Both the position numbers and the translations under genes were made by a program. The notes under the pieces are model-generated. The model was not told the origin of the DNA, ran no database searches, and worked only from the letters and a program-made list of their open reading frames with translations. From Bugula neritina (lineage: Eukaryota > Animalia > Bryozoa): a stretch of 64,000 bases of DNA. The DNA lies in contig OZ037769.1 of NCBI GenBank assembly GCA_964035545.1, forward strand, positions 13,670,633 through 13,734,632, read 5' to 3'. Positions 1 through 64,000 of this stretch are shown one piece after another; position 1 is the first letter of the stretch, and each line of letters begins with the position of its first letter.

Positions 1-18
1 TATATATAATTATATATA

Positions 19-853
19 TGTGTGTGTGTGTGTGTGTGCGTGTGCGTGTGCGTGTGCGTGTGCGTGTGCGTGTGCGTGTGCGTGTGCGTGTGCGTGTGCG
101 TGTGCGTGTGCGTGTGCGTGTGCGTGTGCGTGTGCGTGTGCGTGTGCGTGTGCGTGTGCGTGTGCGTGTGCGTGTGCGTGTGCGTGTGCGTGTGCGTGTG
201 CGTGTGCGTGTGCGTGTGCGTGTGCGTGTGCGTGTGCGTGTGCGTGTGCGTGTGCGTGTGCGTGTGCGTGTGCGTGTGCGTGTGCGTGTGCGTGTGCGTG
301 TGCGTGTGCGTGTGCGTGTGCGTGTGCGTGTGCGTGTGCGTGTGCGTGTGCGTGTGCGTGTGCGTGTGCGTGTGCGTGTGCGTGTGCGTGTGCGTGTGCG
401 TGTGCGTGTGCGTGTGCGTGTGCGTGTGCGTGTGCGTGTGCGTGTGCGTGTGCGTGTGCGTGTGCGTGTGCGTGTGCGTGTGCGTGTGCGTGTGCGTGTG
501 CGTGTGCGTGTGCGTGTGCGTGTGCGTGTGCGTGTGCGTGTGCGTGTGCGTGTGCGTGTGCGTGTGCGTGTGCGTGTGCGTGTGCGTGTGCGTGTGCGTG
601 TGCGTGTGCGTGTGCGTGTGCGTGTGCGTGTGCGTGTGCGTGTGCGTGTGCGTGTGCGTGTGCGTGTGCGTGTGCGTGTGCGTGTGCGTGTGCGTGTGCG
701 TGTGCGTGTGCGTGTGCGTGTGCGTGTGCGTGTGTGTGCGTGTGTGTGCGTGTGTGTGCGTGTGTGTGCGTGTGTGTGCGTGTGTGTGCGTGTGTGTGCG
801 TGTGTGTGCGTGTGTGTGCGTGTGTGTGCGTGTGTGTGCGTGTGTGTGTGTGT
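19..853. repeat. (GTGTGC)n microsatellite changing to (GTGTGTGTGC)n near 730
   Basis: Near-perfect tandem hexamer visible directly; the three overlapping VR/CA/CV ORFs are its translation. Confidence 0.99.
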
Positions 854-1642
854 TATTTGGAGTAAATTTTCAACATCAATACATAAATATTAGTCTATTT
901 ATTTCTTTGTCTAAGTTTAAGCTCTGGTCTGTCAAACTTGTAACTAGTTATCAAAATTAAACTATTCTCCAGTTCTGGAAGTTTCTTGACCTGTTTTAAA
1001 TTTTAAGCATAATCTGATTTAGGTGTGAGTAAAATATCATGCAAATTTTAGTTGTTTTAGTATGTCTCAAGTTATTACTCCTTATATTCATATAACTGTT
1101 TTTAAGTTATATTATTTGTCATTATTTCATCTACATAAATATATTATTTAGCTCAGTGAACGTAAGTTATGCAAATGTATAGCATTTTAAAATAAAAGGT
1201 TTGGGTGGCTATGAAATGAGCTACTAGCTAGCTTTCAGCAACACTTTCTACAATATTTTAGACATGTTACTTTCACAGTCATATACTGTTGCAATTCATC
1301 AGTTTATTTAATGTATCTGTTGTAATGAAGAAAAATAGGCAAATTGTGTATACCAACATTAAATTTATTCTGGTATCACAGTTTGAAACATTTCACATAA
1401 CAAATGCATATTCGCACCTAAATTAAGTGCACATGTAGTTGAATACCAACAATGTTGGTTAAAACTAGAGCAAAAGAAGTTTAATTCCATTTGATAGTGG
1501 GCAATTTTAAACTTAAAAACTAGAATACACCCAGCAAAAAGTTATATATGATGAATTAAATTGTTCTTGGTTACTTATTTGACAATGAATTATTAGGTTT
1601 TGTAAGCAGCATGGTAATTATGTAATAAAGGGGCACAAGGTT

Positions 1643-3897
1643 TCAAACATGTAAAGAGAAGACAACTGCTAACATCAAAACTGACTGGACCATGAAGCCC
1701 GCCTTTCCAAATATTGAATTGCCGGCACTGGTAGGGGTTGGAGCTAAAATTACAGAATAACACAAGACATAATAATACATAATATTATATAGTGCAACAT
1801 CAAAAGCATGCATCATATTCTAAAGCTGTATCAGTAAAAGTAAAGTTCTATAACAATATAATAATTAATATGTAGTCTTAACTGAGAGTTTTCAAAACTT
1901 GGTTGATAAATTGCAGTAAAAGCACCAAAGTCAGAAAAGTTCCAAGCCTCAACTGAGCTTGATCTATTTACAGTTGGCTGTGCAATCTTCCTGAATGAAA
2001 AATATTTGCCCCCACTGAGATTCGAACTGAAGACCTCTGGCTTGCAAGCAAGTGCCCTAACCATTACACCAGGGGAACCACTGGGTAAACTTACCACTAC
2101 ATTAAACTGAATATATTTATATATTCAAACATTTTTAGAACAAAATTAACAATACTACAGTTTGCAGCAATTGTTTCTATTTATATATATTTTAAACAGG
2201 GAAGAATATAATATCTGTAGGAAGTTGCTTACTTGCTGCAGTTGTTGAAGGAGTAGAAGTTGTTGTTGTTGTAGTGGTGGTCGTTGCTGAAATGAGTATA
2301 ACTCGCAATTATATCCTTTATTTACAAGCCTTGAACAATGAATAATATAGGCATATAATAAAGTATATTATATAATACATTGCTTACTTGTTGTAGTCGT
2401 TGGAGGTTGGGTAGTTGGAGTTTTTAATGTTGTAGCTCCTAAAATTAGAATAAATGCCTTTTTATTCATGCCACTGAAAGTTTAGACTTCTTGTTTTTAC
2501 CTTCACTAATGACATTCATAGTTTTGTTCCCCCAGTTTAACTTTTTAAGCAGCAATCATGGCTATATGTGAAAAAGCAATCAAGTCTGATCAACCTTTTT
2601 GTTTATGGTTTAACTGCTATTATAGGAAATATGAGGCCGTCTTTCCTACTTTATACTTAATTGCTTTCATTTCTTTTGGCCTGATATTTCAGACAAAGTA
2701 CCTCAAAAAACAAAAAAAAATTTACTTGGTGTAACATTATATATGTTAAACAAAAACATTGTTAGTGCCAATATAAGAGATAATGTCAAAATAAGAAATA
2801 TCTCAAGTGAGAACTTTAAAATAACAAGTTTATATAATAATATAGCAAACTAATCAAAAAAAGATAGGTAATAACTGCTGTATAGGTATGTTGTTTATAT
2901 TTAGAAATTTCAACAATGTGCATTGATATGTAATATTTCCTTCCCTACTTTGTTATTTATTATATTATTATATTATTATGTTATTTATTTATTATATATT
3001 ATTTTATATGTGTTTTGGTGTTTTATTATGCATATAATTTATACAATACAACATGGTATAATCAACAACTATTAGTTTTAGCTTGTTATTGCTGTATGTA
3101 TTGTTTAGACATGTACTTTTAATATTTAGAAGTTTGATTCAATAATAGTAAGAGCTTTATTAAAGTGGCCTCTTCAATTTCGTGTTTAGAATATTAATTT
3201 TAGTTTAACATTAAGAGGCCTTGTCCATCCTCTGTAATTAAAATGTAGAATCATCCTTGTTTGGAGCAGCTAAAATGAAGTTTGGACAAATGTAAATTTA
3301 CAAAAAAATATTAAATACACTCTTATAAGTGTTCATCTTCAGTTAAAAAAATAGCGGAATGTATAAAACAACGATGCTCAATACTTATATATAACTACAT
3401 TAACAAATCAATTGCCAACAATTTATTTTAATAAATTAACTATTATTTATTATATAAGGCGTATAAGCAAGTTTGTATATATGTAGTTAACGGCATTTTA
3501 ATTATATATTATGTTGTAATGTCTATAATAGTTAATGGTATACATATATATTATTATTGCAGAAACTTTTTAATGACAGTCATATATACTTACAAATCTG
3601 TCAATATAATATTATGCATGGTTTTAAAATGAAATTTTACTTTCACAGTAATTTTGATAATTTCACATCTCTTATAATAATTTCCTTTCTTCAAAAATAT
3701 AAAATATAGATTTACAGCGTTTTATATTTATAACGTAGATTATATTTTTATGATTGCAGCAGCTGTAAAAGGTATTTGGTTATAATGAAAAGTTATGGTT
3801 GTACCAATATTGCCATGGACTGTATAGAATACCACTTACCATCTGTTAAGGTGACAGCTATCAGCAGGGAAAGCAGCAATACTGCTGTAATCTTCAT
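1643..3897 (-). CDS. Gene A: 87-aa Thr-rich putative GPI-anchored mini-mucin
   Basis: Exons 3897-3840, 2438-2388, 2286-2233, 1743-1643; all introns GT-AG, phase 1. Translation MKITAVLLLSLLIAVTLTD-GATTLKTPTTQPP(T)14STPSTTAATPTPT-SAG-NSIFGKAGFMVQSVLMLAVVFSLHV*: signal peptide, Thr tract, small-residue omega site, hydrophobic C-terminus with no cytoplasmic tail. Confidence 0.88.
2003..2085 (-). mobile_element. Short tRNA(Ala-like)-derived repeat, family 2
   Basis: A box TGGTGTAATGG, CTTGCAA loop, B box-like AGTTCGAATC; second copy at about 35100; absent from the paralogous intron of gene B. Confidence 0.7.
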
Positions 3898-3950
3898 CCT
3901 TGTGTTGAGAAATCTAAATTAAGAGTATGTTTTCAAAAAACAAACATGTC

Positions 3951-4121
3951 TTTATATATGAGCAATAAACCTGTCACAGTGCACTTGCTGTGAGTGATTT
4001 TATCTCTACTCATATCTTTTACAGACCCTTTGATCTCATGCTATGTTTCCTCGTGATTTTTACAGATAAAGAAGTAGTTTGACTATAAGTAAATGTTTTG
4101 TTTACAAATAATCATGGCAAC
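3951..4121 (-). promoter_or_regulatory. Gene A promoter: TATA box, Fox-type TGTTTAC and X-box-like ATAATCATGGCAAC
   Basis: TATATAAA (minus) 3951-3958; TGTTTAC 4099-4105; X-box match 4108-4121; region conserved with gene B 9150-9410. Confidence 0.55.
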
Positions 4122-4447
4122 ACTTGACAATGAATGTTACAGTTGTAGCAACGCAAACAAGGAAAACTGAGTAATCACAGCAGGTACACTTCATGGGTTG
4201 TTTAGAAAAGGTACATGTTAAGTTACTGTGTCTAGAAGTTACTCACGCGGTAGTCAAATTCTAAGTGATCAGCACCTTGAGATTACCTACATCCTATAGG
4301 CTAGTTATAGTTACCATACTTTATAGCTATATTGCTATACATACCATTGCTAAGCTCTACAGCTTCTCTCAGGGCTTTATCATACACATTTATAATACAG
4401 TAGACTATAATTATATGCATAAACAAAAATATGCCACTACAACAGTA

Positions 4448-5745
4448 GGGGTAAGGGGGGGGGGGCACAACGGGCTGAATTTCGCATTTGTTGCTCTCAT
4501 TCGTCTGTTTTTCAAGTTACTAGTTCAATAATCTCTAGTCTTAATGCTGCATCTGTTGTCTGTTACAGGTACCAGTTTGTTGTTTCTATCTCTCTCACAA
4601 CTTTCAGAATAATGAAATTTTCATGACGAAAAAATTGGCCCGTTGTGCCGCGGTACCGGGGTACAATGGGCCACTGGGTGGGACATAACAAATATATTGA
4701 AATTTTGCCTATTTTGTTACATCTGATCTTTATTTTTTAATATTACAAATAAATAAAGATACTCTTTCGGACCTACAGCAAAATTCATGTTTTAGCTGCA
4801 TGTACAGCTTGTGCCACTACAGATAGCAGAGGAAGGCAAAATCAAACGCACATCACTCGGTTTTGCAGTGCCATTATCATTACTGTTTAGAACTAAAAAT
4901 GTTCTGTTATTTTCATTTCAGAGGAACGTTTATTAAAAAAAATTTTAGTAACATGTACTAAAAAGTTCCGAGTGGACTTTTTTCTATGAACTGTAGCTAA
5001 GGTTTGTGACTGGAGTTCGGAAGGGAAAGGGGGGAGCAAATGAGCAAATCACAGTTTATACTAGTCAAATACATGTATATTCTCTCAATGGTGTAATATA
5101 TAGTGATTACCATAACTATCTACTAGTAACAACAGCAGAGTGTTTTGTATTATGTATAAAATGGCAAAGCTTTAACCTCACCAGACGTATATATTAGGGG
5201 AGCTTCACCTTGTAGTTTTGTAGTCTTACCATGATGTCTTTGATATTTTACATAAAGGTCAGAAATGGCTATATCTATAGATTTTAGTAACATTCCAAAC
5301 AAACTTTTTGGGCAAACAAACTAATAACACTGATCAGGGTGCAATAATCAGGTGGCCCATTGTGCCCCGTGTGGCCAAATTGAAAATAAATGTGCCTCAA
5401 GGAAAATTTATTCTAGTGTTTGCTGTTATACTAGTTAAGCAATGTAGAAACAAGCAATGGCAACAATATTATAGTAAAATCTAGGCTTCTTGCTTTTGAG
5501 TGTAAAAAGTTATAAAGCTTTAACGACATCCTAAAAAAGTTACAAAAAGTAGGTAAAAACAGTTTTTTACTCGCCTTTTCAACACGTATGTTCCGCGAGT
5601 GTTGAAACTACAAAGGCTGAATAATTATGTCAATATCTTTTTATGAAGAAAAATCACAATTCTAGGTCAATAAGTTCTCTCACAATTTTGCCGGCTTTTT
5701 GTACCCCTATGACCGTTGTGCCCCCCCCCCCCCCCCCGTTACCCC
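4448..5745. mobile_element. Non-autonomous DNA transposon/MITE with TA TSD (Tc1-mariner/pogo type)
   Basis: TIRs GGGGTAA(G)nCACAACGG and CCGTTGTG(C)nGTTACCCC flanked by TA on both sides; internal GGCCC(G/A)TTGTGCC motif copies at about 4637 and 5354; interrupts the homology with the gene B upstream region. Confidence 0.85.
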
Positions 5746-6752
5746 TATAATATAAACACAAACACTGTTTGCCTTTGAAGTGTAAGTTTGAGTTCTATAT
5801 AACTTTACAATGCGGCACAATGCTAGACCCACCCTCAAAGCAGAAGTATATCAGTATACCTCAAGCCTAGGTTTTATATTACCTAGAACTACTCTATATT
5901 AGCTAACCTGCTGGTTTTTAAAATCTCTAACTGATGTTGTAGTGTTTTTTGTTGATAATTATATGATATACTTGTTTAAATCGTCTAATAATTTCTGCCC
6001 TTCTTTAGTTTTAAATTTTGCAGTATATAGCAGTATTTCTTTGTATAATTTCTATGATGGTGTTTGTAAATTGAAACTGTTAACACATTTTTCCAAGAGT
6101 ATGTCAAAAATAAGTCAATTTTATTTCTTCAGTGTTGATTACAAGTTTATTATGTGCAGCACTAATGTTCTATAACGTGCATAAGCAGTGCCACAATTTT
6201 GGTTTGAACGAATCTCATTCTATATAATATGCAATAATCTATAAAGGTTTTTGTTTGGTTTACAGATTGCAGTTTCACTGCTCACCGAAATGGTATGTGA
6301 CCTGGTTTTATATAAAAGTCTGTGTCTTGATTTTATTGTTATAACATTTTTTTTATTAGAAAGAGAATTATATATAGGCAAAACAGAGGCAATTTTGTTT
6401 CAATTGTTTACGCTGACATCACCGTTTGAAGCCTTTAACATAACAAAGCTCAGCACACACCACAGTTTTAGAATTATGTTGATTTGTTGTCCATATACTC
6501 AACTTATAAGTTTACATTGAGTTAAATACAAACAATGTTGACTAAAAGCTGAGAAAAAACATTTATAATTTAATAGTTGGCACTTTTAAACTATAAAAAT
6601 GGAGTAAACCCAATCATTACTAAATTTATCCTAAATCAAATGGTTAATTGCTCTTTTTTTATTTGTGCAATAAACAAATATTATTTCAAACAATATAATG
6701 TTAAGTATGATGATACTAGATGATCATAATAATTACAGTGAAGGTGCTTAAA

Positions 6753-9099
6753 TCAAACATGTAAAGAGAAGACAACTGCCAACATAAAAACTGACTGGAC
6801 CATGAAACTCGTCTTTCCAAATAGAGAGTTGCCTCCACTGGTAGTATTTTGAGCTAAAATTACAGAACATGAAACATAATAAAACATACCTGATGTAGAA
6901 TGATAACTCCAAACTGTTGTATACAAGCCAATATAAATACTCTCAGGTAATATTAGTATATTAGAGATTAGTTTTCTTTTTCTGTCAGTGAGGTATATAT
7001 TGTAATATATTTATATATGCATTACTTACTAATTTCGCTTTAAAATGTGTGATAAGACCTTATAATTTTTATTCATCCATTGTTTTAATTTTTGACTTGC
7101 TTAAACAGAATGCTATATCCCCACATAGTTTACCATATAGTAGCCTACATTATATCAAATAATAATATACATATATGCTATAATATCATAAACTATAAAC
7201 TGTGATTATAAGAGCAGCAAAGCTTTTTAACAGTACAGTATGTATACTGTAGTCTTACAGGGTCTTCAGAACATGCAATAAAGTCAAGGAACTTGAAACC
7301 TCAACTGAGTCTGATTCTCCCCTACAGCTGGCTGTGCAATGTTTGAAAGATGTGAATTTCAAAACTGAATAATATATTTCTACACAATTATTTTAGGAGA
7401 AACAGAAATTGCTGCATAATTTGCAATTATCTTTTAACAACAAAAAGTATAGATCTATAAGGAGGCAATACAATGCTTACCTGCTACAGTAGTGAGTGCT
7501 CCTGGTGCTACTGTGGGTGGTGGTGCTGCTGGCGGTGCTGCTGGCGGTGCTGCTGGTGGTGCTGCTGCTGGTGCTGCTGCTGGTGCTGCTGTAGTAGTGT
7601 TGGATGCTGCTAAAATTACCATACATGCCTCTTGTTGCAAATATCACTAGATCAACTATTTTTTCTAACCGTCAGGTCTAAACAAGATAAGACCTTTGTC
7701 CTTATAAGGAGCTGCATGAGCCATCTCCCATATTTGTAAGGTCATCATGACTAGTTAGCTAATATTTCCTATTTTATATCTATTTACTTTGTTTTTAGTT
7801 AAGGCAGGACAAAACGGTTTAAAAAAATACTCATTTATTGTAGCCTAGCTAAGCTGTGCTACATATTTCAGATAAAGGTAAAGTTAATATATAGTAATAT
7901 AATTTACAAATTTATTAGTAATATAACTTATAAAGTTAATATTATAGTGATATAACTTATAAGTGACAATGAGTTGAAGCAAATATCCTTAGCTAAAAGA
8001 GAAGTTTAAAGCTTATAAAATAGCAAGCTAATTGGAACAAAATAGGTATTTTAATTTATCATTTCTGTTTTTTATTTACCTTCAAGATTATATGGGCGTC
8101 TATGTATAATAATTCTTTTCATTTTCTACACATATAATACATTATAATATATGCATGTGTGCTAATGTTTGTTACTTACAATGACTATTATATAAACATT
8201 TCATAATTTGTTAAGTTGTATTTATAATTGCATATGTTTTTTGTTGAGTTTTTACAATTTAAAACAGAATTAAATATTAAAGCTGAGAGCATATATTAAA
8301 AAATTTCTCATAATTCTATACTGAACCATTTTTTGTTTGACAATTGATTTTGCAATAAATTGACACGTGTTATAAGAATAATTTACAGTTTTAGTGCAGA
8401 TATACAGTAGTTTATAAAAGTGATCAAAATAAAATTCAAGCAAAAGAGATTTGCAAAAGCTAAAACTAATTATACATTTTTGTCGATTCAAAAAGAGGCT
8501 CAACTTTCAAACTTGTTACAGATAGCTTAAATAGACTGCAATTAAACTAACTTTAAAATTGATTCAAAAATTCTACAGTAATAAATAATACGCTAATTGT
8601 AAAAAAATATATTTTAATTATAAAATTAATTCTTTTTTTTGTTATATTCCTTACATTTTGTAAAACCATGTTTGATCAAAACCTTTCTATATAGTTGATG
8701 GCGCAAGTTTTTATTATCTTATAACATAATTTATTGTAATACATATTACATTCATCCTACTGGCAAACAATTATGCTTTACAAAGTGTTATAAATATATA
8801 ATAAATTAACTGTAAAAATGTTCATACAGCTTATATATATTAATATATAAGTATTTTAGAATTTCACATATAATTGCTTCTCTTTCTTCAAAAATATCAC
8901 ATGTAATTTTAAGTTTAATATTTATAAAATAAGTTGTGTTTTATGGCTGAAAATGTGCAGCCAATCAACAGCTGTGAATTCAAAACAAAAGAGTAATAGT
9001 TATAACATTGCCATGCATGAACTGTGTAAAAGACAACTTACCAGCTGACAAAGTTACAGCAACCAGCAGGAAAATCACCAATACTGTTGTAAACTTCAT
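6753..9099 (-). CDS. Gene B: 95-aa Ala/Pro-rich putative GPI-anchored peptide, paralog of gene A
   Basis: Exons 9099-9042, 7609-7481, 6853-6753; phase-1 introns. MKFTTVLVIFLLVAVTLSA-AASNTTTAAPAAAPAAAPPAAPPAAPPAAPPPTVAPGALTTVAAQNTT-SGG-NSLFGKTSFMVQSVFMLAVVFSLHV*. First and last exons have the same lengths (58 and 101 nt) as in gene A and are highly similar. Confidence 0.88.
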
Positions 9100-9152
9100 A
9101 TTTGTCTTGGAGAATCTACAGAAGGAATATGTTTTCAAAAAATAAACATGTC

Positions 9153-9322
9153 TTTTTATATCAGCAGTAAACCTGTCACAGTACACTTGTAGTGATTTAA
9201 TCTTGAACTATATTATCTTTTACAGAGCCTTTGATCTAATGTCATGCTTCCTTATGACTTTTACAAATAGCGAAGTAGTTGGACTACAAGTAAATGTTTT
9301 GTTTACAAATAACTATGGCAAC
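9153..9322 (-). promoter_or_regulatory. Gene B promoter: TATA, TGTTTAC, X-box-like ATAACTATGGCAAC
   Basis: TATAAAAA (minus) about 9153-9160; TGTTTAC 9300-9306; X-box match 9309-9322. Confidence 0.55.
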
Positions 9323-9692
9323 ACGGAGCAATGAATGTAGCAGTTATAACAAGGCAAACAGGGAAAACTGAGTAATCAGAGGGGCACTTGATGGGTTGCT
9401 TAGAAAAGGTGTAACACAATTAAACACTGTTTGCTTTTGATTTATTAGTTTGAGTTCCAACTTTGCAATGAGGCACAGCACTAGTCCCACCCTCACCAAG
9501 TCATAAGTATTTCGCAGACTCTCAGCTGAGGAACTTTTATAATTCTAGGCCTGGTATTTTATATTAACTATAGAACCACTCTGATCTCTTATCTACTGCA
9601 TGGTGCTCAAAGTCTATCTAACTGATATAGTGATTGATGTTGATATTTACACAATGTTTTGTTTTGATTATAAATACTCAAAAAGTTTACAT

Positions 9693-9784
9693 TTTGTAAA
9701 TATATAATGTTAGTGGGGATATTTACAGTGCTCTAACACTGCCTAGCACTGTAAATATCAGCGCAAATATTATATATTTGCAAA
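9693..9784. repeat. Imperfect ~90-bp inverted repeat (possible MITE remnant)
   Basis: GATATTTACAGTGCT / AGCACTGTAAATATC core with outer arms TTGTAAATATATAAT / ATTATATATTTGCAA. Confidence 0.6.
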
Positions 9785-9863
9785 TTGTTTATCATGTTTA
9801 ACTCAAGGAAGTAATATAATGTGAAATGGGAGAGTGGCAATTAAAAAAATTGAAGAATATTAA

Positions 9864-10013
9864 ATAATATAATATAATATAATAATATAATATAATAATA
9901 TAATAATATAATATAATATAATATAATATAATATAATATAATATAATATAATATCATATAATATCATATAATATCATATAATATAATATCATATAATATA
10001 ATATAATATAATA
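9864..10013. repeat. AT-rich (AATATAAT)n-like microsatellite
   Basis: Directly visible. Confidence 0.9.
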
Positions 10014-10545
10014 TTCTCAAAAACTGATAAAGATAGAGAATAGTATTGAAGAATATAATTGTATAAAAACACTTCAAAGTTACCTGTATTGCAGCTATTC
10101 AATGTTAATTTATATATAGATATAACATTGCATGTTGAATTTTACAATACACTATATAACTGAAATTTTGTGTAAATAATATCATTTCAAACATTTGAAG
10201 AAATATAACTACTGCTTATTGAAACACTTTTTCAAGTGATTAATGTTTTTACTGCCAAAATTTCAACAATTTTTCAACATGATGAAAAGCTCTTTGTGAA
10301 TGATTTTAAAATACATGCAGTGCTAAACTTTGCATAAGAGTCGAAACTTCACTGGCTTTTATATGACAAGTAACCTAGCTTTGAAATATCGTGTTTTGCT
10401 ACTATTGACCGGGGATATTAAAAATCTAAGTAATGAAGCAAAATAACTCGATTATCAATATTAATATTGCATTAACTTGCAGCACTCAAAATCTTTACAA
10501 CTTTTCTGACTTTAGAGACCCACTTCAGCTATTTCATCATGCCAG

Positions 10546-10546
<1 letters not shown>

Positions 10547-10598
<52 letters not shown>

Positions 10599-10637
10599 TG
10601 TGCGTGTGTGTGCTTGTGTGTGTGTTTGTGTGTGTGT
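10547..10637. repeat. (GT)n microsatellite
   Basis: Directly visible. Confidence 0.95.
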
Positions 10638-12299
10638 GAGTGTTTGCTAATAACATGCTATATAGTTTGAATATTGTTTTTTAAAAGCAGCTGCCTAAGG
10701 CTTTGATGCAAGTCTGTTTAAGTTGGTCCTTGCTAATAAGTTAAACAAAATTGTACTATAATACCAAAGAAGCTGTACTGCATGCAGGCTCACAAATATT
10801 TTAGTCTGAATTAATTAAAAAAAAGATAAATATGAAACACATCCACAATTTAGCAGTATCAGCAACTATGTTCCAGATTTACCAGTTGAATGACTTTTCA
10901 AAGTAGTGTAATTTAAAGTCAGCCAGCTTTCAAAAATGTGCACAGCATCAAATTCATGATAAAGTATATTATTAATGCTAAATAAACTCAATCCAACAGC
11001 TTATTAGTTTTATTAATTGAATTCTTAATTCATCAGTGAACAAATAAATTATAGGTAATTTGCATTGGCTATCTTTTATATTGAAACAGCTATAATTTAG
11101 TCAGCCAACTGTGATAATTTTACATTCAATGGAGGAAGTATTAGTATTTGTTAGTAGTGAATAAAAGCGTGCTAGCAACACGCATATAAACATCTTTGTA
11201 ACTGTTTGGCTATTAATTCAATAAAAATTGAAAAGGGTGTGGTACATAGTTTTAGCAACATAGATAACATCTTGTGTATGTTAGGCTAATAAATTAATCA
11301 GACTTGGGAGATTGAAAAAAGTGTTATGAGTTTTTGCACTTTTTTTATGGCATTTGACCAGTAACCTTAATCAGTAAGCCTAATTAGTAAGCTTTGAGGA
11401 CTGTATATGAGGAAATAAAAGCTTCACAATGTAATAATGAGTGATAAGATTACAACTTCAAGTTAATTTTGACGCCCAAATCTAACAAATAGACTGGCAC
11501 TGTATAATGGGGGTCCCTCAATGCTATTTGTAAAACTATTATCTAAACCACTTTAGCTCTACCTCGTTGCTGTGGCTGAAACTTCCTGGTAACCTCAAGC
11601 TGTGATAAAAACTAATGTTGATGCAAGCAACTGCTGTTGCCATGGTGCTTTGTAAACAATGTGTCTATACTTAATTACATGTTGAGAAAAGATGTATCTC
11701 AATAAACTGTTAAATGTGTTAGTCATCACCACTTGCTTGGTAATTATCTTTCACAAAAGATTCACATACTTGAGTTATTTTTACAACTTTGTTTGCTGTT
11801 CTACATAAACTATGAGATCATTCGGTGTGGTAGGTAATGGTTTAGTTTGGTATCTGATAAGAGAGCTGTTTTTATTTTCTATTTGCAGTTAATTGCATTT
11901 TCATGGTTGCTGTAGAACAGCGTTTGAAATTCCTTAAATAGTGTTTACTTATTCTTTTTTCCTGCTGCTGTTTTATCTGTAAGAGTGAATATAGTAATGT
12001 ACTTACTATTTCAGCCAATCAGGTTCTTACACATTATTTATAAATATTTTTTATTTTAAACTGTCCATGAGCAGAAGCAAATAATACATATTTAAAGTCA
12101 AATTACCAGCAAAAAATATATTTACAAATTCCAGATTATAATTGAATGTAGCTCAATAATGATTTTATTTTAAAATTAAGGCTTCTTAATTTTAGTTACA
12201 ACAGGTTTTTAAAAATGGTTTTGTTAGAATGAAGCTACATAGTTATAGCTTTATAAATAAAATGTCAGGAGATAATTTTATTGACAGTTTAGTTAGTGT

Positions 12300-13987
12300 T
12301 TAATGAAGGACAACTCCAAACAGAATGAAGACACTCAGTAGGAAACTGGCTGCTGCAGGTAATGAACTACTTCCATTGGTGGGATCCTTGCTTGGACTAT
12401 TCTTCGCGCCTTTAGGTGAAGCTGTGTAAAAAATAGAATATTTCATTGAATGTGCAGTTACATTTCAATAGTTTGCAAAATAAGGAGCATGTATGCAAAA
12501 ATTAAATCAATAACAAGACCCATGGTACAATTCAAACAAATTAAATAAAAAATAGTTGAAGCCGGAAGATTTCATATCCTTAGAATGTAACGATAGTCGG
12601 GTATTTAAAAAACTATGACTCTGTTGACTCACTCGCGCAAGTTAAAAGTCGCCATCTCTGTGAGAAACCCTGACGAGAATGTTTTTGTTAAAGTGAGCTA
12701 AGGACTTATTTAAATGAGACACAGGAGCAATTATGATTGGATGCTCTTTCTAACATCACCGTGGTTTTTGTCTCAAGAACCCTTGACATTGGGTTTACCA
12801 GGCAAATGCTCTAACCCCTAGACCTCGACTGATCTCTAAACTATGAATGGCTCTGTTAACACAGAAGCTTAATTTTACTTGAATGACAAGTAATTAAAAA
12901 TGTTCTTATATATATAGATATAAATTAAATTTACAGGCTGCTAATTTTACTAATACAGTTGGATTAAATTAGTTTGTACCTCGTTGGGATGTGGAGTTTC
13001 CTGTTGTTTGCTGAGCCGGTACAGAACCGCTGGCATTGGGTGTAGCTGCAACAAAGTATTAAAGTGTACAATATATGTTTTAATATGCCAATAGTAGTCC
13101 AAAAGAAAATAAATTGGTAAACTAAAGGCATGTTGCTATGCAGGTAAAATAGATGAATTTTTTTATACCTGTTGATTTGACATTTGATGGCAAATTAGTA
13201 GGACTTCCTGTTGTAGAATTACTAGCACTTGGCGCTGTAGTAGTTGTAGTAGTTGAATTAGCTGCATAAAAGATGTACAAAATGGCCTCAGAGTTATCAT
13301 AATAAAAATCAACATAACATATTTAATGAATATCATAAAGTAAACAAATAATTGAAGAACTCAAGTAAACTATCCAAGCCTTCAGTTAGATAATTGTGCG
13401 GTTCATCAAAAGTAGACAGCTATAAGCAAATTCCTATGTGTGACGCTCACCTGCTTTTAATGCCATTATAACAAGTAATACACATGCAACCGTGACAATT
13501 CTGAACTGCGTGTTTGCTGTACTATATACCTATTCACTAAATGGAGGAAGATTTGCAAGAGGAAATGGTTTCAAACCAGTCTGGTATCTTTTTTTATATA
13601 TGGACAGAAATTAAAAACCAATAAAACCAAACACTATTAAATAACTTGCCTTTAGTAGTAGGATTTGCTGTTGTAGTAAGGGTTGATGTAGCATTAGCTG
13701 AACTGGCTGCAAAAATAATTTTAGCCTTTAGGTTCAAATGAAAAAATTGTCATTAAATTTAAATTGTTTACATCTAATGAATTTTGTTTCATATGTAGAT
13801 CCTATATATTTCCACTGCATAAAACAAAGAATGAGAGGCATGCAATGAAGTATTCACGAGGTTAGACAATTAGCTGGCGTGTAAAAAATAATTAGCTATA
13901 AGCACATTTCTATATGTGAAGAAAATACTTACCTGTTTTTAATGCCATTATAACAAGTAACACACAACTGATGGTCCTGAAATACAT
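12300..13987 (-). CDS. Gene C: ~130-aa Ser/Thr/Asn-rich putative GPI-anchored glycoprotein
   Basis: Exons 13987-13933 (MYFRTISCVLLVIMALKT), 13706-13650 (GC donor AAG|GCAAGT), 13261-13169, 13045-12980, 12421-12300 (...DPTNGSSSLPAAASFLLSVFILFGVVLH*); all phase 1; sequons NAT, NST x3, NAS, NGS. How the 5' exons connect is uncertain. Confidence 0.75.
12627..12837 (-). mobile_element. tRNA-derived SINE, family 1
   Basis: Reverse complement of the 16159-16380 element; degenerate TSD AAACTATGA..CTCTGTT. Confidence 0.85.
13451..13650 (-). pseudogene. Duplicated promoter + signal-peptide exon of gene C, with ACG in place of ATG
   Basis: About 13400-13655 aligns with 13880-14135; exon 13511-13451 reads ACG-QFRIVTVACVLLVIMALKA with an intact GTGAGC donor. 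Confidence 0.6.
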
Positions 13988-14070
13988 GTTTGCTATGTAC
14001 TATATACCTATTCACTAAATGGAGGAGTATTTGCAAGATGTAAATGATTTCAAATCATTCTAGTATCCTC

Positions 14071-14214
14071 TTTTATATATGGACAAAACTTAGAAACCAA
14101 ACAAACCAAACGCTATTAAATAACTTGCTTTTATCTAAGTCAGCTTATATTTGGAAGGTATTATTATATAAGTTTGATCATTAGTGATCTTCCGTTAGTG
14201 GACGTCATGGCAAC
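14071..14214 (-). promoter_or_regulatory. Gene C promoter: TATA and X-box-like GACGTCATGGCAAC
   Basis: TATATAAAA (minus) 14071-14079; 13/14 match to RTHNYYWTRRNRAC at 14201-14214. Confidence 0.45.
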
Positions 14215-15644
14215 ATAGCATAATCTACCACATCTTAGCAATAAAGATAAGATCATACAACTATAATGTGAAGATCAAGACACAGAAATAAAGTTAGTCT
14301 TGTCAACAAATTAAACAATCTTCCTCAACCTTATTACATTTTTTATTAAACTGCCATTGATAGCAGAGTTTTCCTCAAACATTTGCCAGCTTTGTTATTG
14401 TAGATAAAGACTCAAGCCATGTGAAACATTGTCACCTATTATGCCATTATTGACAGCTTAATTAGATTTTCAACAATAACTGTTTATATAAATAATAGTT
14501 TCAGACTTGCTGCATACAAACATTGCCCTTTACTCAAGACATTTACAAAAAGTACATATATTACAGTTATTCCCATTTTATGCAGTCATACTCTACGCAG
14601 ATTTTAACAGAGGATATACAAAACAATTATGGATTATTTTACTAACAAGTTACCAGTCATCATTTTGCCAGCTTATAGCTTGATATAATTTTAAAAAACA
14701 GTGCAGTTGAAATTTACAATCCAGACTTTGTGATCCGTGGCTGCCATAAAATGTTGAGCTTTCATGGTATGTATTATTGCAGTTTTCTATATCTGGGAGT
14801 TTAGTGCATTATGCCACTAGTTGTATCGCTACCAAGCATGGAAACAGGGTGTATTGAAGCCAGTTCCTAATTGGTTACTCATAAACATGTAAACTGTACT
14901 AATTTCTCCGTTTAGTATCATTTTGGAGTGAGTTATATGTTATTAGCTACAAAAAACATTTTTCTCACACGTATAATTTTGCCATAGGTTTTGTAATTCA
15001 TGCAGCATGTTGCAATATAATTAATATATTTATTTTTTAATAAATATGTAAGTAAAACATTGAAGTAAATTATTTCTATCCCACAAGTAACGTTTTGTAT
15101 ACTACTGTTCCATGCTTGGCATGACCAAAATTTAACTTCTCTTTTATTCAATAAACTTATTACAGATTACAATTATAAGGCACTTTCACGAAGCAATAAT
15201 TTATTAGGTAATGAATTAATAATAACCTTCAGAAATACAGGTTGAGTTATGATGCATAATCAACATCCAGGTGGCATTTTGGGAAGGAACTTCCCTAAAA
15301 AGGCTACAGCATTGTATAGCAAGTGCAATACATATAGCACCACTTTAGTTGCAACCTAACCTTGACCTTGAGCACAGCATATGCCATGAGGTACACGAAG
15401 ATAGCCAATCAAATCTGGTCACACAACTGATCTCTAATGCTATTGTTTGTGCTTTATCAAACTGCAGAACTGTAACAGGGTAATGTCACCAAATCTGTTA
15501 CACTTTTAATAAACGTCTCTGATTTGCTGGAAATAACTGGCTCAGAGAAAGTCAGAGAGAAGAGTGAACATCTGTCTCCCTGTACTAAAGACAAGCACGA
15601 TGTATACAATGCAGTCAGGTGGGCAGTGAAGTGTGAAGAGGTGA

Positions 15645-18600
15645 TCATCGTGCCTCTAGTATCAAAGTTTCCTGGGGGACCAACTTTGATTCCTTCAGGG
15701 TTTTGCTGGTATCTTCCTGAGTCAACTAGATGGACAAATAAACATTTCAGAACATTCTGTAACACATAACTATGAGTAACTATAACAACTTTCAGTAGAG
15801 ATACTAGGTGCCTTCGGACTAACGGGCAAAGGGTTATCACACTACATCGCAAACTTGAGTAAATTATCTGAATTTTAAAAAAAAAATTTTTATCAGTTCA
15901 AGAAAATTGGGTGAAATTGCAGATAAACAGTCAGGTGCATGAGATATGTCTCTATGTATAGACCTAAAAACACACTAAGCTGGGAGGATGTCTAATGATG
16001 TTACAAACTTAGTAACTCATATGTGATAAACCAAAACCAACTATACCATCAGTTTTACAGAATATCTATACACTCTACAGCACTAGATAACCAATACCAG
16101 ACGCTACCTGTACAGACACACAGTTGTACTTTAACCTGTCATGTGACTTGACTATCACAGGGAGAAGCCGTGGTCTAGGGGTTAGAGCGTTTGCCTAATA
16201 AACACGAAGTCATGGGTTTGAACCACAGTAAAGGCCATTGGTGATGTTAGGAAGAGCATCTAGTCATAACTGCTCCTGTGCCTCATCTGCACAAATCCTT
16301 AGCCTAATTTAATAAAAAGCCCTTTCTCCACCGGGGGTTTTCTCACAGGGATAGCGACTATAAATTTTCGTGAGTTTTTTATGTGACTTGACTATCACGT
16401 CATGTTGACTTACATCTCGCCGTGGAAATGTCGTGAGAACTTTATAGTCTGCTATCCGATAGCCCTCCAGCATGAGATAGTCAAAGAGGACAGCGAGTTG
16501 GGTGTCACCTAGGAACCTCCTAGACACCACCTTACCATCAGGACACCTGAATCTCAGTCTAGCCATTTCCTGTTTACAGTCAACTGGCGGCTCATCCGGA
16601 ATACTATTGGCTACAGACTGTCTCATGGCCTGCCAATCACAAGATGAGAAGATTACAACTAGCTGGAGGTAACACTTCTGTAGCTATATGACACGAGTGT
16701 AGCTAGGTGACTTTGCATTATCATGGACAAAATATTGAAGTGCACTAATGCAGCATATTGCGACAGATAAGATGACCCATTGAACTCTACTACAATACAT
16801 TAGTAGAGTTAAATGGGTCATTGATAATAGCAGGCAGCTAATAGTAGGTATTATCTCACTACATGATAGAGCGAAGTTGGGTGAGGAGGCAGCCCACCGA
16901 ACACAGTACTAATGCAACAGTTGACCTCTGCTATAACAATAGAGAGACACACTCACAAGATATTAACTATACATAGAGACGGCACTTACTTCCATAGTTT
17001 CCTGTTCCAACTTCATATCTTCCTGTTTCTGCTTCTCAATTCTTTCTTCTTCCTCTTTCTGATTTTGCTAAAATCACCAGACAATCAATGTAGGTTTCAC
17101 ATGGGCATTATCATGTAGCCCGTATAGAACTTTAACTTGGCACTATTCCAATTCATTGGGAAGATTTTTCATTTGCTCAAATAGGTTCAACATTCTCATG
17201 GATATCAGAATGCTGGGCTAAGCCTTATTATCTCATAAAAAGATATGGGAAGTTTATATGACATGTTATACACACAGTGAATGCACCAGCAAAAAGGTTA
17301 TTGCAAGTAAAATAATTACATAATTTAGATTAAATGTAAGAATGTATCTTATACTGTTACCTTCACTCTGTACACTGAGCACATAATAGAGATTATACTG
17401 TTACCTTAACTCTGTACACTGAGCATATAATAGAGATTATACTGTTACCTTTACTCTGTCTACTGAGCACATAATAGATATTATACTGTTACCTTTACTC
17501 TGTCCACTGCCAGGGAAGCTTCATAAGCAGCGTCTTGCAAAGCTTTCATCTGTTCTCTCTCTATTCTCTCTTGCTACAACATCAAACGTGTGCAACATGT
17601 ACAATATGTAAGTACACATGACACATATACATAGAGGTAAGTACACACAACACATACACACATGTAAGTATATAAGATTTATTTATTCATGATGTATTTA
17701 AAATACAGACAACTTGCACTTATAATTTTTTTAGTAAACGAATGCTAATCATAATTTGTTACTTAAATTGGTATATTTTCTTTAATTTCATATCTTTACC
17801 CATCCATTACTAAAAACTTCAAATCTCTCACAAAATTCCCCTGATAGGGGTAGCTTCGCAGCGAATTGACAAACAGTTATGCAGATAACAAAATGCAGGT
17901 GAGTGAGACACTATGCCGAATATGTTCACCACTTGTGTGGAAACTCACCTCTTCAACGATATCTTGGGTTCTGGCCTGTTGAAATCTTTCCTCTGCATTC
18001 AGCAGTGACGTCATCATTTCTTCAGTGGTGGATCCAGCTTTCACCGTAGTCAGTACCTCATATGACCCCTTCAGCTGTCACAATATAACAGGCAACATAA
18101 GGGCATCATACTAACTGGCCTGCCACCCGATCAGGACATGGCGGTGAAAGTTTAACATCATACTATGTAGCCTGTCTAAAGCAAAATTCCTGGATTTAAC
18201 TCGGAACTTCGCATTAGGCACCCTTACATTTAACTTTAATTTACCTGTAGTCATAATTAGTCGATGTGTGAAATATTGTAGCAGGCTGAGAGTGGGAAGA
18301 TATATTCCAATTTACTTCATAGATAATTATGAGCAGTAGTTATTTTGTGCAAATAAAAATTATGAGCAAAAAGAAAACAACAAATTGAGTGTTAATTGAT
18401 ACAGAAGTGATGGTGGAGAATTCAAATAATAGCTGACAGTAATTATGTATTAGTACTTGAATATCCAGTGATTAAATGAGTGATTAGACTGAGCAATTGG
18501 CTGAGTTTTATTGGCTGAGTGAAGGAGTGACAGCATAAGCTTGTAAAGAGCTATCCCCAGCGTGCTGTAATCAGCACATTTCCATTATTAAATGATTCGC

Positions 18601-21600
18601 TACACAGCCTATTACACTTTGTTTTGAGTTAATGGAAGAAAAGAATATAAAAAAACATTTTGGTAAGACTAAAAATAAACTCTCACATTCGCTCAAAGTC
18701 TCTGTCATTGTGAAAATCCCTGGTGATAAAAATGTTCAAACAAGTTACAAAGTGTGCCTCTTAGTAGCATGGCTTAAGCCTTAAAGAGTTTCATAGTAGT
18801 TCACGGCCCTACCAGAATTTGAACCCATGACCATGCCTTACTAAGCCAGTACTCTAACCACCTTAGCTGCTTCTTTTTTACAAACCTCGAAGAAAATCAA
18901 TAAAAGCTGTGGTAGTGCCCCACCCATTCCCTCCCCCCTTCTGCACTGGAATCTCATTTCAGCGAGTTATTTCAAGTACCAAACTTAAAAAAAACTTTGA
19001 ATGAGCTTTCAAGGCACAATGTAGTAACATAAAATACAACTACATAATATAATCACAACAGAAAAAAATCTAGAGTATACCTTGGCTATTACTATCAATA
19101 CGGGCAGTTGGTCTACCCCCATCTCTTTAACCAAGTCTGTGGCATCTCGGCCAGCTATCTGGGAGAACATTGTCAGAAACCTAACAGAACATACAGTAAG
19201 TGTGTAGAGTATAGTTGTATATGCATTTGTAATATTATAGATCTACATAGTAAGTGTATTGTTTATATTATATAGCTGTATAGAACTACATAGCAGGTGT
19301 ATTGTTTATATTATATAGCTGTATAGAACTACATAGCAGATGTAATGTTTATATTATATAGCTGTATAGAACTACATAGCAGATGTAATGTTTATATTAT
19401 ATAGCTGTATAGAACTACATAGCAGATGTAATGTTTATATCACTAGGTTGTTAATAATGGTTTAGTAAATTAAATATAGATACACACATGAAAGAGAACC
19501 CAAAACACAGTTATTTAATGAGGATATAAAGGAAAAAATACTTGCAAAACAAAAGAATAGGGAGGGCAAAACTAGCAAAACTTGTACAGAGATTTAATGA
19601 CTGTGTTTAGTGACAGAGTAGACAAGCGGTCATTAAATGGTGGGCCAAATAATGGTGAGTCACTAAATGGTGGGCCAAATAATGGTGAGTTACTAAATGG
19701 TGGGCCAAATAATGGTGAGTTATTAAATGGTGGGCCAAATAATGGTGAGTTATTAAATGGTGGGCCAAATAATGGCGAGTCACTAAATGGTAGGCCACTA
19801 CACACAGAGCAAACACTAAAATAACGAATCATCATTGTAGAATTATACATGAGCTTTATGGCACCAAATTGCACCAAAAGTTTACTTTTCAAGTTTGAAT
19901 TATACTTGAAATTGAGCATGATTAAAGTAGTAAAACAGGACATGCCTTTTAATACTAATAAGCATTTTTAGCACCTGATTATTAAAAGCGAAAACCTAAT
20001 TACAAAGTTTATGATTGAATATTTTAAGGTAATCTTTTGACAACATAAAAATATATTGCATCCTTCACCAACGTTTTATTGACTGGAAATTGGTTAAATG
20101 ATAATAAAATAGAGATGAATGCTGAAAGATATAGTAGAGGTGGCTAACCTTCTTTTGTTTACGGGGAGGGTGATATCCCAGCCCCAAGTTATGAAGTTTG
20201 CTGAAAGATAGTTGACTATAGTTTCTGAGCACAAGACTTGCTGACAGAAAATGTTGGCAGCAATACTTTCGTCGTGGTGAATGTACACAGCCAGAAGTCT
20301 TCTCTGAATTATATACCATTATATATACATTATCATTATATATACATTATCATTATATATACATTATCATTATATATACATTATCATTATATATACATTA
20401 TCATTATATATACATTATCATTATATATACATTATCATTATATACAATCATATACATTATACACTACATATAATTATAAATACATTATATACATATTTAC
20501 ATTATATAAATCATATAAACCCATATTTACATTTTATAATACAATCATACATACATAATATACATAATATAAAACAATGCATCCATTATATACAATCACA
20601 TATAGATTATATACATATTTACATTATATACAATCATATATACGATCATATATATGACACACATAACTGCTGTATAACATATTGCATCAAATATATATTA
20701 TACTCACACATAACATTGCATAATACACAATATATTTATTACCAGCCAAGACTTTCAACATTGAATTACATTCAACAGATAAAAAATACGTTTACTTATG
20801 ATAATATTGGGTATTATAAAAAAAATCAACTAAAAGAATGTGACATGTCCTATAGAGTTACAATAAACCATGCAATACATCTACAGATAAACTAAGAGAT
20901 GTCAAGTAGCAGCAGGTGCTTGCAGGGTGACTCACCTCAGACGCCGTGCACTGAAGTGCCACATCCACAGCATCTCTGAGAGTACCGGAGTAGAAATGAG
21001 GTCGTGTCTGCGTTCCGTACCTGTTCCCAAACTCCACGTTCATTTGCTCAATGGCAGCGGCAGCATCTTCTATGTCAGCCGGTACTGCAAATACTCTATA
21101 CATATTATCATGTGAATAAATACTTTATATACATTATCATATCAATAAATACTCTATATATATTATCATATCAATAAATATTCTATATATATTATCATAT
21201 CAATAAATACTCTATATATATGATCATATCAATAAACACTCTATATATATTATCATATCAATAAATACTCTATATATATTATCATATCAATAAATACTCT
21301 ATATATATTATCATATCAATAAATACTCTATATATATTATCATATCAATAAATACTCTATATATATTATCATATCAATAAATACTCTATATATATTATCA
21401 TATCAATAAATACTCTATATATATTATCATATCAATATATACTCTATATATATTATCATATCAATAAATACTCTATATACATTATCATGTGAATAAATAC
21501 TCTATATATATTATCATATCAATAAATACTTTATACATATTATCATATCAATAAATACTTTATACATATTATCATATCAATAAATACTCTATATATATTA

Positions 21601-24600
21601 TTATATCAATAAATACTTTATACATATTATCATGTGAATAAATACTCTATATATATTATCATATCAATAAATACTCTATATATATTATCATGTGAATAAA
21701 TACTTTATACATATTATCATATCAATAAATACTCTATATATATTATCATGTGAATAAATACTTTATACATATTATCATGTGAATTAATATTTTATACATA
21801 TTATCATACATGATGGGTCATTTTACTTAATTTAGTACACACTGGATATCTTCAGTTTTTAGCTATTTTTCACCATTTAACTGCTAATAAACATAATTTT
21901 TGATCCAAACTAGTAAAACACGAATAAATACACCTAAATAATCAAAGTTCCTTTTAATTTTGCTTCATTCCCCATGTTTTTTCCTAATTATTCAGCTACT
22001 TTTTGGTTACGGACCGTTATGGTTTTTTCGTAATGGTCCGCACTCCTAATAAGCTAAATAAATAAGAAAAAACATGGGAAATCAAGCAAAATAAAGAAGA
22101 ACCTTAATTATTTCGGTGTATTTATTGGTGTTTTACTAGTTTTATGCAAAAAGCCATGTTCATTACCATTTAAATGGTGAGAAATAGCTAAAAACTGGAG
22201 ATTCCAGTGTGTACTAAATTAAGTAAAATGTGAATTAATACTCTATATATCATTATATCAATAAATACTCTATATATATTATCATCTCTGCTGAAACACA
22301 CAGTTTTATAACTGAGCTGGTTTTAAAGTTTAAACTTTGAATATTTAAGCCAGAGCTCTGTAGGTGATAGCTACGGTAAATATGAATATTTCAATACTGC
22401 ATAAATAAAGTGTGTCGGGAATTCTCTAAGTAGACAGTTCTTAGTCTGAAATCTGACTTACTCAGAGATTCTCTGGTGTTTCTGGTGGGTTGGACCGGAG
22501 ACAGCCGTTCGATATCCATGATATCATCATCGGCTATAAGAACATCACTACTGTCTGAGTCACTGTCACTGTGCACAGTGTACGTGCGAACTGCGGGCCC
22601 CCTACCGCGCCCCCTACTCCTATCAAAAAAGTTAGACATTGGCAGCTGACTGCTGCGTCTGCATACTGTCAATACGTGGATTGGTGTATTTAGCTGGCAG
22701 CCTGCCAAGGTCATGTCATCGGAAACGTGGGAAGACCAGCCAGTCCATACCTGGGAGAAGGTAGGTATACCGTATCTGTTCTGAATATCTTCTTTTATCT
22801 ACAAAAGGAAGACACATGAATTCTGACCAATCACATCAAAGCTTCAAGTTATTGACCAATCAGAGAGTTGGTATTTTATGCTAGCAGTAGAATCTAGTTA
22901 TCACTAAGAGATTTCTTGATCAAATCAGATGCAGTAAACTGTAGTATTACACACTATTACATGCAAGTGAAAAATCATTGAGGAAGCAACTCTAAAAATA
23001 CTAGTCACTCACAGCTTTTAAACTCGATTTTCAGAACTTTCGTAGACCTTATCAAAGCATTTTACTTGGTAAGTTGAAGAAAACTGGCTGCATTGAGTTG
23101 GCCCTAATGTGGTTCACAAGCTATCTAACTAACCGTACTCAAATAAAATAAAGTCCTGAGTCTAAACCTTTAATAATTGCCACCTGCGCAATAACATGCC
23201 CCATCATTACCTCCTCTTGGGTGACACCCCATATTACCTACTTTTCTATTAAACTTAGTGATAAAACAAACAAAAAAACAAAAGAAGAAATTACTAATCA
23301 CTTAAAATAATGAAAAATCCGTGTAATGTAGACTAATAATTGACCAACCAACTGTAGTATTATACACTCTTACTAGTGTGCGATAAATCATCGATGACAT
23401 AACTCTTAAAAAAACCAGTTACTTATATAATAATATTAAATATTGGCGAATGAGTCATAACACAGACTAATAATTAGCCAACCAATAAGCAGTACCTCTG
23501 CTACAGTCTTGGTGCCTGGTTCCTTCATATCCAGTTTCAGCACTTGACCCTCGGTTATATTGACCTCTATCCGCAACTCGTACAATCTGGAGAGGTCAAC
23601 TGAGATGGTTCTATCGAGTGGCATATTAGTGTCCATGGAGGGCCGACTACCGGCCACCAGGACAGTGATGGTGTTCTCCCTAGGCAGCTTCAACTCATGT
23701 AACATCATCTGTAGAATAGCAGAGACATGAATGTTTAATCTTGGCAGCAAAGGTGTAAGGTCAGTGACTATATGCTGCTATAACAGACAACTATAATGTG
23801 CTGGAAGCCATGAGGTAACAGGTAATATCCAATCACTGCAAGTGCAATCCGCTGAGTTGAAAGATTAGCAAAACAGATAAATGGTGAAACATAAAGGTAA
23901 TGTACATTACTCATTTTTTTCGCATTGTTCAGTGATAGTGTGCACTTTCTAGTAATGCTATATACATTATCCAGTAATGCTATATACATTATCCAGTAAT
24001 GCTATAAATTATTCAATAATGCTATATACATTATCCAGTAATACTATATACATTATCCAGTAATGCTATATACATTATCCAGTAATGCTATATACATTAT
24101 CCAGTAATGCTATATACATTATCCAGTAATGCTATATACATTATCCAGTAATGCTATATACATTATCCAGTAATACTATATACATTATCCAGTAATGCTA
24201 TATACATTATCCAGTAATGCTATATACATTATCCAGTAATACTATATACATTATCCAGTAATGCTATAAATTATTCAATAATATACATACATTATCTTCA
24301 GGTGTTGTGTTTTTGTTCTCCCATACCAATGATATGACAGACTTGTCTTCCCCAATACGGGCTGAGATCATATCTTTCAGATCATCTAGAGAACCAAATA
24401 GAATAATATGCTGTTATATTACTACATGATTATATTATATTACTACACTGCTATATTACTATACCATAATAGTATATCATTATATTATTACATAGTTATA
24501 TATTAAATTATTATATAACTCAATTAATATATTAAATTAAACTACAGCAGTGCCATATCACAGTCAAGTATAACATGAAACTAAAGTATAAAAAGTTGGT

Positions 24601-26669
24601 TTGGAGTTGTTCCCTCTCAACAACAAACTGCAAGGAGCCAATAAATCTTTAAATATTGGGTTCACATGAATAAGCTACTGTATTTATATTTCCAGAAAAT
24701 GGAGTTGTGTAGAAGGCAGGCAGACATGTGTAATCCAAAATCAAATTAAAAATAACTTAGTGTCTTTGAAAGTAAAACTAGTAGTGACTGCAGGATTGTT
24801 TTGTCTATACTACAAATATTTAAAAGTGAGTTTGGTTCAGAATTTAGCTCAAGAACTTTAAATGCCATTAAGGAATCAACACTGGGTAAAGCCCACTAAA
24901 ATTATGAAAATTACCCCTTCCAAGGTGTCAAGTGCAAGGGCATGCATTAGGTAACAAAGGACAATGCATTCACTTCTGAGCTGAATTCCTTTGGTTTTAG
25001 CAGTATAATAACTGGGAAGTACTGACAGATGGTGTGTCATTCAATGAGAGTTGTGCTTTTATTGTTAATGCCCATGATTGACTGTTGTTACATAAGCTGA
25101 AGAATAGCTTCAAATGACTCAACAGTTATTATACTAGTTTCTTGAGATTTTTCAGCTTTGAAAAGGGCAATAGCCATAATGGTTTGAAGTGGGTAGAAAT
25201 AACTGGTAAGTAGACTATCAAGTCACTCACTCACAGTCCGAGAGTCACTCACCCACAGTTTGAGAGTCATCTAAAATGATCTCGTGTAGTCTATCTCTGT
25301 ATTGAGCATGGAAAGTTATGAGACGTCTGTGCACACCATATTCATCTACCGTTTCCCGGGACACACTTCCACGACCGCCAGATGTGCTGGGCATGTCATT
25401 GAATAGAGTTCTGGTGAGCAGAGAGGGAGGTTGACTAAGCTGATACTGAGTGCGCAACGCCTGTCTGGGACTTATGCCCGTTCCAGTTACGTCCAGCCCT
25501 CGCCCGTTAACACTGGCTGAAGCCTGGCGACAAAATCATGGACATGAGGTTATCATAAAAAGTTCAACTATTCTAATGCAAGGGGAGATTAAGCCGATGA
25601 AATGCGACAGTCAGAATTGTGGAAAACTTTCATATAGTCATGAATTCAGTTGTCAAAATAAGTTACAGCTACAAACTTGCATTGAGTTTGAAAAAAAAGA
25701 TGTAATTGCAGTAAAAGTTTTGACTGAACAATTATAAAAGTAATTTGTTCGTTTGTTTAAAAAATATAAAAATAGATTATCAATTGCCTTTAAAAAACTC
25801 AACCATAACCATCAATAATGTTTTGAAGAAACGTTGAACATCATTATCCTTAAAATTATATGGCTGAATGCATCATCTTACAATTGTTTTTCTGTAATTT
25901 GAATGAACTAAACATATTTATTAATAGGTTACGAAGCTAAGGATAAACATGCAATTTCATATTATATTTTTCAGCTTTACTAACGAAACACATCTATTAA
26001 TTTAGAGAGAACTACTGGTTACTTGCTATACAGGACAGTTTATAGTGTTTAGACTAAATCTACACAGGAGTACGTGGAACATTACACTTACCCCTTGCTC
26101 TATATTTGGACCCGGGTCATTATCGCCAGATATCACTAAGTTTATAGCAGCCTAGAAATGAATTTAGCAGATGATATAATAATTTATTTGAAGTCTCAAT
26201 AATTAATTTTAGTGATGACATCTCAACATTGTCAGCTACTATCACTGAAATTGATACTCCAGTCTAAAAATTAATCTGTCAAACTATCAATTCTTCACAG
26301 TAACGATGGGAGGGAACAAGAAAACACAGCAATAACCGTAGCAAAGTGCATAACAAATGCCACATTGTCTTTATCTAGATGTTGCTGCTGACGTATAATA
26401 TATAAAATTAGTATATTTTATAGCGACGTACTGTAAGATCCCAATCAGCACCTTCGAGTATTGCCAAAGCTGTTTCTATATCATCAACACTTGTGCATGC
26501 CTACAACAAAATGGACTACAGCTACACACACTTACAGGTTAATAACCTGTCAAGAAACTATGATTTTTTTTTATACAAAAATGCATGTTGCCTAAGAAGA
26601 TGGTAAAGTCGTACAAACCTGAAAATCCGCTAAAATCTTACTTCTGTTAGCGTCTGTATCAGCGTCCAT
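15645..26669 (-). CDS. FAF1: FAS-associated factor 1 (UBA, UBL-like x2, UAS, coiled coil, UBX; p97/VCP adaptor), ~693 aa
   Basis: 15 phase-consistent exons: 26669-26619, 26500-26432, 26151-26092, 25523-25253, 24385-24291, 23708-23496, 22798-22462, 21084-20936, 20303-20149, 19180-19081, 18074-17949, 17573-17493, 17067-16990, 16629-16414, 15725-15645. Motifs ILADFQACTSVDD..WDL, LLAVYIHHDES..NIFCQQVLC..WGWD, RLRFRCPDG..SRRF..TTFPRRD, LVPQETLILEAR* match FAF1. Confidence 0.96.
16159..16380 (+). mobile_element. tRNA-derived SINE, family 1, full length with 18-bp TSD
   Basis: A box GTGGTCTAGGGG, B box GGGTTTGAACC; perfect direct repeat ATGTGACTTGACTATCAC at 16141-16158 and 16381-16398. Confidence 0.93.
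16772..16821. repeat. 50-bp hairpin in FAF1 intron 13
   Basis: ATGACCCATTGAACTCTACTA / TAGTAGAGTTAAATGGGTCAT. Confidence 0.7.
17349..17505. repeat. 44-bp minisatellite (~3.5 copies) containing the FAF1 exon 12 donor
   Basis: TTATACTGTTACCTT(C/A/T)ACTCTGT...CTGAGCACATAATAGAGA units. Confidence 0.93.
19236..19440. repeat. ~43-bp minisatellite
   Basis: TAGAACTACATAGCAGATGTAATGTTTATATTATATAGCTGTA units. Confidence 0.92.
19630..19797. repeat. 30-bp minisatellite (~5.5 copies)
   Basis: TAAATGGTGGGCCAAATAATGGTGAGTTA(C/T) units inside FAF1 intron 9. Confidence 0.95.
20317..20445. repeat. 17-bp minisatellite abutting the FAF1 exon 9 acceptor
   Basis: CATTATCATTATATATA units. Confidence 0.9.
21089..22285. 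repeat. 29-bp minisatellite array interrupted by a foldback element
   Basis: TAAATACTCTATATATATTATCATATCAA units at 21089-21808, resuming at 22231-22285. Confidence 0.95.
21819..22230. mobile_element. ~410-bp palindromic (foldback/MITE-like) element
   Basis: ~200-bp inverted arms (CATTTTACTTAATTTAGTACACACTGG / CCAGTGTGTACTAAATTAAGTAAAATG) around a loop of about 10 nt near 22025. Confidence 0.85.
23950..24296. repeat. 22-bp minisatellite running into the FAF1 exon 5 donor
   Basis: CAGTAATGCTATATACATTATC units. Confidence 0.95.
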
Positions 26670-28540
26670 TTTAACTTGTGTTACGGAACTGGCAATAATA
26701 TTACTGATATTGATTAGCAACACGGGCTCAGGTTATGTCTGAAAATCAACAAACAGTTTAAAATTATTTGTCTCTAAGAGAAAAATAAGGGCAAATGTGG
26801 CACTTTATGTAAGCCAGTTAAATGATTAGGGCCTAAATAGTTCAAAAATTTACTCTTAGAAACAATTGCATAGTATCTAACAGTGTTGAAAGTGAAATTA
26901 AAAACATAGCATAATAAATTGTATTAACAGTTCCATGTATGATAATGCAAACAATTATAAATAGATAAATAATGATGAGCGCAAAATTAAAATAATAAAT
27001 ACATAATAATAATTCAATCACTTGAAGTTGAAGTCAAAATAATATTAATTACATGAGAACAAAGATAGAAAACTAATAAATAGCAATACTAATAGTAAAT
27101 GCAATACTTATACTAGACTAAATTCAAGTCAGAGAGCGAGGGTCACACTAAATCTCTTAAAGTTACTTTCACTTTCAGTGTTACACTTACTGTTACTGTT
27201 AGTGACTAACGCTAATTTTACCAGTGAAAGAAAGACTAACTCTAAGCTTAAGCTAACTTGAAACTGAAAGTACAAAATTGAGTCTAGCTCTAACTGTAAC
27301 TTTCACTTCAAAATTAACAATAATTCATTGTGATTGTGATTAACATTAGTCTTTAAGTTTAAGTGATTAACTCATTAAGTTTGACTCATAAAGTGATAAA
27401 ATAAACATTAGGTTTAACAATAATTCATTAATTGGTTCAACAGCCAAGTTCAACTTGAACTTCAACTTTTACTTCAAGTTCAACTGTTTTAAATTGAATT
27501 TGATTCTTACAAAGAATCTAAATCTAAAAAATGAACTGAACTGATATTAATTTGAAAGTAAAAAACTCCGGAGTTTCTCTTGTTCAGTTTCTACTTCACC
27601 ATTTGTCCTTTCAGTTTCATTAAATTCCCTAAAATGATGAAGCGTCATTGTTGAATTAATGACGGCTTTTGCGAGTGCTACAATGCAAAATAAAGATTGT
27701 ATAAAGACGTCAAGCAAATACTTTGATACTTTACTGGGCGTTTACAAAGGTCGCCGTAAGTATTACACTGCAGTTCAAGCTCTATAAATGGCTTTACTAG
27801 TTAACATGCAGGTAGATTTTTTTGTCATTTGATAACATGAGATGTTAAACCGACAGCGAGTTGATCATGGACTAAATAAATTTGCAGGTTGCTCTGTATT
27901 TAAAAGTGAAATTAAAACCTAAGCCAAAGGGCATAGGGTGATGGCAAAGGCTGTGTCATTTAGGATAATTATTACGCTATCACTGACACTAAGACAATTT
28001 TTAGTTTACACGGTTAAATATCTCATTTTTGTGTCACCGAAACAGTTTAATAAGAAGCATAAAAAGTATAATAATAATATTAATAATTGGTTTTATTGTC
28101 ACACTCAGACTCACGGTCACTGTCAGAATTAGAATACCATCATCACTATGATTATCAATATCATGATTATGATTATTAGTATTATATTCATATTGATAAT
28201 CATAATTAATTGCGATTATCATTATCAACTCATTATCAATATGAATATCATTATGATTATAATTATTATATTTATTGTGGTAATGATATTCATATTTATA
28301 TTAATATGATATTGATTGTCAATATGAATATGTTCGGTTTGAAGATCAAAATTTTAAAGTTGAGTTGAGTTTCTAATACTGTAATATTAATTGTAATAGT
28401 AATACTAGCCCTTAGGTATAGTACTAGTAGTACTACCACTAGTACTAGTACTAATAATAATACTAATAGGGACTATACCTAGTAGTATTACCAATACCAC
28501 TATCTATGGCTATACTCGGACTATACTCATACTCATACTT

Positions 28541-28860
28541 GGAGACAAGTCATCTTGATTTTGCACACTAGTCGTTTTGTATCAACTTTTTCAGGTCATT
28601 TCGTACACATCAATATAAATTAACTAAAATACAGTTTTGTTATATATATTTATTATTTTATGTATGAGTCATACAGTACTTCTCACATTTCATTTAGCAG
28701 TAGGAAAAGGAAACAGTGCTGAGAGAGCGGAGGGGGGGGGGGAGATACTGATAGAGAGAACTAGCACGCAATTGTTATAAATAAGTGAATTAGTATCATT
28801 CAAGTTGTTATCCAGTGGATTAATTTATTTTTCATTTTGTGTACGAAACGACCGCAACCC
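28541..28860. mobile_element. Possible non-autonomous DNA transposon remnant
   Basis: GGTCATTTCGTACACA near the left end is inverted as TGTGTACGAAACGACC near the right end; inserted in a low-complexity tract; no clear TSD. Confidence 0.45.
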
Positions 28861-30349
28861 GTTATACTCATCCTGGCACTAGTAATACTACTACTACCAC
28901 TTTTACGTGGTAGTAGTAGTATTAGTAGTAGTACTAGGCCTACTACTAATACTAAGTCTAATAATAATAGTAATGACTGTTATACTAATGCAGTAATACT
29001 AATACTTGTAGTTATAGTTATAGAGTCATGCCAATTAAATTATTAGTAATACTAATCCTATTACTAATAGAAATTAAGTCATTGACTACTGTTAGTCATA
29101 GTTATACAAGTTTATACTTTTAGTTGTACTCACACTTTTAGCTATAAGTTATAGAGTATCAGTGTCACTATCTGTATCACAAATATTAATGTAATTATTT
29201 TAATAGTGATTACTTGGAGTGTAGGTTTGAGTATGTTTATTGCATTCTTTTGTAATAAACTTTTTACTACAAACTTTCTTTTAACATCAGTATACATGGT
29301 CAAGAAATTAGCATGTCTCCAGTAGGTTTAAACCCTTACAGTACCAACTTTTTCAGCAGTGAGGAGTAAGCTCCTATTCGTTATTCTATTAGGCCAACGT
29401 TACACAGGGAGAGCTTACACTTCAACTAAATATTATAGAAAATAACAAATAACAAGCCATCGATGGAGTTTCATCCTTTATAATACAAACTTTCTTGTAA
29501 ATGAGCTTTTATTTTATACACCATGTGCCTCATCTTTATTTTTGCAACAATTAGCCCAAAGAACTGCATATAATGCACCTTCAATTATATCCACCCTACT
29601 TTCTATTGTATAGAAGCTTGTCTTTAAAAAGTTTTGCAAACTTATTGAAAAGCATTACGCAGGTGTATATCATTCGAGTGGACAAAACAATCACAAATTA
29701 GTAACATAGGGTTTTTAATGAATTTGAGTAGATAAATTAGTATGTTTTAGATGGTTTCTGTTACATCAACAGTTTGGTTAAGTTAGTTTTTACACCATGC
29801 CCCTTGCGTTTATATTTTTCCCTCAGGAATATAGTATGAGTTTATAATACAATAATAATCTGCTTATAATCTGTCAATTAGGCTACGAACTAATTTTGAA
29901 CTCTGTAAGTAATTTTTGGCAACTTTCCTTTTTAGAAGATTTTTTTAGTTTTCTTTGTTTTCAAGGGCGACATGCATGTAACCATAAAGAAAAATTATTT
30001 TATCTGACGAAACACATAATTAAGACAGCTAAAAAAAATTTATATACATTATTGGTAAAAGAGCTTTAAAAATATTTGCAGAAACTAAGTTGCAGAAAAT
30101 CTATGTAGTAATAACTTTTTTGCTTTTTGCAACTCCCTAAAACAACAAAGTTAAATATCCCATTAATTTACTTGTTTTAATCTTTGTTTATGCTGCATGT
30201 TTGTACGCTCAACCTTCAAAAGAGAAGACGATTCCTAATATCTATTGTACCAACTTTATTGTCTATCCTGTTGCTTGATTAATGTTTTCATTTTGAACTT
30301 TAGATTCGCACCTATAAGTGTGTTGAGGCTGTAGAAGTAATAGCTCAGT

Positions 30350-33320
30350 ATGCTTCCTTCTACTGCCGCAAGAGTTATCCCATCCTGGCACAGGTGAGAC
30401 ATTAAATAACTAATTTACTTAATTTTTTGTACTGTGTGACACTTGATCTTGGCACAATCATTCTGTTTTTGTCACAAGTTTTGCTGTCCGTCTGATTACT
30501 GAACATAAAACTGCATGCAGGTGAATGTTTACTGTATTTTCGTAGATTCTATACATAAATTTCGTGACTATGCTGTTGATAGCGCAAAAAATTACGAATT
30601 TATTTTAATTTTTACGAATATTTTTCTGCTTATATAATATATTCTTCTTCATGTTTTATTGTTACGTATAATAGTTGTTTAGAATGTTGATCCTGCTTAA
30701 TTCCAGATGTACCTGTTTTGATGCTAAAACATTATTTTTATCAAAGTTGTCATTACATTGAAATTTTATTGTTCTGTGGAGAGTAAACTATTAGCTAATA
30801 ATTAATAACTGTTGTTTTTAGATTCAATTTGATGCACAAATTTAATATAAAATTGTCCAATATAAAATTTCTAATCATGTTACCTGCTTCTTGGTAACAC
30901 CTTTTAATAGTATTTTTATTACAAGTAAACTTAATTGTTTGAATATACACAAGTTAAAGAGTTTCCCAGCACCAATCCACCTCCACTGTAGATTAATTTA
31001 GTTCCTTGCATTTCAGCCCCCAGTCACTAAATTTACTAGTGCATAAAATGTAAGCTTGTGCACCGTTTTGTTAATTTGTTTCATTTGCTTTAGAGTTGTC
31101 TCCACAACTGGACGGGTACTTTGGGCGGCTCCTGCCGAGAATATTCACACTACTGCTGCATTATGGTACGGATACTTCTATACTAGCTTGTAAACTAGCA
31201 TTCTAAAAACACATTTATGTGATCATCATGTTTGGCAAATGTTTAATGTTGTGATACCCGTAGAGTTATCTTCTCTCACCTCAATGGAAGGATAACTTCA
31301 ACCTTTCTGGCATATTTAATGTTTGTAGTGGAGCTCCTATGAGGAAGAAGAAGCGTGCGGATCCCGCCCTGCAAAAGATGCAGCTGGATCGAAAGAAGAA
31401 ACGTCTAGAGAAACAAATAAGACTGGCTTCCAGGTTTGCCAAGAAGTTGAAACCAATAGACGAGTGTGAGATTCACAGAGATATACCTAAAAACTCGCAG
31501 TAAGGATTTTGGTTATGTAATAATTCAAATAAAGATGCTTGTGTGAGGAGGGGTTATCAGATGCACTGTTTTTCAAGTAGCCTACTTGTATCTCTTAGGC
31601 TATTTGTGTGTGAGTCGTTCTAGCTTGCGAAGCTAATGTGTAATGAATTACAACCTCCATAGTAGCCATTAGATGGGCTAAGATTTGTTCTAAAAGTTGG
31701 AAATGTTAGAGGTAAATAAGGGTTCTGTGGATTATTTTGCGGGAAGCATCTAAAGAGTTACTTACCATATTTTATACTGTCAATACTGGATATCTTGACT
31801 GACGTGTGAATTTAAATGTCTCATGTATGTTTTATGCTGAAAGTTATAGACTACTTTGCAAGCTGCATGAAACTGGTGGCGGAGGTTAATTAAGTCTTGT
31901 TTCAGTAATACTGAAAATATTTTTGAGCCTATCTAATTTTCTTTAGTAAAAATAGTAAAATTATGCCAGTAAAATATGTCAAATTGATTTAACCAATATT
32001 TTTGTTTTATATATGTCAGTTTAGGCATATTTCAGCAGCTTCAACGTGGAATATGTTAAAAAAGTAGTTTAAATTTTTATCACTATTTCATCTTTTTGAA
32101 TTTTAATTTTATCACTAATTTAGATTTAAAGTATTACATGTGCCGTCAAGTGCTATGCTAAGATCAGTAATCTAAATCTCTCCATCTATCCACAGCAGCA
32201 CATCTGCTTGCTCTGTAGATGCTGCCTAACAGTCAACAATATGTTTTATTTTCATGCTTTTCTGGTATTTAGTAATTATTTCTCTCAGTTACAACACATT
32301 TTGTTTCCACTTGCACAGCCTTAGGACCTCAGAACCAGATATAGAGGTACAGGAGGAGCAGGTGCGGCGTCTCCAACTGAGGCTGGAATGGACGCAGTAT
32401 AAGGCTAAGCAGAGTAGACAAATTACGAGGAAGTTTGATGCTATGATAACTGCCCAGGAGGCTGCATTGAGGGAGTTGAAATTAGAGAATCTCAGTCTAT
32501 ATGAGTTGGCAGTTGAGGTATTAGTTCCTTCTCTCTCTGTGGTATTATGGGGAGGGGGAAGTTTGGATAGTATTTATATCAATTCAATACTTGGATGTGA
32601 AAAGAATTGTTTTAGTATTTTGTAGGTGTATTGTGGTATATGGGTGCGTGTTGGCATATTAGTCTATATGGCAGTAAATTTATAAATAGTATTATATTGG
32701 TATGAATGGTAGCATATTGGTATATATGGTAGTGCATTGGTGTATATTATGGTATTATATTGGTATAAATAGTATTGTATTGGTATAAATAGTAGTATAT
32801 TGGTATAAATGATAGTATCCTGTTATATATGGTAGTGGGTTGGTGTATATGGTGGTATATTGGTATAAATAGTATTATATTGGTATAAATAGTATTATAT
32901 TGGTATAAATAGTATTATATTGGTATATATGGTGGTATATTGATATGAATGATAGTATATCAGTGTATTGTGCTATATAGGTGTACTGTTATTGTTATAT
33001 ATGGGGGTTTACGGTATTACCAGCAAGTTGTCACAAAGCACTGTGAAGTGACTTTTTTAATATTGAAACTTTAAGTATTGTGTTGACACAAGTTTTTCTG
33101 ACAGCTTCATAAAGATTGGTGTAATTATTTTCTGGTTATTCTCTTTTAGAAAGATGTAGAGTTACTTCCTTACAAATTTGTTGGGCCCTGCGAGACGCCA
33201 CCCATCCCCGGTCACTTGCTGGATGGAAACTATACAGAAACTACCAAGTCGTATGAACTCGATCCTGAAATTGTTAAATTGATGTTGGACAAAAATGAGA
33301 GAATACGACATCAGAAGTAA
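30350..33320 (+). CDS. MRPL40: 39S mitochondrial ribosomal protein L40 (mL40), ~218 aa
   Basis: Exons 30350-30393, 31094-31165, 31329-31499, 32319-32517, 33150-33320, phase-consistent. Motifs PMRKKKRADP, LKPIDE, WTQYK, AQEAALRELKLE, LLPYKFVGPCETPPIPG..DGNYTETTK are typical of mL40; the N-terminus resembles a mitochondrial presequence. Confidence 0.94.
32680..32960. repeat. Degenerate 20-bp minisatellite
   Basis: TATTGGTATAAATAGTATTA units in MRPL40 intron 4. Confidence 0.85.
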
Positions 33321-33636
33321 AAGCAACGTTTTCAAATGTTGTAGCTATAAAACTGTGTCTGTGTGTACAATATTAGCACTGTACTTTTACCGATTGTTGA
33401 TTTTATAATGGGTAGTAGTGTTTTGTACATATGCAGAAGAAAGAAACCTTTTCTTTATTTAGGAGAAAATAATTTTGTGAGCAACTTCAAAATACAATAA
33501 TATTATAGTAGAATGTCTGATATAGATACACTGTACTCTTTTTACAATAACTTATCATTGATCTATAAAAATTGATTTTATTAAAAGTTTGTTCAGCTTA
33601 GCAAAGTAAAAGCATTATGTAATTTAACTTCACAGC

Positions 33637-36600
33637 TCAAAAGGCTTGCATTTCATCTCCATATGTTGGGTTGTCAAAGCCCAGGTCTACTTCACCACCA
33701 TCATTCACATTGTCGTACTGTACAAATGATTTTCTTTTTCTACAATCACGATAAACACGAAACTTTAGCGAATAATAAATTCTGTTTACGGAACAGCATT
33801 CTATAGAAGGAAGTATGTATATTCACTCTGGCAAACTTTCCAACAGCCATACCTGCGCTGAATGATGACTACAGCCACCACGATTCCACCTATAGAAATC
33901 GTCAACACGACTACAATCGCCCATACATAAGCTGGCGTTGTCTCTAAAATATACACACATGGAACTTTAATAAACAGCATATTATTTTCCATTAATTTTG
34001 CAGTAAAATACATTAGTATATAGAACTAACATGTGAAAAGTTGTGGCAGATTGATAAGGGATTAACTGTTGATTTTGATGCAGAAGTAAAACTTACTTGT
34101 AGTTCCGACTTTACTTTTACCACTAATATCTTGCGCTTTATCTGTAGGTTTGGCGTGTAGGGTAGACGATTCCTGTTTAGTTTGTGAAGGTTTCTCTGTG
34201 ACAGTTGATGTTGACAATGTCCCTGCTTTGTTAGTCGGATCTGTTGCTGTGGAAGGTCTTGTTGAGAGAGTCTGCACGGACTTTTTTGTTGTCATAGTAA
34301 CTGAAGGAGTTGCTTTCTCAGTTGTGATAGAGGGAGTTGAAGGCCTGGTTGAAGCCGTTTTTGCTGTAGTTGATGGAGCTGGTGTAGCATCACTTATGGT
34401 CACAGCGAATCCTTTCTTTTGAATTAGGGAGTCACTTCGAAATATTACGAGAAATTTAGTTGAAACGGATATCAGGGTGGAATAAGGAGATGTAGTGCCA
34501 CACAGTGTCAACGAGCTTCCTATTCTCAAACTGTCATGTCTGCAAGACGCAGAATCCTCCAGGTCCAGTATTCTGATAGTTACCTAAAGTATGCATGTCA
34601 CCCAGAGTTTAGAGAGAAGAATTGTATTGAATCTTTTTACAATTTACTATCGAATGATTTATAGGAGCATAATATTTCGTTGAAGTTTGTGAAAAACTCA
34701 TGTCCTAACTTCAAATTCAGCTTTGAAACTCCAAAAAGTAATTTCAAGAATGTTTTGTTGTGAACTACTTTAGAAAGGTATATAACAAATATAAGCTATG
34801 CTACTGCACAGTTGACCCTGCATTGTGGCATATATTTTCAGTTTTGTTCAAGCCATGATTTGTTTCCTATGAATGCTTTAAAGTTTATAAAATAACTATC
34901 TGAGAATGATGCAACTAAACTTATTAGATCAACTATAGCTCTATTTCATTATAGATAGAAGCGGAAATGCAGCTTTTTAATAATGGTTATCAAGTTAAAA
35001 TCTAATTTGTAGCATATTGAGAGGTTGCTTTACTGATCATGGGTTAGCCAACTACCAAAATCAGCATTAATATCATAAACCAGTGTAGTGTTGAGTTGAC
35101 CCAGTGGTCCTCATGGTGTGATGGTTAGCACACTTGCTTGCAAGCTGGAGGTCTTGGGTTCGTATCTCAGTGGGGGCAAAATTATTTTACAACCAGCAAC
35201 AAAAATTCTTTTGGGGATCGCTAAATGAAGCACTAAGTTTAGAGTCACTGAACGCAGTCTATTTAGGTATACACCTCACCTGAACTACCGCAAACCCAGT
35301 GACCCCACAATTTGTGCTGCATCAAGCGATTTCCCAAACACTCACATTTATACTTGTGGCGGAAGGAACGTCTATTGTTACATAACAATCACGCTGATTG
35401 GCTGGATAGACTCCATTGGACAGCAGTCCTGGGCTCATTATGTGTGCAGGCAGCTGGGTGATGTTCTTGTATACTCCAGGCTGACAGATGTCAATAAAGA
35501 CGAGTGGCTGATAGCGAATAACAAATGAAGACTGTGGACTAACAGTGTGTTGAGAGTAAGTTAGGGTTGTACTTTGAGGTCCCCAAAACTCGAAAGTATC
35601 GACATTCCTGTAACAAATATATACTCTAGGTCCTAGCTATACATGTATTATAGACCTACATACATGCAGTTCAGTACTCTACTCAATAAGTTTAATTCAA
35701 ATGGCATATAGAAATAGGAATCAAATAGCAAACTTGAAGGGTTGTGTTCTCTTTCAGGCATTAAACATAATATTTGTTGCTGGCTTGAACAGCTAATAAT
35801 TAGGAGGTGCTTTTCAGCTAAGTTCTCACAACTGCAATAGTTTGACCCTGGAGTTGTATATACAGTATGCCAAAATTATAGCAAAACTATAACTCTTATA
35901 AATATAAAGAAAGTGTAATACTGCAGCCACACTATTATTTCAAAAATATTCCCTTATCATATTTCTACCAACAATAGTTATTAAAAGTAATAAAAAAGTG
36001 GTCAATAGAGTTTAAACACTGATTGTTGAAAACTAAAACATATTTATTAAGGTAAATGTACAATTTCTTCTGCAATATATTATCATTTATTGTTACACTT
36101 AAGCCATGCTGCATTACTACTTACTGTTTGTTAGCGCAAGATGTTGTATTGTCTCCTACGCTTAGCTGCGTATCATCACAATCTCTCATACCATCAGCTT
36201 GGTGAACAGATATTAGAGCTAGGTCATATCCCCCTAGCTGCATTTGACAGGATGCTACAGTGTGGGAGTTAGTAAAGGGGTACCCCGGTCCTGATATGTT
36301 GTAGAAAGTTGTTGTAGCAGAGGGGTACACTACTATCCTTGTTGCACCACACATGTCTACCTGATCCTTCTTCAACACTCCTATAAAGTATTCTGATTAT
36401 AGTTATTTATACGCAAAAATATGCTATCGGTTATTATAATGCTGACATTGCTATATTTTTGATGTGCTACCACGCTCCAATATTTAAGGTGTGTAACGAA
36501 TTGTAGCATTGAACAAGGATACTTTAGTGTATGCATAGGTAAACTATCTGTTATTAAAATTTTTAAAGGCAATTGATTTTATTTTATTCAGTTGAGTATG

Positions 36601-39600
36601 TACAACAGGATGTCCTGACACTAATTGAGAGTTATCATATTTATATGTTTACAGGTTTCTAACATTAGGCCAATAAAATTAAATTCTGATAACCAACCCT
36701 TTTTATGTTTGACTGTCAATGCATGTAATAAAATCACTTGAGAAATTTTAGCGATTCCTTCTAACAATTAAAACAATATTGCTATAATTTGATGAGTCAC
36801 ATAAACTTTGGTTGGAAAATGCTCTAACTCAGTAACTTGCAAAATATAATGTTCCAATTAGGCGCATGTCCATAGAAACTGTTAGTAAATTTGTAATTTT
36901 CCAATTTACACAATCACTCTCAGCATTTCCTTGGAATATGCTTTGTTATTACAATATTAGAGTTGGGCTACAATATTGAATATATTTTATATAATTCTGT
37001 CCCTAGAAAGAGAAGATAAATCTTGATTTAAAAAGACAATTTAAAGTCTCTATACCGACCAGAGATTTCTACGAGCATCCCGGCACCTGTGTAGGCGACA
37101 TCTGTCTCAATAGTTATGGTGAGAGAGTCTGAGTCATGGTCACTCAAATCGATTGTCACATTCTGTCTGTCTATACATAACTTGGTTCCGTAAACCTGCA
37201 GCGTATTCATACTACTACTACAAACCAAGTTACTTTTCACAAATGCACCATATATATGTTTAATAACAAAGCACTGCCTATAATTATTTGTACAAATTAT
37301 GCTATTGCATAGTTATATTTTTTTATTATATATTATATTTACAAATAACATCAATATATTATATAATTACATTATTGATAATTGTATCTCTACATAATTA
37401 TTTTTATTTAGAAATCACGTGAGTATATTATAACTATTTAAAATTTTAATCATCATAAATTATATTAGAGCAATTCTTTTATTGGAAATGGGTATTAAAA
37501 GCTTGGTATATTAGGTCAATTTAAAGAAGATCTATGAATATATAAAATACATTATAAAAGTAAGGCTACGTATAGTAAAGACAGATTACTTCTTTCAGGT
37601 TGCACAGAATTCATGTCTCAAGTCTCTTTTAAGTTGCACAGAGCATTATGTCTTTCTCAAGTTACTCTCAGAGTCTTAATTGTTACTCAAGTCATTCAAA
37701 GTCATTAGTATAACTCAAGTTACACAGAGCCTTGAGTCTCACTCACGTTACTTAGAATCTCAAGTTTATTTCAGGTTAGTCAAAGTCTTGAGTCTCTCCC
37801 AAATTGTTCATAGTCTCAAGTTTCACAGAAGTTACTCATAGTCTTGATTGCCACTCAAGTTATTTAAAGCCTTGAGTGCCACTTAAGTTACTTATGTACA
37901 TTACTTGAAGCAATACGGTCGAGTCACTCACCAACATATACACCTCCTCACAGCTAGAGTTCCCTACGTCAGTCAGTAGTACTCTTATGTCCAGAGACTG
38001 GTAGAGATGGACATTCAATTTCAAGTTGTAGGAGTTGGGGAGTTGCTCGCTCAAGGCTGGAAAACTGTCACTAGTGGCTATTATGGTGGGCAAGTAGAGA
38101 GGTGGGTCTGCTGCAAGAACTGAGTTATGAGATGTAAACATCTGGTAAAAGATCTTGTAACCATGGAAACTGGCTGCAGTCTAAAATATCCAATTGCTTT
38201 ATGTTGATAATAAGAAATTTGATATCACTACATCAATTGCGTACTATATTTTATTATTAATATATAAATTGCAATAAATGTATAGCCTTAAGTTTTTTAT
38301 AATAGTAAAATTCAATTGTGAAAATGTAAAGTTGTTATGCATTTAAAAATATTTGGAACCTTTTTTCGCTATACACAAACTTGTTGTCTGAAAGTGTTGG
38401 GTTCATAAGCCTTAGGTTTATAGTTTATTGCTAATGAGAAATGGGCATAAATTAAGGTGTTGGGTTACAGTTATATAGCACTTGGGCTAACAACTAACCC
38501 CTTTGGAATATTATATAGAATTTTGCTAGAAAAAACGTGTGGTATCAACATTATATAACATTTGCAGGGGAGCAGCTGTGGTCTGGTATACACGAAGGTC
38601 ATGGGTTCGAGCCCTGACAAAGGCCATTGGTGATGTTAGGAAGAGCATCCAATCATAATTGTTCCTGTGCCTCATTTAAATAAGTCCTTAGCCCGATTTA
38701 ACAAAAACCCTTTGTATCAGGGGTTTCTCACAGGGATAGTGACTATAAACTTGCGTGAGTTATTATATAACATTTGCACTTGGGCGCTTTATTTATTTTT
38801 GACAGCATTGTTTATAACAACATTAAAGTTCCAGGACTTTATCAATATCCAATTAAAATTGTTATAAGCAAGTATATTCGATGCCTTTTCAAACTTTTTA
38901 CCAACATTTGGATATTGATGTAAAATGTCGTAAAAATATATGGCATCAATATTGTATATAGAACCTATTTGATCTTTGCAGATGTCGTTTATATTCAATG
39001 TTGATAGCTATAAACACTGTCAACACTGCTTCTAATATATATAGTAATCTAAAAAACTTTTCATCTACTAATTTATACACCATGTCGCAATCACAAATTA
39101 AATATTTTTGTTCTAACTTGTTTTGCCTAGAACAAGCATTATATAAATTATAAAAAAGTGATATATTTGTTAGTTTATCTATAGAAGTTTGCTTTTACTA
39201 GTGACAAAACTACATTTTAAGATAACATCAATATGATGGAGATCAGATATTTAAACTATTTCCTTCTACATGATGATTTATCAAATGATTATACTGCTAA
39301 CAGCAGCAAATACACGCCCACATAATATTCTACATGATGTTTAGATGAAAACATCATAATATAATGTGTTTACACTTTGGTACTCTGCAACGTGTGTACT
39401 AACTTTGATTGATGGCTGATGATCTTTGTCACTTTATGGTTTTGTATGCTGATGATTTCAGCCAACAAACTACATTAAAGTTATTATAAATAGCTGTCTG
39501 ATAATGTAATATTTATAAGGAAATGGGGTTCACTTACACTAGTAATCTCCTATCAGTGTTCTCGACTAATAAACATTTAGTAGGCCTATAAAGTATGGTA

Positions 39601-40144
39601 GTACAGCACACTGTATGCAACATATTACGCATTATATAAGGCAGCACTATACACTATTATATCAGCTATAGTGTAGGTGCAATTCAACAAAATTATATGC
39701 TATTCAAAACAGAGAAATTATTGTATTTAAATGAGCAACTTTTACTAATACCATTTTTTATTTATTATTAGGATAAAATTTTTGTGTGCAAACCCTGTTA
39801 TATTTTTTAAATTCCTTCGTTTGTCACCTTTGCTTATACTCAATAATATACATATACACACATTACACTCAACACTTGTATACAATTTATTTACCAACAT
39901 CTACACACCACATGTATCACACAACACAGTAATTCATAGTAGTGTCACATGACCTACATTAATTGAGCATAACCTAGATAGAGTGAACATGACCTAGATA
40001 AGGTTGCTATGGTCCATACCTAGTTGACATGATTCATACATAGCTATCATAACTTATAACTTATAGTAAGTTAAACTGACAAATTAATATTGAAATGACC
40101 TACAATATAGATTAGTATCATGACCTATATAAGATGTCTATGGC

Positions 40145-40216
<72 letters not shown>

Positions 40217-42660
40217 GTTACTGTGACATGCATTAAGTTACCATGACCTATATAAGATTAGCATGGCCTATATAGAGTAATTACCATGACTTACATTAAA
40301 TTAACATGACCTATATAGAATTCCCATGACCTACATTGAGTTAATGTGACCTATAATAGTGTATACCTGACTATTGGACTGAAGAGATATGACCACATCT
40401 GTATAGTTGGTATGATAAACTTCATATTGTAGGGAGCTGATGTCTACACTACTGCTGGTGGGAATACACCAAGAGTTCTCATTTACTTTGAGTAGACCTT
40501 CACACTTCCCTCTGAATATAAAGAATCATAGGAGCCATATCAGTATACTCTTACAGACTGCATGCAAGGCTTATACAATATGTAACCATAGAGTTTTTGC
40601 AGCTTTCGAAGCTAGAATCTAAAACTGAGGGGTATATTGTTGAGCTATATATTAAACTATAACTCACAGTTAACAACATGGTAGATAAACAAAATAATAG
40701 TAAATATTATAATATGACAAACAAAGCTATACCAAAATTAAATTAAAGTATATTCATAGGTCAATGTGAGTAGCATTATTGCAGTTTAATGGTACATCAT
40801 ATATGATGGTAATTTCTTTTATGATGGCCATAGCTATTGCACAATGGTGGTCAGGATATATTACTGCATGGTGGTCCTTGTTACATGGTGGTCATTACTA
40901 CATTACTAAATATACTAGATAGTGGTATACTACCCTGTAATGGCCATATACTAGATAGCGCAGTCATATTTCTATAGAAGGTTGGCTCATTCCTATATTA
41001 TATAGGCTAATCATTGATAGTAGTGATATTTACTAGATGAGATGACTACTTGTCACATGGTTGTCATAATAACACATGGAGGTCACCAATGATGGGTTGC
41101 AGTAGTGGAGGAATTCAGATAGTATAAGTTCCTTAGTTTTATTATTAAATTTCAGTTTGGGGCCAGGTTGAAATTTTTGCAAGAACATAACTTCTTTTGC
41201 TATATTTTCAATCTAGAGCACAGGCTTTTCTCAATTTCTCCATTATTACACAACTCATCTCAACAGCTGTTTCATAATTTTATTGTATAGATTTTCTTTT
41301 AATGCATTGCTCCAAAAGTTTGGACTTACTCTACAGTCTTGTAGAAAATGGCTATGTTCCTATAGCCTAGAGTTTTTATGGTGATAGAAGAACCGGGACT
41401 AGGTGCTGGAGGTAGAGTGAAGTTGGCTGGGTAGTATGGAGAAGCTATTGTTCCAGAGAGAGTAGAAATCGGGTGGTCTTGTGCCCCAGATAGCTGGTGA
41501 GTGGATCCTACGAAAGCAAGTGAAACTAGTTATAAATAGACTTATTAATACAGAAACTAGAAATAATCTCGTCATTTGCACCTTTGCTATGATGTCTGCC
41601 AATACATAAATTTATAGACTTCTAATTTCAAAGCAGAACCTTTTAGATCAATGCGGGCATGTGAATTATTTATATTGATAAGGCTTTAGTTAGCTGCAAA
41701 CTTTTTATAGTTTAAATATAAAAGTTTAAAATCACAATATCTTGCTAATTTGTAAACTTCGGAGTCATAATATAATGTTATAAGCCTAAATAATTATTTT
41801 AGATTTTGAAAGATTTTGATAATATATGGCGCAAATTAACCAACGGATAATTTATTTTCAAAAAAAGACATGTCAAAATTCGTTGTGTCCTCAATAACTA
41901 TTTATAGAAATATAGAATTTGAGTCGATATATTCTGTTATAAATTAAATTTTAATTATTAAAAAAACTTCATTCTTTAAGACTATTATCCACAGACAAAT
42001 TTTATATTATTGAAGATGCTATTGCTATGTATAACTATTATGGACTTTAATTGCACCCACCTTTATTACTGCTGTCATGAGAAATTAAGTTATTACCATA
42101 TTTAATAATTATTGATGTGGCATTCATGCTATAGGTGATTAATAGCCAAAGCCATGTATGTACTTTACTCTGACTGGGAATTAAGAAAAGTTGTCATACC
42201 TTTAGAGAAATAAGATTCCCAAAAAGACTCTTCTGGCCCAGAAAGTGACCAAACAATGTGACAATCTGAAACAAAAAAATGCAAAGATTAATTTATATTT
42301 TCCAGCCTACAATACAGACTATGGTACAAACAACTTTACTTCTATTACATTGTTCTTGCTTATCAATGACCTGATTATCATTTTATATATAAAGGTTTGT
42401 TGATGGGTTTTTGTGAAATCAAACCAGAAAATATTAGGAAAATTGAAAAGTTTAGGCTATTGAAATTTCTCTTCTATGTACTGCACTTAAATGACATGAT
42501 GAATATCACAAAGCTTATAATTATGAAATTATTTGTTGAAAGATACAAAATATTTTTCAGAATGAATTAGTATATCAGAATCCTATACTTGGTAATAATG
42601 TAGAGCTTCAAACTTACTAACTGCAAACTGGAAGGCTATTGTGAAAACCAAGTTCCTCAT
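33637..42660 (-). CDS. Type I membrane protein, ~680 aa: signal peptide, ~4 divergent CUB domains, Ser/Thr stalk, TM, NPxY tail
   Basis: Exons 42660-42618, 42265-42200, 41507-41330, 40511-40367, 38180-37905, 37195-37060, 36380-36125, 35607-35346, 34583-34097, 33943-33853, 33739-33637, phase-consistent. CUB motifs SGTIASPYYP, ISGPGYP, LEDSASCRHDSL..LCG..FRSD..KGF; TM VWAIVVVLTISIGGIVVAVVII; tail ..YDNV..GFDNPTYG.. Confidence 0.82.
35100..35186 (+). mobile_element. Short tRNA(Ala-like)-derived repeat, family 2
   Basis: TGGTGTGATGGTTAGC..CTTGCAA..GGGTTCGTATC; same boundaries as the copy at 2003-2085. Confidence 0.7.
38567..38761 (+). mobile_element. tRNA-derived SINE, family 1, with 17-bp TSD
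   Basis: Homologous to the 16159 copy with a short 5' deletion; ATTATATAACATTTGCA at 38550-38566 and 38762-38778. Confidence 0.92.
39950..40352. repeat. Degenerate ATGACCT-containing tandem repeat with embedded (TA)n at about 40148-40213
   Basis: Directly visible. Confidence 0.75.
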
Positions 42661-45600
42661 TGTAGATGAACCAAGTTTGACCTAACAGAGAAGTTGCCAC
42701 GAAGGAGATGAACATTCAACTGATTTCACATGTTATTTTGTGTATTCTATTACTTGCTAATGATGGGATTGTAAATTGTTTTAGCAGCTATATGATGAAT
42801 CAAATGAAACATACCAGATAAAGTCAATGCCGTACAACAGATAGTAGGAGCGACTATAATTATAATTCATTGTTTCACCAGTGATGACAAGTAGGTGTTG
42901 GTATTCCTAAAAATACTATAGCCAATACTAACATATAACTCATCACTGAAATTGTAAGTGATGACAACTCCCTGTTTATCCTCAATCCAGTAAAAATTAC
43001 ATCATGATTTGAAAAATAAGCAACATTTTTTCTTTTTTTTTCTCGAAACAGTCTCCAAAAGTATTTATTAAAAGACTCAATTTTTTGTTTAAATCTATCT
43101 TTAGAGTGGCTTGGTGGTGCGGGTGACAATCTTTAGTTCATCAACAGTGCTCAAATTGCACCGTGCAAAGAGTCATAATTGGGTTGTTATTTCAATAGAG
43201 CTAAGCTATGTAGCTCAACAAGTATACGACTAGATAACGCATAACCAAGTGGTGAGCAAAGGCAGCAAGACTAAAAAAAATATAATGAAAAAATACCAGA
43301 CATGGAGTCTCGTAATTTTTTGACATATCAGGAAAATATTTGGTCTTATGTTATAGTTGAAGCGCTGAAGGCATTAATTAATAAAAATTAAAAACATGTG
43401 CAGGAAGTCAAACAATAAAAATGAAGAAAATAGAGTAGGCAGATTCAAGGCACTGCTATAGGCTTACAACTTTTACTGACAGCCAACCAGGCAGGCAACT
43501 AGCTACAGTGCTATTAAGTAGTTAATGATGTATTTTTCTGTTTCAGCTCTATGTGTTTTATATTAAAGATAGCGAACAAGCAAACAAAATTTATCAGCTT
43601 ACAAGTTGACTGTGTAACATAATAGTATTTTTTGTTAATAAACTCAAATTTCTACAGCAGGATTATATTATACATTTTTTCTCTATATGCATCTTTTGTA
43701 ATTCTCATACTTTTCAATGGAAAATCTTCATGTCTTAAACTTCTTTCCATGCTACCTTGTCTGCTTCCAAATTTCTATCACAAGAAACATATGTTATAAT
43801 ATACTTATTTAACTACTATACTCATTGAATTGGCTGTGACAGAAGCAAATTTTAGCATTTTGCTGAGTTATTGCTATCTGTCTTTTGTCTGTTTCAAAAT
43901 TCATTATCTGCACAGAGGTCAAGGCTCTAGTCATGCAGATTGGTAATCTAGAGTTAGTAGTAATTAATATGCTGCAATTATATTTGATAACACAATAATT
44001 AGTAGCTATTAATAATGACTATACAACAATTATGTAGTCTTGCACGAACTTTTTAGCTTCTAATTTGATTTAATAAATCAGTGTTTGTCTTTAGACTGTG
44101 TAAATTATAGCTCCAAAGCCGGTCATGCATGCCTACATACAACTTATGTTTCAGTCTTCGTTCAAGTTGTCTTACTAAAAGTCCTTGTAGAAAAGGATGT
44201 TTTGCGAAATCTCAGCTATGATTCGTTGAAACGCCGTGACTAGGCTAAAACGCTTAATGAGAGAGTAGCATAAAAGGTGCCGCAAATATGTTTAACCCTT
44301 TTTCCGAAATTTGTTTGGAGTTTAGGCTAGTAAACATTAAAGCGTGACACCAATGTGAATAGAAAAGCATGAAACTGTCAGCTAAGGAAAAATCAATATC
44401 AGTTAGTTCAACTTGTTATTGATTTGACGAGCAATAACCCTAGTAGAGCCGTATGCTTGACAACTATGACATTTACTTCATCAATATTGAATATAGCGTT
44501 GGTTATTTTGCGTGATTATATCTGTAGTCATAAGCATTATCAACATTAGTATTATTTTTACTAGTGTAGTTCAGTGTTCACTAGTTGCTGCAAACTGAAA
44601 CTATTCTGTATTCAGAGTCAGTGAGTACTCAACTACCAGAGTACGGCGTCGACTAGCTTAAGTCTCAAACTAATACTCATAGTGATAGAGTCATACTCAC
44701 TCGTCGAATTTTTTCCATGTTATCCATCTAATTCTCGTAACGCTAGTAATGGCTACTAGTACTTGCATTAGTGAGTGACACTGAGTCTGACTAAAACTCA
44801 CCTTGCTACTGACTAGCTCGTACTAGAAATAGAAACTAGAAGCAGGTGAGCCACAAAGTCAACTTTTTATTTATGTTAATACTTGTAGATCACTGAATAG
44901 TATTATGCAAAAGTAATATTCCAAGGTTGAAAATTCAACTGTTGGTGTAAATTTTACACGCACAGTTGCAGTGACCTATCCATCAATTTCAGTTTCAAGT
45001 TTTATTTTCACTTTAGCTCGTCCAGTAAGGTTGAGTTGCTATGTTTGTTATCTTTTGAACTTATTCAACAGCATAATACGCAGGCTTATTACTTGATTTT
45101 TTAATTCTGTTTAGAGTAACTATTATAGTTAGTCTTGGCTATATCAATATTAATTGTTAATTTGTTTTCATAATAATTTGAATTAATTGAATAAGCGTTA
45201 GAAAGTTTAATAACAAGTGTGTATAGACGTTGGAATTTGTTCACTGTTTTTTAAAATATTGTTATATGCATAATTTTTTGATTGTTTGATTTGTAATGCT
45301 GAAATAAACCAGTAATAAAGTAATAACATGCATATTTTTTATTGGTAAATTACTAATACTCATTTACAATAAGCTTTAACTACTCTTAAAATTAAATATT
45401 GAGTAACTCAGTAAGTTAACTAAAAAGATGGACAGTCATTGGGGTTAAGGTGATGAGTCACCAGAGGTCATTTTGATTACCATATGATTATTATAATTTC
45501 GAATAGATAAATACTAGTATAAAATGTGCTTTTTCATGAAAGTATAAATGAGACACTTTCTTGTTAGGAAGTCATAAAGAATCACTTCGAAATAACCATG

Positions 45601-45818
45601 TTGTAACAATTACTCTGTTGCAGTCAATAAATGCAGATTTCAAATTCATTTTTGGTAAGTATTTAGAATTAAAAGGCTAATGCCAGGTGTTAACTTATCG
45701 AGTAAGATATTATAATTCAAACACACAACTTTTCATAATATTATCATGCATACTATTTTTTGTAGATTAAGACGCTTCTTATTGTTTAGACTGCTATTTG
45801 CCCTCCAGTTCTTGCAGG

Positions 45819-48800
45819 ATGTTTAAGAAGTTTACAGACACTCTAAGTGGGACGCTAGATACTGTCAAGTCCTATGGATCATCTATGGTGATTGGGCAAA
45901 CAACTCAAGGTAGTAAATTAGTAGTTGTCAGCCAACCTGCGTTGAAAGGATTTATTCCAAATTATTTAGTTGCTTTGATGTAGTGTTTTCGTAAATCATT
46001 GTAATAAAAAAGCACATTATGATTAGCATAATGTGTGGAATTGAGCAGCTCTTTGATGTTAGAAAATCTGAAAGTAAGCATAAACTAGTGGGAAAGCTGT
46101 GAAACCCGTCAATTTATGATTAGATTACGCAAACTAGACTTGATGTGTCTATAACTTCACTTGTTTTTAGATATGTAATATTATGGTACTAGTTGTATGT
46201 GTACTCATATTATGATCATAACTAGATGGGTCCACAGATAAAGCACCTGCTAATAAGTTGTCACTAAATCTGCCAACCATAGGGAATGGTTCAGTCAGTG
46301 CTCCGGCCACAACCGCCAATAGCCCTGACAAGCCTGGACAGAAGACCTCCCTGGCTGCTAACACTCTTCTTGGCATTCAAAATACGCTGGGGAAGATAAC
46401 AGGTTGGTTCATTTGACACTTTCTGTAGATTGACAGGTGATTGATAAATTTGATGTTGAAGAATTTCATAGATTAACAGACATATCTTATTTAATCAACA
46501 AAGTTTTAATTGCATTTAATTTATCTAATACAGAATTGTGTAAAATGTATTCTAGAAAATAAAAATCTTGGAATTCTATTTAAGAAAGCCGTTTTTTATC
46601 TCCTACACCAAAGTTTCTATTTTTATTGCACATAATTATATATATAGCTAGTACACCAGGTGATTGGAAAACTCTCTAAGGATTGAGCTAGTAGTTGACT
46701 TCGTTTGTAGACACAGAATTATTATCTCCCTACATGTGTGGTGTTTGGATTCAAATTGAGAATTTGTACTCACACGCACAGCTGATTATGTCAGCAGTGG
46801 TCACATGACCAAGTTTGTCACACACGTCGCTATTTATTGTCTCACTGTAGTCCACTTTTCTCATTGACAGGTAGAGGTGATTCGACCAATGCTGTCGTTG
46901 TGGCGTCACAAAAGGGTCACACTGGACGAGGGCCAACTTTGGGCAATGCCGTCGTCACGGATGTCACTCGGATTACGGACAAGCACGTGATTGATGATGA
47001 CATCAGAGGTATGGCCGCCGAGGACATCTCAGACTTTGAGCAGTACAAGAAGGTATAGTTTGAATCTCACAGCTAACTGTACAGATGTTTATGAGAGTAT
47101 TTCAATGAGATTAGCTATATATGTATAGTTTTCTAGTTTATGCTGTGTAATTTGTAAATTTTTAAAATAGTAAGAGTACAGCTTTCAGGAGCTGCTAGCA
47201 ATTTTACACCTGTGTTGTTGTTTACAGGTTCTGAACCTTTACCTTTATGAGTAGCTATTTATAAACTATAGACGCATTAATTTGTCGACGTTCTTGACTT
47301 CTGTAGTTACCAAAGTCAATATTGTTCAAAATATGTGGATGTGTTTTCAATATGTAAATTAAGTTCGCTTTTTCATGTTGCTAGTTTATAAAATAATACT
47401 GGGCTATCACGTACTATAGAGAAAAGTTGGCCCTGCGTATAGCATGTAACATGGAGTTTATGTGATTATTATAATACAGTCTGCACCATGTATATGCTGT
47501 ATAACAAGGAGCAGCCGTGGTCTAGGGGTTAGAGCGTTTGCTTAGTAAACACAAAGTCACTGGTTTGAACCCAAAAAAGGTTATTGGTGATGTTAGGAAA
47601 AGCATCCAGTCATAATTGCTCCTGTGCCTCATCTAGATAAGTCCTTATCCTAATTTAACAAAAACCCTTACTACCAGGGATTCCTTAGAGTGATGGCGAC
47701 TATAAACTTGTGTTAGTTTTTTATATATGCAGTATGGCTATACATGTAGTATACTCTGTATAGTTGAAGAGTGCGGGGTACCTTGACACTCATGCCAACA
47801 GCAATGGCAAGAGCATGTGGGGTCAGGATGAAGATGACACCCTCATTGACGAGCAGTTCAAAAACTTACAGACTAACCTTGACACTGTCATCGGTGAGAC
47901 GGAGAAGATTGACGAACTCACCCCGGTCTCACCCAAAGGAGATAAGGACGAGAAAGGTAGGGTCCGTGCCCTCATTGGTTGTCAATTAACTTACTCAGTT
48001 TTTTCTTCTGACTCTTCAGCTCTGATTCCTCAAAAGTTTCTTGATTTATATCAACCTTTCTCCCATCAACTGCGAAATACCCACAATACCTTTCTCCCAT
48101 CAACTGTAAAATACCCAAAATACACCTCTCTATCACCAACTGAGAAATGTCTCTATTTTAAGTTGCCTTCTGTTCCTTTCTGAGTGAATCGCTAATATGT
48201 TTTACCTACCAACTATGTCCTACCTACCTACTATGTCCTACCTACTAACTATGTCCTACCTACCAACCATGTCCTACCTACCAACTATGTCCTACCTACC
48301 AACTATGTCCTACCTACCAACCATGTCCTACCTACCAACTATGTCCTACCTACCAACTATGTCCTACCTACCAACTATGTCCCACCTACCAACTATGTCC
48401 TACCTACCAACTATGTCCTACCTACTAACCATGTCCTACCTACCAACTATGTCCTACCTACCAACTATGTTCTACCTACCAACTATGTCCTACCTACCAA
48501 CTATGTCCTACCTACCAACTATGTTCTACCTACCAACTATGTCCTACCTACCAACTATGTCCTACCTACCAACTATATTCTGGTCTTTAGCATATTTGAC
48601 TCTCATAGAATTTCATAATAACTGTTTTAGGTCAACATAAATACTAAAGTTTGCTTTTTGGACTTACTTAGTCTATTCTTTGTTTCTTGTAATAACTGTG
48701 GTGAGCTGCATGTCCCTGCTTTTGTGCTACAAATTTGAAATGTTTCCTGAATTACTACTAACTAGTCTAGTTGTATGGATTTAGAGATATGAGTGTTTAT

Positions 48801-49989
48801 AAAATGCTGCAAGTTGGTTTTTACTTTTGACAGAAGAGAAGAAACCTCCCAAGAAGAAAAATAAGCATTTGGCCAGATGTATCAGGTGCATTCAAGATAA
48901 CAGAGTGAAAGGTATATAATATATATGTGTGTGCGTGTGTGTGTTATGTTTTATATATGGAATGTCATAAAGGTAACATAAAGGTAATTGAAATGTCAAT
49001 AGTTCATTTAGTTAACATTTTCTCATACAAGTCGAGTACAAGCCAACAAGTAATGTTAGAAGAATACATACAATTCTTTAGACTCTATCATACTGGAACA
49101 TGAGTTGAATATAGAGTACTATGTTGTGTGGTTACTGGTTTCATAGGAGGCTGTGTTGACCCAGAGGAAATGGCTGATGCTGCAGAAGATAATCTTGTGT
49201 TAAAAAAGGTGCTAAACATCATCTTCCTTCTGATAGGAACTCTGCTTTTCCTAGCCGTGGTGGTTGTTATTATATACACATCCTCAATTAGTAAGTATTA
49301 ATATAAGTATATATTACATAATATATAGGATATATATATACTATACTATGTATATTATACTGTATTATATGTTATTATATATACATCCTCCATTAGTAAG
49401 TGATCCCATTCATATTTTTCAGCGTATTTATGGGAATTTAAGCATGTCATTTAAGTACTCGTCAGTTTGTGAATTTTTTTCATTTTGTTTATAAATAAGA
49501 AAAGTTAATATTGATTTATGATATGATTTGTTTCAGTATTTCTTTTAATATTTTATAATATTCTAGTTGTTTAAAATCTACTGGCAATCTAATCATCTGC
49601 TGCAAATATATAGACCCCAGTGCATCCAAGCTTTCATTACCAATTGTTCGCTTGAAAAACTTGTTTTTTATAACTTCATACACCGTTTCTACAGGCCATT
49701 GTGTATATCTCAGTATGAAAGTTGTATACAACATGTATAGTTACTATACTTTCTATTTTTTGCTATAATGATAGTAATACTATTTGCAGAGGATAAAGGC
49801 ACCTTAGAACCTCCGAGCAGTGTAGACTTAGCCTCAGCACCAAACAAAACAGACTACGCGTATGAATACGTGCCCCCTGAGTATGATGCTGAAGAGACCG
49901 AAATTAATCGGTATTTCGGTAACAACTCCAACGGCAAAGCTAACTTCCTTAAAGTAAAAAACTCCATTGATGCCATGGCACTGCCTTAA
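45819..49989 (+). CDS. Uncharacterised 354-aa type II single-pass membrane protein
   Basis: Exons 45819-45909, 46226-46402, 46871-47052, 47764-47956, 48834-48911, 49147-49290, 49790-49989, all phase-compatible; no signal peptide; one TM (VLNIIFLLIGTLLFLAVVVVIIY) preceded by KK; short C-terminus with NKT and NNS sequons. Confidence 0.85.
47507..47722 (+). mobile_element. tRNA-derived SINE, family 1
   Basis: Homologous to the 16159 copy; degenerate TSD TATATGC(T/A)GTAT. Confidence 0.9.
48196..48577. repeat. 18-bp minisatellite (~21 copies)
   Basis: CTACCTACCAACTATGTC units in an intron; source of the YLPTMS-repeat ORF. Confidence 0.97.
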
Positions 49990-51255
49990 GTGGGACAAGA
50001 GAAGTAATTCACTTTTTGTTCCATTTTGACGCTTAGAAAATATTTTTGTTGAAATTCAACTGCCAACTTGTTGTAAGTGATTGCAACATTTATAATAATA
50101 AATGATTAGTACAAGTATGTCATGTACTTAGCTAGTCACTAATAATCGTTACACCAATTATTTTTGGTTTCACATTATTTTTAAAAGATAGAAGGTGATT
50201 GGTTGAATCACAGCATTCAATGTTCTCTCTCAAATTGACAATCTGCTTCTCACATCAACTGATAACTTTTTAGTAACATAAAGTTCAACTCCTAATTTTC
50301 TAAACCTGAATTGTAGTCATGCTTTGCTTTATTTTAATTTATTTGATAATCATAATATTCGTATGTCCAGTAGATTTTCAATTTATATTTGTATTAAATA
50401 CTGTAGATCATCGGCTGTCTAAAATATGTTCTTTTTGTCAAATTGTCATTTAATGCTGATAGCAAGAGTTATAATATTCTTTATTTATGTTATTATTTAT
50501 TACAATTCTTATTATTTATTACTATTGTTTAATGATATTTATATTTAATACTAATATCTATTGCTATTATTGTTTATTACCGTTATTTATTAATATTTAT
50601 ATCTATTACCTTTTCTATTATATTTATTGTTTTTAAACTCAAAGCATCAGTTTTTTTATTTTCAAAACAATATTTTCTTCTTTTAAATTGCACGCTTTTC
50701 AAGACTTGTGATCAAGCAATTGCATCATTCATGGTTAAATACAGATAAATCTTTTTTTTTTCAAAATATTCAATAATACTTGTGCAAAACTCATTATGGT
50801 TTATATGTTTTATTTGAAGTTGTCTACTGCTGTTGCACTGTTGACCCATTTTTGTATTTACCATCTCACATACTAGCAATAGCCTTTGAATTTGGGAATA
50901 AAATCTCTACCCATGTTTACTCAGTTTCTGGGGGAGCAATGTTATTTAAATATTGGTTATAGAGTTGTCTTTCCTAGTTTTGAGCTTGATATAATAGCAG
51001 ATGATATAATAAAACTTGATATAACTTGAATTTTATGAGCGGGCTTAGCTACACATCTATTTGTATAATAAATGTTTTTGCACTCAGGATAACAATTTCG
51101 ATAATATATTCTACTTCTTAGCTTTTTGTTTTATTAATGTAAATAGTAAAACTGACAGTTGTGCAACTTTCATAAACACCTCTCTGTGTTCAGAGTTAAG
51201 TTCCTGCTCTTTAGAGCCCTATAGTATATATTCTAGGTGAAATTATCAACTAATG

Positions 51256-51289
<34 letters not shown>

Positions 51290-51453
51290 TGATATATTAT
51301 GCGATTCTACCTGGTATTGTAATATTACAAGGCTATCTATTGATCAATTTATGATAATTATTTGTCAATAGGACTAATATATTATGTTTAGTAACAGAGA
51401 TGCAGTTGCATACAGCACCTCGTGCAGCTAACACGTCCACATATTCATCCAAC

Positions 51454-54400
51454 ATGGTGCTACTGACAAGGGAGAGTTTGATTGTTTTGCTGCTGCTGGT
51501 GGTTCCTGCCCTGACAAAGTTTCACATCTATTCTGACTTTAGTAAGTCTTCACCTGTATTCAGTAATATCTACCTGTATTCAGTAATATCTACCTGTATT
51601 CAGTAATATCTACCTGTATTTAGTAATATCTACCTGTATTTACAGCAATATTCGCCTGTATTTAGTAATATTCACACAGGGTTAAATTCATTTTTTGTAT
51701 TCTATAAAGATTAATAAGTTTATTTGATAAAACCTAGGCATTTACTTATTACCAATTCAAACTTGTTTTTTGTATGTGTTGCATATATCATTCTGCCTAA
51801 TTATTTGTGCAATAGTGTAATGTGGAGGTAGTTTTATTTTATTATTGCTTCAAAAAACAGCAAATTATTGAAAAATTGGTTATAACAGCAAAACAAATTA
51901 AAATATGTAGTATATTTTTATTGCGCAATAATTTATTAAAAATGACTTTATAAAATATTGTGAGTTTCTTTGAAACTATATTTGAGAAATTATATAGATG
52001 TAAATCCCAAATTGAGGGTGATTGCTACGATTGCAGCAATGTCAACTTCGCCAAAAATAGGCCATGAACAACTGATTAATAGGTAATTATTCATAAACTT
52101 TTTCACATTTCTTAAAATACAAATGCATATATACAGTATGTTTTTGAAATCTCTGCAATAGTTGCCTAAAATTTTCCAATTATTGAATATTATTGAAATA
52201 ATATATTTGATTGATATTGTTTTTATAATTAATCTAATTAAGTTACATTATAGTTTCTGATTCCATATGAGAATTGGCTAAGAAGTTAGTATGTGTCAAG
52301 CACTTTCATATATCATCATCATGTTAAAAATATGCATGTATTTTCTTCTCATGCAATTGAAGTTTCACCACAACCTTTCTAGTTATATATAGTCATCGTT
52401 CTGGGCTAATTTCATGTAAATATATTGGATATAATATATATATAATAAACAATGAAGCAGCCATGATGTAGTGGGTAGATCGCTTGCCTAGTTAACACAA
52501 GATCAGTGCATAGTTTGAGTGCAAACATTGGCGGTGATGTTAGGAAGAGCATTCAGTTATATTTGTTCATGTGCCACATTAGAAAAAAGTCCTTAGCCGC
52601 TTAAACAACCCTTTCCATCAGGGAGAGCAACTATAAATTCACATAAATTATAGATAATAATTAGGTTGATATTTTATATCTTTATGCTGAAGTTGCACAA
52701 ACCTTTTATAAAGTGTTTCGTGCAATTATTTTTGTAAAATACATTTGGGACAAGAATGGCATATTACATACAATAGGTTATAGTATTTAGTACTGTATGT
52801 TAGATAAGTTATATGTTTATTACTCAACAGATCGTGGGCACATGGTCGCATTATTGTTGCTATATATATTAATAATTTGTAGATTTAGAGTTAGAAACTA
52901 TACTGTAACTTCGCGCCATTTCGTTAAATTATGGTTTAGGGTGCACTGCTTGAGAGAACGCAAAAATAAATTTGTAGGTCTGTTCCTTAAAGGGCATTTG
53001 AAGTTTTTATGTTAACAATGTAACTAATAAAAAGATATTTATTATGTCATTCTAAAAACTGCAAATTAAATAATAATAATATAATATAGTATGTAAAATA
53101 CACATTATATATATTGCATATATATGTAATTAAAAATTGTCAAATCAAAAATCTCCTCCCTCCCATGAGAAAAGATTCATAATTTTAAAATTAAGTTTTA
53201 TGTATAACGTTGCTTTATTTGCTTAAATTTTAAGTTTTATTAAATTTTAGTTTGAGTAATAGGCATGACTTAAAACTTCAAAAGTATTTAATGCATAAAA
53301 ATTTTGTGGTAATTTTGTTGATTCATTGCCATAAAATCTCGCCAGAAAACGTTGAACTTTCACTTATGGTAAACTGCCATTAAACAAAGCATTTATTGAA
53401 CTGTAATTTCTTCTCATGATGCTTTCTTTATGTATCTTCCAATATATCAAATAATTACTAATTAATTTAAAATTTACAGCAAGTTTACAGTTTGAGCTCC
53501 ATGCTAATATACTCAAAGATTAAACAGCTTATAGGAGAATGTTCGCTCCATTAGCTAAAAATTTGTCATGCAAATCTTCAACATGCAACTTGATATTTAT
53601 ATTCTCATCATTCATCAGCCTAATTACTGATGTCGTAATTTAAAATAATTAATTTCCTATTCTCAGAGAAAATTATTGTAGTGAAAAACTGAAAAATACA
53701 AACTTGTAATGCAATTGCAAAATATAATATCTATGAATTTTTTGTTGATTTTTATAAACCTTTTATTGACTAACGAAACTAATTGTGTTAGTGGAATATA
53801 CAAATATTTCAAGGCTTTTAACAAATAAACAAATGTTTTTTCAATGTTGACTTAAGCTATTAATCTGTATGCATTATTAAATTTTGAAAACATATTCTAC
53901 AAATTTAATTTTTATGAGGCTTTTAGCAATTTTCTGTTCATATGTCATTGCATTTTTATTTTGATGTTTCGAACCTCTCAAAATGCTGAAAAGTCTGAAA
54001 GTACTGTAGGGTGTAAGGGGATTAAAACATATTCTAATATTTATTATTTAAATATTTGGTTTACAAGATAAATTTAGAAGCTAAATAACAAAATAAAATA
54101 AAACTGGAAATTTTGGTTTAATTAACAATAATATATCAATAATAGCAAAGAAATGAGCAAAGATACACATGTTATATGGAGTCTTTTGTTATATGCCATC
54201 ATGATATTTCAGTGTTTCAAGCAATTGCTGCATGCTTGTATTATAATATTTGTTCGGAAGTATAATGGTAATCCATACTGCATGAGAAAGCTTTACTTAG
54301 CATCTCCAAGCACTAATCAAGTAATTAAAACATTTATTATTAATCGAGTATATTTTATAAGCACACTACAGTTGTTTAGATTATTGAGATTTTTATTTTA

Positions 54401-57400
54401 ATTGAAACTTGTCTGAAATTAATATGCTTTGAAATTATGCATCTAATTTTGCATCCAGATAAAGTTTCATTAGCCTTTCTTCATATATGGTGTCCAATTA
54501 TGCCTAAAATCCTTGCAAAGCTTAATCTATAATGCACTCAGTTTATAGCTAAATGATGCAAAGTTCAATATAATATATGCATGGTGAAGCATTCACCAGT
54601 GTTAACATAACCTTAAAATTTTAGATTAAAATTATAAAGAATGCGGATAGTTTGAGGGATTAGGAGTTGTGACATCCTACTTATGATGGACATTTGAAAT
54701 CTTCCAAGAATTGTGGCTACCATCTAAGTTCTTAGTAGCAATTACCCTAGCTGATATCAATGGCCAATGTGGGCTTGTGCCTATAAATTATTTTATAAGC
54801 AGCTTTGAGTTGGGGGTGACTGAGTGCAGTAACTCAAGATTCTTGGGTTTGGAGTTGGGGGCTTAAGCCCAAACTCAAGGATCCCAAACTATAGCACTCA
54901 GTCACCCTTAACTCAGAGCTGCTTATAGAATGATTTAATTTGTGTTTACAATAATGTTGCAATTTGCTAATATTAGCTCAAAGGAGTAGCATAAAATCTG
55001 GAATTCTAAAGAAATATTCTTTGGTGACGAATAAGACTAGAAAATAACAACTGCATGCTGTACACACACATGATGACATGTATTTTATGATGTGCGTATA
55101 TTTTTACTTGCTGTAATAAATAAACAGAGAAACAGAGAAAAAACACATGAATATTTATTTATTTAGTTTTATTCAGTAAACAAACTTTTTGTGAAATGAT
55201 CTGAAATGATAAACAACATATAAGAGCATTGATGTCAGAGCTTCCTATACTGATTATTAAAGGGTCATTTGTGATTATTCATAACTCTATCGAACTAATA
55301 TAAAGGAGAAAGCAAATTACTGTATGAAGTCAATTAGGATACCCAGTAGTACAGTAATTATTCAATTAACATCAATTTACTCATTAAAAACTTACTTTCA
55401 GTGAATGTATATAGTCAAGCAGCAGCTTCTGAAGCAAGAAATGCAGATCAGCTAAGGAGTGGATATAAAAGGGCGCGTGGGGCAAAGGGTTAATGCAACA
55501 TTGAATAACTAGTTTTAAATCTTAATTTAAAAACATTTCAAAAGTGAAAATATATACTATATAAAATTTAAATAAGTATTCTTATTTTTGTTGAGTAATA
55601 CAATATTATTATTAAATTAGTATAAGACTTGCCAGAGCTGTGGAAAAGATGGAGCCAAAAAGTTTTACCCCCAGCTGCATTAGCTGTATCTTCCACTATT
55701 TGGTCATATGTGCTTTTAGGTATTTGTTATGCCTAATTTGTCACAAATTTATAAATACATAAGAGTGTAAACATATCTAGAATATAGAATAGTTGCACTA
55801 CAGCAAATGTTCTAACACACTGCAGTATATCTACAGTATATACTACAGTACACTACAGCATATTACATACCGCAGTATAATACAACAAGCTACAGTAGCA
55901 GCACAATATTGCATGCTACAGGATTACTACATCTACTATACAGCAACACTAAATCACAAGTACTACCACCAGCTTTTCTACCAATATGTTGCAGTCATTA
56001 TATTTTCTGCTTTACATATACTTGTTGGACTTTATAATTTCCGGAGTTTGCTGTAAACCATTGCAGTATAATGACAGTAGGTTATTAAAATTTTATTATT
56101 TAATTTACAATTTACAAATATAAGAAATGTCTATTCTTATTTCTGTTTTCTGTTTATCACATCACTAAAAAGGTATTTTACAATATAAAAAAGTAAATAA
56201 GTCAAACAGCTAATCTTATTCAAGCTTTGTATAATTTAGCAGATGAAAATCAAATTTCTGTTCACAACTGCACCTATCCTAATTCAGTTATTTGATAAAA
56301 AATACTAATTAAATTGAAAACAGTTTAGTTTGAGAGAAATTGGGTTTCACTGATTTATGAAAATTTTTTTTGCTAGCTTTGTAATAATATTTTATGTTAT
56401 TTTAATTTAGTACTCACATCATAGACCAAAAAATCGCATTTTGAGAAGTTTCATTATGTTTTGTATATGTTATATAATTATTAAAACAGCTATGCATCTT
56501 TTTAAGGGTTGCACTAATTTATTTTGAAATTATGCAAAGTTTACTATATATTTCATCCCATTAACTGAGTTACTGCTGGTATGTCTAACATTATTTATAT
56601 AGTTGGTATTTAATTCGAGTCATTGCAGTTTCTCAGGTTTATGTTTTATAATTTTTATCCAATCATGTTCCTTGATTACACTGCAGCTTAAAGATTTAAA
56701 AAACAAGTTAATATTAAAATAATAAAAGAAAAGCGTTTAACTGAAAGCCAACTCACTAAAATTGCATTTAAAACCTGAAATCGAATAGATACATTGATTA
56801 TTGAATATAATTTAATTAACAATATTATCATTTATTAAAATAAAATATTTGCTATATTTTAAAATAATCCTACTGCTGTTTTACTTTGTGTAAAATAATG
56901 CTTAGATTATATTTTATTGAACATAGAATTTTTTAGTTTACTGACTTTCCACATAATATTATTATGTAAGCATCAGTGTTGAAGCTGACGGTACGGGGTA
57001 CAGGGTGCATGGATGGCTTTTATATACATCAAATACATTTCCATACTTTGCATTAGCAAATAATTTTTTTCAAGGCATGCGTGCAGGAACAGTGTCAATT
57101 GAATGAAACTGCAATGATAGGGACATGCAGTTTTCCATTCAACGTAGTTCGTATATATGAGCATATCTCCAACGAATTCATTCAATCCATGAGGATGTAG
57201 CGAATGACACACAATTTTATAGAATATAATAGTATACTGAAACAGTAAGTTGTCATCAAAAGTCAAAAGGTTTCAAGGATGCAAATAATTTGATACTAAA
57301 TTGATAATAATTTGACATTTGACTGGTGCACCACCTGGTAACAGCTCCTGTCTAATAATTACTATCGTAATTATATGCTTGTACACGTGTCAACAAAGAG

Positions 57401-60400
57401 ACCTGTTTACAAGCACCTTATTGTGCCCCTTCACCCTGGGCCTCTTGAGACCCTTTCTAGCCACTTTACAATTGCTTGTTGGGAGTATCAGGTTGTTATC
57501 TAGCCTTTTGCAATATGTTTCATCCTTTATATTCAGTGAGTGACCTACAGCATGTACACAAGGGAAAGGGGTATAACCAGGTCACTGTTAACTAGTTGTG
57601 TAATTCTTCGTGCACTGAATGAAATGTGAAAAAACAGGACGCGATGTGTGAGTTTGTCTGTGCAGTTGGAATTGTAGATAAAACTAAGGATGAGAGGAAA
57701 ACCCCCTTTGTTTTCTTTATAAAAATAGCTGGCCAACACTTTGTTTATATACCAAACAACTTGGCTTTACAGCATTCAAATTTTAAAGCATAAAATACTC
57801 TCTATATTTTAAATTGCTTTTTCAAATGTTTTAAATAATATAACATCTTTTATTTCTAAACAGATTTGCATCACATGATAATTGTATATAGTCAATTGAG
57901 CAGGATAATTAGTTGTAAATATAATAAAAAAATATAATTTTTTAGCACATTCTATATTATGACACACCACTTATAAGCTAAATAAAGTACGTCGCTATAA
58001 ACCTTGTCATTTTTAGACACTGTGAACTGTAACACAAGTGTCACAGAAGCTGTCAGACACAGTGACAGGTCCATGCAGGTGGCACCACCAGTGTTCACTA
58101 ACGACATGTTTGGAGAACCATTCTACTGTGTGTATCAGTTTATTGCTCCAGAGGGATACTATGTCATGTCAGAGGTTAAGAGTGTGGTTACAGCCCACCA
58201 TTCCTTTAACTTCACCAAGCAAAGGTATATACAATATTTATTAAGTCAAAAACGCTTGTTTTCCGCTCTATGGGAATCGCTGACAAAAAGTGTTTGTAAG
58301 AGAACTAATACTGGTTTGAGGACTTTAGGTGTCATTCCAGTTAGACGCTAGGCTAAATTTCCCACATGGGCGTTTCCCAGTGAGACGCTATTTGTTTATT
58401 TTGGTACCATAATAATGTATATAGCTGTTGTATTAATTGCTAAATAGCTAATATGCTAATAGTTATAACATCTGGGATAAAACCGAATTTTACTGTGGTA
58501 CAGTAGCAATATGATTGGATTCTCTTCCTGACATCACCAATTGGCCTGAACTCAAAACCATGGGATTTTTATCATACCATACGCAACCTTCAATAAAAAG
58601 TCATTATAAAATTGTATGCACTATTTTATACACTAGTATGTAATTAAACTCGATTCTCCATAAAGCTGCTTTGTAATGTTAGACCTCACAAGCCTGATAA
58701 ATACTTCAGGTAGAGTATAGCAATTTCAGTTAGTTTTCAGTTGTCTCCCCTTTTCTTTGCTGTATATGCTGCATGTATAATATATACATTGTTATATTAA
58801 TTAATGGGACTGGATCCAAACAGCTGAGTTTATTTTGCATATGTAATAATTTACAGCAAATATGCATGCATGCTAATTTATTAGTACACTAACATTCATA
58901 AAACTAACTATATATATGATTTTGCATTTATTATAATGGCTATATGTTTGTCCAAGCATATAATATTACCACAATGATATTACATAAAGAATAAAATACA
59001 AATCTATTAAAATGTAGTCTTTTGAAAGTGGTGAAAGAGATACTAAATAATGGGAAACCCCATAATGTGATGTTGCTTAGACATTTTATTACATAATGTA
59101 TGGTTTAAAAGGAGTAGGCCTTACTAAAGACTAATTGGTTTTATGTAAGACCTACATTCATTTGCTTTAGTTGTGGAAAGAAGAATTATTTGAGAATATG
59201 GGATGGCATTCAACAGTCTCCATGGAAACCAACAGATCTTTGTGGTTTTTATCAAAAGGATACTATTAATGTAAGTATTTATATCTAAAAAAAATTAATT
59301 TATTATAATTGCAATGCTTTTTGGTTTTCTAAACAGAATCAAGGTCAATGATTATTCAATATTCAGGTAAAGAGAATTGTGTCTGGTAGAGAAATGAAGA
59401 TCGAATTTCGAGTGGAAAAGTTGACAGAGCATACAACTTATGACGTGAGAGTTAGCTTTCAGCCAATCGGTAAGCAGTAAATAATAGGTCAGCAGGATTC
59501 TTTTGTTCATATAGTACTGCTTATTTTGTTTGTTTTTTTCTTCATTTATGCATGTTTAAAAGCATCATAACCATAATCCTAAATGCTTTCACTATTAGTA
59601 TATATACTAACACTTCATATTAATTAATAACAAAATTTATCTCATTGTGACTTATATGTTACCAATATGATGCTTTGATACTAGTACCTCACTTATTTGT
59701 GTAGAACTTTCCCACGAAACTATCGAAACTCGCTTTGGTGGCTACAACGATGTTCTTGGCAAAGTTCCAGGCACACGTAAGTTTAGCTGTCGGTAATATA
59801 CATACTTTCACACTAAATGTAAATAAATAAGTTCACAAGTGAGTTGATGCTACTTATAAAGTTATATACCAATTAATTGTTTGAAATTTTCATTTTCTCA
59901 ATATAGTTTGTGATTGGAATATAGAAGTGAACAAGTGCGTTGGTTTCTGTGAAGTTACCTCCCCTGGATTTCCCGGCATTTATCCCCCTCACATTGCGTG
60001 TACATATAAACTGATGAATATGGAGGGAGAGAGAGTTGAGCTTTATTTGTCTGGAATGAATAGCAGGCTGGGTGGAAAGTTTGACATTAAGAGAAGGTAA
60101 CTCTTTGGTGTGATTGGTTAATGTTCATAATGCACACCTTAAAGGATTGCTCTATCTTGTCTAATAAATGGCCATTTAGGTCAAACACACATAATATTGT
60201 GTTTTTCTAAGCATGCATTGACAAAAAGCATTTGACCAAAGGTAGAAAAAGTTAGTTGAAGTTGAGGGTGTAGATTGGTAACAGCCAAAACGGCGATTTT
60301 GAAATGAGTTGGGAAATGTGACGTAACAGCGCCAGCATTCCTGCTGGTCACGTGACTATACAAATGAATAACTATAGAAATATGACTGTGAGACGTGATC

Positions 60401-63194
60401 TTTCAGCTCGTAATTTGTATATTTATAGAAGTGCAAATGTGAATTATCTCAATCTATAGTTTTTTGACATTTTAAATAACATGTATGTGATAACATTAGG
60501 CCATATTTTGCTTGTAAACATTAGAAAAAAGCATTGCAAAAACATGCATTCTTTAGGATGAATGCCTGCGATCGATCTAAACTAGGTCAGATTGTGCAAT
60601 ATTACGGGCACGCCAAAGCTGACCTATATAGCGCGCTGTAACTGCTTGAGCGTTATTGGTTGATGTTGTGCTCAGCAACTTTGAATACTAGCGTTATAGT
60701 TAGCACGTGCAGCATAGTTACTGGCGTTCACACGTCACGTATTAGGCTATTCTTTTTCATGGCTGAAAATTTTACCTCCCTCAAAATTGGAATTTTGAAA
60801 AGCTGTTTTCTAGGCACATATCCCTTTGCAAAGTCACAATTGTTTGCATACACATTAGATTATAGTTCATAATTATAATGTGATTGTAATAAACTAAGAT
60901 TGAGCAATCCTTTAAATGCAAATATAAGTATGTTAAAAATAGTTTATGTTAAACAAAAACTTTTGTGACTTGTAAACCAAGCAATTTTTATCTAGATTTT
61001 GCCTGAAACTATACTAGACAAATAAATGCTTGCTTGTCAGGCTAAAATTTCATTCTCTACAGTAATACTAATAATTCATTCGATTTAATTGAACAAAATT
61101 CTAAGCAATCAAAAATATAGTTTGTGTTATTTATTCCTATAAACAAAGTATAAATTGCAATTTTATGTGAATAATTTTAAACTACAAAATACACATTACC
61201 AAAATATATTACAGTAACGCTTAATGAACACTATTGATGCCTGAATAATTAGTAATAATGTAATGATTATGCTGTAACTATAAAATTTATAGTTACAGTT
61301 AATTTGCTTCAAAGTCAACGTGCAACATGTTCTATTCTACAGACTTCAATTAAACTCACTATGTTTACTTATAATAGTGATGAGTGTTCAGAAGACAAGG
61401 TGGTTGTGTTTGATGGGGAGACAATTCAAGATCCAATAATTGGCATATTTTGTGGTGAGTTGGCAGCCCCTGAGATAATCTCGACCGGATCAGCTCTGCT
61501 AATACAGTTGGTGTCCTTAGCGGGAACTGCACCATGGCACTACAGTGGTTTTGATGCCAGAGTTACCCACAGATATCCCAGTAAGTGTCTATGAGTCGCA
61601 TCCATAAGTCATATCTATGAGTCATATCTATGAGTCATATCCATGAGTCATATCTGTGATTCACATCCATGAGTCATATCTGTGATTCACACCCATTAGT
61701 CATATCTATGAGTCATATCTGTGATTCACACCCATGAGTCATATCCCTAAGTCATATCTGTGATTCACATTCATGAGTCACCTCAATGAGTTATCTTCAT
61801 GAGTCATATCCATCTAATAACCCAGTCATACTGTAGCAAGTTTGCCAATTGGTGTGTCCTTGCATAAAGCAACTTTGAAAATATGGACAGCACAATGAAG
61901 CAATGCAATATAATTTTAGTAAAACTTGATAGTTATAATTTGAATATGATGCATATGTTCACTGAATATTGCTTTATCTTAGTGAAGCATCAGCTTGCTT
62001 GTTTTATACGAGCTATAATATTAACCCAACTTATGCTAGAATTCCAAGTCTCCAGCTGTTCACAGCTATCACAAAGCTTTTCATTTGTACCAAAAGCCAT
62101 GATGGCATAACTCCAATCACAACAGACCCAAAATCTTCCAAGCTATGTACTGTCAGTTTACTGTACCAATGTTGATGTTTTATCATAAATAATCCTGCAG
62201 ATTTCTGACCTTTTTTCCACCTTGGTTCATGTCTACTTCTTCAGGCCAGTTTTTACACTAAATTTCGCAACATGTTTTCATGTCTGTGATATGTAATAAA
62301 TAAATCAATCAAAATAATGCTGCGGTTTTATCAGGTAAGTTTAGAACTGGGATGCCAGTTGGCGGAAAGCTCTGCACATGGGAGTTCAACTCTACAATAG
62401 ACAAGTTCGGGACAATACACACGCCCGACCACCAGACCACTGAAGGGATCGAGTGCGAATATAGATTCTTTGGAAAAAAGGATGAGGTGGTGGAGCTAGA
62501 AATCAGGATAAGCTATTTAGAGTAAGAGTTGCTAGAAACCTGTTAGATTGCATAGTCATAAGATCTTGGTTAGAGTTTAGGACCCAATACAATATTCTAA
62601 TGCAAATTCAGTTGTATGTTTAGACTTTGATTTATCATGTAAGTGTGGGTCGTGTAATTAAAAGGATTTTATAGGTAAGGATTTACTACTTGTCAAGCTT
62701 TTATTGACTTTAAAATGCCTCACTTTTTCAAAAGTATTCAAATAATTTAGTTTCCCACTAATTATTAATTTGTGTTAGTAAATGATCCACTAGATTTCAA
62801 AAGAAATTTTGACTGTGACTCTATGCATACATTTTTGAGTTTTCAACCCTAAATTTATTGCGGTGGTATGCCAAAAGTTACAAAGTATGATTAAACTTGA
62901 ATCCTATGTCTAACTTTCATCAAGTTCAATAAAAAGTTGAATAGAATGTATATAAGAGTTCTTGCTGTACGTATACTTAATATTTCATATGATTTTGCAG
63001 AGAAAATGAAGAGTTTTTGTTTATTTATGATGGAACGTTCCCAGAAAAGATATGGAGTGAGAATGCCGAAGAAATGAAAGAGGAGTTTGCATATTTCAAC
63101 ACAACAACCAGTACGCCTGTTATTCAATATTTGCTAAACAAACCACAGCTCTCCAACGCCCAACCCATATTTATACATTACAGATTCGTCAATT
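51454..63194 (+). CDS. Multi-CUB-domain secreted or membrane protein, 3' end outside the window
   Basis: Exons 51454-51541 (signal MVLLTRESLIVLLLLVVPALT), 58017-58224, 59171-59270, 59367-59469, 59705-59776, 59907-60096, 61378-61580, 62335-62521, 63001-63194, phase-consistent; CUB motifs VTSPGFPGIYPPHIACTY, ECSEDKVVVFDG..IGIFCG..STGSALLIQL..GFDA; at least 3 CUB domains. Confidence 0.88.
51541..51670. repeat. 20-bp minisatellite starting at the exon 1 donor
   Basis: AGTAATATCTACCTGTATTC units. Confidence 0.92.
52454..52645 (+). mobile_element. Diverged tRNA-derived SINE, family 1
   Basis: GCAGCCATG..GGTGATGTTAGGAAGAGCAT..AGTCCTTAGCC..ACTATAAA shared with the other copies. Confidence 0.8.
54784..54937. 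mobile_element. ~150-bp palindromic MITE-like element
   Basis: TATAAGCAGCTTTGAGTTGGGGGTGACTGAGTGC / GCACTCAGTCACCCTTAACTCAGAGCTGCTTATA inverted arms. Confidence 0.75.
60143..60911. mobile_element. Non-autonomous DNA transposon with TTAA TSD (Kolobok-like AGG ends)
   Basis: TTAA-AGGATTGCTCTATCTT ... AAGATTGAGCAATCCT-TTAA; 15/16 TIR match. Confidence 0.85.
61588..61812. repeat. 13-bp tandem repeat containing TGAGTCA
   Basis: ATGAGTCATATC(T/C) and GTGATTCACA units starting just after the exon 7 donor. Confidence 0.9.
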
Positions 63195-63642
63195 GTGAGT
63201 TGCTTTCTCTTGCAATAGTGTAGATTATATATATTATACATTGCGCTACAAATTATACTATATGTATTATACAAAGCCCTATTCTATACTATATACTATA
63301 TTATACTGTCCATTAAACAATATACACTATATAGCTATATATACTATGTGTAACACTGCCTACTATAATACTATACTATAAACTATATTATATATATTAT
63401 ACTTTATTACTATACTACAAATTGCACTGCATCACATACTATATACACACTATACTATGCTATACTATGTGACTATACATGGTAATATACTATACTATAG
63501 TCTATTCTTTGCACTATGTATATTATGCTACACATTACACCTTATATTATATACTATAATATCTGCACTATACGCTATACACTGTATTACTATGCATTAA
63601 ATAAAACTAAACTATATATTATAATTTTATATTATATTATGC

Positions 63643-63865
63643 CAGGGTTGGGCTACTGGGGGCCCCACGGCCACCTGAGGCCTTTGCCTATTCTTCAGTG
63701 GCCTTTTCAATGTTTAAGATAGGTAAAAACTGTCATCGTTATTCTGATTAGCAGAGTTTATCTTTGATGACAAATTACTTTACTATAATAAAATTTAATA
63801 TGTGGCCCTTTGTTTTAGCTGACTTCTAAACTTGCCCATCATGCAAAAGAAGTTGCCCACCCCTG
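63643..63865. mobile_element. hAT-type MITE with 8-bp TSD
   Basis: CAGGGTTGGGC..GCCCACCCCTG termini; flanks TATTATGC / TACTATGC (7/8). Confidence 0.8.
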
Positions 63866-64000
63866 TACTATGCTTTATATTATAGTGTATGTTATACTGC
63901 ATTATATATGTACTATACGAGTATATTACATATTGACTATTATACAGCGTACTATATATGCAGTGAACTACACATTATACTATGTACTATACTTTATTGT

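Follow-up and report, generated by a model that had tools for sequence, protein, structure and literature searches.

What do the short, low-complexity exons on the minus strand of Bugula neritina chromosome 5 encode, and how can neighbouring genes with similar ends differ so strongly in their cores? The window analysed here, a stretch of 64,000 nt, contains three adjacent genes (A, B and C), which we consider likely to be functional and to encode small, predicted GPI-anchored peptides of the mucin type. All exon coordinates are window positions on the minus strand.

Three adjacent genes with a common layout

The genes share a layout in which a signal exon is followed by phase-1 exons rich in Ser, Thr, Ala or Pro and by a GPI-type last exon. 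Each has a TATA box 61–92 nt before the ATG and an AATAAA downstream, and the precursors comprise 87 aa (A), 95 aa (B) and 111–130 aa (C, depending on the model).

Gene A consists of four exons of 58, 51, 54 and 101 nt, which are joined at GT-AG junctions in phase 1 throughout. Its first exon (3840–3897; 19 codons plus 1 nt, with the ATG 61 nt downstream of the TATA box) encodes the signal peptide. The core is encoded by the Thr/Pro-rich exon 2 (2388–2438, phase 1-1) and the Thr-rich exon 3 (2233–2286, phase 1-1), in which 17 of 17 codons are NCN and which has no counterpart in B. The last exon (1643–1743) comprises a predicted omega site S-A-G 27 residues before the end, a spacer and a hydrophobic tail up to the stop. 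The original prediction described A as about 60% Thr with a run of 14 Thr, which agrees with the measured content of about 62% and a longest run of 14 that crosses the joint of exons 2 and 3. Intron 1 of A also contains an AT-rich simple repeat at 2976–3014, and the region 2900–3100 was masked or left out of later comparisons.

Gene B has a 58-nt signal-peptide exon (9042–9099) with a TATA box 61 nt upstream, a single 129-nt core exon (7481–7609; 37 of 42 codons NCN) and a 101-nt last exon (6753–6853) with a predicted omega site S-G-G and a hydrophobic tail. The expected Ala/Pro repeats and two NTT sequons were both present, the sequons at residue 23, in the N-terminal part of the core exon, and at residue 65, in the last exon. 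Gene C starts with a 55-nt signal-peptide exon (13933–13987, TATA box 92 nt upstream), followed by a 57-nt Ser/Thr-rich exon 2 (13650–13706), a 93-nt Ser/Thr/Asn-rich exon 3 (13169–13261), a possible 66-nt exon 4 (12980–13045), which is open and in phase but has a weak donor, and a 122-nt last exon (12300–12421) with a hydrophobic tail and a predicted omega site at N-G-S or the following serines. About six sequons had been anticipated for C; the longest model of 130 aa indeed carries six, but at most five are usable because N106 is the proposed omega residue. All cores are domain-free, with a Thr+Ser content of about 70% in A, 45% in C and 21% in B, where Ala and Pro dominate, so that B is a poor fit to a mucin-type Thr/Ser/Pro-rich core.

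Signal-peptide and GPI-type features

By rule-based calls, all three first exons encode a basic residue and a hydrophobic stretch with a 9-residue hydropathy of 3.2–3.7, and all three precursors have a candidate omega site 24–27 residues from the end with small omega residues and a polar spacer. The final 17–18 residues are mostly hydrophobic and end at the stop, with no charged cytoplasmic extension. A rule-based filter, which was devised after the genes had already been seen, found three signal exons and three GPI-type last exons in this stretch, compared to 0.1 and 0.05 per 14 kb in order-3 Markov DNA. These counts are 30 to 60 times those in the simulated DNA, and a linked pair occurred in none of 60 simulations. 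Together with the clean splice sites and uniform phase, the excess supports the earlier claim of three same-strand genes with signal, low-complexity and GPI-signal-like exons and a CD24- or small-mucin-like design of coding genes in which splicing and GPI anchoring are predicted.

Alternatively, the tail could hold the protein in the membrane by its C-terminus, or cleavage could release the peptides as soluble components of mucus or cuticle. In A and B, the final 17 codons (pN 0.025, pS 0.09) are more conserved than cleaved signals usually require, and in Echinococcus, apomucins that carry predicted GPI signals are believed to reach an extracellular layer (PMC3510090). However, the tail is short, contains Gln, Ser and His and has no basic residues on a cytoplasmic side, and the sequence in front of it shows the usual small-residue omega region and a spacer. 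The low pS in these 17 codons suggests gene conversion or small numbers, not protein constraint. We therefore regard a membrane anchor or a shed peptide as unlikely and a GPI signal as the preferred reading of the tail.

Origin of genes A and B

The first exons of A and B are equal in length and 79% identical, as are the last exons at 86% identity (dN/dS 0.36), and the promoters are 83% identical over 300 nt. Intron 1 is 75% identical over its initial 180 nt, whereas the remaining introns align only weakly (65–70%, z 2.5–5.6). The proposed alignability of the two genes thus holds for the terminal exons, the promoters and the start of intron 1 but is marginal for the other introns. On this alignment, A and B can be recognized as products of a tandem duplication of a whole gene. 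A DNA-transposon-like insertion (4446–5747) with terminal inverted repeats of about 30 nt separates the upstream region of A from a block that is shared with B (5760–5852 versus 9422–9513). In C, promoter homology to A and B was not supported (p 0.09–0.34), and we tentatively regard C as probably an older paralogue of the two.

The cores of A and B had been described as exchanged. This is not supported, because the core exon of B retains the acceptor and donor context that flanks exon 2 of A and both are NCN-codon repeats; exchange of core exons between A and B was therefore rejected. Rather, the cores lie between homologous splice flanks, where slippage within the NCN-codon repeats and substitutions at first codon positions have made them diverge in place.

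Gene C in two assemblies

We compared C with its orthologue in a second B. neritina assembly (GCA_010799875.2). This comparison covers C only; for A and B, contigs of a related animal stop 4.4 kb upstream of the final exon of POLK and do not reach the orthologues. The C orthologue stays in frame, with the first exon 96% and the last exon 93% identical. Exon 2 is 24 nt longer and exon 3 is 27 nt shorter in the second assembly, both in frame, and all three length-changed coding exons differ by multiples of three, whereas the adjoining introns carry many other indels. Sequon positions turn over between the assemblies, and four to six sequons persist. In the second assembly, the possible exon 4 is frameshifted and its donor is deleted, which, together with the weak donor here, makes its use doubtful.

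The ends of C show a pN of 0.038 versus a pS of 0.102 (pN 0.019 in the GPI signal), while the core shows a pN of 0.252 versus a pS of 0.208 over 39 aligned low-complexity codons; in the FAF1 control, pN was 0.008 and pS 0.169. The expected contrast between conserved ends and fast-changing cores is thereby borne out. However, a core pN/pS of about 1.2 on few sites is what relaxed selection would give, and we saw no positive selection on the C core in these 39 codons; positive selection was rejected. Since ordinary introns nearby differ by 10–15%, the divergence of the core is not a locus-specific excess. "Rapidly diversifying" in an adaptive sense is thus not an apt description of this three-member set. 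Judged from this comparison, the ends are under purifying selection, and the cores are selected for frame and composition but not for sequence.

C also contains a 476-nt internal duplication, with a duplicated promoter and first-exon copy (13418–13654, exon 13511–13451) that has ACG in place of the start codon and had not been noticed in the original prediction. In the second assembly, this copy is frameshifted and lacks a donor. The duplication left a dead second promoter and first exon as well as exon 2, presumably in use, whose GC donor lies at the duplication junction. C is a tidy case of a partial tandem duplication that yields a new GC-donor exon, with the spare promoter and first exon decaying independently in two lineages.

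The decayed first-exon copy and doubtful exon 4 of C, as well as the transposon-like element about 550 nt upstream of the A start codon, might indicate that at least one of the genes was silenced recently and is now a relic. This is improbable, as none of the three genes has a damaged reading frame, splice site or TATA box and the ends of C are under purifying selection between the assemblies. It is likewise improbable that the peptides are polymorphic markers for self/non-self or microbe recognition with cores that diversify under selection, partly by core-exon exchange: although the C core differs greatly between two assemblies named B. neritina (in lengths and in the loss of exon 4 in one), its pN slightly exceeds pS and symmetric phase-1 exons permit shuffling, the substitution rates and splice flanks described above argue against it, and only three members (at least) were found, with no folded recognition domain.

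Family size and known systems

DNA, protein and profile searches combined with a 224-kb scan revealed at least three family members in the genome; a weak signal-exon match on chromosome 2 (E 0.14) was rejected, since inspection of the place revealed no signal exon. No homologues outside Bugula were found by exon-by-exon and tail-profile searches. A 32-position profile of the A/B tail, which reaches only close kin, matched no protein at E 0.001 among 1.84 billion representatives, and the last-exon frame of B had no match in 5.8 billion proteins. Pattern and profile searches of JGI metagenomes, exact look-ups of ten ORFs, and Pfam searches at E 0.05 with five exon pieces, each searched separately, likewise gave no match. 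A more distant FAF1 contig (9.5 kb) carried trypsin genes, and its 6.8 kb of downstream sequence lacked a small gene of this kind. With blank Pfam and tail-profile searches, the assumption that any likeness to CD24/CD52, arabinogalactan peptides and trypanosome mucins lies outside detectable homology stands, and we found no published description of the family.

Novelty among invertebrates, which had been implied, is not supported. The Echinococcus germinal-layer apomucins EGC00317, EGC02904 and EGC04254 combine a signal peptide and differing Thr-rich cores with a near-identical C-terminal predicted GPI signal; between species, their ends are >95% identical and the remainder about 63%, they are highly expressed and some have an unpaired Cys (PMC3510090). 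They share the layout of a small spiralian family with the predicted Bugula set; a sequence relation was not detected with the A/B tail profile. CD24, an 80-aa precursor with a mature glycopeptide of about 33 aa, two N-sequons and a GPI signal (PMC8347636), and CD52 are close in size to A and B. However, a Pfam match to CD24 (PF14984) is absent, language-model scores of 0.75–0.79 are at chance level and below the 0.9 lead level, and the Bugula peptides have no known equivalent of Siglec-10 or selectin binding.

The Trypanosoma cruzi MASPs likewise have conserved ends around divergent mucin cores, and the arrangement of conserved ends and a variable, repetitive centre seen in MASP/TcSMUG is also found here. 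In contrast, the MASPs occupy about 6% of the genome and are used for surface variation by a parasite, and MASPs and mucins form a large multigene family, whereas Bugula has three intron-containing genes (at least three members found) with neutral-rate cores. The B repeat resembles plant arabinogalactan peptides (PF28140, classical AGPs), in which a short Ala/Pro/Ser/Thr core lies between a signal peptide and a GPI signal, but the Bugula exons have no Pfam match and a language-model score of 0.75–0.77. AGPs are defined by hydroxyproline-linked arabinogalactan, a plant chemistry that is unlikely in animals. Invertebrate allorecognition proteins of the Hydractinia Alr and Botryllus fuhc type have folded ectodomains and extreme allelic polymorphism tied to fusion; the Bugula peptides lack a folded domain, and the C core changed at a neutral rate in the one cross-assembly comparison. 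It would be a long shot to view the Bugula peptides as bryozoan-specific minimal glycan-display peptides whose cores differ in length and exon make-up among colonies of one species and so signal surface identity when colonies fuse or symbionts are handled, an independently evolved CD24-like "self" mark in a colonial invertebrate.

Proposed role and significance

The signal peptide would take the precursor into the ER, where GPI transamidase would cut off the last 24–27 residues. The mature, unstructured peptides of 40 (A), 48 (B) and up to 86 (C) residues could carry O-glycans on Ser/Thr (about 28, 10 and 38 sites, respectively) and N-glycans at two sites in B and up to five in C; the Ala/Pro repeat of B is probably a stiff spacer. 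By analogy, we infer the tissue and role of the peptides, which may form a hydrated, lubricating or anti-adhesive coat in the epithelial glycocalyx. Their cores change by slippage, by first-position changes among Thr, Ala, Pro and Ser codons and by the addition or removal of symmetric phase-1 exons.

This architecture arose many times and is unsurprising by itself; the genes would gain much greater weight only if their cores turned out to be polymorphic in populations and linked to recognition. No description of the three genes seems to exist, and the NCBI draft has no annotation for C; they thus exemplify a class of very small surface proteins overlooked by gene finders. For bryozoan biology, they provide candidate glycocalyx components in a model fouling species.

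Results

The sequence established gene anatomy, duplication history and selection pattern for A, B and C, three adjacent minus-strand genes for small predicted GPI-anchored mucin-type peptides, and by its evidence these are real genes. The models rebuilt here bear out the exon layout and compositions of the original prediction: A has four exons (58, 51, 54 and 101 nt; 87 aa), B has three (58, 129 and 101 nt; 95 aa) and C has up to five (55, 57, 93, 66 and 122 nt; 130 aa), with all joints in phase 1 and a TATA box and a downstream AATAAA in each gene. Between a signal-peptide first exon and a GPI-type last exon, the core of A is 62% Thr with one 14-Thr run and that of B is largely Ala (40%) and Pro (25%), bearing two NTT sequons, while C has six sequons, one coinciding with the proposed GPI attachment residue. 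Two rule-based filters run over 224 kb gave five hits for signal exons and four for GPI-type last exons, three of each supplied by A–C. Composition-matched simulated DNA yielded 0.1 signal and 0.05 GPI-type exons per 14 kb and linked pairs in 0 of 60 runs, a comparison that serves as a plausibility test since the filters were devised with A–C already known.

A whole-gene duplication gave rise to A and B; besides 300 nt of promoter, in which the two are 83% identical, it took in one block upstream and another on the 3′ side. Their cores look unrelated as protein and were originally taken to have been exchanged, but their DNA context shows a pattern of divergence in place. The B core exon matches A exon 2 in the acceptor region (shuffle p < 0.003), 12 of the 13 first intron bases at the donor are alike, and both cores consist of NCN codons (17/17 in A exon 3; 37/42 in B exon 2, 29 of these NCA), in which a changed first position makes Ala or Pro out of Thr and the unit grows by slippage. 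With these homologous splice flanks, we saw no sign of core exchange between A and B. The one additional, symmetric core exon of A is most simply explained by local exon duplication. Between the two genes, dN/dS is 0.36 for the last and 0.74 for the first exons. Upstream of A lies a 1.3-kb DNA-transposon-like element (window 4446-5747) whose terminal inverted repeats are G-rich and whose two ends both carry TA; some 68 kb further right there is another copy (L015:8721-9972) at 84% identity.

In C, 476 nt are duplicated in tandem, from the promoter through exon 1 and intron 1 into the 5′ portion of a core exon; the copies share 82% identity across 240 nt (z 6.2 for the intron, 3.8 for the exon). 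The upstream copy retains its ATG, and its truncated core exon ends at a consensus GC donor, common to both assemblies, created where the second promoter copy starts. The second first-exon copy has ACG at its start, intact frame and donor and 6 additional nt here, and is frameshifted without donor in the 2020 draft, GCA_010799875.2; these different lesions show a spare copy decaying independently in each assembly. In this assembly exon 4 is open but weak in its donor; in the draft it has a 2-nt insertion and a deletion removing the donor, which makes its use uncertain. Every exon-skip form of C keeps the frame. The last introns of A (window 1988-2101) and C (12631-12839) each contain a short interspersed repeat of a distinct kind; both repeats are tRNA-like SINE candidates that occur many times in the 224 kb, and the one in C recurs in the draft.

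The draft represents genotype S from Virginia (PMC7576161). Its contig VXIV02001142.1, which has no gene annotated at C, carries a 108-aa open orthologue with introns ~85-90% identical; the contig stops short of B and the comparison covers C. Exon 1 is 96% and the last exon 93% identical, exon lengths change by +24 (exon 2), −27 (exon 3) and +3 nt (exon 5), and introns show numerous indels of other sizes. The ends have pN 0.038 against pS 0.102 (GPI signal, pN 0.019) and the core pN 0.252 against pS 0.208; two FAF1 exons gave 0.008 and 0.169. Thus, the ends are constrained, whereas change in the core runs close to the neutral rate with frame and composition kept, which lends no support to the proposed adaptive diversification of cores. 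Sequons shift position, with four retained. Over window 10547-25349, introns differ by 10-15% and FAF1 synonymous sites by ~17% from the draft, although both assemblies are named Bugula neritina. Genotype S reputedly being common in the UK, this leaves two readings, with the Plymouth colony belonging to a further cryptic type or the species being hyperdiverse.

Searching the whole assembly by DNA, protein and profile returned A, B and C alone, giving a family of at least three members. The tail of C resembles those of B (p 0.006) and A (p 0.033, both against block-shuffled controls) but its promoter gave no alignment to the A/B promoters; a common origin is likely, if short of shown. Exon-by-exon queries found no homologue in large protein sets or Pfam, the 32-residue hydrophobic ones reaching close kin only. 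A language-model search scored CD24 and arabinogalactan peptides at chance level (0.75-0.79), which mirrors no more than the pattern of a GPI signal.

The Darwin Tree of Life assembly tzBugNeri2.1 comprises 216.00 Mb in 320 scaffolds plus mitochondrion, with chromosome 5 at 17.72 Mb (PMC11480708). Neighbours of the cluster are a DNA polymerase kappa gene (POLK), which lies beyond the window's left edge, and, to the right, FAF1/caspar (window ~15600-25500, minus strand; UBX and FAF1 Pfam matches), whose UBX exon groups with B. neritina 'casp' (KAF6034151.1) and which the NCBI draft breaks into two models (572 aa and 100 aa). What we take to be a phospholipase B-like gene, located 12-23 kb to the left of the window (L006-L007), separates POLK from the FAM221 block here, whereas these two adjoin each other in a related animal's contigs (L026, L027). 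Further features are a mitochondrial ribosomal protein exon (32254-32625, plus strand; MRP-L28, PF09812), CUB-domain type I membrane protein-like exons with a Thr-rich stalk (33800-38140, minus strand), more CUB-like exons near the right end (58000-61600, plus strand) and an 830-nt hexamer microsatellite (22-850) producing three spurious ORFs of ~300 codons each.

Discussion

A–C probably encode GPI-anchored small mucin-type peptides of the epithelial surface. By established secretory biology, the precursors would enter the ER and lose a 24-27-residue GPI signal, Thr/Ser would be O-glycosylated and sequons N-glycosylated, and the mature peptides would be displayed as a short brush. Alternatively, the products might be tail-anchored or shed, which we consider unlikely. 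That one or more of the genes is a relic, with a decaying spare exon in C beside constrained ends, is highly improbable.

As small GPI-anchored mucin-type peptides, A–C would work like several known systems. CD24 is trimmed from 80 aa to a glycopeptide of 33 residues with two N-sites (PMC8347636), T. cruzi MASPs combine highly conserved ends with a repetitive, variable centre (PMC2691823), and the apomucins of the invertebrate Echinococcus have distinct Thr-rich cores and an almost identical predicted GPI signal, orthologues being >95% identical at the ends and ~63% elsewhere (PMC3510090). By sequence, A–C show no detectable relation to any of these, and no publication on them was found in the open-access literature; as originally proposed, they are apparently undescribed, though Ensembl's annotation of this assembly may include such models.

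The strong TATA promoters, conserved between these two genes (A and B), suggest that both follow one tissue-restricted expression pattern, and gene conversion could be an alternative cause of their likeness. Selection on composition rather than sequence favours a physical role over specific receptor binding, and a recognition marker is the least probable reading. A glycocalyx role in lubrication, hydration and anti-adhesion fits better. The design of these peptides is already known; the genes themselves appear to be the new part.
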